From an uncultured Pseudomonadota bacterium (GTDB lineage: Bacteria; Pseudomonadota; Gammaproteobacteria; Burkholderiales; SG8-39): DNA of 64,000 nucleotides. Shown piece after piece: positions 1 through 64,000 of this stretch. The position numbers and the translations under genes are program-made. The stretch is taken from the NCBI GenBank assembly GCA_903829815.1, contig CAIKRR010000030.1, positions 25,730 to 89,729 on the forward strand. The letters are read 5' to 3'. The notes beneath the pieces are model-generated. The model was not told where the DNA came from, ran no database searches, and saw only the letters and a list, made by a program, of their open reading frames with translations. Within the stretch, counting starts at the first letter, position 1, and the number at the start of each line of letters is the position of its first letter.

Positions 1-2
1 GC

Positions 3-866
3 CAGCTCAGCGGCTTGCTGGGCGGTCGACGCATCGACGAGTCACTCTTCGAAGACCTCGAAACAGCACTCCTGCGGGCCGATGCCGGCCTGCCAGCCAC
101 CACACACCTGATCACGGCGTTGCGCGCCCGGGTCAGGAAAGACCGGCTCGAAACGGCAGAGCAACTGAAAGACGCCCTGCGCGAGGAGCTCACCGCGCTG
201 CTTGCGCCACTTGAGCAATCGCTGGACCATCGCAGCGCAAAACCTTTTGTCATCATGGTGGCCGGGGTCAACGGCACCGGCAAGACAACCTCGATCGGCA
301 AACTCGCCCATTACTTCCAGGGTCAGGGTGCCAGCGTGCTGCTCGCAGCGGGCGACACCTTCCGCGCTGCCGCACGTGAGCAGTTGACCGAGTGGGGTGA
401 GCGCAACGGTGTCACGGTGATTGCCCAGGACAAGGCCGATGCGGCCGCCGTCGTTTTCGACGCCATCGCGGCAGCTCGCGCCCGCGGCATCGACGTGGTC
501 ATTGCCGACACCGCAGGACGACTGCCGACGCAACTGCACCTGATGGAGGAGATCCGCAAGGTCAAGCGGGTAATCGGCAAAGCCGATTCAGGCGCCCCTC
601 ACGAGGTACTGATCGTGCTCGATGCCAACACCGGACAAAACGCGGTGAGCCAGGTACGCGCCTTTGATGAAGCGCTGGGGGTGACCGGCATCATCATGAC
701 CAAGCTCGATGGCACCGCACGGGGTGGGGTGGTGGCCGCCATCGCCCACACTCGCTCGTTGGCTCAGGGCGCGCCCATCCCCTTGCGCTTCATTGGCGTG
801 GGAGAAGGCATCGATGACCTGCGACCCTTTGTGGCAGCCGACTTCGCCCGCGCGCTGCTCGACTGA
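3..866 (+). CDS. ftsY: Signal recognition particle receptor FtsY (NG domain; 5' end lies outside the window)
   Basis: The reading frame is open to the left edge. SRP-GTPase motifs are present: [15 protein letters not shown] (G1), DTAGRL (G3) and [10 protein letters not shown]. Stop at 864-866. Confidence 0.9.
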
Positions 867-875
867 ACGCGTACG

Positions 876-1694
876 CTACTGACGCCAGTCGACCGGCTGG
901 CGAAAGCGCACCATCTCCATGCGTCGAACGACCGCATCGAACACGACCCGGGGCAGACTCCCGGCAGGGTCAAAGGCACTGGCATCGCGCCCCGACTGAC
1001 GCCGTACCGCTTCATCGAGAATGACATCGGCACCGCCCATGCCAAGTGCTGCAGCCTGGACTTCGCAGGCACGCTGCAAGGTCCAGTAGCGAAAGAATGC
1101 GTGCGGCAAACTGGTGCCGGTGACCAGCACCCCATGATTGCGAAGGACGAGCACATTGTGGCGCCCAAGGCTCGCCACCAGCCGCTCACGCTCATCACTG
1201 CGCACGGTGATGCCCTCGAAGTCGTGATAACCGACATCGCCCTGGAGGAGCGCCCCGTAGAAGTCATCATGACGCAGACCGGCACGCTTGCAGGCAACCG
1301 CCATCGCAGCCGTGGTGTGGGTATGGATCACGCACTGCGCGTCCTCGCGTGCCGAGTGGATGGCACCGTGAATGGCAAAGGCAGCCGGATTGCCACGCCA
1401 GGGACTTGTCGCGACGTTGACCCCATCGACCCCAACCTTGAGCAGATTCGATGCCGTCACCTCGCAGTAATTGAGCCCGAAAGGGTTCACCAGATAATGG
1501 TGCTCGGCACCGGGCACCCTGAGCGAGATGTGGTTGAAGATCGACTCGTGCCAGCCGAGAAAATCAAACACCTGGTAGCAGGCGGCCAGATCCAGGCGCA
1601 AGGACCACTCGTGCGGATCCATGCCGGCAGGCATGGTGACGGTTACAGCGTCGAGTGCCAGGGCACCGACGTTTTTCCGATCGACTGCATTCAT
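876..1694 (-). CDS. Class II aldolase/adducin family protein
   Basis: 272-aa ORF with the family pattern NHISLRVPG, His cluster CVIHTHT and LRNHGVLVTG. Its ATG overlaps the stop of the upstream ligase gene (ATGA at 1691-1694). Confidence 0.75.
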   Translation of the reverse strand: MNAVDRKNVGALALDAVTVTMPAGMDPHEWSLRLDLAACYQVFDFLGWHESIFNHISLRVPGAEHHYLVNPFGLNYCEVTASNLLKVGVDGVNVATSPWRGNPAAFAIHGAIHSAREDAQCVIHTHTTAAMAVACKRAGLRHDDFYGALLQGDVGYHDFEGITVRSDERERLVASLGRHNVLVLRNHGVLVTGTSLPHAFFRYWTLQRACEVQAAALGMGGADVILDEAVRRQSGRDASAFDPAGSLPRVVFDAVVRRMEMVRFRQPVDWRQ

Positions 1695-3262
1695 GTCAAT
1701 CCCCTCCCGATTTGTCGATCACCACCGGCCAGCAGACGCCGGACCTCGTCCTTTTGCACCTTGCCGAGCGCGTTCCTGGGCAACTGATCGACAAGCACCA
1801 CGCGGCGCGGATGCTTGTAGCGGGCAATGCGGTCGCGAAAGAGCGCGAGCACCATGGCTTCGTCAAGTGCGGGCAGCCCCGGCGCCGCTGCACAAGGCAC
1901 CACCACGGCCACCGCCACCTCACCCCAGCGCGGGTCAGGCATACCCACCACGGTGGCCTCCGCAATCACCGCACAAGCGGCCAGGATGTTCTCAAGCTCG
2001 GCCGGATAGATATTCTCGCCACCGCTGATGATCATGTCCTTCGAGCGGCCCACCACATGGTAGTAGCCCTCGTCATCAACACGAGCCAGGTCACCGCTGT
2101 GAAACCAGCCGTCGCGAAACGACGGATTGTCCGGATCTGCCCAGTAACCCTGCATGAGCGCAGGACTGCGCACCAGAATTTCGCCGACCTCACCACCTGC
2201 CACCTCATTGCCCAGCGCATCGACCAGTCGTACATCGACATGCAAGCCGACCTTGCCGGTGCTGCCGAGCTTGCGCAGCGCATCCTCGGGCTTCAGGTAG
2301 ATCGATACCGGTCCGGTCTCGGTCGAGCCATAGACCTGGGTGACCGCGACCCCTCGATCGATGAAGGCCTTCATCAAGGACTCGGGCACGGTAGAGGACC
2401 CGGTGTTGAGCATGCGCAGCGAACCGATATCGGTACTCATCCACTCGGGGTGCTCGATCACCGCCTTCAAGGTGGCAGGTACCAGCAGCGACACGCTGGG
2501 GCGCGACTGCCCGACCTCACGCAGCCAGGCAGCCGGATCGAAACGCGCATGTATCGTTACCGCAGCGCCGGCATGCAGCGCGGGCATCGTCTGGATACAC
2601 AGACCACCGACATGAAACATGGGCAGGGCCGAGAGCACATGGTCATCGCGGGTGAAGCCCTGGTAGTCGATCGCATTGATCGCGTTCCAGATCACCGCCT
2701 CGTGGGTATGTATCGCACCCTTGGGCAGACCCGTCGTGCCCGATGTGTAGACGATCATGACCGGGTCGGCACCACCACCCACGGATGCCACCGGCTCGGC
2801 ACCCGCTGCGGTCACCGCCTCCCAGCTCGCATCGGCATCGCCCGCGCCGACATTGCACGGGTCTGCCGAGGCCTCATCCATGAAGAGCACCGGGTACTGG
2901 CTGCCTGAGGCCAGCAGCGCATGCACGGTGTCGGCAAATCCGGCACCGGCCACCAGGCGACCCGCCGCCGAATGCGCAAGAATGGCGCGCAACTCAGGCA
3001 CGGCAAGCCGGAAATTGAGCGGCACAAACACCGCACCGAGCCGCGCCAGCGCGAGAAAGAGCACCAGCATCTCGGGATGGTTGTAGCCCAGATAGGCCAC
3101 ATGGTCGCCGCGCGCAACGCCGGCACGCTGTGCCAGGCCGGCGCTGGCCTGCTCGATGCGCTGCCATAGGGCGCTGTAAGTCATGCTCCGACCCTCGAAG
3201 CGCAATGCAGTCCGCTCGGGCTGAAACTGCGCATGCCGCTCGATGATGCGAGAAAGGCTCAT
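1691..3262 (-). CDS. AMP-dependent aryl/acyl-CoA ligase (adenylate-forming enzyme)
   Basis: 523-aa ORF with YTSGTTGLPKGA, GWFHSGDLA, SGGENIYPAELE and C-terminal LGKVQK signatures of the ANL superfamily. Confidence 0.85.
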   Translation of the reverse strand: MSLSRIIERHAQFQPERTALRFEGRSMTYSALWQRIEQASAGLAQRAGVARGDHVAYLGYNHPEMLVLFLALARLGAVFVPLNFRLAVPELRAILAHSAAGRLVAGAGFADTVHALLASGSQYPVLFMDEASADPCNVGAGDADASWEAVTAAGAEPVASVGGGADPVMIVYTSGTTGLPKGAIHTHEAVIWNAINAIDYQGFTRDDHVLSALPMFHVGGLCIQTMPALHAGAAVTIHARFDPAAWLREVGQSRPSVSLLVPATLKAVIEHPEWMSTDIGSLRMLNTGSSTVPESLMKAFIDRGVAVTQVYGSTETGPVSIYLKPEDALRKLGSTGKVGLHVDVRLVDALGNEVAGGEVGEILVRSPALMQGYWADPDNPSFRDGWFHSGDLARVDDEGYYHVVGRSKDMIISGGENIYPAELENILAACAVIAEATVVGMPDPRWGEVAVAVVVPCAAAPGLPALDEAMVLALFRDRIARYKHPRRVVLVDQLPRNALGKVQKDEVRRLLAGGDRQIGRGLT

Positions 3263-3289
3263 CGGCCATCGACCCCTGGCGTGCGATGA

Positions 3290-4579
3290 CTACTCATCGG
3301 TCTCGCCCGACTCGTACAAGGCCTCGCGCCCCATCCGATCCAGACACAGTTCGGCCGTCCAGGGCAGCATGAGCGACCCGCAACGGCTGTCGCGATAGAG
3401 CCGCTCGAGCGGCAGGGTCTTCAACATCGACTGCCCACCACAGGTGCGAATGGCCAACCGGCAGATATCGTTGGCGTTTTCCATCACCGTGTACTGGGTG
3501 GCATAAAGCCGCAAGCGTGCGTCCTTGGGCGGGTCGATTCGCGCTTCATGGATGGTGTGCAAAAAGAGCGCCCGGGTCTGCTCGAGCTTCACCCGCATCT
3601 CGGCCACCGCGATCTGCTTGGTGGGGTACATGCGCCGCTTCACCGGTGGCATGTCCGGCACTTCGCCGCGCAGATAGCGGATGGTGAAGTCGTATGCCGC
3701 CTGCGCGATACCCATATAGGTCGGCGCAAGCGTCATGAACATGTGCGGCCAGCGCGAGGCGGCCTGAAAGTAGACCCCACCTGGCATCAGCTGCTCGGCG
3801 TCAGCCACGTACACATCCTTGAACTGCAGGGTTCGCGAGACCGTACCACGCATGCCCAGCGGATCCCACTCACCCGAGATACTGACCCCGGGTGCATCGG
3901 CAGGCACCGCCACGTACATGGTGTCGCGCATGCCCGCACCGACCTTGTCCTCGGTGCACAGCACGCCGTAGAAGTTGGCTGCGCCCGAGAGCGACGCAAA
4001 TATCTTGCGTCCGTTGATCACCCAGCCGCCCTCAGCGCGTGTCGCGAGCGTGCCAAACGGTGCCTTGCCGGCGGCCGCTGCGCTACCCTCGGAAAAGGGC
4101 TGCGCATAGATGCTGCCCTGCTCGACCACGCGCGCGTAGTGCAGGGCTCGGCGTTCATGATGGAGGGCGCGGTCCTCGTCGCTCATGGTGAGGTCATCGG
4201 CCAGAGGTCCCGACCAGAGCTGCGAACAGGCATGCATGTTGAAGGTGAGCGCGGTGGCACCGCAATGACGACCGATCGTGGCAGCCACCATGCAATAGGT
4301 GGCGAAGTCAGCCCCGTGGCCCCCATGAGCCTTGGGCACGCACAGTCGCAAGAGGCCTGCGTCGCGCAGATCTGCGTAATTCTCGAACGGAAAACTCGCC
4401 TCGCGATCGTAGCGTTCGGCGCGGGCCGCAAAGCGCGTGCGACCGAGTTCATCGGCCAGCGCAATGAGAGCTGCCTGCTCGCTGGAGAGCGGGTAGCCCT
4501 CGCCGGTGATGGGGGGTGGCGTGTAGGTGCGCGGTTCACGCCGGACGGCTGGTGCGGGAGATGCAGATTCTGTTGACAT
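3290..4579 (-). CDS. Acyl-CoA dehydrogenase-fold flavoprotein (true ACAD or ACAD-type monooxygenase not distinguishable by eye)
   Basis: 429-aa ORF with ACAD-like organisation and the C-terminal pattern ERLYRDSRCG...WTAE. It lies 27 nt upstream of the ligase gene on the same strand. Confidence 0.7.
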   Translation of the reverse strand: MSTESASPAPAVRREPRTYTPPPITGEGYPLSSEQAALIALADELGRTRFAARAERYDREASFPFENYADLRDAGLLRLCVPKAHGGHGADFATYCMVAATIGRHCGATALTFNMHACSQLWSGPLADDLTMSDEDRALHHERRALHYARVVEQGSIYAQPFSEGSAAAAGKAPFGTLATRAEGGWVINGRKIFASLSGAANFYGVLCTEDKVGAGMRDTMYVAVPADAPGVSISGEWDPLGMRGTVSRTLQFKDVYVADAEQLMPGGVYFQAASRWPHMFMTLAPTYMGIAQAAYDFTIRYLRGEVPDMPPVKRRMYPTKQIAVAEMRVKLEQTRALFLHTIHEARIDPPKDARLRLYATQYTVMENANDICRLAIRTCGGQSMLKTLPLERLYRDSRCGSLMLPWTAELCLDRMGREALYESGETDE

Positions 4580-4603
4580 GATCGGCCTGGATTGAATGGG
4601 TCT

Positions 4604-5422
4604 TCAGTGACTTCCGATCGGGTCGACCGGAAAGTGGCGACCCAGAAAATCGAGCAGGATCGCATTGAACTGCGCCGGTTGTTCCATGCTGGCCAGATGG
4701 CCTGCGCCGGGCAGGCACACATACTCGGCACCACGGATTCGTGCTGCCATCTTGGACATGACCGAGGGCGGCGCATTGCCGTCCCGCTCACCGACCAGCG
4801 CAAGGGTCGGCACATCGATACGATCGAGGGCGGCGCGCTGATCAAAGCCCACCAGGGCATTGAGCGATGCACGATAGACCTCGGGGCGAAGCCGTCCCAT
4901 CGAGTCGGTGGCAATGGCTACACCGGCCGGATCGGGCGCATCACCCAGCATGGCCCGCACGAGCGAGGCGGCCAGTTCGGGCATGGTGCTCCCGGCATCA
5001 AGCCGCGCCAGACGAGCGCGCAGGAACTGCTGCTGCCAATCACCCTCGGGACGGCCAAAGGCCGGACTGGTGCCATAGAGCACGAGCCCCTGAACCCGTT
5101 CGGGCTCTGTCGCCATGACCTGCTGGGCCACCATGCCACCCATGCTGTGCCCCACCAGGACGGTACGCGCACTATCAAGGTGTCGCAGCAGGCGCGCGCA
5201 GGCGGCGGCAAGGCCTGCCATGTCGTAGGGATCGATCAGCGTACTGTCACCGTAGCCGGGCATGTCCCAGGCCGCAGCGCGATAGCCCTCGCGTGCAAGG
5301 GCCTCGAGTTGCCAGGGCCAGACGGTACGACCGCCACCCACACCATGCAGCAGCAGCACCAGCGTATCGCCCGATCCCGCTTCAGTCCATGCCGGCAATG
5401 CGCCTTGTATCGCAGCCGTCAT
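4604..5422 (-). CDS. Alpha/beta-fold hydrolase (possible thioesterase or NicD-like deformylase)
   Basis: I chose the internal ATG at 5420-5422 (MTAAIQG...), 1 nt after the stop of the upstream gene. The longer 336-aa ORF would overlap that gene. It carries the LLLHGVGGG oxyanion loop and the GHSMGG nucleophile elbow. Confidence 0.8.
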   Translation of the reverse strand: MTAAIQGALPAWTEAGSGDTLVLLLHGVGGGRTVWPWQLEALAREGYRAAAWDMPGYGDSTLIDPYDMAGLAAACARLLRHLDSARTVLVGHSMGGMVAQQVMATEPERVQGLVLYGTSPAFGRPEGDWQQQFLRARLARLDAGSTMPELAASLVRAMLGDAPDPAGVAIATDSMGRLRPEVYRASLNALVGFDQRAALDRIDVPTLALVGERDGNAPPSVMSKMAARIRGAEYVCLPGAGHLASMEQPAQFNAILLDFLGRHFPVDPIGSH

Positions 5423-5423
5423 C

Positions 5424-6479
5424 TCACGATTCCATCGACACGAGCACGCCCTCGTCGACCATGGTGCGGCCATCGAGTTCGACCGTGCAATTGCGCAGCG
5501 GCAGATCGAAGTGTCCCAGGGTATGGCGACCGGCAACCTCGTTGGCCCCGGTGGAGTAGAGGAAATTGCCGGCAAAGGCCCGCAGTTCGGTGCCATTGAA
5601 ATCACGGCGGTCATAGAAAGCCATGGCGTCCCAGCGCGCGGCCGGATTCATGCCCCACCCCACATGCGAGACTGCATAGGCTTCGGGCTCTCCCCAGGCG
5701 GCAAAATAACCCCGCATCATGTCGGCATCGAACCCTGCGCCGCTGATTTCGGTGACATAGTCGTTCTCGATCGTGAGATGAACCGCGTCGTGAATGAAAC
5801 GCTTGAAGGTGAGGTTGACATCCCCCGGGGCGAGGACGAGCCGGCCATTGACCGAGCCCGCCGCCGGAAAGGCGAGACACAGACCACCAGGCCAGTGCGC
5901 CACCGTGCCAGGCCGACTGGTGTAACCCCAGACACCACCGACGCGTGCACCTGCCAGACTCACCTCGAGTCGGGTACCTGCGGCCGAACTCACCCTCAGG
6001 GTGCTCGCATCGCGCAGCACGCGCATGGCAGCACGAACCTGCGGCTCGATGGCGTCATCGGGCATCAGGCGCTCGAGCGCCTCGGGATGCTCGTTGGAAA
6101 CCATCAGGAGACGCGCCCCGCCCTTGAGGATGGCGGGCAACTCGGTGGCATGCAGCAAGCCCTCGACGGTGAGATCAACCACCAGTACCGACTGCGCCAG
6201 TGCACCCACCACCGGCGCAAGGCCGCCCAGCGCATCGCTCGCGCCGGTGGACCGGACCGGCGCCGGTGCCTTCAATCGCGGGGATGGCACCACGAGGTGA
6301 AAGGGCCTGCAACCCAGCCGAAGCAGTGCCAGTTCAGCCAACTCGACATTGATGGGCCGCGACTGGGTCTCGGAAAGAATGGCTACGGCATCCCCCGCAC
6401 CCACACCGCACCGTGCGAATACTTCGGCAAAGCAGTCGATCCACTTGCCCTCGATCCGTTCACGCAGCATCTGCGTCAC
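5424..6479 (-). CDS. NicX-like (2,5-dihydroxypyridine 5,6-dioxygenase / aminopeptidase-T-fold) Fe(II) dioxygenase family protein, divergent paralogue
   Basis: 351 aa. It shares SHVGWGMNP, GNFLYSTGAN and GHFDLPLRNCTVELDG blocks with the paralogue at 9016-10065 and with P. putida NicX as I recall it. Confidence 0.6.
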   Translation of the reverse strand: MTQMLRERIEGKWIDCFAEVFARCGVGAGDAVAILSETQSRPINVELAELALLRLGCRPFHLVVPSPRLKAPAPVRSTGASDALGGLAPVVGALAQSVLVVDLTVEGLLHATELPAILKGGARLLMVSNEHPEALERLMPDDAIEPQVRAAMRVLRDASTLRVSSAAGTRLEVSLAGARVGGVWGYTSRPGTVAHWPGGLCLAFPAAGSVNGRLVLAPGDVNLTFKRFIHDAVHLTIENDYVTEISGAGFDADMMRGYFAAWGEPEAYAVSHVGWGMNPAARWDAMAFYDRRDFNGTELRAFAGNFLYSTGANEVAGRHTLGHFDLPLRNCTVELDGRTMVDEGVLVSMES

Positions 6480-6600
6480 CTCCTTCAGAGCCTGCCCTTG
6501 CCTTGAGCCCGGCAGTCATGCGGGCATGCGGCCCCTGCCATCGAAACAGCGCCGTGCGAAGCACCGCGCTCGCACCCGGATACAACCACCGCGTCGCATT

Positions 6601-7395
6601 TTACTTGCGCACACCGGGCGTCTCGATCGCGACACCCTGCGCACGCCAGGCAAGAAACAGTTCAAGGTCCAGATACTCGGGGGCGCCATAGGGCCACATC
6701 TCGGCGCGCACGCCCGACAGGCAACTGCGAAAGCGTCGATGCAGCGATCCGGCCTTCTGCCACTCGAGTCTGTAGATGGGATAGGCATTGGGATGCCCCT
6801 GGCTGATGGTTTCGGCGAGCAACTGGCGCCCCCAGTTCTGCTCATGGCAGTGGTTGCACGCAAGATTCATCTGGCCCATGCGCCGGTAGTAGAGAGCACG
6901 GCCAGCGTCAAAGTGCGCGCGCGCTTCAGCATCGATGGACACACCGATCGGCACGCCGCGCGACCACGACCCGACGTAGGCAGCAATGCCGATCGCCTCA
7001 TCAGACTCGGGGGTGAACGCTGCCAACCCCTGCTTGCCGACCCGGCAGGCGTCGATCCGACCAGCCAGGTTCACCAGGCGCCCGAGCGCGGTATCGATGC
7101 GCGGATAGCGCGCCGCGACACCCTTCATCGATTGCGCGGCGTCACCATGGCAAGTAGCGCAGGCCTGTTGCGAGCGCCCGGCAGGCGCGGCCCACAGCGC
7201 CGCCCCGCGGTCGAGCCACAGCTGCGCGGGGTTGGCAAACTCGTCGGCCTGCATCGCGCGCACCGATGCGGGTTGAAACGAAAGGCCCGAACGCAGGGCA
7301 TCGAGCGCGATGACGCGCTCCTGGGCAGGTGCCATCGGCGCGGCAGCCAGGACGGTCACCGCCAGGACAAGCTGTTGCACGACGGCGCGCATCAA
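6601..7395 (-). CDS. soxA: Diheme c-type cytochrome SoxA-like (L-cysteine S-thiosulfotransferase subunit family)
   Basis: 264 aa with a signal peptide. Two CxxCH motifs (CATCH, CNHCH) and candidate Cys heme-ligand contexts RIDACR and RRFRSCLSG are present. The C-terminal ...ETPGVRK is SoxA-like. Its ATG overlaps the soxX stop (7392-7395). Confidence 0.7.
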   Translation of the reverse strand: MMRAVVQQLVLAVTVLAAAPMAPAQERVIALDALRSGLSFQPASVRAMQADEFANPAQLWLDRGAALWAAPAGRSQQACATCHGDAAQSMKGVAARYPRIDTALGRLVNLAGRIDACRVGKQGLAAFTPESDEAIGIAAYVGSWSRGVPIGVSIDAEARAHFDAGRALYYRRMGQMNLACNHCHEQNWGRQLLAETISQGHPNAYPIYRLEWQKAGSLHRRFRSCLSGVRAEMWPYGAPEYLDLELFLAWRAQGVAIETPGVRK

Positions 7396-7904
7396 CGCAG
7401 CGTCCCGAGATAGGCGACCACATCCTCGATCGCCTGCGCGTCAAGGACGGGCCGGCCAGCAAACGCCGCGGCCACCCGCACACGACCCTCGGCGCGATAG
7501 TAGGCCGGCATGATGCTCTCGGGCACGACCAGGCTCGAGTCAACCATGCGCAGCCGCAACTGCCCCTCGCTCAAACGGGCCCCTGCGCCATCGATCGGCG
7601 GGCCCAGATTGCCCATCGAACGCGCGTTGCCGCCCGGCACCTGATGACAGAGTGTGCAGTTGGACTCGCGCGAAAAGACGACCTCGCGCCCTCGGGTGGC
7701 ATCGCCGCGCAGATCGGCCAACGGCCTGTCGATGGCACCTGCCACGACCTGGAGTCCGGCCAGGACCTGGGCAGCGGCGCCAGAAGCCGATGGCGCGGGG
7801 CGTGGCTGGGCCACCACGACCTGTGCAAAAGAGGCCTGCGCGGTCATCGCCGCAGCAACAACGCAGCCGATGAGGGCAGACAGACCGGCCGCCGCCCTGT
7901 GCAT
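7392..7904 (-). CDS. soxX: Monoheme c-type cytochrome SoxX-like
   Basis: The start at ATG 7902-7904 (MHRAAAGLSALIG..., signal peptide) lies 2 nt after the stop of the Bug gene. There is a single CTLCH heme motif. It is tightly coupled to the SoxA-like gene. Confidence 0.6.
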   Translation of the reverse strand: MHRAAAGLSALIGCVVAAAMTAQASFAQVVVAQPRPAPSASGAAAQVLAGLQVVAGAIDRPLADLRGDATRGREVVFSRESNCTLCHQVPGGNARSMGNLGPPIDGAGARLSEGQLRLRMVDSSLVVPESIMPAYYRAEGRVRVAAAFAGRPVLDAQAIEDVVAYLGTLR

Positions 7905-7906
7905 CG

Positions 7907-8896
7907 CTACTCGGCGCGCGCGCCCGAGGCCTTGACTGCACGCCCCCATTGCTCGACCTCTCTTGCGATGAACGTTGCAAACTCGGCGGGCGTGTCGGCC
8001 ATGGGATCGAGCCCCTGCGCAGCCAGCGTCGCACGTGCCTCGGGGCTTGCGAGTGCCCGTCGTACTTCGGCGTTCAGTCGGTTGACGATATCGACCGGCG
8101 TACCAGCCGGCGCAACCAGACCGCTCCAGAATGCGATCTCGAACTGTGGCAACCCGGCTTCGACGATATCGGGGACATCGGGGTATTGCGGACTGCGCTC
8201 GCGGGAAGTCACCAGCAGAGCCCGCAGCTTGCCTGCCCGAATGTGCGGACCCAGATTGGCGAAACTCTCGAACACCATCTGGACCTGCCCGGCCAGCAGG
8301 TCTGCAACCGCCGGGCCACCCCCCTTGTAGGGAACGTGGACGATATCGGTAGCCGTGATCGTCTTGAAGAGTTCACCGGCCAGATGCAGCGGCGTGCCGC
8401 TGCCGGCAGAGGCAAAGTTGAGCTTGCCAGGCCGTGCACGGGCGAGATCGATCAGCTCGCGCACGGTCTTCGCAGGCACCGCTGGATTGACCGCCAGCAC
8501 GAGCGGCCCGATCGATACCAGACTCACCGGGGCGAACGAGGTGCGGGGGTCGTAGGCAAGACGAGGATAGATGCTCGGCGCAATGCCCAGTGTGCTGGTG
8601 CTGCCATAGAGCAGGGTATAGCCATCAGGCAGGGCGCGCGCTGCCGCCTCCGAGCCGACCGTGCCACCTGCCCCTGCGCGATTGTCGATCACGACCTGCT
8701 GACCCAGACCCTCGGAGAGCTTCTGTGCCACCAGACGCCCGACGATGTCGGTCGGTCCACCGGGCGGAAAGGGCACGATGAGACGCAAGGCCCGTGAGGG
8801 AAAGACCTCGGCCGCAGGGGCAGCCGCCGATGACAGGGCAATCATCGCGCTGAGGACAGCAAGGAAACACAGGGAGGTCGATCGCATGAATATCAT
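7907..8896 (-). CDS. Bug/TctC-family tripartite tricarboxylate transporter substrate-binding protein
   Basis: 329 aa with a signal peptide. Family blocks are LIVPFPPGGPTD, VVIDNRAGAGG, PDGYTLL, HVPYKGGGPA..DLLAGQV and W.GL.AP.GTP. Confidence 0.85.
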   Translation of the reverse strand: MIFMRSTSLCFLAVLSAMIALSSAAAPAAEVFPSRALRLIVPFPPGGPTDIVGRLVAQKLSEGLGQQVVIDNRAGAGGTVGSEAAARALPDGYTLLYGSTSTLGIAPSIYPRLAYDPRTSFAPVSLVSIGPLVLAVNPAVPAKTVRELIDLARARPGKLNFASAGSGTPLHLAGELFKTITATDIVHVPYKGGGPAVADLLAGQVQMVFESFANLGPHIRAGKLRALLVTSRERSPQYPDVPDIVEAGLPQFEIAFWSGLVAPAGTPVDIVNRLNAEVRRALASPEARATLAAQGLDPMADTPAEFATFIAREVEQWGRAVKASGARAE

Positions 8897-9015
8897 TGCC
8901 GGCTGACGGGACCAGAGCCTGATGACCCAGGACCAGTGTGCAGTATATAGTGCCCTTTTCGCTGCCGAACCCGGAGTCCTGCGCGATGCTGCCTGCTCAC
9001 TTCCAGTCTACCGAG

Positions 9016-10065
9016 ATGAATCCGGCCCGCCTGCCCGGTCTTTTCCGCCAGCAATTCGAGATGTCGGCCGTGAAGAAGGGAGAAACCATTGCGGTGGTCT
9101 CCGACCTGGGGACCCGGCGCGAGTACGTGCAGGCCTCGTTCGCCGCCGCTGACGACCTGGGTGCCGACATCTACGAGATGTGCGTCAACTCGATCCCTTC
9201 CTGGACCAAGGTGGGGGTGCCGACCATCGGGCAGTGCAAGGGCACGCTCGAGGCGCTTTGCCAGGTCGATCTCATCGTCATCTTCCATGTGCCGCTCTTT
9301 GCAAGCTGGCTGCGCGCCGTGATGCAGCGCGGCGTGCGAGTGCTGATGATCATCGACGCGCCCGATGACCTCGAGCAACTGATGTCGCCACCCGGATTGA
9401 AAGAAGCCCTCAAGTACGCCAACGCACTCTACAAGGCCACGCGCCAGGTGCGGGTGACCAGCCGTGCCGGTACCGACTTCACCTACGATTGCGGCGAATA
9501 CCCGACGATGATCCAGTGGGGCTACGCCGATGAGCCCGGGCACTTCGATCACTGGGGTGCGGGCCACATCCACACCTTTCCGAACGAAGGCAGCGCCAGC
9601 GGTACCGTCGTGATCTCACCCGGTGACATCGTGATCCTGCCCTACTGCCGCTACGTGCAGGACCCGATCAGGCTCGAGGTGCGCGAGGGCCATGTCGTAT
9701 CGATCGAGGGCGGACTTGACGCAAAGCTGATGCGCGACTGGCTCGAGGATGGCAAGGTCGACGAGCATGATCGCGACCCCTACGCGCTGTCGCATCTGGG
9801 CTGGGGCATGAACCCGCAGGCGCGCTGGAACTGGCTCGGGCTGACCGGTGGTGAACCCGAACGCAACCGTGCTGCGGCGCGCGTCTTCCCGGGCAACTTC
9901 CTTTTCAGTACCGGCCCCAACACCCAAGGCGGTGGCAAGCGCACCACCCGTGGCCATTACGATGTGCCGATGCGCGATTGCACCGTAGCACTCGACGGAC
10001 GCGTGGTGATCAATGAAGGCCGCATCGTCGATGAACGCATGCGCGTGGCTCGCGTACGACGCTGA
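9016..10065 (+). CDS. 2,5-dihydroxypyridine 5,6-dioxygenase-like protein (NicX family)
   Basis: It closely resembles NicX as I recall it: ADEPGHFDHW, NFLFSTGPNTQGGGKRTT, SHLGWGMNP and GHYDVPMRDC (H-x-D). The start is ambiguous. ATG 9016 fits homologue length, ATG 8986 has a GGAG upstream, and the ORF opens at 8938. Confidence 0.7.
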   Translation: MNPARLPGLFRQQFEMSAVKKGETIAVVSDLGTRREYVQASFAAADDLGADIYEMCVNSIPSWTKVGVPTIGQCKGTLEALCQVDLIVIFHVPLFASWLRAVMQRGVRVLMIIDAPDDLEQLMSPPGLKEALKYANALYKATRQVRVTSRAGTDFTYDCGEYPTMIQWGYADEPGHFDHWGAGHIHTFPNEGSASGTVVISPGDIVILPYCRYVQDPIRLEVREGHVVSIEGGLDAKLMRDWLEDGKVDEHDRDPYALSHLGWGMNPQARWNWLGLTGGEPERNRAAARVFPGNFLFSTGPNTQGGGKRTTRGHYDVPMRDCTVALDGRVVINEGRIVDERMRVARVRR

Positions 10066-10092
10066 GCGCACCGTCCTGACCAGGAATCCCAC

Positions 10093-11130
10093 ATGACCTT
10101 GACCGATGACGCCGATCGCCCCGATCGCGCACTGATCGACGCCCTCGAGGCGTCGAATTACCACCCGCTGTGGACCCGCTACCGGGCTATCACGCCGGTG
10201 AAACCAGCAGCACGCGACAATCCACGGCTTTGGCGCTGGCGCGATTTCGAACCCTTCGTCGAGCGGGCCGCACGCGAAGTACCAATTGAAGATATCGAGC
10301 GACGTGCCATCATCCTGGCGCACCCTGCGTTTGGCGGTGCCACCGTCACCACCGCCAACCTGATCGCAGCGTTCACCGTTCTCGAGCCGGGCGACCATGC
10401 AGTCCCGCATCGGCACACCACGGCGGCGATACGTTTTGGCACGCGGGCCGAGGGCGCGGTCACCCTGGTGAACGGCCGTCGCTGCGCCATGAATGCGGGC
10501 GACCTGGTGCTCACACCGCCCATGTGCTGGCATGGCCACATCAACGAAGGCCGCGAGCGAACCGTCTGGTTCGATGCCGCCAACATCCCCTTCATTTGCG
10601 GCCTCGATGCCAACTTCTTCGAGCCCGGCAGCCGCAGCGACACTGCCTTCTGGGATGTCGATGAAGGCGACGAGCGACTCTACAAGGCAAGCGGCCTGCA
10701 GGTGCTGCGCGACGAACCCCATGGCCTGCAAGGCCACTCACCCAAGTTCCACTATCCCGGCGAAGTGACCCGGCGCCTGCTCGATGCCATGCCGCGCGCA
10801 GCCGATGGCCAGCGCAGCCTGCGCTACACCAACCCCGACACCGGCGGCCCGGTGATGGCCACCCTGGACTGCCAGTACACCCGGCTCGCAGGCGGTGAGG
10901 CGACGCGTGCACGGCGCGCCACCCACAATGCCGTGTGCCTGGTGGTGTCAGGCGAGGGGCATTCGCAGATAGGGGCAGAACGCATCGAATGGCAGCAGCA
11001 CGATGTATTCACCGTGCCGCACTGGACGCTCGCCTCCCACACCGCTCGATCGGCCGAGGCCGACCTGTTCATCGTGTCCGACCGACCGGTGTTCGAAGCA
11101 CTGGGCTTGCTGCGGGTCGAGTTCGAGTAG
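10093..11130 (+). CDS. Gentisate 1,2-dioxygenase-family bicupin dioxygenase
   Basis: 345 aa. GDO-type block: HAVPHRHTTAAIRF...GDLVLTPPMCWHGHINEG...VWFDAANIPFICGLDANFFE. It starts 28 nt after the NicX-like gene. Confidence 0.75.
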   Translation: MTLTDDADRPDRALIDALEASNYHPLWTRYRAITPVKPAARDNPRLWRWRDFEPFVERAAREVPIEDIERRAIILAHPAFGGATVTTANLIAAFTVLEPGDHAVPHRHTTAAIRFGTRAEGAVTLVNGRRCAMNAGDLVLTPPMCWHGHINEGRERTVWFDAANIPFICGLDANFFEPGSRSDTAFWDVDEGDERLYKASGLQVLRDEPHGLQGHSPKFHYPGEVTRRLLDAMPRAADGQRSLRYTNPDTGGPVMATLDCQYTRLAGGEATRARRATHNAVCLVVSGEGHSQIGAERIEWQQHDVFTVPHWTLASHTARSAEADLFIVSDRPVFEALGLLRVEFE

Positions 11131-11141
11131 CCCCCGACCGA

Positions 11142-13412
11142 TCAACGCCGGCGACTCAGGGCGTAGGCCTGATCGCGACCCGCAAGATACGCGCGCGGCC
11201 AGGACACGTTGCTGGACCCTGCTTCAGCAGCCGCATGCAGGGTGAAGTACGGGTCTGCCAGATGCGGTCGGGCAAGGGCGCACAGATCGGCACGGCCGGC
11301 AGCGAGCAGCGTGTTGACCTGATCGATGCTGGTGATTGCACCCACTGCCATCGTCGCGATGCCGGTCTCGAGCCGGATCTGCTCGGCAAATCCCGCCTGA
11401 TACATGCGGCCGTAGACCGGGCGCGAGGCCGGGTCGGTCTGCCCGGTCGACACATCGACGAGGTCGCAGCCGTGTGCCTTGAGCATGCGGGCAATCTGCA
11501 CTGAATCGTCGCCAGTGATGCCGCCTGGCATCCAGTCGGTCGCCGAGATGCGGGCAGCCATTGGCCGCTCGGCAGGCCACAGGGCACGACAGGCATCGAA
11601 GATCTCGAGCGGAAAACGCATGCGCGCCTCGAGCGACCCGCCGTACTCATCGGTGCGCTTGTTGGTCACTGGCGAGATGAACGTGGCCAGCAGATAACCA
11701 TGGGCCATGTGCACCTCGATCATGTCGAAGCCGGCGTCGATGGCCATTTGGGTCGCGCGTTCGAAGTCGGCGCGTACCCGATCCATGTCGGCGCGGGTCA
11801 TCGCTGCGGGAACCTGCGATTCACCCGGCTTGTAGGGCAGCGGCGACGGCGCGAGCAAGGGCCAGTTGGCCTCGGGCAAGGGGCTGTCGATCGACTCCCA
11901 ACCCAGTTGGGTCGAGCCCTTGCGCCCCGCATGCCCCAGTTGCAGGCACAGTCGCGCGGCGCTCTGGGCATGCGCAAAGTCGCTTATCCGACGCCATGCC
12001 GCCACGTGCTCGGGGGTGTAGATACCGGCGCAGCCCGGGGTGATGCGGGCCTGGGCAGAAACAGCCGTCATCTCGGTGTAGACCAGGCCGGCACCGCCAA
12101 TGGCACGCGAGCCGTAATGCACCAGATGCCAGTCGCCAGCCACACCGTCAGTGGCCGAGTACTGGCACATCGGCGACACCACCACCCGGTTGGCCAATTG
12201 CAGGTCGCGCAAGCGCAAGGGGGCAAGAAAGGGCGGCGCCTTGAACCCGCTTGGCAGCACGATGCCCTGTTGCGCGGCCACGCTGCGGTTCCACCACTGT
12301 TCGACCTCGGCAACCACGCCAGGGTCGCGCAGACGCAGGTTCTCCCAGGTGATCTGCTTGGAGCGTGACAGCAGCGAGAAATTGAACTGCACCGGGTCCA
12401 TCGCCCAGTACCGTTCCATGTGTTCGAACCAGCCCAGACTGGTATCGGCCGAGTGCTGGATCTTCTCGACTTCGGGCCGCCGCGCCACCTCGTAGTTGGC
12501 CAGGGCGCGCGGCAGGTTGTCGGGCGATTCGCTCACCGCCTTGTGCAGCGCGATCACATCTTCCATCGCAAGCTTGGTGCCCGAGCCGATCGAGAAGTGG
12601 GCGGTATGCGCGGCATCACCGACCAGCACGGTGTTCTCGTGGCTCCAGTGTTCACAGTGGATGTTCGGAAAGTTTCGCCAATGCGAGCGATTGACCAGCA
12701 GACGGTGACCGCGCAGTTCCTCGGCAAACAGGCGCTCGCAATAGCGAGCCGTGGCTTGCTCATCGGTTACAGCGAGCCCCGAACGACGGAAGGTCTCGTC
12801 ACTGGTCTCGAGAATCACGGTGCACTGGCCACGCGTGAACTGGTACGCGTGAATGGCCCACAACCCGGCTTCATCCTCCTTGAAGGCAAACGTGAAGCCG
12901 GGCAGCGGCGTTTCGGCACCCAGCCAACAGAACTTGTTGGGGCGCATCTCGATCACCGGCCGGAAATGCGCCTTCCAGGCCTCGCGCACCGGGCTGTTGA
13001 CCCCGTCGGCCGCCACCACCAGGTCGGCATCGCGATGACTCTCGATGCCCGGGTCACGGGTCTGGTAGCGGATGTCCACGCCCAGGCTCGCCGCACGACG
13101 CTGCAGGATCTCGAGCAAGGTCAGACGCTTCAGGCCGGAAAAGCCATGCCCCGAGGAGCGCAGAACCTGCCCCTTGAAGTGGGTGTAGATGTCGTCCCAG
13201 TAGGCAAAATTGGCCGCGATCTCGGCATGACTCTCCTCATCGGCCAGTTGCAGGCGACCCAGCGTCTCGTCGGAGAGCACGATGCCGAAGCCGAACGTGT
13301 CGTCGGGCTTGTTCTGCTCGAACACGGTGACCTTGGCCTGGGGTATCGACTTGCTCACCAGTATCGAGAAATAGAGCCCCGCGGGCCCACCACCAATGAC
13401 ATCGATCTTCAT
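11142..13412 (-). CDS. Bifunctional aryl-CoA hydroxylase/reductase (N-terminal FAD monooxygenase fused to C-terminal Old-Yellow-Enzyme NADH:flavin oxidoreductase; salicylyl-CoA 5-hydroxylase / 2-aminobenzoyl-CoA monooxygenase-reductase type)
   Basis: The start ATG 13410-13412 ([14 protein letters not shown], dinucleotide-binding motif) is preceded by AAGGAG. The C-terminal half has an OYE pattern ([10 protein letters not shown]..., [11 protein letters not shown]). About 756 aa. Confidence 0.8.
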
Positions 13413-13508
13413 GTTCGAACTCCTTGCGCCAGCATGCTGCAGCCCTTGATCGCTCAAGTCAGCCCGAGGTGCAATGCCCGGAGGGCAGGCGCAGGCGACT
13501 GCCTGATC

Positions 13509-13537
13509 AATATAATTTACCGTGTATATTACGTCAA
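13509..13537 (-). promoter_or_regulatory. Putative sigma70 promoter of the hydroxylase gene (-35 TTGACG, 17-nt spacer, -10 TATATT) overlapped by the inverted repeat AATATA-N10-TATATT
   Basis: Read on the minus strand: TTGACG (13537-13532), 17 nt, TATATT (13514-13509). This is the most AT-rich stretch of the marR/hydroxylase divergent intergenic region. The inverted-repeat arms are at 13509-13514 and 13525-13530. Confidence 0.5.
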
Positions 13538-13561
13538 TAATTCCATCGATTCGAGACGACC

Positions 13562-14092
13562 ATGAGTCAGAGCCAAGTCGAACGCGTCCCCCCGCATCTG
13601 GCGGCATCCGCCGAGGAACTGACGGTGACTGACTTCGAGCAGTCGCTCATCTGTGCAGCCGAGGCGTTCTACCGCTGCATCGGCTTGCTGCTCGGGCCAG
13701 CGGCGCGCGAGCACCGGCTCTCGGGCGAGGACAACGTGATCCTGCAGCAACTCATGGCCTCACCCCACCCGCGCAACCTGACCGATCTCGCACGATTTGC
13801 CAATCGCGACGACACAGCCAACATCCAGTACAGCCTGCGCAAGCTGATCACGGCGCAACTGGTCGAGAAGGCTCCGGGGTCGACCAATCGCGATTCACGC
13901 TATCAGGTCACCGCCCGCGGTCGAGCCCTCACCGAAGAATTTCTGGCGCGCCGCCGCGCACTGGTGATGGAGCCCGCGCGTCAGATGCGCGATGCCGATA
14001 CCCACTTGCAGGCAGCGATTCGCGCTCTCAACATGATGGCTGGCATCTATGATCAGGGCACGCGAAGCATCACCGCCCGCGAAGATCGCTGA
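13562..14092 (+). CDS. MarR-family winged-helix transcriptional regulator
   Basis: 176 aa with a wHTH-like segment ([31 protein letters not shown]...[11 protein letters not shown]). It is divergent from the hydroxylase gene. Confidence 0.7.
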
Positions 14093-14147
14093 TCGCTCTC
14101 GGGCTGATGAGTCGCCACCACCTGCCCGAGGCGCAACCACTGACCGG

Positions 14148-15878
14148 ATGACTGGCCGCATGGATCAAGACAAGAAGACTGCCGCTGCCCTGCCACTGCG
14201 CTCGCGCCTCACCGTCGAGGGTATGGATCGCACACCCCATCGTACCTTTCTGCGTGCCATGGGGCTGGATGACGAAGCCATCGCGCGGCCCTTCGTCGGC
14301 GTGGTGAGCACCCAAGGCGAGAACACACCCTGCTCACTGGGCCTGAGGCCGCAGGCCGAGGCGGCCAAGACCGGGGTCGTGATGGGCGGAGGCTGGCCGT
14401 TTGAATTCACCACGGTCTCGGTATCCGATGGCGTTTCGATGAACCACCGCGGCATGCGCATGAGCCTGGTCTCGCGCGAACTCATCGCCGACTCGGTCGA
14501 GGCCGTGGTGCGAGGCCACGCCTATGACGCGCTGGTGGGCTTTGCCGGCTGCGACAAGACCCTGCCCGGCTTGCTGATGGCCATGGTTCGCCTGAACTGC
14601 CCCAGCGTCTTCATGTATGGCGGGGCGATGCTGCCCGGCCAGTGGCGCGGCGCGCCAGTGAGCACGGTCAACGCCTACGAAGGCGTTGGCGCCGTGCTGG
14701 CAGGCACCATGAGCGAGGACGATCTGGCCAGCCTCGAGCGCGCCTGTTCACCGACTGCCGGCTCCTGCCCCGGACAGTTCACCGCCAACACGATGGCCAT
14801 GGTGTCGGAAACGCTCGGGCTCGCACTGCCGGGCACCGCCATGATGCCCTCGGTCTACACCGAGCGGCTCTCGCTTGCACGCGCCAGCGGACAGGCGGTG
14901 ATGCGCATCCTCAACGGCCAGGGGCCTCTGCCTCGCGACCTGGTCACACGCAAGAGCCTGGAAAATGCCTGCGCAGCCGTGGCCGCCACGGGTGGCTCCA
15001 CCAATGCCGGACTGCATCTGCCAGCCATCGCCCACGAAGCCGGCATCCGCTTCACCCTGGATGACGTGGCCGAAGTGTTTCATCGCACCCCGCTCATCGC
15101 CGACCTGCAGCCCGGGGGTCGCTTCCTGGCGCGCGACCTGCACTACGCCGGTGGTGTGAGCGCAGTTCTGAAATCACTGGCAGACGGCGGCTATCTGCAT
15201 GCAGATACCCTTACCCTGTCCGGTGGCACGCTGGGCGAGAGCTTGGGCTCGCTGGGAGCGCTCGACGGTCTGGTCGTGCGGGCCACCACTGCAGCGCTTC
15301 ACCCAAGCGGTGGCGTCGTCGTCCTCAAGGGCAATCTCGCGCCGCAGGGCGCCCTGGTGAAGATAGCCGGGCTGAAAACCCTCGCCTTCGAGGGTCCGGC
15401 ACGCGTGTTCGACTGCGAGGAAGACTGCACGGCAGCGGTTCGTGCGCGCGATTACAAGGCGGGCGACGTGCTGATCATCCGTAACGAAGGGCCGGTTGGC
15501 GGCCCCGGCATGCGCGAGATGCTGGGCACGACCGCCCTCATCTACGGCCAGGGCATGGGCGAGCAGGTCGCGCTCATCACCGACGGCCGGTTCTCGGGGG
15601 CAACGCGAGGCCTGTGCATCGGCTACACCGGACCTGAAGCGGCCGCAGGCGGCCCGATTGCGCTGGTGCAAGCGGGTGATCGCATCCGTATCGACTGCGA
15701 GCGTGCAAGCCTCGATCTACTCGTTTCCGCAGAAGAACTCGAGCGCCGGCGTACGGCCTGGCGCCCCGAGCGACGCGAACGTCTGGCCGGGGTACTCGAG
15801 AAATACGCGCGCCTGGTGGGTCCGGCTCACCTGGGGGCCGTCACCCACAGCGGCAACATGGACTGGCCCGCGGGCTGA
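14148..15878 (+). CDS. IlvD/Edd-family dehydratase (dihydroxy-acid or sugar-acid dehydratase)
   Basis: Family blocks are [35 protein letters not shown] and [12 protein letters not shown]. The start is ambiguous (ATG 14148 or 14160). The ORF opening at 14049 would overlap marR. Confidence 0.8.
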
Positions 15879-15958
15879 TTTGGCTACAATCGCCCCCTTC
15901 GGGCACACACGATCGGGCCGGCCTGCAACCGGCCCTCACCAGAGCAGGCACAGCACGC

Positions 15959-16879
15959 ATGTCAGGTCTCTTCCTCTTCGAGCAGGCGCTGAACGGACTG
16001 CAGTTCGGGCTCATGCTCTTCCTGCTGGCCGCAGGCCTTACGCTCGTGTTCGGCATCATGGATACGATCAACCTCGCCCACGGATCGCTCTACATGCTGG
16101 GGGCCTACATGACGGCCACCCTGGCGCAGGCAACCGGCTCCTTCGTAGTCGCAGTCCCGCTGGCACTGGTCGCAACGGCCGCGATCGGCATGCTGCTCGA
16201 ACTCGCTGTGCTGCGTCGCCTCTATACCCGCGATCACATGTCGCAGGTGCTGGCCACCTTCGCGCTGATCCTCATCGCCAATGACAGCGTTCGCATGATC
16301 TGGGGGCCACAGCCCATTTCGCTCAATCCGCCGGCAGCACTCGCCGGACCGATCGATCTCTTTCCCGGCATGAGCTACTCATCCTACCGGCTTGCCATCA
16401 TCGTGGTGGGGCTGGCAGTGGCTGCACTGCTCTACCTGCTGGTCACCCGCACTCGCACCGGCATGCTGGTGCGGGCCGGCGCATCCAACCGCGAGATGGC
16501 CACCGCCATGGGCACCAACATCAAGGTGCTCTTCACCTGCGTGTTCGGCTTCGGTGCGGCGCTGTGTGCCCTGGCCGGCGCCATGCTCGGTCCCATCCTG
16601 GCGGTGCAGGTGGGAATGGGCGAGGACATCCTCATTCTGGCCTTCGTGGTCATCGTGATTGGTGGCATCGGATCGATCCGCGGCGCGCTGGTAGGCTCGC
16701 TGCTGGTCGGTCTGGTCGATACGCTCGGACGCACCTTTCTGCCGATGATCCTGCGCGAGACCTTCTCGCCGCAGGTGGCCTCCAACGCGGGGCCAGCCCT
16801 CGCATCCATCCTCATCTATGTGCTCATGGCGGCGGTCCTCTTCTGGAAGCCCCAGGGCCTGTTTCCGGCGCGAGGCTGA
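15959..16879 (+). CDS. Branched-chain amino acid-type ABC transporter permease (LivH family)
   Basis: 306-aa polytopic membrane protein with N-terminal ...NGLQFGLMLFLLAAGLTLVFG...INLAHGSLYMLGAY, typical of LivH. Confidence 0.85.
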   Translation: MSGLFLFEQALNGLQFGLMLFLLAAGLTLVFGIMDTINLAHGSLYMLGAYMTATLAQATGSFVVAVPLALVATAAIGMLLELAVLRRLYTRDHMSQVLATFALILIANDSVRMIWGPQPISLNPPAALAGPIDLFPGMSYSSYRLAIIVVGLAVAALLYLLVTRTRTGMLVRAGASNREMATAMGTNIKVLFTCVFGFGAALCALAGAMLGPILAVQVGMGEDILILAFVVIVIGGIGSIRGALVGSLLVGLVDTLGRTFLPMILRETFSPQVASNAGPALASILIYVLMAAVLFWKPQGLFPARG

Positions 16880-16882
16880 CCC

Positions 16883-17827
16883 ATGCAACGTGCACTCACT
16901 CTGGCCGCGCTCGCCCTGGCGATCGCCTTTCCCATCGTGGCAGCCCCACTTGACCTGGACTTCTACATCGGCTTTGCGAGCCGCGTGATGATCTACGCGA
17001 TAGCCGCCACCAGCCTCAACCTGATTCTGGGCTACGGTGGCATGGTGAGTTTCGGCCACGCCGCTTTCTTTGGCACCGGGGCCTATGTGGTGGCCATTGC
17101 GATGACCCATGGCATCGACAGCCTCTGGGCGAGTTGGCCACTGGCCATGGCGGTGTCGGGCGTGGTGGCGCTGGGCATCGGTGCGATCTCGCTGCGCACC
17201 CGCGGCGTCTACTTCATCATGATCACCCTTGCCTTCGCGCAGATGATGTTCTTCGTGTTCATCGGCCTCAAGGCCTATGGCGGTGAAGAAGGGCTCAACA
17301 TGCCGTACCGCTCGCTCATCGGGTTGGGCCTCAACCTGAAGGACGATGCGACCTTCTACTACGTGGTACTGGCCCTGCTCACAGCCACCGTGTACCTGCT
17401 GCGCCGACTCATCGATTCGCGCTTCGGACGTGTGGTGCAGGCCATCCGCGAAAACGAGGCTCGCATGGAGACGATCGGGTTTTCGACCTACCGCTACAAG
17501 CTCATCTGCTTCGTCATCGCCGGCATGGTGTGCGGTCTGGCCGGTGCGCTCATCGCCAACCAGACCCGGTATGTGAACCCCAACCTGATGCACTGGATCG
17601 TGTCAGGCGACATGATGATCATGATCATCCTGGGCGGACTGGGCTATCGCTTCGGTGGCGTGCTCGGGGCCATCGTGATGCTGGTTCTGGACGAAGCCAT
17701 CTCGCCCTACACCACCTACTCGAAGATCGTGATCGGGTTCGTGCTCCTGGCCGTGGTGCTTTTTGCGCCGCGCGGGCTGGCCGGGCTCTTCGATCGCAAG
17801 GCCGCGCGCGCCGCCGGGAGCCACTGA
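16883..17827 (+). CDS. Branched-chain amino acid-type ABC transporter permease (LivM family)
   Basis: 314-aa polytopic protein with LNLILGYGGMVSFGHAAFFGTGAY. It starts 4 nt after the LivH-like stop. Confidence 0.85.
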   Translation: MQRALTLAALALAIAFPIVAAPLDLDFYIGFASRVMIYAIAATSLNLILGYGGMVSFGHAAFFGTGAYVVAIAMTHGIDSLWASWPLAMAVSGVVALGIGAISLRTRGVYFIMITLAFAQMMFFVFIGLKAYGGEEGLNMPYRSLIGLGLNLKDDATFYYVVLALLTATVYLLRRLIDSRFGRVVQAIRENEARMETIGFSTYRYKLICFVIAGMVCGLAGALIANQTRYVNPNLMHWIVSGDMMIMIILGGLGYRFGGVLGAIVMLVLDEAISPYTTYSKIVIGFVLLAVVLFAPRGLAGLFDRKAARAAGSH

Positions 17828-18639
17828 TGAACCAGACTCACACGACGCACCCGCAGCCGCGGCAGGGTTCAGCGCCTGTGCTCGAAGTGCGCGCGCTCTC
17901 CAAGCGCTTTGGTGGCCTGGTGGCTACCGATCAGGTGAGCCTTGACGTGCGCGTGGGCGAAGTGCATGCGCTGATCGGACCCAATGGCGCCGGCAAGACA
18001 ACGCTGGTTCACCAGCTCTCTGGCACGCTGGCACCGGATGCAGGGCAGATCGTCTTTCGGGGCAACGACATCACCCGGCTGCCGGCGCACGCACGGGTGC
18101 TGCGGGGCCTGGTGCGCTCCTACCAGATCACGAGCATCTTCCGGCAGCACAGCGTGCTCGACAACGTGGCGCTGGCCGTGCAGGCACGATCGGGCTCGAG
18201 TTTCAGGTTCTGGCACGCGGTACGCAATGAGCAGACGCTCTTTGACGAAGCCCGTACCATCGTTGCCCGCGTGGGCCTTGCCGATCGAGCCGATGTACTG
18301 GCCGCCAACCTGGCTCATGGCGAACAACGACAACTCGAAGTCGGGCTGGCCGTAGCGACCCGCCCGGCCATGCTCCTGCTCGACGAGCCGATGGCCGGCA
18401 TGGGGCCCGAGGAGTCCGAGCGCCTCATACCGCTCATTGACGGATTGCGCCAGGAGGTGTCGATTCTCCTCATCGAGCACGACATGGACGCGGTATTCCG
18501 GCTGGCCGATCGTATCTCCGTACTGGTGTCAGGCCGGGTCATCGCAACCGGCACGCCCGAGGAGATACGGGCCAACGCTGATGTGAAGCGCGCCTACCTG
18601 GGCGACGAACTCGAGAGCGCGACAGGAGGGCAGGCATGA
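17827..18639 (+). CDS. ABC transporter ATP-binding protein (LivG family)
   Basis: The start ATG 17827 overlaps the LivM stop. It has Walker A GPNGAGKTT, signature LAHGEQRQLEV and Walker B LLLLDEP. Confidence 0.85.
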   Translation: MNQTHTTHPQPRQGSAPVLEVRALSKRFGGLVATDQVSLDVRVGEVHALIGPNGAGKTTLVHQLSGTLAPDAGQIVFRGNDITRLPAHARVLRGLVRSYQITSIFRQHSVLDNVALAVQARSGSSFRFWHAVRNEQTLFDEARTIVARVGLADRADVLAANLAHGEQRQLEVGLAVATRPAMLLLDEPMAGMGPEESERLIPLIDGLRQEVSILLIEHDMDAVFRLADRISVLVSGRVIATGTPEEIRANADVKRAYLGDELESATGGQA

Positions 18640-19415
18640 TCAAGGCACATGATCAAGCTCGAGCGGCAGGATCCGCCTTGGGTCGTGCCAGTACGCCGTC
18701 CTCGAACGACGTGCTGCTCGAAGTGAAAGGCCTCGAAACGGCCTACGGGGCAAGCCAGGTGCTCTTTGGTATCGATCTCACCATCGGCGTGGGTGAAGTT
18801 GCCACCCTGCTCGGACGCAATGGCATGGGCAAGACCACCACGGTTCGCTCGATCATGGGGCTCGTGCGCGCGCGCGGTGGGTCTATCCACTTTCGCAACG
18901 CATCGATCGGCGGGTTTGCCGCCGATCGTATCGGCCGGCTCGGTGTGGCCTTGGTGCCCGAGGGCCGCCAGATATTTCCCAATCTGAGCGTGCGCGAGAA
19001 TCTGGTTGCCTTTGCCTCCAACCGCAATGGCACCACGAGTCCATGGACGCTTGATCGGGTTTACGCCTTCTTTCCACGGCTGGCCGAGCGTGCGAACAAT
19101 ATGGGCAACCAGCTCTCCGGCGGCGAGCAGCAGATGCTGGCGATCGGCCGCGCGTTGATGACCAACCCGCACCTGCTGATTCTGGACGAAGCCACCGAAG
19201 GCCTGGCACCCCTCGTGCGCGAGGAGATCTGGCGCTGTCTGGCAGCACTCAAAGGCTCCGGGCAGACCATCCTTGTCATCGACAAGTACGTCGAACGGCT
19301 GATTCGCATTGCCGATCATCACACCATCATCGAGCGCGGTCGTGTTGCATGGCACGGGTCCTCAGCCGCCCTGGATGCCGACCACGGCCTCTGGCAGCGC
19401 TATCTGGGGGTCTGA
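18636..19415 (+). CDS. ABC transporter ATP-binding protein (LivF family)
   Basis: ATGA overlap with LivG. It has Walker A GRNGMGKTT, signature LSGGEQQMLAI and Walker B LLILDEA. The roughly 25-aa N-terminal extension suggests the true start may be an internal GTG. Confidence 0.8.
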   Translation: MIKAHDQARAAGSALGRASTPSSNDVLLEVKGLETAYGASQVLFGIDLTIGVGEVATLLGRNGMGKTTTVRSIMGLVRARGGSIHFRNASIGGFAADRIGRLGVALVPEGRQIFPNLSVRENLVAFASNRNGTTSPWTLDRVYAFFPRLAERANNMGNQLSGGEQQMLAIGRALMTNPHLLILDEATEGLAPLVREEIWRCLAALKGSGQTILVIDKYVERLIRIADHHTIIERGRVAWHGSSAALDADHGLWQRYLGV

Positions 19416-20197
19416 GCAGCCCGTAGCCAGGGCTGCACCCAGGCAAGCCCCTGTCGGGTCGCCGCGCGCGGCTGGTACTCGCACCCGATCCAGCCCTCGT
19501 AGCCGAGCTGATCGAGCCGCTCGAAGAGCCAGGGGTAATTCACCTCACCCACATCGGGCTCGTGCCGATCGGGCACGCCCGCCACCTGCATGTGACCGAT
19601 GAAGGGCAGTTGCGCCTCGATCCGTCGGGCAAGGTCGCCCTCGACGATCTGACAGTGGAAGAGGTCCATCTGCACACGCAGATTGGGCTCGCCCACCTCG
19701 GTGACGATGGCACGCGCGGCCGCCTGCGTATTGAGAAAGTACCCGGGTATCGATCGCGGATTGATCGGCTCGATCATGACACTCACCCCGCACGTCGCGG
19801 CGCGCGCTGCCGCGTGGCGCAGGTTGCCAACGTAGGTTTCGTGCAGACACGCCTGATCGACACCCGCCGGTGCCAACCCGGCCAGCAGGTGAATGCGCGG
19901 GCAGCGCAGGCGCGTTGCCAGTTCGAGCGCCTGCTCGAAACGCTCGCGGCACTCGGCCTCGCGACCGGGCAGGATGGCGATGCCACGCTCGCCCGCCTCC
20001 CAGTCACCGGGGGGGCAGTTGAAGAGCACCTGCTGCAGACCATGCCGGGCCAGTTGCCCGGCCACTGCCTCCATGTCGTAGGCGGCGGGAAAGAGCCACT
20101 CGACCCCCGTGAACCCATCTTCGGCCGCCAGCGCGAAGCGCTCGAGAAAGGGCACTTCCTTGTAGAGGAAAGACAAGTTCGCCGCGAATCGAGGCAT
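19400..20197 (-). CDS. Hydroxypyruvate isomerase family (TIM-barrel xylose-isomerase-like) protein
   Basis: The start ATG 20195-20197 gives MPRFAANLSFLY..., the typical Hyi N-terminus. The 3' end overlaps the livF-like 3' end by 16 nt (convergent). Confidence 0.75.
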   Translation of the reverse strand: MPRFAANLSFLYKEVPFLERFALAAEDGFTGVEWLFPAAYDMEAVAGQLARHGLQQVLFNCPPGDWEAGERGIAILPGREAECRERFEQALELATRLRCPRIHLLAGLAPAGVDQACLHETYVGNLRHAAARAATCGVSVMIEPINPRSIPGYFLNTQAAARAIVTEVGEPNLRVQMDLFHCQIVEGDLARRIEAQLPFIGHMQVAGVPDRHEPDVGEVNYPWLFERLDQLGYEGWIGCEYQPRAATRQGLAWVQPWLRAAQTPR

Positions 20198-20277
20198 GGC
20201 ATGTTCCTGATGGGATCGAGCCAAGGATGCTCTGGTATTCTCGCGCCCCGAGTCAAGCACCCTTCAGGGAGAGCGGC

Positions 20278-21021
20278 ATGTCCGATACCGAATCGCAGCC
20301 ATCCGACGCGACGCTCGCCCATGCGACAGCGAGCATGGCGATCGGTATCCACGCGCCACTGCGCGTTCGCGCCGGTTTTGACGTGCCGTTCGAACCCTTT
20401 GCCTTCGTGCGCGACGGAGTGCCCGAGGGCATGATGATCGAGCTGGTGCGCGCACTCATCGAGCGCACCGGGCGCACCTGCGAGATGGTGCCGATGCACC
20501 TCCCCGATTGCGAACCCGCGCTCGAGGCAGGCCGGGTCGATGCCCTCGCCTTCAAGGGCGTGACGACCGAGCGCCTGGCGCGCATGGACTTCTCCGACCC
20601 GCTGATCGTGTCTGGTGGGGCCACCTTCACCCGGCCCGGGCTCAGGCCCTCGACGCGTCTGGCCGACTTTCATGGGGCGCGGGCCATCACGACACGCGAC
20701 GGGCCGTTCTGGCGTCTGCTCGAACGCGAGCATCCGGCCATCGCGCTCAGCCACGGCGAGACCTACGAAGCCTGCCTCGATGCTGTCGTGGCCGGTGAGG
20801 CCGATCTTGCGGTGCTGAACCTGCAGGCGGGCGCCTGGATCGCACGCCAGGCCCACCCGGGACGTTTCGAGTTGCCTACCGCGCCATGCTCACCGCTCAC
20901 CGTGGCTTTCTGCACGGTGAAAGGCCGCCACCCGGCCCTGCTGCACGACATCAACCGGGCACTGGCTGCCGCGCGTGCCGATGGCACCTGGCAGGCCATC
21001 CACGACCGCTGGCTCGCTTAG
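20278..21021 (+). CDS. SBP_bac_3-type (amino-acid ABC family 3) ligand-binding domain protein without a recognisable signal peptide
   Basis: It has the pattern FEPFAF..DG.PEGMMIELVRAL and a C-terminal ...DGTWQAIHDRWL typical of family-3 binding proteins. The N-terminus MSDTESQPSDATLAH... is hydrophilic. The start could also be 20227. Confidence 0.6.
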   Translation: MSDTESQPSDATLAHATASMAIGIHAPLRVRAGFDVPFEPFAFVRDGVPEGMMIELVRALIERTGRTCEMVPMHLPDCEPALEAGRVDALAFKGVTTERLARMDFSDPLIVSGGATFTRPGLRPSTRLADFHGARAITTRDGPFWRLLEREHPAIALSHGETYEACLDAVVAGEADLAVLNLQAGAWIARQAHPGRFELPTAPCSPLTVAFCTVKGRHPALLHDINRALAAARADGTWQAIHDRWLA

Positions 21022-21051
21022 GCTGGTTCACGCTCGCCCAGGGCAGGCCCG

Positions 21052-22218
21052 CTACGCGCCCGCGTCGGGCCTGCGCGCAGGGCTTGTCTGCCCCGGCAAA
21101 GCTGCCTCCAGGGTGGCAAGGAGGGCGCTACGGCGAATGCCCGTGGTAATGATGACCAGCCGATTGTCGGCATCCGGACTGCCCGGGGACGCTGCCTCAG
21201 CTTCGGGGGGTACCGGAACCGGGAGAGGCTGTGGCGACGAACAGACGCCTGCGGCCACTTGAAAGACGATGGGACCAGAATCGCAGACGATGATCCCTTT
21301 GACTCGCAGGATGTCGTCGCCGTGCACCGCCACGAGCGCTTCGAGAGCCTGCATGACACGCTCAGCTGCCACGCCCTCGGCGATCTGCACGATGAAGGTA
21401 TCGATGGCCGCGTGGGCCAGCGCACGCCCGGTCGTCACCGGCCCGATCGGCCGCCCGATGCGGGGCGCGTCATCAGCGCCATCGATCGCAGGTTCGAGGG
21501 GCGGAACCATGCCGCCTTCTCTTGTCCGGATCGGCATCCCACTCGCGGATCGTTCGACGGATGACTCTGAAAAATCAACTTCTTCTGAAAAAAAACAGCT
21601 ATCGGCCGGCATCTTCCAGAAATGAACCCCTATTGAAGCCGTGGCATTCAACGACCGCAAGCGCTCTCGCAGCGCTTCAACGACCCCAGGTGCCGCAAGA
21701 TCGGTGCGGGTTATCAGCAGGCGATCGGCAAACACGGCCTGAGCGCGACACTCGGGATGCCGCTCGAGTTGCCGCATGCCCGCCTGCGCATCGATCGTGC
21801 AGAGTACGGCCGCAAGGCGGTAGCGCTCGGCAACGATGCCCTCACCGTCGATCGTTTCAATCAGCGGCAAGGGATGCGCAAGACCCGTGGTTTCGATCAC
21901 GACCCGCTCGAAACGGGGAATGCGGCGCTCGAGCCGTGCCCAATACAGATCCTCCAGGGCAGCCGCAAGATCACCACGCACGTTGCAGCATACGCACCCC
22001 CCCGCGATCACCATGGGTGCGGTGGTGGCAAGACCACCCACCAGACGTTGATCGACCCCGACCGCGCCGACCTCGTTGATGAGAAGCGCCGTATTGACGA
22101 GCACGGGCGGTGTGGGCTGATCGAACGGCAACCCATCCGGGCTGGTGGCGGATTGCCCGAGCGCACCGGCCAGCAGGGTGGTCTTGCCACTCCCCAGGAA
22201 CCCGGTGAGGATCATCAC
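21052..22218 (-). CDS. COG0523 (CobW/HypB/UreG-related G3E) GTPase metallochaperone family protein
   Basis: It has Walker A GFLGSGKTTLL, the CxCC metal motif GGCVCCNV, ETTGLAHP and a CobW_C-like C-terminus (ILRVKGII...). The annotated start is a GTG directly before the P-loop. The upstream in-frame sequence (..TRIPV) looks coding but has no start codon. Confidence 0.75.
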   Translation of the reverse strand: MMILTGFLGSGKTTLLAGALGQSATSPDGLPFDQPTPPVLVNTALLINEVGAVGVDQRLVGGLATTAPMVIAGGCVCCNVRGDLAAALEDLYWARLERRIPRFERVVIETTGLAHPLPLIETIDGEGIVAERYRLAAVLCTIDAQAGMRQLERHPECRAQAVFADRLLITRTDLAAPGVVEALRERLRSLNATASIGVHFWKMPADSCFFSEEVDFSESSVERSASGMPIRTREGGMVPPLEPAIDGADDAPRIGRPIGPVTTGRALAHAAIDTFIVQIAEGVAAERVMQALEALVAVHGDDILRVKGIIVCDSGPIVFQVAAGVCSSPQPLPVPVPPEAEAASPGSPDADNRLVIITTGIRRSALLATLEAALPGQTSPARRPDAGA

Positions 22219-22404
22219 CGGGATGCGCGTGTGGGGTGGCCGGGATGCTTTCGTGCTCAGACTGGCTCGCGAATGAGACGTGCAGCCGGCATGCTCACGT
22301 GCGCGCCCAGGACGTAGTGCACGACCGGTGCGTAAAGCAGGTTGCCGGCGACGACTCGGCGGGAGAGTCCGGGCGGAAAGACGTTCTGACGCATGATGGG
22401 TCTC

Positions 22405-23532
22405 TCAGCCTCGCCAGGGGTCGATGCAGCAGTGAATCGCATCAGGATCGCCCTCGCCCCCCACGGTGCGCAGCGCCCGGTCGACCTCGCTCAGACCGTA
22501 GGTATGGGTGCACAGTTCGTGCAGCGGATGACGCCCGCTCGCGATGAGCCCCAGCGCGAGTTCCACCGACTGGTAGCTGTGCCCGCGCATGCCCTTCACG
22601 GTGAGAAACTTGCGGATGATGAGGTCACTCTCGAACGATGGCACCGGACGCCGCTTCTGCCCGCCGAGGACCACACGACCGCTCTTGCGGGCAACGCGAA
22701 TGGCCGAGACCACGGTCTCGGGGCCACCCGAGGCGCAATCGATGACAAGGTCCACCATCAGGCCGCCGGTGATGTCGGCCACCGTCTCGAGCAGATCCTG
22801 CGATTCGATATCGATGGTGTGATGGGCACCCAGACGCCGCGCCATCGCAAAGCGGGCCTGATCGCGCGCGAGGCCCGAGACGATGATGCAGCTTGCACCG
22901 GCTTCGCGGGCGGCGACCACGCAGGCGAGGCCCTGCTGGCCGGGCCCCTGGATGAGGACCGCATCGCCAATCGAGGCACCGCCCTGCAGATAGGCCCACT
23001 CGATGCCATTGCCAAGGGGCAGCGCAAGCGCCGCCTGCTCGGCCGGCACCGCTGCCGGCACCCGATGGAAGACCGCATTGGGCGGCAAGTACTGGTACTG
23101 ACTGAACCCGCCCCAGAGGCCGGGCGACTTGGCAATACCGGTGGAACCGAACCGGATGCTGTCCGGGTTCGACAGGAGCGTGTCGGTGGCCTCGCACAGA
23201 CGAAAGTCGCTGCTGCGGCAGTACGCGCAGTGGCCACAGGGCAGGTATTCCTCGAGCGCCACTCGGTCACCTTCGGCAAGACCCCAGCGCGTTCGGGCAG
23301 CGCGGCCCAGTCGGTCGATGAAGCCCACCGATTCATGACCGAGAATCATCGGCCCCTTCACCGCAGGGTAGGTGGTGTAGTAGGGCCAGTCGCTGCCGCA
23401 CACACCCGTGAGTTCGATCTTGAGCAGGCCGGCATCGTCAGCGAGCACTGGCATGTCGAACTCGCGTACCTCGGTCATGCGGTTGGCCACCGCGACGGCC
23501 GCGCGAATTTTCGTGAGTGCCTGTTCGCTCAT
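22405..23532 (-). CDS. Zinc-binding medium-chain alcohol dehydrogenase family oxidoreductase
   Basis: 375 aa with GVCGSDWPYY, GHESVG, the structural-Zn cysteine cluster CGHCAYCRSSDFRLC and the Rossmann motif LIQGPGQQGLA. Confidence 0.85.
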   Translation of the reverse strand: MSEQALTKIRAAVAVANRMTEVREFDMPVLADDAGLLKIELTGVCGSDWPYYTTYPAVKGPMILGHESVGFIDRLGRAARTRWGLAEGDRVALEEYLPCGHCAYCRSSDFRLCEATDTLLSNPDSIRFGSTGIAKSPGLWGGFSQYQYLPPNAVFHRVPAAVPAEQAALALPLGNGIEWAYLQGGASIGDAVLIQGPGQQGLACVVAAREAGASCIIVSGLARDQARFAMARRLGAHHTIDIESQDLLETVADITGGLMVDLVIDCASGGPETVVSAIRVARKSGRVVLGGQKRRPVPSFESDLIIRKFLTVKGMRGHSYQSVELALGLIASGRHPLHELCTHTYGLSEVDRALRTVGGEGDPDAIHCCIDPWRG

Positions 23533-23534
23533 CC

Positions 23535-24812
23535 TCAGATGCTCAGATGGGGTGTGCCGGGTGCGGCGCCGGCACGACGCACCTCGTCGGCCACATCGGA
23601 AAAGGGCATGCCGCTTGGGCGCAGGAACGAGGCCGAGCGCAGGTGATGCGTCATCGGATCGAGCGCGGGCGGTGCCTCCCCCTTCTCGAGATTGCGCGCC
23701 GCCCGCAAAAGCCGATTGCGCGCCATGATGATGCCGGTATCGGTCGAAGCGAGCGTCTCGCGGGATCGATCATGAATCGGACCACAGCTTTCCTGGAGCG
23801 AGGCATCCTGCATGGCGATACCGGGTATTCCGCTGTAATGACGGCCCGAGCGCTGCGCTGCACGATCCATGAGGTAATCATTGCCCCGGTTGGCGACCGG
23901 CCGCCAGGTGCCTGGAATCAGTTCGGCGTAGATACCCTCGCCACTTTGCATTGCCGCGTGCTCGTCAGCGGACAGGTCGCGCGTTGGATGATGGGTGAAG
24001 GTCCACACGAAGCAGTGGTGATCGTCGATCGGCACGAAGGCATGACCATGCAGGGCATGATCGCCGTAGGGCGGAATCATGTTGTAGAAGGGCATGACGA
24101 ACTGCGTGATGCGCCAGTAGTCTTCGCCCGCCTCAGCCGCACGCCGCGCACCGATGGTGAGCCCGGTGGGTGAATCCATCACTTCCATGCGCGGTTTGGT
24201 GTCGTTCTGATACCGCGCGCCCCGCGAGCCGACGCGCATCGGCTCATTGGCGAGCGCACCGCGATGCAGCCACGACACATGAGCGCCATCGATGGCACCT
24301 TCGAGCGCCTGCATCCAGTTGCTCTGCTGCAGACGCTTGCTCACATAGCGCTGGCCCGGCGGCACCATCGCCCATTCATATTCGGGCAGGGGCGGTTGCA
24401 GATCGGCAGGGCCCATATAGGTCCACACCACGCCACCACGCTCGACGCACGGATAGGCGAGCAGTCGCACCCGCGCGCAAAAAGCCGGGCTCTCCGAGGG
24501 AACCTCGAGGGCACGACCATCCACCCCATACTTCCAGCCGTGATAGGGGCACCGCAAGCCGCCCTCTTCGTTGCGCCCGAACCAGAGCGACACGCGCCGG
24601 TGAGCACAGAATTCATCGATGAGCCCCAGGTGCCCCTCGGTGTCTCGAAAGCAGATCAGCGACTCACCAAGCAGGGTCACCCGCACCGGGTCACCATCGG
24701 GTGCAGCCACCTCGTCAGAGAGCAGAAAAGGCAGCCAGTAGCGGCGCAACAAGGCCCCCATGGATGTGCTCGGCCCGGTCAGGGTCAGCGTCTGATTCTG
24801 TTCTGGGGTCAT
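23535..24812 (-). CDS. Rieske [2Fe-2S] non-heme-iron oxygenase, phthalate/VanA-type alpha subunit (homomeric class)
   Basis: It has the Rieske motif CAHRRVSLWFG...RCPYHGWKY and a mononuclear-iron region ...NWMQALEGAIDGAHVSWLH. The start is ambiguous (ATG 24812, 24824 or 24860). The stop lies 2 nt before the ADH start. Confidence 0.8.
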   Translation of the reverse strand: MTPEQNQTLTLTGPSTSMGALLRRYWLPFLLSDEVAAPDGDPVRVTLLGESLICFRDTEGHLGLIDEFCAHRRVSLWFGRNEEGGLRCPYHGWKYGVDGRALEVPSESPAFCARVRLLAYPCVERGGVVWTYMGPADLQPPLPEYEWAMVPPGQRYVSKRLQQSNWMQALEGAIDGAHVSWLHRGALANEPMRVGSRGARYQNDTKPRMEVMDSPTGLTIGARRAAEAGEDYWRITQFVMPFYNMIPPYGDHALHGHAFVPIDDHHCFVWTFTHHPTRDLSADEHAAMQSGEGIYAELIPGTWRPVANRGNDYLMDRAAQRSGRHYSGIPGIAMQDASLQESCGPIHDRSRETLASTDTGIIMARNRLLRAARNLEKGEAPPALDPMTHHLRSASFLRPSGMPFSDVADEVRRAGAAPGTPHLSI

Positions 24813-24878
24813 TCTCGTCGGCATCCTCGAACCATGGGCAATCGCCATCCGGACAGGCAACCGTCCTCGCTCCCGATT

Positions 24879-26552
24879 CTACGCCGCAGGCGCAGGCGGC
24901 GTGCCATGGGCCGTCGGTCCGCCCAGGGGCTCGCCAAACACCGACACCCCGAGCACGACGTCGCCATGACGCAGCGGGTCGAAATGCAGGCTGAGCACCG
25001 CGTCGGTGAGCGGACTGCGATAGTCGACCGCGAACGAGCCATGAATGAGTGCCCGGCGATACATCGCACGATAATCGGCCACCTCGCCACGCGGCATGAT
25101 CTGCTCAGGCTTCATGCCCAGATCCGGTGCCACGCCGCAGACCAGCCTCACATGCTGCGCAAACCCCTCGTTCCACGTGAGCAGACCAAGATCATCCGCA
25201 TCCACCGACCAATAAAACCCGTAAGAACTTGCCATCAGGGTCTTGAGCAAGGCACGTGAGACAGCCAGCGCGCGCCGATTGTGCTTCAACTCGGTGATGT
25301 CGCGCATGATCTCTGCCGTGCCCTCCACACGACCATCGACGCCCCGCACGGCAAACAGAGACGATGCCACCCTGAGTTCCCGTCCGTCACGCGTTCGTCG
25401 GCGAGTTTCATGGCCGGTCACCGGCGCCCCCTGCGCCACCTGCTGCAACAAGCGCGCTTCGTTGCCCCGGATGTCCTGAGGCACGATGGCTCGCGCCTGC
25501 TGGCCCAGGCACTCCTGTGCCTCGAAACCAAATAACCGTTCGGCAGCCGGATTCCAGAGGGTGACCCGACCCTCGATATCACGAGCGATGATGGCGTCGC
25601 TCGCCCCATTGACGATGGCAGCGAATTGCGCCTGGCCGGCACGCAATCGGGCTCGGGTTGCCCGCAGGCGATTCATCATGAGCAGGATGACCCCCAGCCC
25701 GACACTCAGCACGGCTGTGACGGTGATGATGCCCGCGGCCTTCTCAGGGTGCTCGGCCAGCACGCCACTCACCGAACGTCCGACCACAACAACCAGCCCC
25801 TCGGCTTCAAGACTGTGGAATCCGTAGATGCGCTCGACACCGTCAGTCTGCGATCTGCGCCTGTAATAACCGCTCGAAACCGCGTTCGGACCCTGGAACG
25901 GCGTGCCACTGAGTTGACGCCCGTAGGCCATGTCACCGCCTGAGCGCGCCAGGATGACCCCGCGCGTATTGGTGACCGCGATCACGTCGTCGCCCACCAT
26001 GGCCAGTCGCTTGCCATAAGCCGCGAAGGTGTCCGGGCTGACCGATATGACGATCACGGCGGCGACACCCCGACTGTCGAAGATCGGACGCGAGAACTGG
26101 ATCGACCACTTGCCCGATACCTTGCCTTTCACGGGCTCGCTGATGAAGAGGCGATCGCCTGACGCGAAATGGGCACGAAAGTGTTCGCGATCACCCAGCC
26201 AGACTCGTTCGTCCCTCGCGGCCAGATTGCTGGTGACCAGGTATCCGTCGGCACCAATCACGCCGATCTGGAAAGCCAGATCGAGCAGATCGGCCTGACG
26301 GCGTTTCGAGATCGCATCGAAATTGCGTGGCTCCAATGCCCACACCGTGCGCATCTCGAGCAGCACCGCATCAAGGCGCTTGATGATCGACAGCGCATTC
26401 TCGGCCGATGCCTGGGCCTGATAAACCGCGGCTATTTCAGCATCATGAATGCGGGCGTCGCGGTCTTGACGAACCAGCAGCCACGCGCACACCCAGAGCA
26501 GGGCAAGCCCGCCGAGAAAGACCAGCGCGTATGCAAGGTTGCGCTTGAACAT
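24879..26552 (-). CDS. Membrane sensor protein: TM - periplasmic Cache-like domain - TM - PAS - second PAS-like domain; no kinase, GGDEF/EAL, MCP or HTH output recognisable
   Basis: 557 aa. The TM helices are AYALVFLGGLALLWVCAWLLV and IITVTAVLSVGLGVILLMM. PAS block: FAAIVNGASDAIIARDIEGRVTLWNPAAERLFGF. The protein ends ...GTPPAPAA directly upstream of the Rieske gene. Confidence 0.65.
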   Translation of the reverse strand: MFKRNLAYALVFLGGLALLWVCAWLLVRQDRDARIHDAEIAAVYQAQASAENALSIIKRLDAVLLEMRTVWALEPRNFDAISKRRQADLLDLAFQIGVIGADGYLVTSNLAARDERVWLGDREHFRAHFASGDRLFISEPVKGKVSGKWSIQFSRPIFDSRGVAAVIVISVSPDTFAAYGKRLAMVGDDVIAVTNTRGVILARSGGDMAYGRQLSGTPFQGPNAVSSGYYRRRSQTDGVERIYGFHSLEAEGLVVVVGRSVSGVLAEHPEKAAGIITVTAVLSVGLGVILLMMNRLRATRARLRAGQAQFAAIVNGASDAIIARDIEGRVTLWNPAAERLFGFEAQECLGQQARAIVPQDIRGNEARLLQQVAQGAPVTGHETRRRTRDGRELRVASSLFAVRGVDGRVEGTAEIMRDITELKHNRRALAVSRALLKTLMASSYGFYWSVDADDLGLLTWNEGFAQHVRLVCGVAPDLGMKPEQIMPRGEVADYRAMYRRALIHGSFAVDYRSPLTDAVLSLHFDPLRHGDVVLGVSVFGEPLGGPTAHGTPPAPAA

Positions 26553-26804
26553 GATCCGATCATGGAGCCGAACATTTCATCATGTCAAGGCACATTGCCT
26601 CATGGTGAGACGGGTTGATTCGCCACGCGATCGACAGGCGCTCGCGGTCAGGACGCTGCCTCTGATGGCCTGTGAATGGGGCGAGTTCTTCGTGCTTCGG
26701 TGCAGAACTTCCTCAGTGGTACGCTCAGCCGGTGGGCCATCTGTTCCCGGTCCTCGCCAATCCAGTAATCTGCGAAACGCGCGCGGCACGTTCGTCTGGG
26801 CGCG

Positions 26805-27893
26805 ATGATCCGATTCGAGTTGCAGACACACTGGTTTTCGATGATTGTCCCGCTCATGCGCAGCCTTGCCTCCACCCCCCGCGCGCTGCACGCCCCCACC
26901 TGTCACGCCGGCGCTCGGCGTACCCTTGCCTGGGCGATCGCGGCCCTGGCAAGCCTCGCCCTGCCCACCTTCACCACGGACACGGCAGCCGCTCTCGAAT
27001 ACCCGACCCGCGCAGTCACGCTCGTGGTGCCCTTCACCCCGGGCACCGGCATCGACATCATCGCGCGCACGCTCGCCCAGCGCCTCGCTCTTGCCTGGGG
27101 ACAGAGCGTGGTGGTCGACAACAAGCCGGGCGCCAGCAGCAATATCGGCACCGAGTTCGTCGCGCGGGCCGCCCCCGACGGGCATGTGCTGCTGGTCACC
27201 GCCACCAGCTTTGCAACCAATGCCGCCATCAACCGCAACCTGCGCTATGACCCTGTGAACGGCTTTGCCCCGATCGGCGTACTGGCCAACGGCACGCTCA
27301 GCCTGGTGACGAGCAACGCGCTGGCAGCGAGCACCGTGCAAGACCTGGTAGGCCTCGCGCGCCGATCGCCGGGCCAACTGAACTACGGCTCCTCGGGCAA
27401 TGGCACGCCCCAGCACCTCACCATGGAGCTCTTCAAGCTCGATGCCGGGGTGCAGCTCACCCATGTGCCCTACAAGGGCACGGCCGGTGCGATCAACGAT
27501 CTGCTGGCCGGGCGACTCGATGCCATGTTCATTCCGGTGCACACCGCACTGCCCTATATCCAGCAGAACCAGATGCGGATGCTGGCGGTGCTGGCCCCCG
27601 AGCGTCTCGCCGTCGTCGGCAAGGTCGCCACCATGAAGGAGGCGGGGTTTCCGGGGGTTCAGGTAGGAAGCTGGTACGCGATGCTGGCCCCGGCTGGCAC
27701 ACCGCCCGAGCTCATCACCCGCATCAACACCGATATCAACGCGCAGTTGAATTCAGTCGAGGTGGCAGCGACGTTCGCCCGTCAGGGGCTGGCACCGATG
27801 ACAGGCACGCCTGCCCGCCTCGCCGATCTCATTCGCACCGAACTCGCCCGCTGGCCACGCGTGGTGGCAGCAGCGGGCATACAGGCCGACTAG
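26805..27893 (+). CDS. Bug/TctC-family substrate-binding protein
   Basis: Family blocks are TLVVPFTPGTGID, VVVDNKPGASS, PDGHVLL, HVPYKGTAGAINDLLAGR and WYAMLAPAGTP. The start is uncertain (26805, 26841 or 26856). Confidence 0.8.
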   Translation: MIRFELQTHWFSMIVPLMRSLASTPRALHAPTCHAGARRTLAWAIAALASLALPTFTTDTAAALEYPTRAVTLVVPFTPGTGIDIIARTLAQRLALAWGQSVVVDNKPGASSNIGTEFVARAAPDGHVLLVTATSFATNAAINRNLRYDPVNGFAPIGVLANGTLSLVTSNALAASTVQDLVGLARRSPGQLNYGSSGNGTPQHLTMELFKLDAGVQLTHVPYKGTAGAINDLLAGRLDAMFIPVHTALPYIQQNQMRMLAVLAPERLAVVGKVATMKEAGFPGVQVGSWYAMLAPAGTPPELITRINTDINAQLNSVEVAATFARQGLAPMTGTPARLADLIRTELARWPRVVAAAGIQAD

Positions 27894-27927
27894 GGCGCCG
27901 GCCCCGACGCCGACCAGGCCGGCCCCA

Positions 27928-28962
27928 TCAACGGTGCCGGCGCGCAGCGGCCAGTACCGCCTCGTAGTCTTCCTTCAGTTGCGCATTGGCGCCGATGATG
28001 GCCGGCAGCACCGAGGTCACGTCGTCCAGGTAGCGCTTGGCCTCAACCGGAGAAAAGACAATGCTCTGGCCGCCATTTTGTTCCCACACCTTGCGGTCCT
28101 TCTCGGCATCGTCAACGCCACGGGTGCTGAAGAGCACCTCGGCCTTGTGTGCTTCATCACGCACGATGGCCTCGAGTTCCGGGCCCAGCGACTTCATGTA
28201 GTTGCGGTTGACCAGACCTGCCGCGATGAGGAACCCGCCCGGCAGATAGGTCATGTACTTGGTGATGTCGTAGTACTTGAAGGCGGTGAAGATGCTGATC
28301 GAAGCGGTCACGCCATCGATGGTGCGGTTCTGCAGGGCTGGCAGCACCTCACCGAGCGGAATCGACAGCGGCGATGCACCGAGCTTGCGAAAGGGCTCCA
28401 TGTGCAGCGGCGTCGGGCCGGGCACCCGCAGCTTCTGCCCCTTGAAGTCGGGCAATGTGCGGATGGCCTTGTGCGACACGATGACCATGGGGCCGTTTAC
28501 CAGGGTCACCAGGGGCTCGACGCCCTTGGAAGCCCCGAAGGTGGCCAGACGCTTGCGAATCTCGGCATCCTCGAACACGCGCTCGGCGTGCTTCATGTCG
28601 TCGAACAGCCCGGGGGCATCAAACACCAGAAAGCGCGGCTCGAGACCGATGAGAAAGCCTACCGCCGGCATCGTCATCTCGACCGTGCCCAGGGCCACGC
28701 CTTCGACCGTGCGCGGAATGGGCCCGAGCTGGCTGGCCGGGTAGACCTCGACCTTGATGCGTCCGTTGGAGCGCGCCTCGACGCCGGTCTTGAACACCTT
28801 CATCCACTCGTGCGCCACATCGTTCACCGTGGGCGTCGAGAGCTTCATCGTGAACTGCTGGGCCATGGCGCCCGAGGCAGCAAATGCCACCGTGGCCATG
28901 ACAGCGACGCCAAGCGCGCGTCGAACGAGACGCCGTGCCGGCCTGCGGGTCGGGGTATTCAT
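27928..28962 (-). CDS. TRAP transporter substrate-binding protein (DctP family)
   Basis: 344 aa with a signal peptide. The DctP-like pattern is FTMKLSTPTVND..., IKVEVYPASQLG. No DctQ/DctM genes are adjacent. Confidence 0.75.
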   Translation of the reverse strand: MNTPTRRPARRLVRRALGVAVMATVAFAASGAMAQQFTMKLSTPTVNDVAHEWMKVFKTGVEARSNGRIKVEVYPASQLGPIPRTVEGVALGTVEMTMPAVGFLIGLEPRFLVFDAPGLFDDMKHAERVFEDAEIRKRLATFGASKGVEPLVTLVNGPMVIVSHKAIRTLPDFKGQKLRVPGPTPLHMEPFRKLGASPLSIPLGEVLPALQNRTIDGVTASISIFTAFKYYDITKYMTYLPGGFLIAAGLVNRNYMKSLGPELEAIVRDEAHKAEVLFSTRGVDDAEKDRKVWEQNGGQSIVFSPVEAKRYLDDVTSVLPAIIGANAQLKEDYEAVLAAARRHR

Positions 28963-29169
28963 CTGTGAGTGTCTCCTCGTGAATCAGGGGTTCGCGGGGC
29001 TCGTGCCCACCTGCGGCGCAGTGTCATGGCGAGGCGACGGCTTGTCAAGGCAGCGGCGTCGCAAGAGCTGTCCCGCAACGGCGGCGTCAATGCTAGGATC
29101 GCGCGCTTCGGCAGGCCGGGGCACGCAAGGCTCGGGCGAGTGCCAGGCCAGTCAAGCAGGGGAGACACG

Positions 29170-30000
29170 ATGGATTTCAGCATGCTGGAAGCAGTGAAGG
29201 TCGAAATCGACGAGGGCATTGCCTGGGTCACGATGAACCGGCCAGACAAGCGCAACGCGATGAGCCCGCAGATGCACAACGAGATGATCGAGGTGCTCAG
29301 GTACCTCGCCACCGCGCCCGAAGCCAAGCTGCTTGTCCTCACCGGGGCCGGCAACAGTTGGAGCGCAGGGCAGGACATCAAGCAGTTCTTTCGCGACCTC
29401 GATGACAAGCCTGCCGAGAAGTACAACATGCTGCTCGCCAGTCACGAGTGGCGCTGGAACCAGCTCTCGCGTTTCCCCAAGCCCACCATCGCCATGGTGA
29501 ATGGCTACTGCTTCGGGGCAGCCTTCACGCCGCTGGTCGCCTGCGACTTCGCCATCGCTGCCGATGACGCACCCTTTGGCCTGTCGGAAATCAACTGGGG
29601 CATCCTCCCCGCCGGGCTCGTCTCGAAGGTGATGCTCGACTCGGTGAGCTATCGCAACGCCAAGTTCTACGCGCTGACCGGGCGCCCTTTCGATGGTCGC
29701 AAGGCGGCCGAAATGGGGCTCATCGACTTCTCGGTGCCGGCCGAATCGCTGCGTGAAGAAACGAAGAAACTCGCCCAGGAACTGCTTGCCAAGAACCCGC
29801 AGACCTATCGATCGATCAAGGAAGCGCTCAACCACCTGCGCGGCATGAGTGCCGATCAGGCCAACGACTACCTGAAGGCCAAGGAAGCCGAAATGCGTTT
29901 CATGGACCGCGAGCAAGGCCGCGCCCAGGGCATGAAGCAGTTCCTCGATGACAAGACCTACCGGCCGGGTCTGGGACACTACAAGCGCGACGCCGAGTAA
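29170..30000 (+). CDS. Crotonase-superfamily enzyme closely resembling p-hydroxycinnamoyl-CoA (feruloyl-CoA) hydratase/lyase (HCHL/Ech)
   Basis: The start ATG 29170 follows GGAGAC. It is colinear with Pseudomonas HCHL as I recall it: VKVEI.EGIAWV..NRP.KRNAMSP, KPTIAMVNG.CFG, FGLSEINWG and C-terminal GMKQFLDDK...PGL..YKR. Confidence 0.7.
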   Translation: MDFSMLEAVKVEIDEGIAWVTMNRPDKRNAMSPQMHNEMIEVLRYLATAPEAKLLVLTGAGNSWSAGQDIKQFFRDLDDKPAEKYNMLLASHEWRWNQLSRFPKPTIAMVNGYCFGAAFTPLVACDFAIAADDAPFGLSEINWGILPAGLVSKVMLDSVSYRNAKFYALTGRPFDGRKAAEMGLIDFSVPAESLREETKKLAQELLAKNPQTYRSIKEALNHLRGMSADQANDYLKAKEAEMRFMDREQGRAQGMKQFLDDKTYRPGLGHYKRDAE

Positions 30001-30040
30001 CCCTCAGGGCCGTCCCGGCACAGCGATCAGAGAGAGCACG

Positions 30041-31192
30041 ATGGATTTCGATTTCACCGACGAACAGAACATGCTGCGCGACGCCGTGCGCAAGATGATG
30101 GACCGCGTCGCCACCCCCGACTATGTCCGTCGGCTCGATCGTGAACAGGCCTACCCCACCGAGCTCTATCAGGCCTGGGTCGACATGGGGCTGATCGGGC
30201 TGCCCTTCCCCGAGACCTATGGCGGCTCGGGTGGCAGCGTCATCGACATGGTGATCCTGGCCGAGGAACTTTCGCGCAAGAGTGCCGACTTCTACATGGC
30301 CTATGCGGGCAGTGTCTTCTGCGGACTCAACGTGCTGCGCAAGGGCTCGGAGGAGCAAAAGCAGCTCTGGCTGCCCAAACTGCTGTCGGGCGATATCCGC
30401 ATGTCGATCTCGATGTCAGAGCCCGATGCCGGGTCCGATGTCGGTGCGATGCGCACCACCGCCCGTCGTGACGGCGACGACTGGATCATCAACGGCCAGA
30501 AAGTCTGGGCGACCGGTGCCGGCGCGAAAGACAACGTCATCAACGTCTACGTGAAGACCGACACCGCGGCGAATTACCGTCAGGGGATGTCGCTCTTTCT
30601 CGTCGACAACACCGCCCCCGGCCTGGAGATCCGCAAGCTCGACATGCTGGGTCGGCGCTGCGTGGGCACCTACGAACTCTTTTTCAACGACGTTCGCGTG
30701 CCCGCAAGCCAACTCGTCGGTGGCGAGAACAAGGGCTGGGAGTGCGTGCTCTCGGGCCTGCAGATCGAGCGACTGTGCTCGGCGGCTGGCAACTGCGGCG
30801 CAGCGCAGGCGGCTGTCGATCTGGCACTCGACTACGCGCGAGAGCGCAAGCAGTTCGGGCGTCCGATCGGCACCTTCCAGGCCATTGCCCACATGCTCGC
30901 CGACATGCAGACCGAGGTCGATGCCGCGCGCGCCCTCACCTGGCGCGCCGCCTGGATGGTGTCTACCGGGCGCGATGCGCTGCGCGAGATCTCGATGGCC
31001 AAGCTCTACTCGTCGGAAACCTATGTGAAGATAGCCAACCAGGGCATGCAGATCCTGGGTGGCTACGGCTACAACATGGAATTCGACATGCAGCGCCACT
31101 ATCGCGATGCACGCTCGGCCACCGTGGCGGCCGGCAGTTCACAGATGCAGCGCAATGTGATCGCCGGCCTCATGGGCCTGAAAGTGCAATAG
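30041..31192 (+). CDS. Acyl-CoA dehydrogenase
   Basis: It starts MDFDFTDEQNMLRD. It has ACAD blocks (ISMSEPDAGSD, GQKVWATGA, RKQFGRPIG.FQA, YRDARS.TV..GSSQMQRN). Confidence 0.85.
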   Translation: MDFDFTDEQNMLRDAVRKMMDRVATPDYVRRLDREQAYPTELYQAWVDMGLIGLPFPETYGGSGGSVIDMVILAEELSRKSADFYMAYAGSVFCGLNVLRKGSEEQKQLWLPKLLSGDIRMSISMSEPDAGSDVGAMRTTARRDGDDWIINGQKVWATGAGAKDNVINVYVKTDTAANYRQGMSLFLVDNTAPGLEIRKLDMLGRRCVGTYELFFNDVRVPASQLVGGENKGWECVLSGLQIERLCSAAGNCGAAQAAVDLALDYARERKQFGRPIGTFQAIAHMLADMQTEVDAARALTWRAAWMVSTGRDALREISMAKLYSSETYVKIANQGMQILGGYGYNMEFDMQRHYRDARSATVAAGSSQMQRNVIAGLMGLKVQ

Positions 31193-31313
31193 CAGCTCCT
31201 GCAACAGCCGGCTCAGCGCTTGCCGCTGAAACCATCACCGAACGCTACGACGGCCATCACGTTCCGGGCCCTGACGGCAATGCAATGGTCCGACCGCAGC
31301 CGGTGTCTGCGGA

Positions 31314-32354
31314 TCAGAGCTGGTCGGCCGAGATCTTCGCCTCGCGGATGATCTTGCCGTAGCGGGTCACCTCGAGATCGATCAGACGAGCGAATTCCTC
31401 GGGGCCCGATCCGATGACCTCGAAACCCTCGGGCGGGAAGCGCACCTTGATATCGGGCTCGAGAAAGCCCTTGCGCGCTGCCGCGGCAATCTGCGCGGCG
31501 AGCGGCGCCGGCAGGCCGCGCGGGCCCCACAAGCCGTACCACGAAGACATGGTGAACCCGGGCATCACGGTCTCAGCCAGCGTGGGCACCGAGGGCACGC
31601 CAACATTGCGCTTGAGGCTGGTGACCGCAATCGCACGCAGGCGGCCATCGCGCACATGCGAGATGAGCGACAGTATCGGTGTCGACATGCCGGCCACCTG
31701 CCCGCCCAGCGTGTCGCTGATGGCAGGCCCCATGCCCTTGTACGGAACAATGGTGAGTGGCGCGTTGAGTACCGAGCGGAATGACTCGGCCACCAGATGA
31801 TCAGGTGAACCGATGGCCGCAATCGCCCAGTTGAGCGGCACATCGCGCCGCGCCATCAGGTCTCGGATGTCGTTGATACCCGAGGCCGGATGCACGGTGA
31901 CGATGAGCGGCACCTCGGCAATCTGGGTAATGGGCGCGAAGTCGGCCACGGCATCGTAGGGCACCTGCTTCATGATGAGCGCGTTGATGAGGTGCACTGA
32001 GGCACTGATCATCAGCATGTAGCCATCAGGAGGCGCCTTCGCCACGAGCGAGGCGCCGATCACCCCGCTGCCACCCGGCTTGTTCTCGACGATGAAGGGT
32101 TGACCAAAGGCATCCGAGAGCTTCTGCGCCAGTGTGCGCGCAACCGCATCGGTACCGCCGCCCGGCGGCGCCGGGAGGATGAGGCGCACCGGGCGCACCG
32201 GCCAGGCCTGTGCCTGGGCGTCAGAGGCTGCCGACAAGAGGCACGCAAGGCCTGTCACGGCACTCATCACGACCCCAACCAGCAACCGCGGAAGCGTGCC
32301 GTGCGCGCAGCTCTGGCTATCAGCCGGCCGCTCCACCCTGCAAGCGCCGGTCAC
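31314..32354 (-). CDS. Bug/TctC-family substrate-binding protein
   Basis: Family blocks are RLILPAPPGGGTD, FIVENKPGGSG, PDGYMLM, IVPYKGMGPA and WYGLWGPRG. The putative GTG start overlaps the VOC stop (GTGA at 32351-32354). An alternative ATG is at 32267. Confidence 0.8.
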   Translation of the reverse strand: MTGACRVERPADSQSCAHGTLPRLLVGVVMSAVTGLACLLSAASDAQAQAWPVRPVRLILPAPPGGGTDAVARTLAQKLSDAFGQPFIVENKPGGSGVIGASLVAKAPPDGYMLMISASVHLINALIMKQVPYDAVADFAPITQIAEVPLIVTVHPASGINDIRDLMARRDVPLNWAIAAIGSPDHLVAESFRSVLNAPLTIVPYKGMGPAISDTLGGQVAGMSTPILSLISHVRDGRLRAIAVTSLKRNVGVPSVPTLAETVMPGFTMSSWYGLWGPRGLPAPLAAQIAAAARKGFLEPDIKVRFPPEGFEVIGSGPEEFARLIDLEVTRYGKIIREAKISADQL

Positions 32355-32917
32355 TGCACGCCCGGGTCGATGTCAGTGGGGTTTTCCTCGCCAGCAACGC
32401 TCGCCTTGCCCACTGCGGCGGCATCCGGACGCTGATGACGAAAGCCGTGGGCAAAGTGCCCTTTGCCCTCGAGATCGCCCTTGTCGAAGATCCACCGATA
32501 ACCGTCTACCGGATTGGAAAGAATCTCCCAGCAATTGTCGTCCAGATCCCAGAAGAGAAAGCTGTAAGTGCCGTGTCGTGCCGAGGGACGGCTGATGTCC
32601 TTCAGCGACCAGTGCTCAGCCTGCTCGAGGCACTTCTGGTAGGCCGCGTCGACCTCGGCATCGGTCTGGACATCGACCCCATTGTGGTAGTGCCGCGGCA
32701 TCACTTCCTTGTCGCGGGTCTGCACGACGGCATAGACATGGGCACCACCAAGGCGAATCATCAGCGAGATCGGGCTGGTGCGGACCGCCTGCAAGCCCAG
32801 AAATTCTTCATAGAAGCGGCGACTGCGCTCGATGTCATGGGAGCCCAGCGTGCCGTGCGAGATGAATCGGGTACGAATGGCAGGGGTGCTCGCCTGCTGC
32901 TGGGCATCATCGGCCAT
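32351..32917 (-). CDS. VOC (glyoxalase/bleomycin-resistance/extradiol dioxygenase) family protein
   Basis: The start ATG 32915-32917 is preceded by GAGGAG. A VOC-like beta-alpha-beta-beta-beta pattern is present (ISHGTLGSHDIERSRRFYEEFLGL...). It carries a roughly 50-aa C-terminal extension. Confidence 0.6.
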   Translation of the reverse strand: MADDAQQQASTPAIRTRFISHGTLGSHDIERSRRFYEEFLGLQAVRTSPISLMIRLGGAHVYAVVQTRDKEVMPRHYHNGVDVQTDAEVDAAYQKCLEQAEHWSLKDISRPSARHGTYSFLFWDLDDNCWEILSNPVDGYRWIFDKGDLEGKGHFAHGFRHQRPDAAAVGKASVAGEENPTDIDPGVQ

Positions 32918-33089
32918 GTCATGTCTCCTCAATCGGGTCGATCTGGATTGTACAATGCGCTGCGGCATTACCCGGTCAGCGCAGCCAAGGCTGACAGGGT
33001 TGATGCCACCTGCGCCTCACGCAGGCGGAGAGCGTAACCCGTAGCGAACCCTCGTCGCGCATGAGCCAGACCTGGTCAAGGAGTGCCCC

Positions 33090-34049
33090 ATGAGTGCAAG
33101 GGCAGGACGCATCGACGTTCATTTCCACATCGTGCCCCCCTTCTATGCAGAGGCGGTGCAGGCGGCCGGTGCGGCACCGGCGCGCGGGGCCTTTCCCGAT
33201 TGGTCGGCCGATGCGTCGATTGCCCTCATGGACCGCTTCGGCATCGCCCTCGCCCTCACCTCGGTGACCTTCCCCGGCGTGCACTTCATGGACCCAGCCA
33301 CCGCCCGCACGATGGCCAGACGCTGCAACGACTTCTCCACCGGACTGCATCGCGCAGCGCCCGACCGGTTCGGCGCATTTGCGCTCATCCCGATGCATGA
33401 CAGCGCGAGCGCCATCGCCGAGATCGGCTATGCGCTCGATACCCTGGGTCACGACGGCGTGTGCCTCTTCACCAGCTACGACACGCGCTTTCTCGGTCAC
33501 CCCGACTTCGACCCGGTAATGGCCGAACTCGACCGGCGCTCGGCGGTGGTCTTCATCCATCCGACCTTCAGCCCCGGAAGCCAGTCGGTCGGGCTCTTTC
33601 CGGGCTTCGTGATGGAATATCCGTTCGACACCACCCGAGCTGCGGCCAACCTGATCCTGAGCCGCACGCTCGAACGCTACCCGTCGATACGGTTCATCCT
33701 CTCGCACGCGGGTGGCACCCTCCCCTTCCTCGCCTGGCGATTGTCGATTTCACCCCTCATCGCACCGAAAGCACTCACGATGACACCCGAGGCGGTGATG
33801 GCCGGGGTCAAGCACTTCTGGTACGACACGGCGCTCTCGCCCGGTCGCGCCGCGCTGGTTGCGCTCGAGGAGTGTGCCGCGCCCGAGCGCATTCTTTTTG
33901 GCAGCGACTGGCCCTATGCCAATGCCGATGTGGTCGACCGTGCCATGGGCCTGTATGAAGCGCCCGGCCTGCTGCCCGAGAACACCCGAGCGGCCATCGA
34001 TCGTGGCAATGCACTGAAACTCTTTCCACATCTGGGAGACGCGCGATGA
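33090..34049 (+). CDS. Amidohydrolase_2 (ACMSD/LigW/LigI-type metal-dependent decarboxylase or hydrolase) family protein
   Basis: 319 aa with N-terminal RIDVHFHIVPP (HxH metal motif), ..HAGG.. and a late FGSDWPY block typical of this family. Confidence 0.75.
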   Translation: MSARAGRIDVHFHIVPPFYAEAVQAAGAAPARGAFPDWSADASIALMDRFGIALALTSVTFPGVHFMDPATARTMARRCNDFSTGLHRAAPDRFGAFALIPMHDSASAIAEIGYALDTLGHDGVCLFTSYDTRFLGHPDFDPVMAELDRRSAVVFIHPTFSPGSQSVGLFPGFVMEYPFDTTRAAANLILSRTLERYPSIRFILSHAGGTLPFLAWRLSISPLIAPKALTMTPEAVMAGVKHFWYDTALSPGRAALVALEECAAPERILFGSDWPYANADVVDRAMGLYEAPGLLPENTRAAIDRGNALKLFPHLGDAR

Positions 34050-35011
34050 TCGGTCGACTCGTCACGACACTGGCCGCGACGGCCAGTCTGCTGGCAGCAG
34101 GTGCGGTGGCCGCCGCGGACTGGCCGACGGGTCCGGTGCGGATCATCATCCCCTACCCCCCCGGTGGCGCCACCGACATCACCGGGCGCATGCTCGCCGA
34201 AGAGTTTGCGAAGACCTTCGGACAACCCTTCCTCGTCGACAACCGTGCCGGCGCCGACACCCAGATCGGCACCGAGGCAGTCGTGCGCGCACGACCTGAC
34301 GGCCAGACACTGCTCTACACCGCAGCCCCTCTGGTCATTGGCCCGGCGCTCTACCCGAAGATGAGCTACGACCCGCTGCGTGATCTCGAACCGGTGGCGC
34401 GGGTGGTCGAGAACGGCATGCTGCTGGTTGCACACCCAAGCGGTGCCGCCAGCATCCAGGCGCTGCTCGCGGCCGCGCGCGCCAGGCCCGGTGCACTCAC
34501 CTTTGCCTCGTCGGGCTATACCGGCGTGAGCTTCATGGCGAGCGAACTGCTCGCATCGGTAGCAGGGATACAGATCACGGCCGTACCCTACAAGGGCACC
34601 GGTCAGATCATTCCAGACCTCCTCGGCGGTCAGGTGGGCTACTTCTTCGACAACCCAAGCACCAGCATCGGCAACGTGAAGTCAGGTCGGCTGCGCGCCC
34701 TGGGCTATACCGGTGCAAGACGGCTGCCGGCATTGCCCGATGTGCCCACCTTCGTCGAATCGGGCGTACCTGCCTACGAAACCGTGAACTGGTGCGGCTT
34801 GCTTGCCCCCGTGGGTACACCGGCCGCGGTGCTCGACCGACTCAATGCCGAGGCAACACGCCTGTTGCGTCGAGCCGACTTTGCCGAGCGGATCGAGCGC
34901 GATGGGCTGGTACCAGTCGCCTCGAGCAGAGCCGAGTTCGGCGCGTTCATGCGGGCGGAAGCCGGCAAGTGGGCAAAGCTCGTCCAGGAACGCAATATCC
35001 GTATCGACTGA
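34046..35011 (+). CDS. Bug/TctC-family substrate-binding protein
   Basis: ATGA overlap with the amidohydrolase stop. Blocks are RIIIPYPPGGATD, FLVDNRAGADT, PDGQTLL and AVPYKGTGQIIPDLLGGQV. Confidence 0.85.
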   Translation: MIGRLVTTLAATASLLAAGAVAAADWPTGPVRIIIPYPPGGATDITGRMLAEEFAKTFGQPFLVDNRAGADTQIGTEAVVRARPDGQTLLYTAAPLVIGPALYPKMSYDPLRDLEPVARVVENGMLLVAHPSGAASIQALLAAARARPGALTFASSGYTGVSFMASELLASVAGIQITAVPYKGTGQIIPDLLGGQVGYFFDNPSTSIGNVKSGRLRALGYTGARRLPALPDVPTFVESGVPAYETVNWCGLLAPVGTPAAVLDRLNAEATRLLRRADFAERIERDGLVPVASSRAEFGAFMRAEAGKWAKLVQERNIRID

Positions 35012-35035
35012 GGCCCCACCTCAACCGAGGACACC

Positions 35036-36112
35036 ATGGCAACTGTACGGGCGAACCGATGGACGCGGCGCGTTATCGCTGCACTGTTCACGACGGCACT
35101 GAGTGCGCCTGCCATCGTGGCGGCACAACCGACAGCAGGGACGCTGCCCGGCAGTCAATCCACCGGCGGCGCAGCGGCTGGAAATACATCGGCCGAGCCT
35201 GCAACGGCCGCTGCCGCGTGGCCCTCGCGCCCAGTGCGCCTCATCGTGCCCTTCCCTGCCGGGGGGAGCACGATGGAGCAGGTGGTGCGACTGCTCACCC
35301 AGGACATGCCACGCTCACTGGGCCATCCGGTGCTCATCGACAACCGACCCGGGGCCGGCACGGTGATCGGGGTCGACCAGGCTGCGCGCTCCACCGATGG
35401 CCACACCTTTGTCGGTGTGGCCAACAGCTTCACGGTGAATGCCTCACTCGTGAAGACCCTGCCCTACGACACCTTGCGTGACCTGCGCCCGATCGTGCTG
35501 CTCGCACGCACCCCCAACGTGCTCGCTGCACACCCGAGCGTGCCCGCATCTACCCTCACCGAACTCGTCGCCTGGGCGCGCGCGCATCCAGGCAAGCTCT
35601 CGTACGCATCGTTCGGCAACGGCACCACTGCGCACTTTGCAGGCGAGATGCTCAAGGCGGCCGCCGGCATCGACATCGTGCACATTCCGTACAAGGGTCA
35701 GGGGCCCGGCCTCACCGACCTGCTGGCGGGCAATGTCGACATCATGTTCGGCAACCTGAGCGACATGCTGCCCCACATCCGTGCCGGCAAGCTGAAGGGC
35801 TACGGCACCACCTTCCTGCAACGTGTGGCACAAACGCCCGAGCTGCCAACCATCGCCGAGCAGGGCTATCCGCGCTTCGAGACCGACTCGTGGTACGGGC
35901 TGATGGCGCCAGCCGCCACGCCTCGCGAGGTCGTGACGCGCCTGAATCTTCTTTTCAATCAGGCACTGGCCGAACCGGCCACGCGTCGGTCGCTGACCAG
36001 CCAGGGGTTCGAGGTGTTGGGCGGCACCCCTGAGCAGTTCGGTGCCCACTTGCAACGCGAGATCGCCAAATACGCGCAGATCGTGCGCCAGTCGGGCATG
36101 ACGATCGACTAG
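35036..36112 (+). CDS. Bug/TctC-family substrate-binding protein
   Basis: 358 aa with a long signal/linker region. Blocks are RLIVPFPAGGSTM, VLIDNRPGAGT, HIPYKGQGPGLTDLLAGNV and WYGLMAPAATP. Confidence 0.85.
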   Translation: MATVRANRWTRRVIAALFTTALSAPAIVAAQPTAGTLPGSQSTGGAAAGNTSAEPATAAAAWPSRPVRLIVPFPAGGSTMEQVVRLLTQDMPRSLGHPVLIDNRPGAGTVIGVDQAARSTDGHTFVGVANSFTVNASLVKTLPYDTLRDLRPIVLLARTPNVLAAHPSVPASTLTELVAWARAHPGKLSYASFGNGTTAHFAGEMLKAAAGIDIVHIPYKGQGPGLTDLLAGNVDIMFGNLSDMLPHIRAGKLKGYGTTFLQRVAQTPELPTIAEQGYPRFETDSWYGLMAPAATPREVVTRLNLLFNQALAEPATRRSLTSQGFEVLGGTPEQFGAHLQREIAKYAQIVRQSGMTID

Positions 36113-36136
36113 CGCGATACCGACCCGATCGACCGA

Positions 36137-36922
36137 CTACAGATCGGCCCAGCCGCCATCGACCGGCAGGTCGACGCCCGTGATCTGGCGCGATGCATCG
36201 CTCGCGAGGAACAGCACGGCATTGGCCACATCCTCGCCGGTGCTGATGCGCCGCAGTGCGTATTCATTTTCGAAACTGCGGCGCGCGTCCTCGATCGACA
36301 GGCCCAGCTTTCGCGCCTTCTCGGGCAGCACCTTGTTGTCGAAACGATCACCCTCCACCATGCCAGGGGCGACATAGTTGACGTTGATGTTCCAGGGTCC
36401 GACCTCGATGGCCGTGCTCTTGGTGATGCCGCGCAGGCCCCACTTGGATGCGCTGTACGCCATGCGACCCGAACGCCCACGCATGCCGAAGGTGCCGCCC
36501 ACGTTGACGATCTTGCCGTAGCGGCGCGTCATCATGCCCGGGATGACCGCACGCATCATGAGCCAGCAGCCCTTCATGTTGAGATCGAGAATTTCCTCGA
36601 ACTCGGCCACGGTGTTCTCGTGGCCGGGCCGCTCGATCGGGCCGGTACCACCCGCGCAGTTCACCAGGATATCGACGCGCCCGAAATGCGCCTCGGCCCG
36701 CGCCATCATCGCCTGCACCGACGCTTCGTCGGTGACGTCGCAGGCGATGGGCAGCGCACGACGCCCGAGTGCCTCGACCTGGGCAGCAATCGCACCCAGC
36801 GCAACCGCATCGCGCGCGACCAGCACGACATCGGCACCCGCCCGTGCCAGGGCGAGCGTGATGTCCTGCCCCATGCCCTTGGCCGGTCCGGTGACCAGTG
36901 CAATGCGGCCCTCGAGGTTCAT
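36137..36922 (-). CDS. Classical SDR-family oxidoreductase
   Basis: 261 aa with the cofactor motif VTGPAKGMG, NCAG and the canonical catalytic YSASK (YxxxK). Confidence 0.85.
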   Translation of the reverse strand: MNLEGRIALVTGPAKGMGQDITLALARAGADVVLVARDAVALGAIAAQVEALGRRALPIACDVTDEASVQAMMARAEAHFGRVDILVNCAGGTGPIERPGHENTVAEFEEILDLNMKGCWLMMRAVIPGMMTRRYGKIVNVGGTFGMRGRSGRMAYSASKWGLRGITKSTAIEVGPWNINVNYVAPGMVEGDRFDNKVLPEKARKLGLSIEDARRSFENEYALRRISTGEDVANAVLFLASDASRQITGVDLPVDGGWADL

Positions 36923-36928
36923 GATCGC

Positions 36929-37861
36929 TCAGCCCATCTTGTGTTCGAATTCACCGATGCCCTCGATCCACAACTTGACCGTCTCGCCCGCCTTGAGGAA
37001 GCGCTTGCGGCCGGCACCCACCCCAGCCGGCGTACCGGTGAGGATCAGATCGCCTGGGCGCAGCGTGACGCGCGAGGAGAGCATCTCGATCTGCTCGGCC
37101 GTATCGAAGATGAGGTTGCTCGTGTTCGAGTCCTGCATCAGTTCCTGGCCGACCCAGAGCTTCATCGCCAGATTGTGCGGCTTCTTGATCTCGCTCGCAG
37201 GGACGATCCACGGGCCGATCGGGCAGGCACCGTCAAAGCACTTCTGGCTGATCCAGTCGTAGGCAAAGGGCGAGGAGGTCGGCACCCCTTCACGACGCAT
37301 GCCATCGCGCGCCGACAGATCGTTGGCAATGGTCCAGCCGGCCACATAGCTCAAGGCCTTCGAGGCGGGCACATTGCTCGCCGTCTTGCCGATGACGGCG
37401 GCCAGTTCGATTTCCCAGTCCATCTTCTTCGACCAGGCCGGAATCTTGATGACCGCGTTGGGCCCCACCACGCTCGAGCGCGAGGTTTTCACGAAGTGCC
37501 AGGGCTTCTCCCCGAGGTCCTTCATCGTGGGACCAGGCTCCTTGCCCTGTGCGCGATCCATCTCGGCCACATGGTCACGGTAGTTCGCACCGGCGCAGAA
37601 GATGTCGCCGGGGAAGAGAATCGGGGCAAGCAGCTTTGCGCTCGACAGTTTCGTGCCCTTGGCGCGGCTCTTGCCGCTCTCGATGCGAGCGGCCGCTTCC
37701 TTGAAGGCCTTGTTGGCCTTGACCCAGTCCTGCAACGCGCCAAGCACGGTCGAATAGGCTGCGGTGGCCGTCACGCGCGCTGCATCGTAGATGTCCTCGC
37801 CAACGAGGATGCCGGCACGGGCCTCACGCCCGGATTGGAACGTCAACAGTCGATAGCTCAT
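36929..37861 (-). CDS. Fumarylacetoacetate hydrolase (FAH) family protein
   Basis: The start ATG 37859-37861 (MSYRLLTF...) is preceded by GGAGAG. FAH C-terminal domain blocks include PGDLILTGTPAGVG. Confidence 0.8.
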   Translation of the reverse strand: MSYRLLTFQSGREARAGILVGEDIYDAARVTATAAYSTVLGALQDWVKANKAFKEAAARIESGKSRAKGTKLSSAKLLAPILFPGDIFCAGANYRDHVAEMDRAQGKEPGPTMKDLGEKPWHFVKTSRSSVVGPNAVIKIPAWSKKMDWEIELAAVIGKTASNVPASKALSYVAGWTIANDLSARDGMRREGVPTSSPFAYDWISQKCFDGACPIGPWIVPASEIKKPHNLAMKLWVGQELMQDSNTSNLIFDTAEQIEMLSSRVTLRPGDLILTGTPAGVGAGRKRFLKAGETVKLWIEGIGEFEHKMG

Positions 37862-38011
37862 GGTCTCTCCCAGGTCAACGATGTGGGTCTGGCGTCGTAT
37901 CCAGCGTGCACGGTGCAGCGGCACAGCCTGATCCCGTCGGGATTATAGGTGGCGGCGAAGGCAAAGCGGCTAGAATCGAGCGAGGTGCCGCATGCCCCAG
38001 GAGGAGTGACG

Positions 38012-39337
38012 ATGGCCTTGCAGGACAAACTGGCCGCGCTGGTCGATGAAGGCAAGGACGCCTTCCGGGTCGACCGCTCGGTGTACTTCGATCCCGAGAT
38101 CTTCGAGGCCGAGCTCGCCTCGATCTTCGAGGGTGGCTGGATCTATCTGTGCCACGAGAGCCAGATCGCCTCGGCCGGTGACTACTTCACCACCCGCATG
38201 GGGCGCCAGCCGGTGTTTGTCGTGCGACGCCGCAATGGCGAGATCGGTGCATTCATCAACGCCTGCGCGCACCGTGGCGCAACGCTTGCCCTGCATGAAC
38301 ACGGCAACGCCGGGGCCTTCACCTGCCGTTTTCACGGCTGGTCATTTGCCCACGACGGACGCTGCATCCGCATCAAGAACGAGGAGACCGGTGGCTATGC
38401 AAACCCGGCCTGCCGCGACGAATTTTCACTGACCCCGGTGCCGCGCGTCGAGTCCTATCGCGGCTTCGTGTTCGGCAGCCTGCGCGCCGATGTCGGCCCC
38501 TTGGGCGACATGCTGGGGCCGACCCGCCCCTGGATCGACCTCATGGTCGATCAGTCACCGCAGGGCCTCGAAATCCTGCCCGGCGCATCGACTTACGTCA
38601 TCCACGGCAACTGGAAGATGCAGGCCGAGAACGGCGTCGACGGGTATCACGTCTCGACCGTGCACAAGGTCTTTGCACAGACCCTCGCGCAGCGTGAAGC
38701 CAAGCTCGGACTCTCGGGCCTGCAGCGCACCGAGCACGGGCGCATCACCGGCAACGTGGCATCGGCGGGCTACGATTTCGGCCACGGCCACATGGCCATC
38801 TGGGCCACCCACAGCGATCCCACCAAACGCCCGGTTTACGCCGAGCGCGAGCGACTGGCGCAGACGATGTCCCCGGCGCAACTCGATTGGCTTCTCAACC
38901 GCGGACGCAACCTCTATCTGTTTCCGAACGTGCTCCTGATGGACAACCCGTCAACCCAGGTTCGTACCATCCAGCCGATCAGCCCCGACCGGGCTGAAGT
39001 CACGGTGCGCTGCATCGCCCCGATCGGCGAGAACCGCGAAGCGCGTGCTGCACGCCTGCGCAAGTTCGAAGACTTCTACCTCACCACCGGCATGGCCACC
39101 TCCGACGATCTGGCGGCACTCGAAGCCACACACGCCGGGGGCTACGGGCGCGCAGCGCGCTGGAACCACTTTGCACGCGGGGCCGTCGGCACCATGCACG
39201 GCGCGGAGAATGCCGACGCCATGGCCATCGGCTGCGAGCCTGACTCGAGCACCGCCAACTGGGATCACGAAACCTTCTATCACGGCTTTTACCGCTACTG
39301 GAAGAAACGCCTGCTCGACAGCCCGGAGGTGCGCTAG
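38012..39337 (+). CDS. Rieske aromatic ring-hydroxylating dioxygenase alpha subunit, benzoate/anthranilate 1,2-dioxygenase (BenA/AntA)-like
   Basis: The start ATG 38012 follows AGGAGG. It has the Rieske motif CAHRGATL...CRFHGWSF, the BenA-like N-terminus ...IFEGGWIYLCHESQI...DYFTT.MGRQPV and the iron site ENGVDGYHVSTVH. Confidence 0.8.
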   Translation: MALQDKLAALVDEGKDAFRVDRSVYFDPEIFEAELASIFEGGWIYLCHESQIASAGDYFTTRMGRQPVFVVRRRNGEIGAFINACAHRGATLALHEHGNAGAFTCRFHGWSFAHDGRCIRIKNEETGGYANPACRDEFSLTPVPRVESYRGFVFGSLRADVGPLGDMLGPTRPWIDLMVDQSPQGLEILPGASTYVIHGNWKMQAENGVDGYHVSTVHKVFAQTLAQREAKLGLSGLQRTEHGRITGNVASAGYDFGHGHMAIWATHSDPTKRPVYAERERLAQTMSPAQLDWLLNRGRNLYLFPNVLLMDNPSTQVRTIQPISPDRAEVTVRCIAPIGENREARAARLRKFEDFYLTTGMATSDDLAALEATHAGGYGRAARWNHFARGAVGTMHGAENADAMAIGCEPDSSTANWDHETFYHGFYRYWKKRLLDSPEVR

Positions 39338-39829
39338 ATGTCGACCCGCATCGATTCAGCCGTGTCTGCACTGGTGCTCGACGAGGCTCGCCTCATCGAC
39401 CAGAAACGCTGGGCCGAATGGCTCATGCTCTACACCGAAGACGCCGTGTTCTGGATGCCCTCATGGAAAGACGAGACGCACACCACCGACGATCCTGAAT
39501 TGCAACTCAACCTCATCTACCTGCCCAATCGGCAGGGGCTTGAAGACCGCATCTACCGCATCGAGACCGGGGATTCGTTTGCCTCGGTACCGCTTGATCG
39601 CACGACCCATGTGGTGGGCGGCGCACTGGTCACCGGCGAGAGCCCGGCCGGCATCCAGGCGTGGGCGGGCTGGATCGTGCACACCTACGGCTACCGGGGC
39701 ACGACCACCCGCAGCGGCAGCTACGAATACCTGCTGCGGGAAACGGCCGAGGGGCTGCGCATTGCGCGCAAGAAGGTGGTGATGATCGATGACCGCCTTG
39801 AAGGCGCGGTCGACGTCTATCACGTGTGA
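39338..39829 (+). CDS. Aromatic ring-hydroxylating dioxygenase beta subunit (NTF2-like)
   Basis: 163 aa. It starts immediately after the alpha-subunit stop. It has a typical beta-subunit pattern (EARLIDQKRWAEWLMLYTEDAVFWMP...). Confidence 0.8.
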   Translation: MSTRIDSAVSALVLDEARLIDQKRWAEWLMLYTEDAVFWMPSWKDETHTTDDPELQLNLIYLPNRQGLEDRIYRIETGDSFASVPLDRTTHVVGGALVTGESPAGIQAWAGWIVHTYGYRGTTTRSGSYEYLLRETAEGLRIARKKVVMIDDRLEGAVDVYHV

Positions 39830-39850
39830 ACACGCAGCACTGCCTTGCGG

Positions 39851-40633
39851 TCAGGGCAGTGCACCCCGCGCTGCCAGCCCGCCATCCACCGAGAGAATGC
39901 AACCGCTCGTGTAGGACGAGCGCGGCGAGGCCAGAAAGACGACGCTGTCGGCAATCTCCGGGGGCGTGGCAGGTCGCTTGAAGGGCATGTTGGCAAAGAG
40001 CTCGCGCCAGCGACTCTCGTCACCGAGACGCTGCAGGGCACGGCGCTTCACCATCGTCTCGAGCCGATCGGACTCGACCGGACCCGGATTGACACCGAGC
40101 ACCCGCACCCCGACATCACCGCTGGTGGAACCCAGCGCACGCGTGAATGCCATCAGGGCAGCGTTGCCGGTACTGCCGGCGATGTAGCCCGAATCAAGCC
40201 GCTCGCCAGTGGTGCCTATCACGTTCACGATGACACCCGACCCGCGCGTCTTCATCGGACCAAAGAACGCACGGCACAGGTTGATGTAGCCAAACACCTT
40301 GAGGTCCCAGGCGGCGCGCCAGCGCGTCTCGTCGACATCGGCAATGGAACCAGGCGGGATCGAACCTGCATTGTTCACCAGAATGTCCGTCGTGTCGGCG
40401 AGGCCGGCAAGGTGCTGCTGCGCAGCCGCCTGCGAGCAGTCGAGCCCGTGTACGTCAACCGGTACGCCATGCGCGTCGCGCACACCCGCCGCGGCGCGCT
40501 CGAGTTCATCGGCCGAGCGCGCGACCAGGCGCAGCGCACAGCCCTCGGCGGCAAAGGCATGCGCGATGGCAAGCCCGATGCCCTTCGATGCGCCGGTGAC
40601 CAGCACCCGCTGTCCCTTCAGTTTCAGATCCAT
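39851..40633 (-). CDS. SDR-family oxidoreductase, atypical (no canonical YxxxK seen by eye)
   Basis: It starts MDLKLKGQRVLVTGASKGIG and has NNAG. The predicted active-site region reads SGYIAGSTGNAALMAF. It is a paralogue of the gene at 53087-53866. Confidence 0.75.
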   Translation of the reverse strand: MDLKLKGQRVLVTGASKGIGLAIAHAFAAEGCALRLVARSADELERAAAGVRDAHGVPVDVHGLDCSQAAAQQHLAGLADTTDILVNNAGSIPPGSIADVDETRWRAAWDLKVFGYINLCRAFFGPMKTRGSGVIVNVIGTTGERLDSGYIAGSTGNAALMAFTRALGSTSGDVGVRVLGVNPGPVESDRLETMVKRRALQRLGDESRWRELFANMPFKRPATPPEIADSVVFLASPRSSYTSGCILSVDGGLAARGALP

Positions 40634-40659
40634 ATCCGACTGCACCCACCGTTTTCACG

Positions 40660-40688
40660 AAAAAAGTCGAGCGATCGAGCGTTCGCTC
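40660..40688 (-). terminator. Weak candidate intrinsic terminator after the Bug gene 40739-41791
   Basis: On the minus strand a 6-bp stem (GAGCGA/TCGCTC) with an 8-nt loop is followed by a TTTTTT run (plus-strand A-run 40660-40665). Confidence 0.3.
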
Positions 40689-40738
40689 ATGCAAACCCCG
40701 GCCCGTACACCTGCACGGCCCGCGCTCGGACACGCCGG

Positions 40739-41791
40739 TCAATCAAGCTGGAACCCGGTGGCCCGGATGATGCCGGCCCATCGCAGACGATCGCGTCCGA
40801 TGCGCTCAGCCAATTCGCGTGGCGTGCTTGGTCGCGGCTCGAGGCCTTGTTCACGAAAGAGTTCGCGCAATTCCGCCCCGGCCAGTGTGCTGCGCGCAGC
40901 CGCACCCAGTCGGGCAATGGCCTCCGATGAAGTACCCCTGGGCGCCATCAGTGAAAACCACGTTACCAGCTCGAAATCGGCAAGCCCGGCCTCGCGAGCC
41001 GTGGGCACATCGGGGAGCGCGGACAGCCGTGCAGGTCCGGTGACGGCCAGCGCACGCAGTCGCCCTGACTGCAGGTTCTGCACCTGAAACGAGGCCACCT
41101 GATCGATCATGAACTGCACCTGCCCGGCCAGCAGGTCGACCAGCGCGGGCGCCGCTCCCTTGTAGGGAACATGCACGGTCTGCACATTGGCCAGGCGGTT
41201 GAAGTGCTCACCCGCAAAGTGCAGGATCGTGCCGCTGCCGATCGAACTGTAGTTGAGTTGCCCAGGCCGGCTACGCGCCAGTTCGATGAACTCACCGAGC
41301 GTGCGAGCTGGCACCGCACCGTTCACGACAAGGAGGAAGGGTGCCTCGGAAATGAGCGTGATCGGTTCGAAGGCTGCATCGGGTTCGTAGGCCAGCGACC
41401 GATACAGGCTGGGTGCCAGAGCAAGCGTCGACACCGTGCCCAGCCCGATGTTCAATCCATCAGGGCTCGAGCGCGCCAGCAGCGTCGATCCTATGGTGCC
41501 CCCGGCCCCGGCGCGATTGTCCACCACGATCTGCTGACCCAGCGCTTCCCCCAGACCGCGCGCGACGATACGCGAGACCAGATCGGCTGAACCGCCTGCC
41601 GGGAAAGGTACGATGAAACGAATCGACCCGCGCGCACCGGCACCTGCACCTGCGCCTTGCGCCAGAGCGGAGCCCGAGAGCACAAGAGCCAGCACCCCGA
41701 GCAGGCCGGGCAAGCAGCGCAAGGGCCTCGCAAGAACACGGCGCCCGCAAGCCCGGGCCGCACGGCGCCAGAACTGCCGCAATGGGTTCAC
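40739..41791 (-). CDS. Bug/TctC-family substrate-binding protein
   Basis: The GTG start overlaps the upstream Bug stop (GTGA, 41788-41791). Blocks are RFIVPFPAGGSAD, IVVDNRAGAGG, HVPYKGAAPALVDLLAGQV and WFSLMAPRGT. Confidence 0.85.
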   Translation of the reverse strand: MNPLRQFWRRAARACGRRVLARPLRCLPGLLGVLALVLSGSALAQGAGAGAGARGSIRFIVPFPAGGSADLVSRIVARGLGEALGQQIVVDNRAGAGGTIGSTLLARSSPDGLNIGLGTVSTLALAPSLYRSLAYEPDAAFEPITLISEAPFLLVVNGAVPARTLGEFIELARSRPGQLNYSSIGSGTILHFAGEHFNRLANVQTVHVPYKGAAPALVDLLAGQVQFMIDQVASFQVQNLQSGRLRALAVTGPARLSALPDVPTAREAGLADFELVTWFSLMAPRGTSSEAIARLGAAARSTLAGAELRELFREQGLEPRPSTPRELAERIGRDRLRWAGIIRATGFQLD

Positions 41792-42843
41792 TCGCTGTCT
41801 CCATTGAAGCCGCTCGAGCGAATCACATCACCCCAGCGGCGCCAGTCGGTCTGCACCTGCGCAGCGAACTCTGGTGCAGTCATTTCACGGATATCGAGGT
41901 CGAGCGTGCGCATGCGTTCACGCACGCCTGGGGTTCGCATCGACTGAACAATGAGGGTGTTGATGCGCGCACTGACCTCGGGCGAGGTGCCCGGAGGCGC
42001 AAAGAGTCCGAACCAGAAGTCGGCAATCAGGCCCGGATACCCCGACTCGGCAAAGGTCGGCACCTCGGGGGCGGCCGCGCTGCGGCGCGTTCCCGAGGCG
42101 GCAACGATTGCGATACGGCCCGCGCGCGCCTGCACGAGCAGCGTGCCCAGGGGTTGCACCGTACTCGCGACATGCCCCGCCATGAGATCGGCAACAGCAG
42201 GGGCAGCGCCCTTGTACGGTACATGACGCAGGGGTATCGCCAGGGCCTGCGCGATCAGCAGGCCGTACAGATGGGTCGACCCACCCGCCCCCCCCGAGGC
42301 GAAGGTGGCCACGGCCGAGTTGGCCTTGGCCCAGCGGCTGAAAAGCGTCAGATCCGCAATGAGCGGTGCGCCCGAGGACGTTGTGCCAACCACGGGTGAC
42401 GCAGCACTCGCAGCCACCGCAAATCCCATCGACCAGGCACCGGTGTGCGCGATGGGTGTCAGGTCGAACACCGGCTCGGGGCTGCCCGCCTGTCGCTGTG
42501 CCTGCGGCTGCAAAATCACCGTCGCATCAGGCGCCAGCATCAGCGTATTGCCATCGGCCGTCGCCGCGCGCAGCAGCTCGGTGGCCAGGCGGCCTCCTGC
42601 ACCCGGACGATTGTCGACCACCACCGGCCGCCCTGTCGCTTCGGCCAGGCGCTCGGCAAAGAGCCGGGCCAGAATATCGACACCGCCCCCGGGCGGGAAC
42701 CCGGCCAGCAGGCGTACCGGTCCGCGCGCGCCGGGCGTCGTCGAGGCCACTTGAGCCAGCGCCAACGATGGCGCCAGCAGCAGCGCCGTGACTGCAGCGG
42801 CCAGCGGCCCACGCCAAGAACGCTTCGGCATTGTCGTCTCCAT
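41788..42843 (-). CDS. Bug/TctC-family substrate-binding protein
   Basis: I chose the start ATG 42841-42843 (METTMPKRSW..., signal peptide). The longer ORF to 42969 only adds a (PVS)6 translation of the upstream tandem repeat. Blocks are RLLAGFPPGGGVD, VVVDNRPGAGG and HVPYKGAAPAVADLMAGHV. Confidence 0.8.
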   Translation of the reverse strand: METTMPKRSWRGPLAAAVTALLLAPSLALAQVASTTPGARGPVRLLAGFPPGGGVDILARLFAERLAEATGRPVVVDNRPGAGGRLATELLRAATADGNTLMLAPDATVILQPQAQRQAGSPEPVFDLTPIAHTGAWSMGFAVAASAASPVVGTTSSGAPLIADLTLFSRWAKANSAVATFASGGAGGSTHLYGLLIAQALAIPLRHVPYKGAAPAVADLMAGHVASTVQPLGTLLVQARAGRIAIVAASGTRRSAAAPEVPTFAESGYPGLIADFWFGLFAPPGTSPEVSARINTLIVQSMRTPGVRERMRTLDLDIREMTAPEFAAQVQTDWRRWGDVIRSSGFNGDSE

Positions 42844-42888
42844 CCCTGATCCGGTACTGGCCATGCAGGGCGCCACTATACCGTGGCA

Positions 42889-42957
42889 CACCGGAGGCGT
42901 TGACACAGGAGACACCGGAGACACAGGAGACACCGGAGACACAGGAGACACAGGGCC
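42889..42957. repeat. Tandem repeat: five perfect contiguous 9-bp units alternating CACAGGAGA / CACCGGAGA (42904-42948; 2.5 copies of an 18-bp unit) with degenerate flanking copies
   Basis: Read directly: cacaggaga caccggaga cacaggaga caccggaga cacaggaga, then cacagggcc. A degenerate caccggagg lies at 42889-42897. The array sits between the groEL terminators and a TATAGT box (42875-42880, minus strand) upstream of the Bug gene. Confidence 0.9.
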
Positions 42958-42974
42958 GCAACAGGACAAACAAC

Positions 42975-43002
42975 AAAAAAGCCAGGCGCATGGCCTGGCT
43001 TT
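42975..43002 (-). terminator. Rho-independent terminator of groESL (bidirectional-looking)
   Basis: The stem is GCCAGGC (42981-42987) / GCCTGGC (42993-42999) with a 5-nt loop. On the minus strand it is followed by TTTTTTGTTGTTTG. The plus side has only TTT. Confidence 0.8.
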
Positions 43003-43015
43003 CCTGATTCACTGA

Positions 43016-43042
43016 CTGGCCGGTGGTGTGACCACCGGCCAG
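43016..43042 (-). terminator. Perfect 12-bp GC-rich hairpin immediately downstream of groEL (first of two tandem hairpins)
   Basis: CTGGCCGGTGGT (43016-43027), a 3-nt loop, then ACCACCGGCCAG (43031-43042). No U-run follows, so it is probably an mRNA-stabilising or auxiliary terminator element. Confidence 0.55.
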
Positions 43043-43086
43043 GTTGGCTGGGCGCGCGTACCGCTACGCGCCCGGGCCGACGGACA

Positions 43087-44769
<1,683 letters not shown>

Positions 44770-44799
44770 TCAATCAGTGTGGTGCCTGTACGGCGTTGC

Positions 44800-45087
44800 T
44801 CAGGCAACGACGCCCATGATGTCTTCCTCGCGCATCACGAGGTACTCGATACCATCGACCTTCACGGTGGAACCGGAATACTTGCCAAACAGCACGCGAT
44901 CGCCGACCTTCACATCGAGCGGACGAACCTTGCCGTCCTCGAGGATCTTGCCATTGCCAATCGCCATGACCTCGCCCTGATCGGGCTTCTCGGCAGCTGC
45001 ATCGGGAATCAGGATGCCACCGGCAGACTTGCGCTCTTCTTCCAGTCGCTTCACGACCACGCGATCATGCAAAGGACGAATATTCAT
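44800..45087 (-). CDS. groS: Co-chaperonin GroES (10 kDa)
   Basis: 95 aa: [18 protein letters not shown]...GGILIPD...GEV.A.G.G. It lies 45 nt upstream of groEL. Confidence 0.97.
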
Positions 45088-45194
45088 GAATTTTCTCCAT
45101 CAAACGTTGGTGATTGACCACTTGTAGCCCGCTCCCTGGATGCAGGTGGGGTAGGCGCCGTGGTCGGGCGCACCGCGTCGGGCACCCGTGTGTG

Positions 45195-45221
45195 TTAGCA
45201 CTCAGGCTACGCGAGTGCTGA
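45195..45221 (-). promoter_or_regulatory. CIRCE operator (HrcA binding site) in the groES leader
   Basis: The plus strand reads TTAGCACTC-aggctacgc-GAGTGCTGA. The consensus is TTAGCACTC-N9-GAGTGCTAA, so there is 1 mismatch. It lies immediately downstream of the predicted -10 box. Confidence 0.85.
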
Positions 45222-45223
45222 TA

Positions 45224-45249
45224 ATAGGGGTTCCGCTGCATATTTTCAA
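45224..45249 (-). promoter_or_regulatory. Sigma32 (RpoH)-type heat-shock promoter of groESL
   Basis: The minus strand reads CTCTGGGGTTGAAA-13 nt-CCCCTATTAT. This matches the E. coli sigma32 consensus (CCCTTGAA ... CCCCATNT) with appropriate spacing. Confidence 0.7.
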
Positions 45250-45311
45250 CCCCAGAGCAAACGATTCCCTAAAATGGGACGATCGACCTGCGCTGAATCA
45301 AGCCTTGCCTC

Positions 45312-46958
45312 ATGCCTGCACGCCGCCCGCTGTCGCCTTTTTCGGCCTCGCCTCGCCGGTTCGGTGCCAGGGCACTCGAGCTTGAAGCACTCGGGCCGCC
45401 ACTGTTGAGGTTGCCCCTGATCCTCGCCTTCGAAGTCGTGGGCGCGATCCTGTTCGCCTTCGTTCCAGGCTGCGCGGCCGCAGACCCGGCAATCACTGCG
45501 ACGGCCGCCAGACCTGCGACCGAAGCGCTGCCGGCGCCGATAGCGCAAGCGCTCAACGATGCCGGCATCCCGCTCTCGACAGTTGGACTCGTCGTGCAGG
45601 CTGTCGGCACCGAGCAGGCCCGGCTCGAACTGAATGCAACGCTGCCGCTGAACCCTGCATCGGCGATGAAGTTGGTGAGCACTTACGCGGCTCTTCATCT
45701 GCTCGGCCCCGCCTGGCGCTGGAACACGCAGTTGCTGAGCACACGCAATCCTCAGGACGGCATCCTCGAGGGCGATGTCTTCGTGCGTGGCGCGGGCGAC
45801 CCGAAACTCACCGCCGATGCACTGCGTGAGGCCCTGCGTACCTTGCGTGCCCGTGGCGTGCGCGACATTCGGGGCGATCTGGTCCTGGATCGCAGTCTCT
45901 TCGAGACCGACGACATCGATCCCGGACACTTCGACCAGGAGCCCACCCGCCCCTACAACGTCGGACCCGACCCGCTGCTCATGCAGTTCAAGGCGATCCG
46001 CTTCCAGTTCATCCCTGACACCGAACGTGGCACCATCACGGTCGCGGCCGACCCTGCGCTGCCCCAGATTGAAACCCAGGCCGCCGTGCGAAGCACCGCC
46101 GGTCCCTGCCCCGACTGGCGCAGCCAATTGCGGCTCGACGTGCAGGGCACCGCGCGAAGCGCCCGGGTCGGATTCAGCGGATCGATGCCAGCCAGTTGCG
46201 GCGAACGCAACTGGTATCTGGGCCTGCTCTCGCACCCGGAATTCTTCAACGCCCTGTTCCGCGCCCTGTGGACCGAACTGGGCGGAACCCTCTCGGGTGG
46301 GCTCCGCGAAGCGCGCGTGCCGGCCGATGCGCGCGTGCTTGCCAGCATCGAATCGCCCGCCCTCGCCGAGGTGGTGCGCGACATCAACAAGTACTCCAAC
46401 AACGTGATGGCCCGACAGCTCTTTCTGAACCTGTCCGCCCCCGTTGACGGGGCCACTGCGGGTGCGTCTCTGGCCGGCTCGGCACGGCGCGTCGAAGCGC
46501 TGCTGCGCTCGCGCAGCATCGACAGCCAAGGCCTCGTGCTCGACAACGGCTCGGGACTGTCACGCAGTGAACGCATCAGTGCCGCCACCCTCACGCGCAT
46601 CCTCCTCGATGCCTGGTCGAGCAACGTGATGCCCGAGTTCATATCCTCGATGCCGATTGCCGCAGTCGATGGCACCTTGCGCACGCGAGCGGGCCTGCGC
46701 TCAATGGCCGGCGACGCTCACATCAAGACCGGTAGCCTGGCCGAGGTGCGATCCATTGCCGGCTTCGTCCAGACCCCGAAGGGCGAGCGCTACGCAGTCG
46801 TGATGATCGTGAACAGCCCCAATGCGGCACGCGTCACCGCGGCACAGGATGCCCTGCTGCGCTGGGTCCACGGCCTGGGCGCGAGCGCAACCACAGCGCC
46901 TCGTGAGTCATCGGCAGTTCGTCAATCGACTCGGAAAGCGGCGCCAGTGCATCGTTGA
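45312..46958 (+). CDS. dacB: D-alanyl-D-alanine carboxypeptidase/endopeptidase, PBP4 family
   Basis: 548 aa with a signal/anchor region. Penicillin-binding motifs are SAMK (SxxK), YSNN (SxN) and KTGS (KTG). The 3' end overlaps the convergent Mo-subunit gene by 125 nt. Confidence 0.85.
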   Translation: MPARRPLSPFSASPRRFGARALELEALGPPLLRLPLILAFEVVGAILFAFVPGCAAADPAITATAARPATEALPAPIAQALNDAGIPLSTVGLVVQAVGTEQARLELNATLPLNPASAMKLVSTYAALHLLGPAWRWNTQLLSTRNPQDGILEGDVFVRGAGDPKLTADALREALRTLRARGVRDIRGDLVLDRSLFETDDIDPGHFDQEPTRPYNVGPDPLLMQFKAIRFQFIPDTERGTITVAADPALPQIETQAAVRSTAGPCPDWRSQLRLDVQGTARSARVGFSGSMPASCGERNWYLGLLSHPEFFNALFRALWTELGGTLSGGLREARVPADARVLASIESPALAEVVRDINKYSNNVMARQLFLNLSAPVDGATAGASLAGSARRVEALLRSRSIDSQGLVLDNGSGLSRSERISAATLTRILLDAWSSNVMPEFISSMPIAAVDGTLRTRAGLRSMAGDAHIKTGSLAEVRSIAGFVQTPKGERYAVVMIVNSPNAARVTAAQDALLRWVHGLGASATTAPRESSAVRQSTRKAAPVHR

Positions 46959-49272
46959 TGGCACTGGCAATGGCAGCCGGCCCGCCCAGATAGCCCGCCT
47001 CACCCGAGCCCTTCTGACCAAACGTGGTGAGGGGTGAGGGCGTGCAATGGTCGACGATGGACATCGAGGGCACTTCGTGTGCGCTGGGAATGAGGTAGTC
47101 CATGAAGGTGCCGGCCAGCAGTTGACCCTCTTCGGAGAACGCAAACTTCTCGTACAGCGCGGCACCAATGCCGTGCGCAATGCCCCCGAAGGTCATGCCG
47201 TGCACGATGTCAGGGCTGATCATGACGCCACAATCGTGACCACAGACGTAGCGATGAATCTGCGGCTTCCCGGTATCGCGATCGATCTCCAGATACACCA
47301 CATGCGTCTCGAAGGAATGGCAGGGGTACATCTGGATGCGTCCGTCGGGCGTGGGCAAGCCACCACCGGTGGGCACCTCCCAGACAAAACTGGCTTGCAA
47401 TCCGGGCTCCAGTCCAGCCGGCATGCGGTGGAACTTACGGTGCGCAATCTCGACCAACTGGTCCCAGCTCATCGACCGATCGGGATCTCCGGTGACACGC
47501 ACCTCACCACCCACGTATTCGAGCGCCTCGAGCGGCAGTTCCAGATTGTGCGCGGCGATCGCCATCAGGCTAGCCCTGATACGCCGCGCAGCGCCGGCCG
47601 CAGCACCACCGAGCATGATGGCCATGCGACTGCCCACCGGACTGTTGGAGGGCAGCGCGTTGAGCGAATCGGCATGAATGACACGAATGGAGGAGGGTTC
47701 GCGTTCGAGGACCTCGCCCACCACGGTGGAGACGAGCGTCTCGTGCCCCTGCCCCGAGGAGCTCGTATTCATCACGGCGGTGATCGACCCCGACAGATCC
47801 ACCCGCACGAGCGAGGCTTCCATCCAGGTGGTGGTTTCATTCTTCGGGTTGAACAGCACCTCGAAAGACGAGTTGCCGCCGCTGGGCTCAAGACAGGTGG
47901 CAATGCCGATACCGGCCAGACGACCCTGGGCACGTGCAGCATCGCGACGGCGCACGAGCTCCTCGTGCCCGGCCTGCGCAAGCGCCTTGTCGAGCACCGC
48001 CTCGTAATCGCCAGAGTCGTAGTGCGTTCCGCTGGGAATCAGATACGGAAACTCGTCGCGCCCGATCAGATTGCGTCGCCGCACTTCGATCCGGTCGATA
48101 CCCAGTTGACGGGCCATGCGATCCATGGCGGTTTCGATCGCATAGTTGGTCGGGGCCTGGCCAAAACCGCGCACGGCCTCCTGCGGCGTCTTGTTGGTCA
48201 TCACCGAGCAGGGCTCGTATTCGACGTGCCTGATGCGATAGGGGCCACAGATTGCGCCCACCGGCTTGCCCAACTGCAGCGGCGAACGTCCGGCATAGGC
48301 GCCCACATCATCGAGCGCACGAATCCGCATCGCCTGAACCACGCCCCGATCATCAAACGCAAGCGCCACATCGAAGATGCGATCGGGCCCCTGCATGTCG
48401 CCGCCGCGCATGTTCTCGAGCCGGTCTTCTATGAGGCGCACCGGCACCCCGAGCTTGCGCGCCAGATAGCCTGCAAGCACGGTGTGCTTGATGCCGCGCT
48501 TGACGCCATAACTGCCACCGACATCGACATCGAAGTGCACCCGCACCGCATTGCCCGGGAGGCGCAAGGCGCGAGCGGTCTGATCGGGATACTTGGGCAT
48601 CTGGATCGATGCCCAGATATCGAGAATCTCGGTGCCTGCACTCCACTGCGCCAGCACCGCGAAGGTCTCGATCGGCACGGTCGACGAGCGCCCCCAGCGA
48701 ACGCGGCATTCGAGTTGATGCGCTGCCTGCGCAAAGCTCTTGTCGACCTCTCCCCAGACGAACTTGCGCCGGTAAAGCACATTGGACGGATGCGCAGCGT
48801 GAACGCTCGGGGCATCCGCTCTGACCGCCACTTCAGGGTCGATGACGAAGGGCAGCGATTCGTAGACCACATCGACCAGCTCAGCCGCGTCTTCAGCCAG
48901 AGCCCTGCTGTCAGCCACCACCGCGGCCACCCACTCGCCGGCGTAGCGCACCACATCGACCGCCAGCGGATACCGTTTCACCCCGGGCGCATCGACACCC
49001 ACATAGAGAAAGTCGGTGTGCTGCGCGAGTTCTTCGCCGGTGAGTACGGCCACCACACCGGGAAGAGCCAGTGCCGAGCGCGCATCGATCGAGACGATGC
49101 GCGCCGAGGGATACGGACTGGCGACCAGCGCCACGTGCTTCATCCCCGGCAGGTGCACATCAGCCGCATAACGCCCACGGCCCATCACGAAGCGCGGATC
49201 TTCGCGGGTGCGCCGATGCGTACCGATGTAACGAAAGTGCTGCCCGGCAGCCGGTTGACCAGGGTCAGTCAT
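46834..49272 (-). CDS. Xanthine dehydrogenase/aldehyde oxidase-family molybdopterin-binding large subunit (CoxL-like, not a CO dehydrogenase)
   Basis: 812 aa with the typical N-terminus (R.ED.RF..G.G.Y..D). The active-site-loop region reads QEAVRGFGQAPT (XDH-type RGFG), not the CODH AYxCSFR or AYRGAGR loop. Confidence 0.85.
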   Translation of the reverse strand: MTDPGQPAAGQHFRYIGTHRRTREDPRFVMGRGRYAADVHLPGMKHVALVASPYPSARIVSIDARSALALPGVVAVLTGEELAQHTDFLYVGVDAPGVKRYPLAVDVVRYAGEWVAAVVADSRALAEDAAELVDVVYESLPFVIDPEVAVRADAPSVHAAHPSNVLYRRKFVWGEVDKSFAQAAHQLECRVRWGRSSTVPIETFAVLAQWSAGTEILDIWASIQMPKYPDQTARALRLPGNAVRVHFDVDVGGSYGVKRGIKHTVLAGYLARKLGVPVRLIEDRLENMRGGDMQGPDRIFDVALAFDDRGVVQAMRIRALDDVGAYAGRSPLQLGKPVGAICGPYRIRHVEYEPCSVMTNKTPQEAVRGFGQAPTNYAIETAMDRMARQLGIDRIEVRRRNLIGRDEFPYLIPSGTHYDSGDYEAVLDKALAQAGHEELVRRRDAARAQGRLAGIGIATCLEPSGGNSSFEVLFNPKNETTTWMEASLVRVDLSGSITAVMNTSSSGQGHETLVSTVVGEVLEREPSSIRVIHADSLNALPSNSPVGSRMAIMLGGAAAGAARRIRASLMAIAAHNLELPLEALEYVGGEVRVTGDPDRSMSWDQLVEIAHRKFHRMPAGLEPGLQASFVWEVPTGGGLPTPDGRIQMYPCHSFETHVVYLEIDRDTGKPQIHRYVCGHDCGVMISPDIVHGMTFGGIAHGIGAALYEKFAFSEEGQLLAGTFMDYLIPSAHEVPSMSIVDHCTPSPLTTFGQKGSGEAGYLGGPAAIASAINDALAPLSESIDELPMTHEALWLRSRPGRGPSAAGHPVPR

Positions 49273-49289
49273 GACAACTCCAGAACCAT

Positions 49290-49838
49290 TCAGGCGGCGG
49301 GTGCCGCAGGAGAAGCGTCAGCCGCCGTGGCCGGTTGGCCAGCACCACCCGCCAGACGGGCAGAGGCCAGGCGAACCGCATCGACGATCTGCTGATAACC
49401 GGTGCAACGGCACAGATTGCCGCCGATCGCATCGCGAATCTCGAATTCAGTGGGCTGCACATTGCGATCGAGCAACGCCTGCGCGGCAATGAGCATGCCC
49501 GGCGTGCAGTAGCCACACTGCAAGCCGTGGGCCTCGCAGAAACTGTCCTGGAGCACGCTCATCGAGCCATCGGGGTTCGCCAGCCCCTCGACGGTAGTGA
49601 TGCGATGGCCGGCAGCCTGCACCGCGAACATGAGGCATGAGCGCACCGGTCTGTCATCGAGCATCACCGAGCATGCGCCGCAGATGCCGTGCTCGCAGCC
49701 GACATGCGTTCCGGTCAGCCGGAGCGTCTCGCGCAGGAAGTCGACCAGCGACGTTCTGGCGGTACATGCGCCGCTGCGAGCCTGCCCGTTCACGACCAGA
49801 CTCACCTCATGCAGGCGCTCGCCGGTGCGATCACTCAT
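49290..49838 (-). CDS. [2Fe-2S]-binding small subunit of the molybdenum hydroxylase (CoxS-like)
   Basis: The start ATG 49836-49838 overlaps the FAD-subunit stop (ATGA). It has the plant-type cluster GCEHGICGAC and the second cluster CGYCTPG...CRCTGY. Confidence 0.9.
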   Translation of the reverse strand: MSDRTGERLHEVSLVVNGQARSGACTARTSLVDFLRETLRLTGTHVGCEHGICGACSVMLDDRPVRSCLMFAVQAAGHRITTVEGLANPDGSMSVLQDSFCEAHGLQCGYCTPGMLIAAQALLDRNVQPTEFEIRDAIGGNLCRCTGYQQIVDAVRLASARLAGGAGQPATAADASPAAPAA

Positions 49839-50728
49839 CGTGCCTCCGTCAGCGCACCGCGTGCACGCGCACAGGCCGCGCGCAACACCCGGGCGCACAG
49901 TGTTTGTGCCAACGAGCGTCGATACTCGGCCGACGCATGGAGATCGCCCGGTGGCTCCAGACCACCCGCCACGGCCTGAGCCAGCGCATCGACTGCGCCA
50001 TCATCGGGCACAGACCCCACGAGCGATGCGGCCTGCACCGAACAATCCAGGGGGGCACCAGCCACCCCGCCCAGGGCGAGCGCCACACGCTCGCAGCGGC
50101 CCGCGGCATCGATTGCCACCTGGGCGCAGGCCGAGGCCAGTGCAAAATCGCCATGCCGGATCGCTACCTCGTCGAAAGCCGAACCGACACAGGGGGCCGA
50201 CCAGCGCTCGAAACGCACCTCGACCAGGCACTCGTCGGGCTCCATGAGGGTACTCATGGGCCCGGTGAAGAACTCGCGCGCACTGAGGACCCGCGTACCG
50301 CGCGCGGTCGATTGCAGCGCAAGCCGGGCATCGAGCATCACCGCCACCAGCGGCAGCTCGGCTGACGGATCGGCGTGTACCAGACTGCCACCGAGGGTGC
50401 CGCGATTGCGCGTCTGCTCGTGCCCGACCCAGGCAAGCGCCTGTCCGAGCACCGGCAAGGCTGCCGCAAGCCCATCGTGCGCGGCGAGCACGTGCTGCCG
50501 CGCGCAGGCACCGATCGTAATGGCGTCAGGGTCGATCACGACCCGCGCCAGCGCGGCGATTTCGCCGATATCGATCAACCATGCCGGGCGCAGCAGTCGC
50601 ATCGCCAGCATCGGCACCAGGCTCTGACCCCCTGCGATCAGCTTGGCTTCGGCGCCGTGCGTGGCCAGGAACTTGCAGGCATCGTCGAGCGTATCGGCGC
50701 GCAGGTATTCAAAAGGAGCTGGCTTCAT
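49835..50728 (-). CDS. FAD-binding medium subunit of the molybdenum hydroxylase (CoxM-like)
   Basis: 297 aa: MKPAPFEYLRADTLDDA..., AGGQSLVPMLAMRL and ...HASAEYRRSLA, typical of the FAD_binding_5/CO_deh_flav_C family. Confidence 0.85.
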   Translation of the reverse strand: MKPAPFEYLRADTLDDACKFLATHGAEAKLIAGGQSLVPMLAMRLLRPAWLIDIGEIAALARVVIDPDAITIGACARQHVLAAHDGLAAALPVLGQALAWVGHEQTRNRGTLGGSLVHADPSAELPLVAVMLDARLALQSTARGTRVLSAREFFTGPMSTLMEPDECLVEVRFERWSAPCVGSAFDEVAIRHGDFALASACAQVAIDAAGRCERVALALGGVAGAPLDCSVQAASLVGSVPDDGAVDALAQAVAGGLEPPGDLHASAEYRRSLAQTLCARVLRAACARARGALTEAR

Positions 50729-50733
50729 CGAAT

Positions 50734-51522
50734 CTAGCAGGCATTGCGGCCGGATACGACCACAAGAAAGGTCTTGAGAATGATCGACAGGTCCAGTTGC
50801 AAGGACCAGTGCCGAAGATACTCCAGATCGCAGTGGATGCGCGCAGACATCTTGTCGATCGTGTCGGTCTCCCCGCGAAAGCCGCTCACCTGCGCCAGGC
50901 CCGTGATGCCGGGTTTCACCTTGTGCCGCAGCATGTAACCCCCGATCAGACCCCGATAGAGTTCGTTGTGCGCAACCGCATGGGGTCGGGGACCGACGAT
51001 ACTCATGCGTCCTTGCAGCACATTGATGAATTGGGGCAATTCATCCAGAGACGTGCGACGCAGAAAGGCGCCGAACCGGGTCACCCTGGGATCACCGCCT
51101 CGGGCTTGCGTGACACGTTCACCGTCCTCGCACACGCGCATGGAGCGAAACTTGTAGACGACGATCTACTTGCCATCGAGCCCATAGCGACGTTGACAAA
51201 ACAGCACCGGCCCGGGCGATGAGAGCTTCACGCCGATGGCCACGAGCAAGAGCAGCGGGGCAATCAGCAGGAGGATCAGCAGGCCCAGCACCAGATCTTC
51301 CATTCGCTTGGCAAATCCGGACACACCCAGAAAGGGGCTCTCGCAAAGCGCCACCGCCGGCAAGCCGCAATCCGATCGGACTGGCGCCCACGATGACGGC
51401 GCAGCGCAGCCCAGGTCACCGGCGCCGCCGGCAGCCGCCTGGGCATGCACGCACGGCGCAAGGGCACTCAATGCAAGGCCCAACGCCATGGATGACAACA
51501 GGACACTGCGATCAGGTCTCAC
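50734..51522 (-). pseudogene. Small (PglC/WbaP C-terminal-type) phosphoglycosyl transferase ('bacterial sugar transferase') interrupted by one in-frame TAG
   Basis: ORFs 51166-51522 and 50734-51141 are in the same frame. Translation across the junction reads ...SPGPVLFCQRRYGLDGK*IVVYKFRSMRVCEDG..., with the TAG at 51166-51168 inside the conserved G..F..YKFR.M block. Downstream motifs are DELPQFINVLQG.MS.VGPRP. Confidence 0.8.
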
Positions 51523-51584
51523 CGGGCTCCCCCCCTTGAACTGGATTCAGGTCGAGGAAAGTAGCGTGGGAGATTGGCCTGGGA

Positions 51585-53066
51585 TCAGGTACGCCCGGCT
51601 GTATTGATGCCTAGATTGCCCCATATCAAATCGACACGCGCGCGCGTTGCCCCATCCATTTCGATGGGCTTGCCCCAGGCTCGCGTGGTCTCGCCAGGCC
51701 ACTTGTTGGTGGCATCGATGCCCATCTTGGCACCGAGCCCTGCCACCGGGCTGGCGAAGTCAAGACTGTCGATCGGCGTGTTCTCGACAACGAGCGTATC
51801 GCGTGCCGCATCGACCCGAGTGCTCATCGCCCAGATCACCTCGCTCCAGTTGCGCACGTCGATATCGTCATCAACAACGATGATCATCTTCGTGTACATG
51901 AACTGGCGCAGGAAGCTCCACACCCCGAACATCACGCGCTTGGGGTGCCCGGGAAACTGCTTGCGCATGCTCACGACGGCCAGGCGATACGAACACGCCT
52001 CAGGCGGCAGATAGAAGTCGACGATCTCGGGAAACTGGCGCGAGAGCAGCGGCACGAAGACTTCATTGAGCGCGACACCCAGCACCGCGGGCTCATCGGG
52101 CGGTTTGCCCGTATAGGTCGAGTGATAGATCGGATCGCGGCGCATGGTGATGCGCTCGATGGTCAAGACCGGATAACGCTCGACCTCGTTGTAGTAGCCG
52201 GTATGGTCGCCAAACGGGCCTTCAAGCGCATCGTCGCCAGGATGGATCACACCCTCGAGCACGATTTCGGCGCGTGCTGGCACGCGCAGGTCAGATCCGA
52301 TGCAGCGTGCCACCTCGGTGCGACCGCCGCGCAGAAGCCCGGCAAACTGGTACTCCGACAGCGAGTCGGGAACCGGCGTCACCGCCCCCAGAACCGTGGC
52401 CGGGTCGGCACCCAACGCAACGACGACCGGAAAGGGCTCACCCGGGTGGGCCTTGCAGTGGTCGAGGTAGTCGAGCGCCCCGCCACGATGCGCCAGCCAG
52501 CGCATGATGACCCGATTGGGACCGATCACCTGCTGTCGATAGATGCCCAGGTTCAGACGCTGACGTCGCGTGCCGCGGGTAACCGTCAAGCCCCAGGTGA
52601 TGAGTGGCCCGGCGTCCCCAGGCCAGCAGGTCTGTACCGGCAGACGCGCCAGATCGACATCGGAGCCTTCCCAGACGATCTCCTGGCAAGGCGGTGCAGA
52701 CACCATTTTCGGTGCCATGTCGAGCACCCGACGAAAGAGCGGAATCTTGTTCCAGGCATCGCGCAGGCCTCGCGGCGGCTCGGGCTCCTTCAGTTGCGCG
52801 AGCAGTTCGCCAACGCCGCGCAGCGCGTCGACCGAATCGGCTCCCATGCCCAGCGCGACCCGCCGCGGCGTGCCGAACAGATTGCCCAGCACCGGGATGC
52901 GATGGCCGGTGGGATGCTCGAAGAGGATGGCCGGCCCGCCTGCACGCAGCACACGGTCGCAGATCTCGGTCATCTCGAGGCGTGGCGACACCTCGGCCCC
53001 CACACGCACGAGTTCCCCCATCGACTCGAGTCGGGCAATGAAGTCGCGCAGGTCGCGGTACTGCAT
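51585..53066 (-). CDS. ubiD: 4-hydroxy-3-polyprenylbenzoate decarboxylase UbiD
   Basis: 493 aa with the characteristic N-terminus [21 protein letters not shown]. UbiD-family blocks run throughout. Confidence 0.9.
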
Positions 53067-53086
53067 GAGAGCCGCTCGAACCGGTG

Positions 53087-53866
53087 CTAGACGACGAACG
53101 GGGCAGAGGCGCCGTCCATGGTGATGATGGCCCCATGGGTATAGCTGCCACGCGACGATGCAAGGAAGAGCACCATATTGGCAATTTCATCGGGTTCGCC
53201 CAGACGTCCGGCCGGAATGCGCTCGGCAAGCCGGCGCAGTGCCTCCTCGGTACTGACGCCCTGTACTTTCGATTCGGCCTTGAGGCCCTCGGCGACGCGC
53301 GTCGTCTGCGTGAGCCCGGGGTTCACCCCGACCACGCGCACGCCGCGCGGCGCATAGGTAGCTGCAAGCCCGGCAGTCACCAGCATCAGTGCAGCATTGG
53401 CAGCCCCACCGGCCAGATGCGTTGGTGTGGGTGACTTCCCACCATTGCCGATGATGTTGACGATGACGCCGCGCCCACGCGATGCCATGAGCTTGACGAC
53501 CGGATCGATCACGTAAATGGAGGTAAAGAACTTCGCATCCATGGCGGCACGCCAGGCGGCCGGGTCGAGTTCATCGGGCGGGGTACGGCGCGCCGCGCCG
53601 GCCGAGGTGACCAGCACATCGATCGGGCCCAGGGTCGACTCCACCTGCCGCACCATGGCGGCGGCTGCATCGGCATCGGACATGTCGGCGGCAATCGCGA
53701 GCACGTCAGCGCCGAGCAAGGCCCGTGCCGCCTCGAGATTGGCTGCGCTGCGCGAGGTGATTGCCACTCGCGCACCCTCGTCGATGAACATGCGCGCGCA
53801 GGCAAGTCCCAGGCCCTTGCTGCCACCGGTCACCAGGACAACCTGCCCCTTCAATCCGAGATCCAT
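53087..53866 (-). CDS. SDR-family oxidoreductase, atypical (no canonical Tyr/Lys pair seen by eye)
   Basis: The start ATG 53864-53866 gives [20 protein letters not shown]. The predicted active-site region reads [16 protein letters not shown]. It is a paralogue of 39851-40633. Confidence 0.75.
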
Positions 53867-53972
53867 TCGTGTCACGCCTCTTCTGATCGGAACGTCGCAG
53901 CCGGAACGCATCCTGGCCGGTCGACCCCCTCGAACCAGGGGGCACGAAGCCCGCAACGACAGGGGCAGAATA

Positions 53973-54893
53973 TCACTGCAGCCCGATCACGACGCCGGCA
54001 AAGATCGCTGCCCCGACCCAGTTGTTGTGATTGAAGGCGCGGAAGCACCCGGCGCGACTGCGATCGCGAATCAGCCGGTAATGCCAGCCCATCATGAGCG
54101 CGGCGACAGCCAGCCCTGCGTGATAGCCCAGCGCCAGACCTCGTGCCTGCCCGATCGCTGCCAGCAAACCGATGGTGAGGGCGTACGACACCATGACGGC
54201 CAGCACGTCGAAGCGTCCGAAGGTGATGGCCGAACTGCGGATGCCGATCAGGAGGTCATCGTCACGATCGACCATCGCGTATTCAGTGTCATAGCCGATC
54301 GCCCAGGCGATGTTGGCCAGCAGCATCCAGCCACACTCGGCAGGTAGCGTCCCCAGTTGCGCTGCATAAGCCATCGGAATGCCAAAGCCGAAGGCAATGC
54401 CAAGATAGGCCTGCGGAATGGGCAGGACGCGCTTGGTGAGCGGGTAACTTGCGGCCAGAAAGAGCGCAACAAAGGCGAGCGCAATGGCAAGGGCATTCAA
54501 GGTAAGGACGAGGCCAAATGCAAGCATGGACAGCGCGCAGGCAAGCACCAGCGCCTCTCGAGTCGACACCTCGCCAGTGGCGAGGGGCCGATCACGCGTG
54601 CGCTCGACATGCGGATCGAATCGAGCATCGGCAATGTCGTTCATCACGCAGCCAGCCGAGCGCATGAGGAGCGTGCCGGCACAGAACACGAACACCGTCC
54701 ACGCCGACGGATGGCCGTCGGCAGCAAACCACACCGCCCAGAGTGTCGGCCACAGAAGGAGGAGCGTGCCGATCGGACGGTGCAACCGCGCCAGGCGCCA
54801 GTAGAGCCGCACCCGCGAAGGCCGTGGACCTGCAGGTGCCGGAACTGCAGGTGTGGAGGCCGATCGGGCGGCAGGGGGCGCTGATGGGGACAT
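53973..54893 (-). CDS. ubiA: 4-hydroxybenzoate polyprenyltransferase UbiA
   Basis: The start is ATG 54891-54893. It has Asp-rich motifs NDIADARFD and YDTEYAMVDRDDD and is polytopic. The longer 449-aa ORF would overlap recG. Confidence 0.85.
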   Translation of the reverse strand: MSPSAPPAARSASTPAVPAPAGPRPSRVRLYWRLARLHRPIGTLLLLWPTLWAVWFAADGHPSAWTVFVFCAGTLLMRSAGCVMNDIADARFDPHVERTRDRPLATGEVSTREALVLACALSMLAFGLVLTLNALAIALAFVALFLAASYPLTKRVLPIPQAYLGIAFGFGIPMAYAAQLGTLPAECGWMLLANIAWAIGYDTEYAMVDRDDDLLIGIRSSAITFGRFDVLAVMVSYALTIGLLAAIGQARGLALGYHAGLAVAALMMGWHYRLIRDRSRAGCFRAFNHNNWVGAAIFAGVVIGLQ

Positions 54894-54945
54894 GGTTGCA
54901 ATGGTACCCGCGATGGGTGGCGGGCATCTCGCAGGGCGCCCAGCC

Positions 54946-57099
54946 TCAGGCCTTGAGCAGGGCACCTGCCTCCGGGGTCCAGCGCTCCACATGCGCACGG
55001 GCACGGGCCGGGTCACGCTCGATGAGATAGTCGGCGGCCTTGCAGGCACGCTCAAGCAACTCGCCATCGAGCGCCAGGTCGGCAAAACGCAGCAGCGGCA
55101 CACCGCTCTGCCGCACCCCCAACAGTTCGCCCGGCCCCCTGAGTCGCATGTCTTCCTCGGCGATCCGGAAACCGTCGGTGTTCTCGTACACGATTCGAAG
55201 GCGAGCCCGGGCAGTGGCCGAAAGCGGCCCCTGGTAGAGCAGCACGCAACTGGACACCGCTGCGCCACGACCGACCCGTCCACGCAATTGATGAATCTGC
55301 GCAAGCCCGAAGCGCTCGGCATGTTCGATCACCATCAGCGAGGCATTGGGCACGTCGACCCCCACTTCGACCACCGTGGTGGCCACCAGAAGGTCGATCT
55401 CGCGCGCCGAAAAAGCGGCCACTACCGCAGCCTTGTCTTGGCTCGGCATGCGGCCGTGGAGCAGTCCGACCCGCACGCCCGGCAGACTCGCGGCCAGTTC
55501 GGCCGCGGTTTCGGTGGCATTGCGCAGATCGAGCGTTTCCGACTCCTCGATGAGCGGGCACACCCAGTAGGCCTGACCACCCGCCTCTGCCGCGACGCGC
55601 AGCCGCTCGATCACCTCGCCGCGACGGGCACTGGACACCACACGCGTACTGACCGGCGTGCGGCCAGGCGGCAGTTCGTCGATAACGGACACGTCAAGGT
55701 CGGCATAGTGGCTCATGGCAAGCGTTCGCGGGATGGGCGTTGCACTCATCATCAGCAGGTGCGGCTCGGAGGAACCATCGCTCGAGCCCTTGTCGCGCAG
55801 GGCAAGCCGCTGCCGAACCCCGAAACGATGCTGCTCATCGACGATCACCACGCCCAGGTGCTGAAACTGGACCTCGCCTTGAAAGAGCGCATGGGTACCC
55901 ACGGCGACCGCGCTCTGGCCACTGGCAAGACGTGCCAGTGCTGCCACGCGTTCACGCTTCTTCTGGGCACCGCCCACCCATTCGATGCCGACTCCCAGGG
56001 GTTGCAGCCAGTCGCCAAACTTGCGCGCATGCTGCTCGGCAAGTATTTCGGTGGGTGCCATGATCACCGCCTGACAACCGCAGGCCACTGCACGCAGCGC
56101 GGCAAGTGCCGCCACGATGGTCTTGCCGCTGCCGACATCGCCCTGGAGCAGGCGGTTCATGGGATGGGCCTGCGCGAGTTCCTCCTCGATTTCAGCCCAT
56201 ACCCGCGCCTGGGCTGCGGTGAGCGCAAAGGGCAGGCTCTCGAGCAACCGGTCGGTCAGACCCCCGCGCGTGGCGAGTTCGGGGGCGCGTCGTGCGCGCC
56301 GCGCCGACTTGTGGCGCCGCATCGAGATCTGCTGTGCCAACAGTTCATCGAATTTCATGCGCTGCCAGGCCGGATGCGTGCGCTCGCCCAGCGCGTTGAC
56401 ATCGGCCTGCGGCGGTGGCGCATGCAGCAGGCGGACCGCTTCATCGAAGCTGGGCAATGCGAGGCGTTCGAGCCAGCGGGCCGGCAAGGTGTCCTCGAAC
56501 GGCGGGTGTGCAAGCGCCGCTCGGGCGAGGCGCCGCAATACTGTCTGCGAGACACCGGCAACGGTTGGATACACAGGCGTGAGCGTATCGGTGAGGGGCT
56601 CCTCGCCTCTGAGCACCCGTACCCGCGGGTGAAACATCTCGATGCCGTAAAGGCCGGGGCGCAGTTCGCCGAAGGCCCGCACGCGCGCACCGGGCACGAG
56701 CGCACGCTGCACGCTGGGGTAGAAGGTGAAGAAGCGCAACTCGACCTCGCGCCCGGCGTCGGCCAGACGCACGATCAACTGGCGTCGAGGCCGCGGCCGC
56801 ACCTCGCTCGAGACGACCGTGGCCTCGATCAGCACCGGCCCACCGGGCTGCGCCTGCGACAAGGGCGTGAGGCGCGTCTCATCCTCGTAGCGCAAGGGCA
56901 GATGCAGCAGTGCGTCGGCCGGCACATGAATACCCAGCTTGCCCAGCAGGCCGACCAGCGCGGGCGGCAAGGCGCCTGCTGAACCTGACGAGCCCGCTGC
57001 ACCGCCTGCAGCACGAGCCTCGGGCAGGCAGGCAGGAGCCGGGCGCGATTCAGGCATGATGCCTTGCCCCAGCCGATCCAGCCGCTGGAGCCATTGCAC
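54946..57099 (-). CDS. recG: ATP-dependent DNA helicase RecG
   Basis: It has the wedge-domain N-terminus (LLHLPLRYEDET), Walker A GDVGSGKT, DEQH (VDEQHRFG), QLHQLRGRVGRG and C-terminal GELLG..QSG. The start could be 57099 or ATG 57057. Confidence 0.9.
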   Translation of the reverse strand: MQWLQRLDRLGQGIMPESRPAPACLPEARAAGGAAGSSGSAGALPPALVGLLGKLGIHVPADALLHLPLRYEDETRLTPLSQAQPGGPVLIEATVVSSEVRPRPRRQLIVRLADAGREVELRFFTFYPSVQRALVPGARVRAFGELRPGLYGIEMFHPRVRVLRGEEPLTDTLTPVYPTVAGVSQTVLRRLARAALAHPPFEDTLPARWLERLALPSFDEAVRLLHAPPPQADVNALGERTHPAWQRMKFDELLAQQISMRRHKSARRARRAPELATRGGLTDRLLESLPFALTAAQARVWAEIEEELAQAHPMNRLLQGDVGSGKTIVAALAALRAVACGCQAVIMAPTEILAEQHARKFGDWLQPLGVGIEWVGGAQKKRERVAALARLASGQSAVAVGTHALFQGEVQFQHLGVVIVDEQHRFGVRQRLALRDKGSSDGSSEPHLLMMSATPIPRTLAMSHYADLDVSVIDELPPGRTPVSTRVVSSARRGEVIERLRVAAEAGGQAYWVCPLIEESETLDLRNATETAAELAASLPGVRVGLLHGRMPSQDKAAVVAAFSAREIDLLVATTVVEVGVDVPNASLMVIEHAERFGLAQIHQLRGRVGRGAAVSSCVLLYQGPLSATARARLRIVYENTDGFRIAEEDMRLRGPGELLGVRQSGVPLLRFADLALDGELLERACKAADYLIERDPARARAHVERWTPEAGALLKA

Positions 57100-57128
57100 G
57101 CAGTGCTACCGATTCTTGCCCAGACCCC

Positions 57129-59273
57129 ATGCCCTTTGCCCTCACGATCCTCATCAGTGCCTGCCTGCTGTTCCAGGTGCAGCCCCTCATTGCACGGGCG
57201 ATCCTGCCCTGGTTCGGCGGTTCGGCGGCAGTATGGACTGCCTGCATGCTTTTCTTCCAGATCTTCCTGGTGGCAGGCTACCTGTATGCCTGGTGGCTGG
57301 TACGACTCGCACCGCGTCGACAGACCCTGGTTCACAGCCTTGTGCTCGCAGCCAGCCTGGTCGCACTGCCGATCTTGCCAGGCCCCGCCTGGAAACCGAT
57401 CGCACCCGAGAACCCGACCGGACACATCATGCTCCTGCTGGCAGCCACGGTAGGACTGCCCTACCTGCTGCTTGCCACGACAAGCCCGCTGGTGCAGAGC
57501 TGGTTCGCCAGAGCCAGGCCACACGCCTCCCCCTACCGGCTCTTTGCGCTGTCGAACCTGGGGTCGCTGGCCGGCCTGATCCTCTACCCGGCACTGATCG
57601 AGCCCCTGATGCCTCTGCGCTGGCAGGGGCTGGCATGGTCGATGACCTATACGCTCTACGCACTGCTGGCGATGCGACTGGCCTGGCAGGCTCGATCCCT
57701 GCCAACCACCAAGCCCTTGCAGCACACAGCCCCCTCGGGAAGCCTGGCGGCGCAACAGGCGACAGACGCAGGCACGGCCTGTGGCAGCGCAGCCGCAGAC
57801 AGCAGCGCGATCGCAACCCTGCTGTGGCTGGCCCTGCCGGCGTGCGCGTCGGTGCTGCTGCTCGCCTTCACCACGCACCTCACCCAGAACATCGCACCGA
57901 TTCCATTTCTGTGGCTGTTGCCGCTGGGCCTGTATCTGGTGAGTTTCATCCTGTGCTTCGAGAACCGCCGCTGGTACGACCGCCGGTTCTATCTGCCGCT
58001 GCTCGCCCTGGGGCTTGCCGGTGTCTGCCTGACCCTGCTGCCGGCCCAGGCCCACCCGGGCATCGGCGTGCTGCTGCCCCTGCACACAGCGACACTGCTT
58101 GCCGCCTGCATGGTGTGCCATGGCGAGCTGGCACGACTGAAACCGGCCCCGCAAGCACTCACCCGCTACTACCTCATGATCGCCATCGGCGGCGCCCTCG
58201 GTGGACTGCTGGTCGGCATCGTCGCACCCACCCTCTTCGACGAGCTGCTCGAACTGCCCATCGGCATGGTCCTCGTCGTGATCGTGACAGCAGGCACGGT
58301 GATGATCGACACCGATCGATGCAAGCGCGCTGGTGCAGATGGCTCGATGACCGATGTCGCACCGGCGGCCCGCCTGCCGCCGATGCCGATGGGCTTGCGG
58401 GTCGTGGTGAGCATCGCGTGCGTCATCTATGCCTGCGGCCTTGCCACTGCACTGTGGATGATCCACACCGAACGCACGCAGGACACGATAGCCGCGATAC
58501 GCAACTTCTACGGGGCGCTACGGGTCGATGAAGACGGCTGGGGCGAGATGCGCGAACGACGCCTCACGCACGGCACCATCACCCATGGCAAGCAGTTCAT
58601 CGATCCGCAACGCTCACGCTGGCCCACCACCTACTATGCCGAAGACTCTGGCGTCGGCCTGGCGATCGCGGCGCAACGAGTGGCTGGGCACCCAATCAAT
58701 CTGGGCATGGTCGGGCTGGGCGCGGGCACGCTCGCCGCGTATGGGCACAACGGCGATCACATCCAGATCTACGAGATCAATCCACTGGTGCGCGACCTGG
58801 CGAACCGGTATTTCCGCTACCTTGCCGAGAGCGCGGCACGGATCGACTTCTCGATGGGTGATGCGCGTCTGTCGATGGAGCGCGAAGCCGCGCGCGACTT
58901 CGATGTGCTCGCGATAGACGCATTCTCCAGTGACTCGATACCGGTCCACCTGCTGACCGCCGAGGCGTTCTCGACCTGGTTCCGGCACCTCAAGCCTGGC
59001 GGCATTCTGGCTGTTCACATCTCCAACCGCTATCTCGACCTGGAGCCGGTACTGGCCGCTGCCGCTGCCCATGCCGGGGTGGCCGCGCGCGTGGTCGAAA
59101 GCGATGGCAACAACGAACGTGCCGTCTACGGATCAACCTGGGTACTGCTCTCCAGGACCGATGCCGTCTTCGGGCTTGCACCGCTGGCACGCTCGGCGCG
59201 ACCGCTCGCACCAGCGCATCCTGTGCGACTCTGGACTGACGACTACAGCGACCTCATGTCCATCCTGAAGTAG
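57129..59273 (+). CDS. Fused polytopic membrane domain / spermidine-synthase-like (class I methyltransferase-fold) protein
   Basis: 714 aa. The N-terminal ~430 aa are multi-TM. The C-terminus has a SpeE-like block: LGMVGLGAGTLAAYG...IYEINPLV...GDARL...FDVLAIDAFSSDSIPVHLLT.EAF. Confidence 0.7.
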   Translation: MPFALTILISACLLFQVQPLIARAILPWFGGSAAVWTACMLFFQIFLVAGYLYAWWLVRLAPRRQTLVHSLVLAASLVALPILPGPAWKPIAPENPTGHIMLLLAATVGLPYLLLATTSPLVQSWFARARPHASPYRLFALSNLGSLAGLILYPALIEPLMPLRWQGLAWSMTYTLYALLAMRLAWQARSLPTTKPLQHTAPSGSLAAQQATDAGTACGSAAADSSAIATLLWLALPACASVLLLAFTTHLTQNIAPIPFLWLLPLGLYLVSFILCFENRRWYDRRFYLPLLALGLAGVCLTLLPAQAHPGIGVLLPLHTATLLAACMVCHGELARLKPAPQALTRYYLMIAIGGALGGLLVGIVAPTLFDELLELPIGMVLVVIVTAGTVMIDTDRCKRAGADGSMTDVAPAARLPPMPMGLRVVVSIACVIYACGLATALWMIHTERTQDTIAAIRNFYGALRVDEDGWGEMRERRLTHGTITHGKQFIDPQRSRWPTTYYAEDSGVGLAIAAQRVAGHPINLGMVGLGAGTLAAYGHNGDHIQIYEINPLVRDLANRYFRYLAESAARIDFSMGDARLSMEREAARDFDVLAIDAFSSDSIPVHLLTAEAFSTWFRHLKPGGILAVHISNRYLDLEPVLAAAAAHAGVAARVVESDGNNERAVYGSTWVLLSRTDAVFGLAPLARSARPLAPAHPVRLWTDDYSDLMSILK

Positions 59274-59288
59274 CTCGGCGAGCCCCCG

Positions 59289-60347
59289 TCAGGCCAGCGC
59301 GAGCGATGGCATCCGGGCCGATACAGCCTGCAGAGCAGGCATCACTTCCTGCTCGAAGAGTTGCAGCGAGCGCATTTCATTGGCATGTCCGAGGGTGCCA
59401 AAGGCAACCTGCAGCACCAGGTAGTCAAAGCCGACCCGCTCGGCCTGTGCCACCAGTTCGCGGCGCACGGTGTCCGCGCTGCCCACCACCAGCGTGCCGG
59501 CCCTGCGTGCCTCATCGTAATCGGCCGACACGGCAATCGGCGGAAAGTCGCCGCGGCGCACCCAGAGCCAGGCAAGGGCGTCAAACCACTGACGAAACGC
59601 CGGACGCGCAAGACGTTCGGCTGCCTCGTCGCTCTCCCCGATGAACATCACCCGCATCGCCCCGACGATGGGTTCCTTCACCGGCGAAGTCGCCCGCTTG
59701 GGGTCGTCGGCGTAACGCTTCCACGCCGCCCGGTAGTTGGCAAGCGTCAGCGCGACACGATCAGCGGGACCGAGCGCCACGCCGTTCATGCCGTGACGGG
59801 CAGGCCGTTCGTGACCTTCGGCCGAGCGCAGCCCGTACCAGAGCGGCGGATAAGGCTTCTGATAGGGACGAAAAGGCAGCGGCACGTCATCAAACTGGTA
59901 GTACTTGCCGTGGTGGTCAAGCACATCGTTCTGCAAACCCTTCAGCAGCACCTCGAGACCTTCGGCAAACATCGCCTCCGACTGCTCGAAAGGCACGTTC
60001 ATTGCCTTGAATTCGTGCGGCGAAATGCCGCGACCCACGCCGATGTCGAGCCGCCCGTGCGTGATGTGATCGAGCACGCAGAGTTCTTCGATGAGGCGCA
60101 AGGGGTTGTAGAGCGGCAGGAGGAACAACAGTGCCCCGAGGCGGATTCGGTGGGTCTCGCGGGCCGCCGCAGCCAGCCACACCGTGGGCGAGGGCGTGGC
60201 CGCGAGCGGCGTGGCATGGTGCTCGGTGACATGGTAGCCGTAGAACCCCATCGCCTCGGCGGCACGCAGCAAGGCGAGCCGTTCGTCGAAGGTCTTTGCA
60301 AGCGGCTCGTCACGCCGATCGACATAGTCGAAGATACCGAATTTCAT
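59289..60347 (-). CDS. LLM-class (luciferase-like) flavin-dependent oxidoreductase
   Basis: 352 aa starting MKFGIFDYV..., with GFYGYHVTEHH and a TIM-barrel LLM pattern. Confidence 0.75.
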   Translation of the reverse strand: MKFGIFDYVDRRDEPLAKTFDERLALLRAAEAMGFYGYHVTEHHATPLAATPSPTVWLAAAARETHRIRLGALLFLLPLYNPLRLIEELCVLDHITHGRLDIGVGRGISPHEFKAMNVPFEQSEAMFAEGLEVLLKGLQNDVLDHHGKYYQFDDVPLPFRPYQKPYPPLWYGLRSAEGHERPARHGMNGVALGPADRVALTLANYRAAWKRYADDPKRATSPVKEPIVGAMRVMFIGESDEAAERLARPAFRQWFDALAWLWVRRGDFPPIAVSADYDEARRAGTLVVGSADTVRRELVAQAERVGFDYLVLQVAFGTLGHANEMRSLQLFEQEVMPALQAVSARMPSLALA

Positions 60348-60395
60348 CCGTTCACCCTGCCTGTAGTGCCTGCCGTCTCGAATGCCCTGGTGTGA

Positions 60396-61574
60396 TCAGG
60401 GAAATGCCTCGTAGGGGTCACGCACCTGGGGGATACGATCGCCGCAGGCATTCTCCAGCGTGCCATCACGCCCCTTGCGTACGGTGAGCATCAGGAAGTC
60501 GCCAATCATCCCCTGGTGCTCGTCGAAGCTGGTCATGCCCATCGGCCCCTTGGCCTGTACCTTGCGCAGCGCGGCCACGAAGGCTTCACGATCTTCGGCC
60601 CGACCTTTCACGTCCTTGAGGGCCTGGATCACCATCTTGGCCGCCATGTAGCCCATGTAGGAGTACGACCCGGGCAGCGCCTTGGTACGTGCCTTGAAAG
60701 CGTCGATGAACTGTCGATTCTCGGGGGTATCGAGCGTGCCGCAATAGGTGTAAGCGCTCAGCACGCCCTCCGCCTCAGGAGGCATGTCACCAAGCAGTTC
60801 TTCGCTCGTGAACGAGGCGATGCCGAAGAAGGGCATCTTCCTGGACAGACCGTATTCGGCGTACTGCCGGGTGATCCGCGGTGCGTCGGCACCCCACATC
60901 GCGCCCATGACGCCATCGGCCTTGGACGGGTCCATCTTCGTGAGATAGGGCGCGTAGTCAGGCGTACCAACGTTCGGAAACATGGCATCGATCACGTTTT
61001 CGGCACCGAAGACCTTCTTGACGGCCTCGACCGACTCACGTCCGGGCGGTGCATTCCAGCCGATGTAGTACACCTTCTTCCAGCCGAGTTTCTTCGCGGC
61101 TTGAGCCGCGGCCGTGGCGTACTGATAGGACGAGGGCACGAAGCGGAAGATGTAGGGACTCTTCTGTGCGCGAGTCAGGCTCGCCAGTGCCACGGTGCTG
61201 ACCCACGGCACCTTCTGTTCGGCCACATAAGGCGCGATCGCGGCCCCCACCGAACTGACCAGTTCGGACACCAGGATGTGAACCTTGTCGCGCTCGACCA
61301 GTGCCTTCACCTTGGTGAGCCCGGTGTCAGGTCGCCCGGCGCTGTCTTCGTACACCAGTTCGACCTTGCGCCCTGCAATGGTGAAGTTCTCTTCCTCGAA
61401 GGCGAGCTTGACCGCCTCGCGCTCGGGGATGCCCTGCGCAGCGATGGGCCCGGTAATCGGGAACATCACGCCGATCCGGATCGGCGATTGTGCCTGCACG
61501 GCAGTGGCGGCAAGACTGGCAGCAGCGAATACGACGCCTGCGAGCAGTCCACCGGGACGGAATGTGCGTTGCAT
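60396..61574 (-). CDS. ABC transporter substrate-binding protein, LivK/type-1 periplasmic binding protein family
   Basis: 392 aa with a signal peptide (…AATAVQAQS). It has IRIGVMFPITGP.AAQG typical of Leu/Ile/Val-binding family proteins. It is divergent from the permease genes. Confidence 0.8.
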   Translation of the reverse strand: MQRTFRPGGLLAGVVFAAASLAATAVQAQSPIRIGVMFPITGPIAAQGIPEREAVKLAFEEENFTIAGRKVELVYEDSAGRPDTGLTKVKALVERDKVHILVSELVSSVGAAIAPYVAEQKVPWVSTVALASLTRAQKSPYIFRFVPSSYQYATAAAQAAKKLGWKKVYYIGWNAPPGRESVEAVKKVFGAENVIDAMFPNVGTPDYAPYLTKMDPSKADGVMGAMWGADAPRITRQYAEYGLSRKMPFFGIASFTSEELLGDMPPEAEGVLSAYTYCGTLDTPENRQFIDAFKARTKALPGSYSYMGYMAAKMVIQALKDVKGRAEDREAFVAALRKVQAKGPMGMTSFDEHQGMIGDFLMLTVRKGRDGTLENACGDRIPQVRDPYEAFP

Positions 61575-61809
61575 ATTGTCTCCTCGTGTGTCCGGTCGAC
61601 GCGACCAGCCATTTGCGCCATCGCGGTGGCGTCTGGGCGCAGATTACAGCATCGAAAGCGCGCAGGGCAATCGAGCACACGCACGAATGGGCGCAGCATG
61701 ATGAAGCCTGCGCTTGCCGCGGCAAAAGGCGTTGCCGTTCGCTGCATGCCGATGCTACTCTCGGCGCGGCAGGAAAAACTTCAACGAGACAAGAGCGGAT
61801 CAACGCAGC

Positions 61810-62664
61810 ATGAACTTCTGGGCCATCCAGACCCTCAATGGCATTTCCTTCGGAATGCTGCTCTTCCTGCTGGCGGCTGGGCTGTCGCTCATCTACGGCC
61901 TGATGAAGATCCTCAACCTCACCCACGGCTCCTACTACATGCTGGGAGGCTATGTCGGACTGGCGGTGATGCGTGCAAGCGGCAGTTTCGTCCTTGCGCT
62001 GCTGGCCGGCAGTGCTGCCGTTGCGGTGCTGGGTGTGGTGATGGAGCGATTCTTCCTGCGGCGCTTCCATCTGCAGGAACTGCCGCAGACGATGCTGACC
62101 TTTGGCTTCCTGTTCATCTTCGCCGATCTTGCTCTGTGGGTCTGGGGGGGCAATCCCCAGACAATGGCAAAACCGCCACTGCTTGCGGGCGTGACCGCAC
62201 TGGGCTCGCTCAACTACCCGACCTATCGCCTCTTCATCATCGCGGCCGGCGTGGTGGTAGCGCTGATGCTGTGGTGGTTTCAGGATCGCACCCGGGTCGG
62301 TGCAATGCTGCGCGCAGGTGTCGATGACGAGGAAATTGCTCGCGCGCTCGGCATCAACGTGTCGCTGCTGTTTTCGCTGGTCTTCGCGATGGGCGCCTTC
62401 CTCGCCGCGCTCGGTGGCGTGCTGGCCGGGCCGATCATGGGCGTGTACCCCGGCGCCGACTTCGAGGTCCTCCTGCTGGGCTTCGTGGTCGTCATCATCG
62501 GCGGGCTGGGCAGCCTCAAGGGCGCACTCGTCGGCGGACTGCTGGTCGGACTGCTCGACAACTTCGGCAAGGTATTTTTCCCCGAGTTCGCACTCTTCAC
62601 CATCTTTCTGCCAATGGCACTCATCCTGGCAGTGAGGCCCACCGGCCTCTTTGGTCGCGAGTAG
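61810..62664 (+). CDS. Branched-chain amino acid-type ABC transporter permease (LivH family)
   Basis: The start ATG 61810 gives MNFWAIQTLNGISFGMLLFLLAAGLSLIYG...LTHGSYYMLGGY. Confidence 0.85.
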   Translation: MNFWAIQTLNGISFGMLLFLLAAGLSLIYGLMKILNLTHGSYYMLGGYVGLAVMRASGSFVLALLAGSAAVAVLGVVMERFFLRRFHLQELPQTMLTFGFLFIFADLALWVWGGNPQTMAKPPLLAGVTALGSLNYPTYRLFIIAAGVVVALMLWWFQDRTRVGAMLRAGVDDEEIARALGINVSLLFSLVFAMGAFLAALGGVLAGPIMGVYPGADFEVLLLGFVVVIIGGLGSLKGALVGGLLVGLLDNFGKVFFPEFALFTIFLPMALILAVRPTGLFGRE

Positions 62665-62672
62665 AGGGCACG

Positions 62673-63623
62673 ATGAATCGACAGCAACAGCTTGCCATCG
62701 CAGGCATCGCCGGTGCAGCAGTGCTTCTCGCCATGCCCTGGCTCTTCGGCTCGTACTATCTGGGCCTGGCAACCAAGATGATCATCTTCGCGCTCTTTGC
62801 CATGAGCCTCGATCTGCTGATCGGCTACACCGGGCTGGCCTCGCTCGGGCATGCGGCCTACTTCGGTGTGGCGTCCTACGCAACCGGACTACTCGCACTG
62901 CGCCTGGGCTGGGGCGTCGGCTGGGCGCTGCCGGCTGGCGTGCTGGTGGCGGGCCTGACCGCAGCGCTCTTCGGGCTCCTGGCCCTGCGGGCACGAGGCA
63001 GCTACTTCCTCATGATCACGCTGGCCCTGTCGCAGGTCCTCTGGGGCATTGCCTTCGGGTGGCGCAGCCTCACCGGGGGCGATGACGGGCTGCCCGAAGT
63101 GCCCCGCCCCGACCTCGGTCTGCCCTGGTCGTTCGCCGACAACACGCCCTTCTACTACTTCACGCTGGCCGTGGCAGTCGTGTCGACCTGGCTGCTGATG
63201 CGAGTGGTCGCATCGCCCTTCGGGCAATCGCTGCGCGGCATCCGCGAGAGCGAGACACGAATGCTGGCCCTGGGCTATGACACCTGGCGCTACAAGTTCG
63301 CAGCCTTTGTACTGGCGGGGCTGTTTGCCGGGGTGGCAGGCGTCCTCTACGTCTACTACAACCGCTTCGTCAGCCCCGACTACATCCATGTCGCTCGCTC
63401 GGCCGAAGTGCTGCTCATGGTCATTCTGGGTGGCGCCGGCAGCCTGTTCGGGCCGGCGCTCGGCGCAGCGCTGATCGTGCTGTTCGAGAACATCGTCAGT
63501 GGCTACACCGAGCGGTGGCTGCTGGTGCTGGGGGTGGTCTACGTGCTGGTCACGCTGTTTGCGCCTGATGGCATCACCGGGGTCGTGCGTCGACTGCGTC
63601 AGCGCAAGGCAGGTCAGACATGA
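62673..63623 (+). CDS. Branched-chain amino acid-type ABC transporter permease (LivM family)
   Basis: 316-aa polytopic protein with LDLLIGYTGLASLGHAAYFGVASY. Confidence 0.85.
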   Translation: MNRQQQLAIAGIAGAAVLLAMPWLFGSYYLGLATKMIIFALFAMSLDLLIGYTGLASLGHAAYFGVASYATGLLALRLGWGVGWALPAGVLVAGLTAALFGLLALRARGSYFLMITLALSQVLWGIAFGWRSLTGGDDGLPEVPRPDLGLPWSFADNTPFYYFTLAVAVVSTWLLMRVVASPFGQSLRGIRESETRMLALGYDTWRYKFAAFVLAGLFAGVAGVLYVYYNRFVSPDYIHVARSAEVLLMVILGGAGSLFGPALGAALIVLFENIVSGYTERWLLVLGVVYVLVTLFAPDGITGVVRRLRQRKAGQT

Positions 63624-64000
63624 GCGCGCTCGTGATCGAAGGGCTGTCGCGCAACTTTGGCGGACTGCGCGCCCTTTCCAACGTCTCGTTCTCGGTCGAG
63701 GCGGGTGAACGGCGCCTGATCATCGGCCCCAACGGGGCCGGCAAGACCACGCTCTTCAACCTGCTCTCGGGTGTCTTCAAGGCTTCGTCAGGACGCATCA
63801 GCCTCTTCGGGCGTGATGTCACCGGTTTGTCGATGCATGAACGGGCTCGCATGGGGCTGGCACGCACCTTTCAGATCACCAACCTGTTTCCACGCCTGAG
63901 CGTGATGGACAACCTGCTCATCGCCCTGCAGGCAGGCGCCCCCGGGGCCTTCTCGCTCACGCGGCGGATGCGCGACCAGACCGTACTGCACGCGCAGGCA
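63620..64000 (+). CDS. ABC transporter ATP-binding protein (LivG family), 3' end outside the window
   Basis: This gene is absent from the ORF track because no stop occurs before the window end. ATG 63620 overlaps the LivM stop (ATGA). It translates MSALVIEGLSRNFGGLRAL...IGPNGAGKTTLFNLL (Walker A). Confidence 0.8.
   Translation, partial: MSALVIEGLSRNFGGLRALSNVSFSVEAGERRLIIGPNGAGKTTLFNLLSGVFKASSGRISLFGRDVTGLSMHERARMGLARTFQITNLFPRLSVMDNLLIALQAGAPGAFSLTRRMRDQTVLHAQA

Follow-up and report, generated by a model that had tools for sequence, protein, structure and literature searches.

The locus examined here lies in a stretch of 64,000 nucleotides (the window, meaning all of the DNA analysed) from an uncultured freshwater Burkholderiales genome, and raises the question of whether a fused aryl-CoA hydroxylase, a CoA ligase and several ring-cleavage dioxygenases make up one pathway or several. 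Open reading frames, Pfam and NCBIfam place all 11 genes of the locus and support their family assignments, and PDB matches also agree with the family-level calls of an earlier sequence-only reading, whose phrase of two para-diol dioxygenase families is correct as a description of families only. The minus-strand run (876–8896) comprises the eight co-directional genes that had been proposed, spaced by −4, 27, 24, 1, 130, −1 and −43 nt from the aldolase-fold gene to the Bug gene, and its sole gap longer than 30 nt is that between NicX1 and SoxA. The opposite-strand pair of NicX-like and bicupin genes was also observed, with NicX2 starting at 8986 and not at 9016 as first given, and the convergent fusion gene of about 756 codons (11142–13412) is confirmed, with a divergent MarR-like HTH_27 gene starting at 13562. 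Literature searches brought up no published account of a pathway that combines these genes. An sdg-like CoA route is one pathway, whereas the locus here consists of several separately conserved modules, apparently for aromatic or nitrogen-ring acids; with about even confidence, it may be described as a chromosomal, lineage-specific mosaic in which several catabolic modules, each conserved independently, serve the breakdown of an ortho-substituted aromatic or N-heteroaromatic carboxylate, and the earlier interpretation is only partly supported because such a mosaic is not one sdg-like CoA route.

Three metagenome lineages that are related yet distinct (L093, L094 and L095) share the complete arrangement, with NicX2 identities of 86–93% in L093 and L094 and a NicX1 identity of 90% in L095, and it is therefore more than chance. 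The mosaic was found in one clade only, and because of this confinement it could also represent simple accretion of unrelated modules. The reading as a mosaic of catabolic modules draws on the conservation of the separate parts, among them module A (876–6470), whose core of NicX1, alpha/beta hydrolase, ACAD-fold protein and CoA ligase is conserved in most of 80 genomes. Where enough flanking sequence is available, the ACAD-fold gene comes after NicX1 in 60 of 65 loci, the hydrolase gene in 57 of 65 and the ligase gene, which lies beyond the ACAD-fold gene, in 39 of 49. A flavin reductase gene directly precedes NicX1 in 49 of 78 loci, and a MarR gene is divergent from it in 37 of 73. The NicX-like/ACAD-fold/hydrolase triad was also observed on Ensifer and Aminobacter plasmids (54%, 50–52% and 33% identity, respectively), accompanied by 'flavin reductase family protein' genes, and a natural in-frame hydrolase–ACAD fusion exists in L094 and also in P0242 (9 member sequences). 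Neighbours of module A in some genomes offer hints about its substrate, namely a FAH-family hydrolase, encoded both on the Aminobacter plasmid and in L180, and beta-oxidation genes in Polaromonas. Most module A copies have no fusion hydroxylase nearby, and the ligase, ACAD-fold protein and hydrolase belong to this separate conserved NicX1 module. The 130-nt gap between NicX1 and SoxA (6471–6600, minus strand) has a promoter-like site, a weak, consensus-only sigma-70-like match (6626–6598, 9 of 12 positions) located mostly inside the soxA 3' end, and a separate NicX1-to-aldolase transcript could possibly start here. A hint at anthranilate comes from a single genome, that of Pandoraea terrae, where kynB, kynU and a tryptophan 2,3-dioxygenase gene, which jointly yield this compound, run in the same direction as the module A MarR gene.

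The ACAD-fold flavoprotein of module A (429 aa; 3290–4579, minus strand) matches all three ACAD domains weakly, and no NCBIfam model approaches its cutoff. It is without the catalytic Glu of the YEGT motif, carries a family-specific insertion and is 50–52% identical to the products of the ACAD-family genes beside NicX-like and flavin reductase genes on the Ensifer and Aminobacter plasmids. Since a flavin reductase gene usually lies just upstream of module A, the protein probably serves as the oxygenase in a two-component flavin monooxygenase system rather than as an acyl-CoA dehydrogenase; the C-terminal Glu is also missing from two ordinary-looking ACAD-family neighbours, so its loss alone is no proof of an oxygenase. 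No flavin reductase of the type seen at other loci occurs within the window, and an ACAD-fold oxygenase would therefore need a reductase encoded elsewhere. The alpha/beta-fold hydrolase (272 aa; 4604–5422, minus strand; Abhydrolase_1 and Abhydrolase_6) was called as an ORF of 4604–5614 that overlaps NicX1, its real start being 5422; it shows sub-threshold NCBIfam matches to PcaD and BioH and could be an esterase, a thioesterase or a C–C hydrolase. Its candidacy as a NicD ortholog was rejected, with BLASTP E values of 3e-4 to NdpF and 0.05 to NicD, two N-formylmaleamate deformylases that are 57% identical to one another.

The AMP-forming acyl/aryl-CoA ligase (523 aa; 1691–3262, minus strand; AMP-binding and AMP-binding_C) has its start at 3262 supported by the AMP-binding domain, whose match to the long ORF starts at residue 8, and by a tblastn alignment reaching 3250. 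Its best PDB matches are feruloyl-CoA synthetase/fatty-acyl-CoA synthase (8wev, 8weu; 1e-108), with benzoate-CoA ligases at about 1e-42 only, and by this measure it is feruloyl/fatty-acyl-like, with no substrate assignable from sequence. Its identity to the ligase of a Paracoccus cluster, whose gene set we take to resemble abm, is only 28%. The class II aldolase/adducin-fold protein (272 aa; 876–1694, minus strand; Pfam Aldolase_II 3e-42) falls into the NCBIfam PRK07044 subfamily (301 bits against a cutoff of 207), with 3ocr as its best PDB match and weaker matches to the decarboxylases NovR and 2z7b ('Mlr6791 protein'), the latter presumably a pyridine-dicarboxylate decarboxylase. Its gene is the last of the minus-strand run, occupies the same position in L093–L095 and L181, and is missing from most module A loci; the product may be an aldolase or a decarboxylase, with either a ring-fission product or an aromatic acid as its substrate.

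Module D comprises the fusion enzyme, a MarR-like regulator, an IlvD-like dehydratase and a Liv-type transporter. The FAD-monooxygenase/OYE fusion (756 aa; 11142–13412, minus strand; FAD_binding_3 and Oxidored_FMN), convergent to the NicX2/bicupin pair and preceded by the ribosome-binding site AAGGAG, reaches 1111.8 bits against a cutoff of 1078 for NCBIfam NF006101 (bifunctional salicylyl-CoA 5-hydroxylase/oxidoreductase). The suggested kinship to salicylyl-CoA 5-hydroxylase thus held, and by its family match the enzyme is an aryl-CoA 5-hydroxylase/reductase of the SdgC/2-aminobenzoyl-CoA monooxygenase-reductase family. Annotated homologs from Paracoccus, Ruegeria and Ralstonia share 52–54% identity with it; the contexts in Paracoccus and Ralstonia include MarR, ECH and thioesterase genes and are presumably abm-like. 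In 9 of the 48 other loci whose flanks are long enough, a homolog (60–66% identity) is encoded no more than 10 kb from the NicX1 module, a recurrence that backs the link proposed earlier between fusion and NicX1 arm and makes a functional connection with module A plausible. Counting against it, the fusion stands beside module A with no ligase within 10 kb at three loci (L009, L016 and L084). An AT-rich divergent promoter region (13413–13561) separates the fusion gene from the MarR-like gene, with a promoter-like TTGACG-17-TATATT on the minus strand (13537–13509) and no clear inverted repeat. The MarR-like winged-helix regulator (176 aa; 13562–14092, plus strand; Pfam HTH_27 6e-8) is kept beside the fusion in L093 and differs from the MarR type that is divergent from NicX1 in other genomes. 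It is followed by the IlvD/EDD-family dehydratase (572 aa; 14160–15878, plus strand; ILVD_EDD domains), which barely passes TIGR00110 (626 against 618), has orthologs (75–77% identity) adjoining the fusion in L013, L016 and L084, and is possibly a pathway paralog rather than housekeeping IlvD. Downstream of it lie the genes of the Liv-type ABC transporter (15959–19415, plus strand), with two permeases and two ATPases (BPD_transp_2 twice, ABC_tran, BCA_ABC_TP_C); the fusion hydroxylase cluster of Paracoccus denitrificans is likewise flanked by a branched-chain-type ABC transporter.

A single CoA-dependent gentisate route, in which ligase, hydroxylase, thioesterase and gentisate dioxygenase act together, does not survive the evidence from module C (8986–11130), the pairing of NicX2 with a GDO-like bicupin dioxygenase (345 aa; 10093–11130, plus strand; Cupin_2). 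The best PDB matches of the bicupin are deposited as gentisate 1,2-dioxygenase (3nst, 2phd, 2d40 and 3bu7; E 8e-55 to 2e-50), 3nst and 2phd being presumably the salicylate 1,2-dioxygenase of Pseudaminobacter salicylatoxidans. As a gentisate 1,2-dioxygenase equivalog the bicupin was rejected, with 225.6 bits against a TIGR02272 cutoff of 442.1, and the 5-aminosalicylate dioxygenase model gave 197 against a cutoff of 650. Near its homologs (60–71% identity) the fusion hydroxylase was present in 0 of 30 loci. The next gene downstream encodes a molybdenum hydroxylase large subunit in 32 of 42 loci, and 10 of 26 have NicX2 on the upstream side; the NicX2–bicupin pairing recurs in a minority of other loci. 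NicX2 homologs at 78–81% identity occur in operons with three-subunit XDH-type molybdenum hydroxylases, and module C may represent a reduced version of a widespread N-heterocycle module, the usual form of which includes a molybdenum hydroxylase.

The textbook substrate of NicX is 2,5-dihydroxypyridine. NicX1 (348 aa; 5424–6470, minus strand; ribosome-binding site AGGAGG ahead of its ATG at 6470) and NicX2 (359 aa; 8986–10065, plus strand), NicX-family Fe(II) dioxygenases of two non-canonical subfamilies, both match the solved NicX structure (PDB 7cn3) at 8e-58 and 2e-65, respectively. NicX1 is 32–37% identical to canonical NicX, NdpE and Caballeronia NicX, and NicX2 is 35–36% identical to the canonical enzymes and 34% to NicX1. 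All members of both subfamilies (120 each) retain the Fe ligands, and NicX1 keeps H265, S302, H318, D320, L104, H105, H189 and R293. At the E177 position, 117 of the 120 NicX1 members have Val and the other 3 have Gly, while in NicX2 all 120 members have Gln at this position and Phe in place of H105. In NicX, Glu177 reads the N–H of the pyridone ring, the residue roles being those given in PMC7910607. Orthology of either protein to 2,5-dihydroxypyridine dioxygenase was rejected on identity (35–37%), replacement of Glu177 and the absence of NicD, NicF and NicE; both are members of large subfamilies, as yet uncharacterised, for which this compound is probably not the substrate.

Gene content, modularity, conserved partners, active-site differences and scores against family cutoffs are direct observations. 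For the proposed mosaic of catabolic modules, we infer the substrates, the order of steps, any cross-talk between modules and the oxygenase role of the ACAD-fold protein; module A would work as a unit of hydroxylation, cleavage, hydrolysis and activation. The ACAD-fold protein, pairing as oxygenase with a flavin reductase, would supply a para-hydroxylated ring, which NicX1, having lost the Glu that reads the pyridone N–H, would then open, and the fission product would be processed by the hydrolase and the aldolase-fold protein. The ligase may form a CoA ester, either an aryl-CoA for the fusion hydroxylase or a fission product entering beta-oxidation. The fusion of module D would para-hydroxylate an aryl-CoA, such as anthraniloyl-CoA or salicylyl-CoA, and this module may be a second supply route to the para-substituted intermediate; the best guess for the substrate is an anthranilate- or salicylate-type acid.

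The remaining three genes of the minus-strand run encode periplasmic proteins outside the proposed catabolic steps. The Bug/TctC solute-binding protein (329 aa; 7907–8896, minus strand; Pfam TctC 4e-76), which has a normal signal peptide when read from 8896, is a probable uptake receptor for a carboxylate, and its nearest structures, namely 2dvz ('putative exported protein'), a terephthalate-binding protein and Bug27, are none of them diagnostic. The SoxX-type monohaem cytochrome c (185 aa; 7392–7949, minus strand) scores 70.8 bits against a TIGR04485 cutoff of 61, has one CxxCH motif and is 55% identical to the SoxX of L181. The periplasmic SoxA-type dihaem c-type cytochrome (263 aa; 6601–7392, minus strand; TIGR04484 216.9 bits against a cutoff of 110) exhibits a signal peptide, two CxxCH motifs and Cys224, and shares 67% identity with its L181 counterpart, a member of a soxXYZA set.

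A minus-strand run was observed at the locus, comprising genes for a class II aldolase-fold protein (876–1694), an AMP-forming CoA ligase (1691–3262), an ACAD-fold protein (3290–4579), an alpha/beta hydrolase (4604–5422), the NicX-like dioxygenase NicX1 (5424–6470), SoxA (6601–7392), SoxX (7392–7949) and a Bug/TctC receptor (7907–8896), with successive gaps of −4, 27, 24, 1, 130, −1 and −43 nt. The second NicX-like dioxygenase, NicX2 (8986–10065), and a GDO-like bicupin (10093–11130, recognised from Cupin/GDO-family matches) lie on the plus strand, and convergent to this pair is the minus-strand gene of a 756-aa FAD-monooxygenase/OYE fusion (11142–13412). A plus-strand MarR-like gene (13562–14092) is divergent from the fusion, with an IlvD-like dehydratase and then a Liv-type ABC transporter downstream. 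No convincing operator-like inverted repeat was found in the three intergenic regions. According to the ORF list, Pfam and NCBIfam, every gene named in the sequence-only reading is present and was given the right family. The G+C content of the window is 62–70%, and its closest relatives are uncultured Burkholderiales. The whole arrangement, with ftsY flanking, recurs in three related metagenome lineages (L093, L094 and L095), indicating a stable chromosomal locus and no chance juxtaposition. In L094, an inserted BrnT/CopG-type toxin–antitoxin pair (9175–9739) separates the Bug gene from NicX2. The preferred reading is a mosaic, specific to this lineage, in which conserved modules are combined. 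The sequence-only reading is partly supported: the family given to the fusion held, and a link of the fusion to the NicX1 operon has recurrence behind it, whereas the single sdg-like CoA-dependent gentisate route with nicotinate genes added did not hold. What stands out at the locus are two NicX subfamilies, both uncharacterised, whose substrate-reading residues are altered and whose conserved partners differ; one of them recurrently meets an aryl-CoA 5-hydroxylase.

NicX1 and NicX2 matched PDB entry 7cn3 with E values of 8e-58 (residues 14–346) and 2e-65 (residues 13–351), respectively, and both carry the precomputed Pfam label PF26233 (NicX); the family assignment rests on this PDB search and this label, as the scans with the Pfam copy and NCBIfam returned no match for either protein. 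The Fe ligands of NicX are His265, Ser302, His318 and Asp320, while Leu104, His105, Glu177 and His189 recognise dihydroxypyridine, Glu177 forming hydrogen bonds with the ring N1-H and O1 (PMC7910607). The sole substrate reported for NicX is 2,5-dihydroxypyridine, the specificity being put down to His105, Glu177 and His189, and an H105F mutant was reported to be active (PMC7910607). The active sites were aligned with those of P. putida NicX, NdpE and a Caballeronia NicX, and each subfamily was surveyed over the 120 best-scoring proteins per search, out of thousands of database matches each. All four Fe ligands are kept in NicX1, in NicX2 and in the best 120/120 of each subfamily, and Leu104, His189 and Arg293 are likewise conserved in both, with the exception of a single Gln at position 189 among the best 120 NicX2-type proteins. 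Position 105 is His in NicX1 and Phe in NicX2-type proteins, Phe also being present in the canonical NdpE. Within the substrate-reading network of His105, Glu177 and His189, Glu177 is absent from NicX1 and NicX2 and His189 is retained in both; among the best 120 of each subfamily, position 177 of the NicX1-type proteins is occupied by Val (117) or Gly (3) and never by Glu, and that of the NicX2-type proteins by Gln (120/120). The canonical, NicX1-type and NicX2-type clades are about equidistant, with identities of 30–38%. The locus points to two abundant NicX subfamilies in which Glu177 is systematically replaced, each with its own conserved partners.

The nicX-nicD-nicF-nicE cluster of P. putida KT2440 and ndpEFGH of Sphingobium share with the window the full-length NicX fold, the four Fe ligands, L104, H189 and R293, and, as in the nic clusters, an alpha/beta hydrolase follows NicX1. 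On the other hand, NicX1 and NicX2 are only 32–37% identical to the nic/ndp enzymes, Glu177 is replaced by Val/Gly or Gln, and the hydrolase beside NicX1 is unrelated to NicD/NdpF beyond the fold (E 3e-4 against NdpF and 0.05 against NicD). Maleamate amidase and maleate isomerase were not found in the window, neither an isochorismatase-type amidase nor an Asp/Glu-racemase-type isomerase being present among the window ORFs scanned. The canonical nic route (NicX with NicD) was ruled out because the hydrolase has no meaningful NdpF/NicD similarity and Glu177 is missing.

When gentisate is overlaid on dihydroxypyridine, the N1-H position turns into a C-H, with the 5-OH still directed at His189, so that, by our own reasoning and not as a result, a small hydrophobic residue at position 177 would suit a carbocyclic para-substituted ring. 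It is put forward, as a tentative and rather unlikely proposal, that the NicX1-type proteins may form a large unrecognised NicX branch cleaving a carbocyclic para-substituted ring and not a pyridone, the ring coming from an ACAD-fold two-component hydroxylase or from the aryl-CoA 5-hydroxylase fusion; candidate substrates would be gentisate or gentisyl-CoA, 5-hydroxyanthranilate or its CoA ester, or a hydroquinone. If true, anthranilate or salicylate would have a new oxygenolytic lower pathway, found widely among Burkholderiales of freshwater and soil and on Rhizobiales plasmids, and a family described as dihydroxypyridine-specific would gain its first substrate other than dihydroxypyridine. 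Should the substrates differ from dihydroxypyridine, the chemistry of a poorly explored ring-cleavage family would be extended, and automatic labels such as "2,5-dihydroxypyridine 5,6-dioxygenase" and "acyl-CoA dehydrogenase", which are probably wrong, would be corrected.

The genes of NicX1, the hydrolase, the ACAD-fold protein and the ligase constitute a recurrent module, hereafter module A (876–6470, here with the aldolase-fold gene), which was surveyed by a NicX1 scan with one genome per species, followed by tblastn and de novo clustering on 80 loci. Among loci with sufficient flanking sequence, the ACAD-fold gene comes after NicX1 in 60/65, the hydrolase in 57/65 and the ligase in 39/49. 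A gene of 170–180 aa, which its sequence motifs suggest to be a flavin reductase, lies directly upstream of NicX1 in 49/78, and a divergent MarR gene stands on the upstream side in 37/73. Cultured carriers of module A include Polaromonas sp. AER18D-145, AET17H-212 and SM01, P. eurypsychrophila CGMCC 1.15322 and Pandoraea terrae LMG 30175. In the window, tblastn detected neither the flavin reductase nor a MarR gene of the module A type. The ACAD-fold protein is matched by the three ACAD domains (N-terminal, middle and C-terminal) at E values of 1e-11 to 1e-15, carries a family-specific insertion of about 25 residues and reaches no NCBIfam cutoff, the best score being 125.7 against 600; its weak matches mix true ACADs with ACAD-fold oxygenases and desulfinases. 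Its C-terminal motif region reads LMLPWTAEL, so that the Glu of (Y/I)EG(T/A), the one base position considered, is absent. From the gene context, the protein would be the oxygenase of a two-component flavin monooxygenase making the substrate of NicX1, a proposal that is weakened because the window holds no such reductase. The ACAD fold is shared with DszC, HsaA and p-hydroxyphenylacetate hydroxylase C2, and, in line with these enzymes, the dehydrogenase Glu is missing and a flavin reductase accompanies most orthologous operons; it differs from them in that its matches fall far below the family cutoffs, in the insertion and in having no adjacent reductase in the lineage of the window. To our knowledge, a conserved pairing of an ACAD-fold protein with a NicX-family enzyme is undescribed. 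The ligase is nearest to feruloyl/fatty-acyl-CoA synthetases and could serve an aromatic acid or an unsaturated fission product.

Variants of module A were also observed. An in-frame fusion of the hydrolase and the ACAD-fold protein, 738–739 aa in length, is present in L094 (2016–4232, minus strand) and in the cluster-representative protein P0242, which stands for nine member sequences and shows Pfam matches to both halves; such a natural fusion argues that the two proteins act together. A distant version is located on Ensifer adhaerens plasmid p1 (L088, 10001–17729) and Aminobacter aminovorans plasmid pAA02 (L089, 6263–18376), with a NicX-like gene (54% identity; annotated "peptidase M29"), an ACAD-family gene (50–52%) and an alpha/beta hydrolase (33%). 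In place of the CoA ligase there are a flavin reductase, a TetR regulator, an APC permease and a glutamine-synthetase-like gene, the last hinting at an amine substrate processed through gamma-glutamylation. On the Aminobacter plasmid, this set is immediately preceded by a cupin, an FAH-family hydrolase and a C-N hydrolase. A second context of the NicX1-type dioxygenase subfamily is found in four further comparison loci (L007:10007–12313, L017:9950–12347, L008 and L014), in which a NicX1-type gene 76–81% identical to that of the window is followed by a different ACAD-family gene, which has YAGTNE at the C-terminal motif and stands where the hydrolase/ACAD-fold pair would be, with Bug receptors nearby.

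The fusion hydroxylase carries FAD_binding_3 (176–383) and Oxidored_FMN (462–792) domains in the numbering of an 821-aa ORF, the real protein being 756 aa. It narrowly passes NCBIfam model NF006101 (1111.8 bits against a cutoff of 1078, model positions 1–755 of 768), a model that does not separate salicylyl-CoA from 2-aminobenzoyl-CoA activity, and it shares 52–54% identity with the annotated Paracoccus, Ruegeria and Ralstonia homologs. The same identity range applies to abm of Azoarcus evansii and the clusters of Paracoccus denitrificans PD1222 and Ralstonia solanacearum, the last two of which we take to be abm-like, and in which, as here, a MarR-type regulator and a branched-chain-type ABC transporter stand beside the fusion. 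The P. denitrificans cluster comprises SDR, MarR, enoyl-CoA hydratase, ACAD, thioesterase, RidA, ligase and ABC transporter genes, part of which is annotated in the Ralstonia record. Of this set, the SDR, ECH, canonical ACAD, hotdog thioesterase, RidA and ligase are missing from the window and none is orthologous to window genes; in contrast to the Paracoccus and Ralstonia clusters, the fusion of the window adjoins no hotdog thioesterase, ECH or RidA, and the ring opening would be oxygenolytic (NicX- or GDO-type) and not beta-oxidation-like as with abm. The ACAD-fold gene and the ligase were considered as orthologs of the ACAD and ligase of the Paracoccus cluster and were ruled out at 25% and 28% identity, respectively. 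The sole ligase near the fusion is the feruloyl/fatty-acyl-like one of module A, about 8 kb away. Fusion homologs of 60–66% identity are located within 10 kb of module A in 9/48 loci, where the NicX1 identities are 69–80%, and in several loci the fusion lies directly against the MarR/flavin-reductase side of the NicX1 operon. It is chiefly this recurrence that supports a functional link of aryl-CoA 5-hydroxylation to NicX1-type cleavage, and it offers a concrete candidate for the opening of 5-hydroxylated anthranilate or salicylate derivatives.

The IlvD/EDD-family dehydratase (14160–15878), which is barely above the ilvD equivalog cutoff and may be a pathway paralog rather than a housekeeping IlvD, adjoins the fusion also in L013, L016 (the same locus as L086) and L084, and some of these lineages add an NAD_binding_2-type dehydrogenase, taken as HIBADH-like, and an enoyl-CoA hydratase. 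In L094 (12147–14466), the fusion is called as two ORFs of 473 aa (the OYE part) and 284 aa, representing either gene decay or an assembly error.

The hints on substrates are all circumstantial. In Pandoraea terrae LMG 30175 (L076:5762–9900), genes for tryptophan 2,3-dioxygenase, kynureninase and kynurenine formamidase, three enzymes that together lead to anthranilate, run in the same direction as the MarR gene of module A and diverge from a flavin reductase-NicX1-hydrolase-ACAD-ligase operon, as seen in this one genome only, which provides a circumstantial anthranilate link to the abm-like clusters. On the Aminobacter plasmid and in L180, module A has FAH-family hydrolases beside it, which fit a 2,4-diketo-acid fission product, and in Polaromonas the ligase is followed by FadB, thiolase and ACAD genes, a beta-oxidation-type set that fits CoA activation of an aliphatic product. 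A 5-hydroxyanthranilate route has been described in Nocardia opaca and a 2-aminobenzoyl-CoA route in Azoarcus evansii (PMC4539516), and Arthrobacter sp. Rue61a, when grown on anthranilate, was found to contain a CoA ester that is presumably hydroxyanthraniloyl-CoA (PMC3534580). No paper on this gene set or its modules came up in the literature searched, whose coverage omits most subscription journals; the topics included salicylyl-CoA together with dihydroxypyridine, NicX alongside an ACAD or a flavin reductase, 5-hydroxyanthranilate cleavage and gentisyl-CoA.

It is quite possible, if on balance not our preference, that the modules are functionally unrelated neighbours within one catabolic island, each with a different substrate: module A would act on a phenolic or heteroaromatic compound, the NicX2/bicupin pair on an N-heterocycle supplied by a molybdenum enzyme elsewhere, the fusion with its MarR, IlvD-like and transporter genes on anthraniloyl- or salicylyl-CoA, and the sox genes on sulfur compounds. 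Each module is indeed widely found without the others, and separate promoter-like sites stand upstream of NicX1, NicX2 and the fusion gene. The window is also dense in other catabolic genes (23535–51141), with at least eight Bug/TctC receptors, a LigXa-like Rieske oxygenase (23535–24860), an ECH and canonical ACAD pair (28969–31192), an amidohydrolase_2 protein (33090–34049), an FAH-family hydrolase (36929–37924), a Rieske dioxygenase alpha subunit (37949–39337) and an XDH-type molybdenum hydroxylase (46834–50728). However, the contact of the fusion with module A is far more frequent than we would expect for a gene assumed to be near single-copy, lineages 7–14% apart at the protein level have kept the mosaic, even past the toxin–antitoxin insertion of L094, and soxXA or soxXYZA also accompanies an aldolase-bearing module A in the independent lineage L181.

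The bicupin matched about equally four PDB entries deposited under the name gentisate 1,2-dioxygenase (3nst, 2phd, 2d40 and 3bu7; E 8e-55 to 2e-50), and scored 225.6 bits against TIGR02272, below the cutoff of 442.1, and 197.4 against the 5-aminosalicylate dioxygenase model, whose cutoff is 650. Its homologs of 60–71% identity were collected in a metagenome scan and their neighbours clustered (L100–L179). A large subunit of a molybdenum hydroxylase (about 790 aa) lies immediately downstream of the bicupin homologs in 32/42 loci and a NicX2-type gene upstream in 10/26, the fusion hydroxylase being near them in 0/30; an upstream ABC transporter is probably of the ribose type from the reading of cluster representatives. 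Similarly, NicX2 homologs at 78–81% identity are located in operons with three-subunit XDH-type molybdenum hydroxylases, alpha/beta hydrolases and transporters. The XDH-type enzyme of the window lies 35 kb off and is 33.7% identical to the usual bicupin partner. Given these subfamily partners and the sub-cutoff bicupin, the NicX2/bicupin pair looks like the remnant of an N-heterocycle module from which the adjacent molybdenum hydroxylase was lost. The bicupin/molybdenum hydroxylase module itself occurs in soil and freshwater metagenomes, such as L137:8557–13328 and L148:5508–13374, and we know of no characterisation of it.

These partners also bear on the single CoA-dependent route of the earlier proposal, in which the ligase, the fusion as 5-hydroxylase and the hydrolase as thioesterase would release a free para-diol, the GDO-like protein cleaving carbocycles (gentisate) and the NicX-like proteins pyridines (2,5-dihydroxypyridine), and which we consider improbable. 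In its favour, the fusion passes its NCBIfam cutoff, the families named are the right ones for the GDO-like protein and both NicX-like proteins, the genes are tightly packed and kept together in L093–L095, no ligase other than that of module A is near the fusion, and an SdgC homolog was reported to be salicylate-induced in Massilia, a Burkholderiales genus (PMC13215587). Nevertheless, the GDO-like protein does not reach the GDO equivalog cutoff and its conserved partners are the molybdenum hydroxylase and NicX2 and never the fusion; neither maleylpyruvate isomerase nor fumarylpyruvate hydrolase is in the cluster, the nearest FAH of the window being that at 36929–37924; both NicX-like proteins are without Glu177, and NicD, NicF and NicE are not in the cluster; most genomes pair the hydrolase, ACAD-fold gene and ligase with NicX1 and have no fusion there; and the route gives the ACAD-fold protein no role. 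The clusters sdgABCD (Streptomyces sp. WA46) and cehGHI (Rhizobium sp. X9) share with the window a fusion of the same NCBIfam family and the neighbourhood of a CoA ligase, a hydrolase and a GDO-family bicupin, but the bicupin of the window is not a GDO equivalog and is partnered elsewhere with the molybdenum hydroxylase and NicX2, the ligase is feruloyl/fatty-acyl-like and of neither the salicyl-AMP nor the benzoate type, and the hydrolase has an alpha/beta fold and travels with NicX1. The sdg and ceh gene sets are not known to include a NicX-family enzyme, an ACAD-fold oxygenase or SoxXA.

The mosaic of conserved modules, as the preferred reading, also includes SoxXA and the Bug receptor inside the catabolic run (6601–8896). 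SoxA scored 216.9 against a cutoff of 110 (TIGR04484) and has two CxxCH motifs and Cys224, and SoxX scored 70.8 against 61 (TIGR04485) and has one CxxCH; soxYZ and soxB were not detected among the window ORFs scanned, and the nearest solved structure of the Bug receptor is not diagnostic of a substrate. A route for an organosulfur acid, in which the ligase would form the CoA ester, the ACAD-fold protein would act as a desulfinase or sulfur oxygenase (3-sulfinopropionyl-CoA desulfinase, DszC/SfnB-type) and SoxXA would handle the released oxidised sulfur, is highly improbable: the sub-threshold NCBIfam matches of the ACAD-fold protein include 3-sulfinopropanoyl-CoA desulfinase, SfnB and DszC, its PDB matches include DszC and 5af7 (a 3-sulfinopropionyl-CoA desulfinase listed as "acyl-CoA dehydrogenase"), and sox genes adjoin module A in two lineages, but these matches are far below the cutoffs (70–126 bits against 430–850), soxYZB was not found in the window, and most module A loci are without sox genes and instead have a flavin reductase and a NicX-family ring-cleavage enzyme. 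SoxXA is conserved across the L093–L095 clade, and in the independent lineage L181 (1357–3453) soxX-soxY-soxZ-soxA lies about 5 kb upstream of a NicX1-hydrolase-ACAD-ligase-aldolase operon, both sox-linked lineages being without the flavin reductase at its usual site just upstream of NicX1.

Follow-up and report, generated by a model that had tools for sequence, protein, structure and literature searches.

To our knowledge, SoxAX is understood in a single role, that of catalysing the first step of the Sox thiosulfate pathway, in which it acts on the SoxYZ carrier. The SoxXA pair found in a 64 kb stretch of DNA from an uncultured Burkholderiales bacterium, hereafter the window, resembles the canonical type I SoxAX of Rhodovulum sulfidophilum (1H31) and Paracoccus pantotrophus (2C1D) in its domain order, in the two CxxCH motifs with Cys axial ligands in SoxA, in the single His/Met haem of SoxX, in the adjacent placement of the two genes and in the presence of signal peptides. 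However, the window SoxA is about 35-39% identical to its canonical counterparts, falls into a separate clade and has no GGCGG SoxY, SoxB or SoxCD nearby. TsdA, of the TsdA/TsdB thiosulfate dehydrogenase, is a diheme cytochrome related to SoxA and works without a carrier protein. It shares the Pfam SoxA-TsdA cytochrome c domain with the window SoxA and sets a precedent for carrier-free sulfur oxidation, whereas the window protein is a full-length match to the SoxA equivalog model and is paired with a SoxX, and its solved-structure matches at E <= 0.001 include no TsdA chain.

A further sox cluster, soxX2Y2Z2A2F2 together with a xanthine oxidase-family molybdenum enzyme of unknown role, has been described in Starkeya novella (Snov_1975-1982), where the SoxAX2 and SoxYZ2 proteins were undetected under the tested conditions (PMC3797975). 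The same 'second sox' architecture can be recognized in the PGAP annotation of Neorhizobium galegae, Roseomonas marmotae and Methylobacterium sp. plasmids. When compared with the S. novella cluster by its published architecture, not by its sequences, the window holds the same kind of SoxX and SoxA, its SoxA belongs to the clade of this module, and SoxB and SoxCD are absent. In contrast, the SoxY paralogue, SoxZ, the molybdenum enzyme and the flavocytochrome are all missing from the locus in the window lineage, where soxXA forms part of an aromatic-acid operon.

The soxXA genes and their neighbours

The SoxA protein (positions 6601..7392, minus strand, 263 aa including a signal peptide) matches TIGR04484 over profile positions 1-212 of 212 with 216.9 bits (cutoff 110) and SoxX (7392..7904, minus strand, 170 aa) matches TIGR04485 with 71.1 bits (cutoff 61), although these equivalog models do not discriminate between the canonical and the module clade, the module SoxA of locus L011 scoring 239 bits. 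SoxA also matches Pfam PF21342 (E = 1.3e-33) and aligns over its full length to 1H31_A and 2C1D_A, with both CxxCH motifs (CATCH and CNHCH) and both Cys ligands matched; the RIDAC stretch is aligned with MINAC of 1H31_A and RRFRSC with DRFRGC. SoxX aligns to 1H31_B and 2C1D_B, including the CTLCH haem site and the Met ligand motif IMPAYY. All these family matches are far beyond chance, and the earlier note's reading of the motifs, namely two CxxCH and further cysteines within RIDACR and RRFRSC in SoxA and one CTLCH in SoxX, is borne out. Profile and structure-based comparisons agree in placing the proteins inside the SoxA and SoxX families as the type I diheme form. On the evidence of family membership and ligands, soxX and soxA are predicted to specify an intact type I SoxXA, a periplasmic heterodimeric cytochrome c complex made up of a diheme His/Cys SoxA and a monoheme SoxX. 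From the aligned residues we infer Cys ligation of the SoxA haems and an active-site Cys in an R-x-x-x-C context.

The reading frames for SoxA, SoxX and the preceding Bug/TctC-family periplasmic solute-binding protein (7907..8896, minus strand, 329 aa; 312 aa from 8845 in the gene calls of some assemblies) are all intact and lie on the minus strand where they had been placed earlier. The Bug gene ends with TAG at 7909-7907, which is followed by the two bases CG and the soxX ATG at 7904-7902, precisely the 2-nt separation that had been proposed. Positions 7904 and 7949 are both candidate starts for soxX; the upstream ATG at 7949, chosen in public-assembly gene calls, extends the protein to 185 aa and makes soxX overlap Bug by 43 nt, and the signal peptide is cleaner from 7904. 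At the next junction the minus strand reads TTGATG at 7395-7390, where the soxX TGA (7394-7392) shares a single base, A7392, with the soxA ATG (7392-7390). The proposed overlap of the soxX stop with the soxA start is therefore real, but the ATGA ascribed to 7392-7395 is not present in the window; an ATGA does occur at the corresponding junction of the related loci L015, L016 and L175. A 130-nt spacer separates soxA from the next gene, nicXa, and contains one weak promoter-like match; its sequence is not kept among the relatives, and a search of the spacer revealed no terminator. The tight packing of SoxXA in the operon, together with the lack of a terminator before NicXa, is also compatible with a functional tie to the pathway.

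According to profile scans and annotations, soxXA is surrounded by cytoplasmic CoA-pathway and ring-cleavage enzymes, as the earlier note had held. On the minus strand these are the NicX-like Fe(II) dioxygenase homologue NicXa (5424..6470, 348 aa; PF26233 in precomputed annotation), an alpha/beta-fold hydrolase (4604..5422, 272 aa; Pfam Abhydrolase_1/6 and gene calls), an acyl-CoA dehydrogenase-fold (ACAD-like) protein (3290..4579, 429 aa; under every NCBIfam cutoff), an AMP-forming acyl/aryl-CoA ligase (1691..3184, 497 aa as called; gene calls) and a class II aldolase/adducin-superfamily protein (876..1694; NF005451, 301 bits, cutoff 207). A second NicX-like paralogue, NicXb (8986..10065, plus strand, 359 aa), with 32% identity to NicXa, is divergent from Bug and is followed by a bicupin dioxygenase resembling gentisate or 5-aminosalicylate 1,2-dioxygenases, under cutoffs (10093..11130, plus strand), a bifunctional salicylyl-CoA 5-hydroxylase/oxidoreductase-type fusion of an FAD monooxygenase and an OYE domain (11142..13412, minus strand, 756 aa as called; NF006101, 1111.8 bits, cutoff 1078) and a MarR/HTH_27-type regulator (13562..14092, plus strand; PF13463 in precomputed annotation). 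The ACAD-like protein has weak desulfinase, SfnB and DszC matches, and was considered as a clue to sulfur metabolism; the idea was dropped because all of these matches are far under cutoff and the best match is a generic FadE16-type model.

Comparison within the window lineage gave dN/dS values of 0.04-0.11 for soxA and 0.14-0.16 for soxX, similar to those of the neighbouring genes, which are approximate because dS (0.9-1.8) is near saturation. The reading frames are intact and all haem ligands are kept in five sequences, those of the window and of L015, L016, L175 and L115. The substitution pattern shows SoxXA to be under purifying selection in the window lineage.

Relation to the 'second sox' module

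Searches of the 64 kb by tblastn and by motif detected neither SoxY of either arm type nor SoxZ, SoxB, SoxC or SoxD, and no ORF ending in GGCGG; for SoxB, there was neither a tblastn match to the Ruegeria protein nor a SoxB signature motif. Gene calls extending 10 kb past each end of the window list none of these five proteins either, and the earlier claim that no other sox gene lies within 64 kb thus holds for about 83 kb of the contig. A canonical Sox locus, with GGCGG SoxY and SoxZ accompanying soxXA and with SoxB, is accordingly absent from this region.

The SoxA relatives point to a different source. In the 'second sox' module the gene order is a 2Fe-2S protein, a Tat-exported xanthine oxidase-family molybdenum subunit, SoxX, a SoxY paralogue, SoxZ and SoxA, and the SoxY paralogue carries an arm of the form AAC(I/L)E in place of GGCGG. 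Among 69 informative genome loci outside the window lineage, 67 have SoxX, SoxY with the AACxE arm and SoxZ directly upstream of SoxA, Fer2 and MoCoBD genes are also present at most of them, and GGCGG SoxY, SoxB and SoxC occur at none. At the window locus and at L015, L016, L175 and L115 no AAC(I/L)E-arm SoxY and no SoxZ lie between soxX and soxA, and the window soxXA has no adjacent 2Fe-2S and Tat-exported molybdenum subunits. Fer2/MoCoBD genes occur in the window solely at 46834-49805 and show weak similarity (38% and 27%); the adjoining ORF at 49835-50728 is a putative CoxSML-type FAD subunit.

The window SoxA is 35-39% identical to the canonical proteins of Ruegeria, Paracoccus and Rhodobacter versus 60-70% to module SoxAs, and its closest module-bearing relatives are found at L013, L011 and L012 (67-70%). 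In a tree built by neighbour joining only, with exclusively alphaproteobacterial canonical anchors and canonical Burkholderiales SoxA left out, the canonical and module clades separate in 200 of 200 bootstraps; the window SoxA groups with the module clade and not with canonical SoxA. The window lineage is monophyletic, likewise in 200/200 replicates, its sister in nearly all of them is a module-bearing SoxA, and it nests among module-bearing Burkholderiales sequences. A solitary SoxA of the module clade is also found among housekeeping genes in two Hyphomicrobiaceae MAGs (L031 and L032). Phylogenetic nesting and the series of gene arrangements described below point to a derivation of the window SoxXA from the 'second sox' module, and not from a canonical thiosulfate sox operon.

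Gene order around NicXa and the Bug gene

NicXa is the first gene of a widespread core of NicXa, hydrolase, ACAD-like protein and ligase, and has 80 metagenome relatives at 67-82% identity. Several arrangements of sox genes are found around it. L013 has the full module a few genes away from a NicXa-hydrolase-ACAD-ligase-aldolase cluster; in L100, SoxXYZA is directly upstream of NicXa; in L115 the order is hydroxylase-SoxX-SoxA-NicXa, with neither YZ nor Bug; and in the window, L015, L016 and L175 it is TctC-SoxX-SoxA-NicXa. The gap between soxX and the gene upstream is 10 nt after the hydroxylase in L115 and 2 nt after Bug in the window. One uncultured freshwater Burkholderiales lineage has a SoxXA pair free of both SoxYZ and the molybdenum enzyme; this pair directly precedes a NicX-like gene within an operon of the salicylyl-CoA hydroxylase type. 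Of the 44 NicXa-core loci for which 3 kb or more of upstream sequence is available, about 42 are free of sox genes, and the roughly 70 other module loci have no NicX cluster. All Sox-linked NicXa genes fall into a single 29-member subclade, where they are interspersed with Sox-free loci, a distribution that fits a single ancestral juxtaposition followed by losses.

Orphan Bug/TctC proteins of Burkholderiales belong to large families of paralogues, most of which have no TctAB beside them. The window protein conforms to this picture, being a strong TctC match (PF03401, 256.7 bits, profile positions 2-273 of 274) with a signal peptide, in a region with many paralogues, most of them beside catabolic genes, and it is ordinary except for its downstream neighbour. 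No TctA or TctB membrane subunits are present among the scanned or annotated neighbours. Its sole Cys lies inside the signal peptide, so that the mature protein is indeed Cys-free. With seven TctC paralogues among roughly 55 genes of the window, the adjacency of Bug to soxX is not beyond chance expectation. The Bug-SoxX-SoxA order does recur, in L015, L175 and L016/L010 (SoxA identities of 89, 82 and 76%, respectively), and Bug orthologues of 81-92% identity exist only in the window's own lineage. Homologues outside it, with about 62-64% identity, belong to unrelated catabolic clusters, and no sox linkage was found among them. The suggestion that Bug delivers a ligand to SoxXA or acts as its partner does not fit these homologues, the Bug-free SoxXA of L115, or the retention of SoxYZ at L100 and L013. 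The link between Bug and SoxXA looks shallow and apparently incidental, and is apparently unimportant.

Possible roles of the SoxXA pair

We consider it somewhat probable, at roughly 0.55, that SoxXA is a functional remnant of the 'second sox' module which works with a carrier encoded in trans and is a bystander in the surrounding pathway, with Bug as a receptor of the aromatic cluster. Such a scenario would start with the module placed beside a NicX-like, CoA-dependent aromatic-acid cluster in the ancestor of one uncultured freshwater Burkholderiales group. The genes of the molybdenum enzyme would then have been lost from the locus, soxYZ would have been cut out cleanly between two overlapping stop/start junctions, bringing soxX against soxA, and a cupin-NicX-TctC block would later have put the Bug gene directly upstream of soxX. 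SoxXA presumably still functions, its chemistry most likely being the two-electron oxidative formation of an S-S bond between a sulfur substrate and the Cys of a SoxY-type carrier. That this carrier is encoded elsewhere in the genome is pure inference, because no SoxY or SoxZ exists in the roughly 83 kb of contig. Electrons would probably pass from SoxXA to a soluble c-type cytochrome. The soxXA genes would be transcribed by read-through within the catabolic operon, with no part in that pathway, and Bug would serve as an uptake receptor of the aromatic cluster and not as a SoxXA partner.

A possible but rather unlikely alternative is that SoxXA acts independently of a carrier, either as a stand-alone periplasmic enzyme that would oxidise or couple thiosulfate, sulfane sulfur or small thiols as TsdA does without a carrier, or as an electron-transfer cytochrome. 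At least four diverged members of the lineage show purifying selection on SoxXA while having no cis SoxYZ, which is consistent with such a role, as are the haem ligands kept in the YZ-less L115, the solitary Hyphomicrobiaceae SoxAs and the hundreds of soxA and soxX copies outside sox clusters counted in a genome survey (PMC13500833). However, the positions conserved across module SoxAs are almost unchanged, with only two altered in the SoxYZ-less proteins, both confined to the window lineage, so that nothing in the sequences hints at a new specificity. The missing TsdA chains among the solved-structure matches count against this role too, and SoxAX is not known to us from any biochemical work to turn over in the absence of SoxYZ. 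That a carrier-independent sulfur or thiol oxidase or redox relay was recruited to the aromatic operon, with Bug handling the same compound, is improbable; if true, this would provide the first demonstrated case of a SoxAX-type enzyme that dispenses with SoxYZ and operates outside the lithotrophic oxidation of sulfur. Similarly doubtful is a role of SoxXA within the aromatic pathway or the Bug system, where it would act on a Bug-bound or pathway compound, for instance a thiol-aromatic acid or released reduced sulfur, or provide a periplasmic redox outlet. NicXa does have sox genes as its immediate upstream neighbours in three arrangements, those of L100, L115 and the window lineage, and has them nearby in L013, the spacing is tight with no terminator, and the ACAD-like neighbour bears some resemblance, far under cutoff, to sulfur-related ACAD-fold enzymes. 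Nevertheless, the NicXa core is nearly always Sox-free, its Sox-linked members are confined to the mixed subclade, the other module loci show no NicX cluster, and the pathway enzymes are all of cytoplasmic types, while L115 manages without Bug and Bug genes are very abundant in the window. The comparative data thus do not favour SoxXA as a periplasmic redox module of the adjacent pathway, as the earlier note had offered.

The two remaining explanations appear less probable still. SoxXA might be a non-functional leftover, expressed or silent, as its usual partners are absent from the locus and none of the conditions tested in S. novella gave detectable proteins of its second sox cluster (PMC3797975); this seems quite improbable given the intact frames and ligands in five independent sequences and dN/dS of 0.04-0.16 among lineage members with near-saturated synonymous sites. 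The other, also raised in the earlier note, is that an ordinary thiosulfate soxXA pair moved away from a soxYZB(CD) locus lacking its own copy. The NCBIfam equivalog models do name the proteins SoxA and SoxX; these models are, however, blind to clade, and the bootstrapped split, the nesting of the window lineage among module-bearing Burkholderiales and the markedly higher identity to module than to canonical SoxA make such an origin very improbable and appear to have largely refuted it.

Retention of SoxXA under selection after loss of the cis-encoded carrier would make the lineage a natural test of whether SoxAX can use a trans-encoded carrier or dispense with a carrier altogether. The module itself, comprising a molybdenum hydroxylase, SoxX, AAC(I/L)E-arm SoxY, SoxZ and SoxA, is very widespread and has no assigned substrate. 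Full-text literature searches returned nothing relevant on AACIE, and soxA2/soxY2 naming only in Campylobacterota papers. The carrier is labelled 'SoxY-related AACIE arm protein' by PGAP in Neorhizobium and Methylobacterium, and for the L011 carrier the NCBIfam model TIGR04487 outscores the true SoxY model. The parts of the module are labelled as ordinary thiosulfate-oxidation genes by standard annotation, and metagenome surveys that count soxA and soxX would therefore over-call thiosulfate oxidation.

The gene trio and its SoxX-SoxA pair

Three minus-strand genes are packed head-to-tail as described in the earlier note, namely a Bug (TctC-family) solute-binding protein gene (7907-8896; Pfam TctC, 256.7 bits), a soxX-like gene from the ATG at 7904-7902 to the TGA at 7394-7392, and a soxA-like gene from the ATG at 7392-7390 to 6601. 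The Bug stop TAG (7909-7907) is indeed followed by two bases and then the SoxX ATG. The ATGA claimed for the SoxX/SoxA junction is not found in the window, where the minus strand reads TTGATG and the TGA stop and the ATG share one base; ATGA is present at this junction in the relatives L015, L016 and L175. SoxX may start either at 7904, which gives the more typical signal peptide, or at the upstream ATG at 7949 of the public gene calls, which results in a 43-nt overlap with Bug. The motifs noted earlier are all present, with CATCH, CNHCH and cysteines in RIDACR and RRFRSC contexts in SoxA and CTLCH in SoxX, which also carries IMPAYY, and the mature Bug protein is likewise devoid of cysteine.

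Judged by sequence, the pair is SoxA and SoxX. The two proteins score 216.9 bits on NCBIfam TIGR04484 (cutoff 110) and 71.1 bits on TIGR04485 (cutoff 61), respectively, and both align over nearly their full length with two solved type I SoxAX structures, 1H31 from Rhodovulum sulfidophilum (E = 2.4e-51 for SoxA, 5.1e-22 for SoxX) and 2C1D from Paracoccus pantotrophus. In SoxA the two haem motifs and the two Cys ligand positions agree with these structures, as does the haem/Met region of SoxX. No TsdA chain among the solved structures matched at E <= 0.001.

The reported lack of other sox genes holds for the whole 64 kb: tblastn with canonical SoxB, SoxC, SoxD, SoxY and SoxZ, taken from a plasmid-borne Ruegeria cluster, and with the paralogous SoxY and SoxZ gave no hit, and neither did motif searches for SoxB signatures, GGCGG arms and AACxE C-terminal arms. 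Gene calls and Pfam annotations 10 kb past each window end on the parent contig likewise contain no sox genes. Elsewhere the window encodes the aromatic catabolism of a heterotroph, with Rieske oxygenases, FAA hydrolase, UbiD, enoyl-CoA hydratase and ACADs alongside many solute-binding proteins. Scaffolds from freshwater lake metagenome studies match the window, and its GroEL is 88% identical to those of 'Burkholderiales bacterium' MAGs and 86% to that of Tepidimonas; the organism belongs to an uncultured Burkholderiales lineage, and the closest genomes are uncultured Proteobacteria MAGs. A 714-aa ORF at 57129-59273(+), also a called gene on the parent contig (L178:4457-6601), has a CMVCH motif and no Pfam hit.

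Relation to the second sox module

A genome scan with the window SoxA yielded 74 loci at 41-89% identity, two of which, L015 (89%) and L016 (76%), share the window's arrangement. The 72 others include three loci without upstream sequence and two with a solitary SoxA; in all of the remaining 67, SoxX, a SoxY homologue and SoxZ are encoded immediately upstream of SoxA, usually together, flank permitting, with a 2Fe-2S protein and a ~725-aa xanthine-oxidase-family molybdopterin-binding subunit, which in L011 bears a Tat signal. The SoxY homologues of these loci all end in ...VT(L/I)(S/A/G/P)AC(L/I/M/V/T/A)(E/D)..., and GGCGG occurs in none; TIGR04487, 'SoxY-related AACIE arm protein', gives the L011 carrier 165.6 bits, versus 86.5 bits (cutoff 125) from the model for true SoxY. 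The same name is used by PGAP in Neorhizobium galegae and Methylobacterium plasmid records, where the gene order is (2Fe-2S)-binding, molybdopterin cofactor-binding, sometimes cytochrome c and FAD oxidoreductase, soxX, AACIE-arm, soxZ and soxA. No SoxB or SoxC is found within 10 kb of any module locus.

The module is strongly conserved (L011-L013, L017-L092; for example L011:6094-10786), often with an added cytochrome c/FAD flavocytochrome, across Burkholderiales, Hyphomicrobiales, Beijerinckiaceae, Methylobacterium, Neorhizobium, Roseomonas and Methylomirabilota. The 'thiosulfate oxidation' equivalog models accept the SoxA and SoxX of this module. Solitary SoxA of the same non-canonical clade occurs in housekeeping surroundings in two Hyphomicrobiaceae MAGs (L032:9237-10079, L031:2739-3422), in L032 beside isopropylmalate-dehydrogenase-like, DnaJ-like and murein endopeptidase genes, with none of SoxX, SoxY and SoxZ encoded within 8-9 kb. 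The window also holds a CoxSML-type xanthine-dehydrogenase-family cluster (46834-50728(-); 812-aa Mo subunit, 2Fe-2S subunit, probable FAD subunit), which is cytoplasmic and not related to the module's periplasmic Mo enzyme (27-38% identity).

By published description, the module agrees in architecture with the 'second sox gene cluster' of Starkeya novella, soxX2Y2Z2A2F2 with a xanthine-oxidase-family Mo enzyme, whose SoxAX and SoxYZ proteins were undetected in all tested conditions (PMC3797975). Bradyrhizobium diazoefficiens oxidizes thiosulfate without need of its second soxY (PMC5748708), a gene that may or may not be of the module type.

As to origin, the earlier suggestion of a displaced canonical pair is essentially excluded. 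SoxA from canonical soxXYZABC(D) clusters of Ruegeria, Paracoccus and Rhodobacter is only 35-39% identical to the window SoxA, and in a neighbor-joining tree all 200 bootstraps set the canonical proteins apart from every other SoxA. The same full support (200/200) goes to the window lineage as a monophyletic group, whose sister in nearly all replicates is a module-bearing Burkholderiales SoxA (L013, L012 or L011).

The aromatic neighbourhood and the Bug gene

The relatives can be set out as a series. At L013 (SoxA 69%), MoCoBD-SoxX-SoxY-SoxZ-SoxA is followed by an opposite-strand TctC, a GMC oxidoreductase, MarR and an RDH/QueG-like Fe-S protein, and further on by NicXa-hydrolase-ACAD-like-ligase-aldolase, which is the window's gene set at 58-78% identity. 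L100 has enoyl-CoA hydratase-SoxX-SoxY-SoxZ-SoxA with NicXa directly downstream, and L115, which shares the window's chromosomal neighbourhood, lacks both SoxYZ and Bug and reads IlvD(-), salicylyl-CoA-5-hydroxylase-like(+), SoxX, SoxA and NicXa with gaps of 10 nt and 0 nt. A cupin(-)-NicXb(-)-TctC(+) block is added between hydroxylase and SoxX in the window, L015, L175 and L016/L010; the Bug-SoxX-SoxA order does recur in relatives. The soxX/soxY and soxZ/soxA junctions of the full module are both 4-nt stop/start overlaps (the latter from gene calls), and deletion of soxYZ between them would leave an overlapping soxX/soxA junction as in the window. In L010 the interval from NicXb to TctC carries an insertion, a BrnT/CopG-type toxin-antitoxin pair plus an HTH gene (L010:6660-7970), and the FAD part of the hydroxylase fusion appears to be a separate ORF or disrupted (284 aa plus 473-aa OYE).

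The NicXa-hydrolase-ACAD-like-ligase core is itself widespread, and of the 44 metagenome loci whose sequence reaches 3 kb or more upstream, only L100 and L115 have sox genes; what directly precedes NicXa varies from locus to locus (flavin reductase with MarR, an RDH-like protein, an FAD monooxygenase). Conversely, a NicX cluster is present at none of ~70 other module loci. The Sox-linked NicXa genes all fall in one 29-member subclade of 83, mixed with Sox-free loci, a pattern that, within the limited resolution of neighbor-joining, fits one ancestral juxtaposition with later losses better than repeated recruitment. Within the NicX core (876-6470, 8986-13412; L095-L174) the class II aldolase may be present or absent, a salicylyl-CoA 5-hydroxylase-type fusion often precedes, and the RDH/QueG-like Fe-S protein is one variant directly upstream; the two window NicX-like paralogues are only 32% identical. 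Longest-ORF starts (11142-13607, 4604-5614, 1691-3262, 8938-10065) exceed the public calls (hydroxylase fusion 756 aa with start at 13412, hydrolase 272 aa, ligase 497 aa, NicXb 359 aa), and as called the fusion therefore does not overlap the MarR gene.

Close Bug-SoxX spacing is retained across the window lineage (2 nt in the window, 3 nt in L175, ~30 nt in L016, and in L015 a possible GTG start that overlaps the stop), and co-transcription is likely. The suggested functional partnership of Bug with SoxXA nevertheless finds little favour: Bug is absent beside the L115 SoxXA, its 81-92% identical orthologues are confined to the window lineage, and the next homologues (~62-64%) belong to aromatic clusters that are unrelated and free of sox genes. 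With seven TctC paralogues in the window (26988-27890(+), 31323-32204(-), 34121-35008(+), 35219-36097(+), 40754-41626(-), 41809-42717(-) and 7907-8896(-), the others 34-50% identical to the last) and an eighth just past its end (L178:16493-17509), a Bug neighbour is unremarkable. The neighbours that were scanned include neither TctA nor TctB. Most plausibly, Bug serves as uptake receptor for the NicXb-cupin unit, which is transcribed divergently, and for the aromatic cluster at large.

Maintenance and possible function of soxXA

The soxXA genes are maintained. Haem motifs and Cys/Met ligands are all intact in the window, L015, L016, L175 and L115, and among the window, L015 and L016 Nei-Gojobori dN/dS is 0.04-0.11 for soxA and 0.14-0.16 for soxX, against 0.03-0.21 for neighbouring catabolic genes; dN is far below dS, although the ratios are approximate because dS (0.9-1.8) is near saturation. 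The window lineage departs from the module SoxAs at only two of the residues that at least 90% of them share, and the sequences carry no sign of changed specificity.

The reading with the best support takes soxXA to be a truncated, functional derivative of the non-canonical second sox module, and its place inside the aromatic operon to be a matter of descent. The present reaction of the pair would most likely be the normal SoxAX chemistry, two-electron oxidative S-S coupling to the SoxY-type cysteine of a carrier that would be encoded elsewhere. The main rival is that the pair works carrier-free, and the locus offers a natural, testable case of SoxXA without a carrier. Involvement in the aromatic pathway or with the Bug ligand is possible and not favoured. 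The soxA-nicXa interval showed no terminator. The aromatic cluster is cytoplasmic and includes an equivalog-level match to 'bifunctional salicylyl-CoA 5-hydroxylase/oxidoreductase' (1111.8 bits, cutoff 1078), along with a CoA ligase, a bicupin resembling gentisate dioxygenase and two NicX-like proteins. The main value of the finding lies in drawing attention to the uncharacterised module and its mis-annotation as thiosulfate oxidation. Many orphan copies lying outside sox clusters have already been recorded, 978 of soxA and 1097 of soxX in one survey (PMC13500833).
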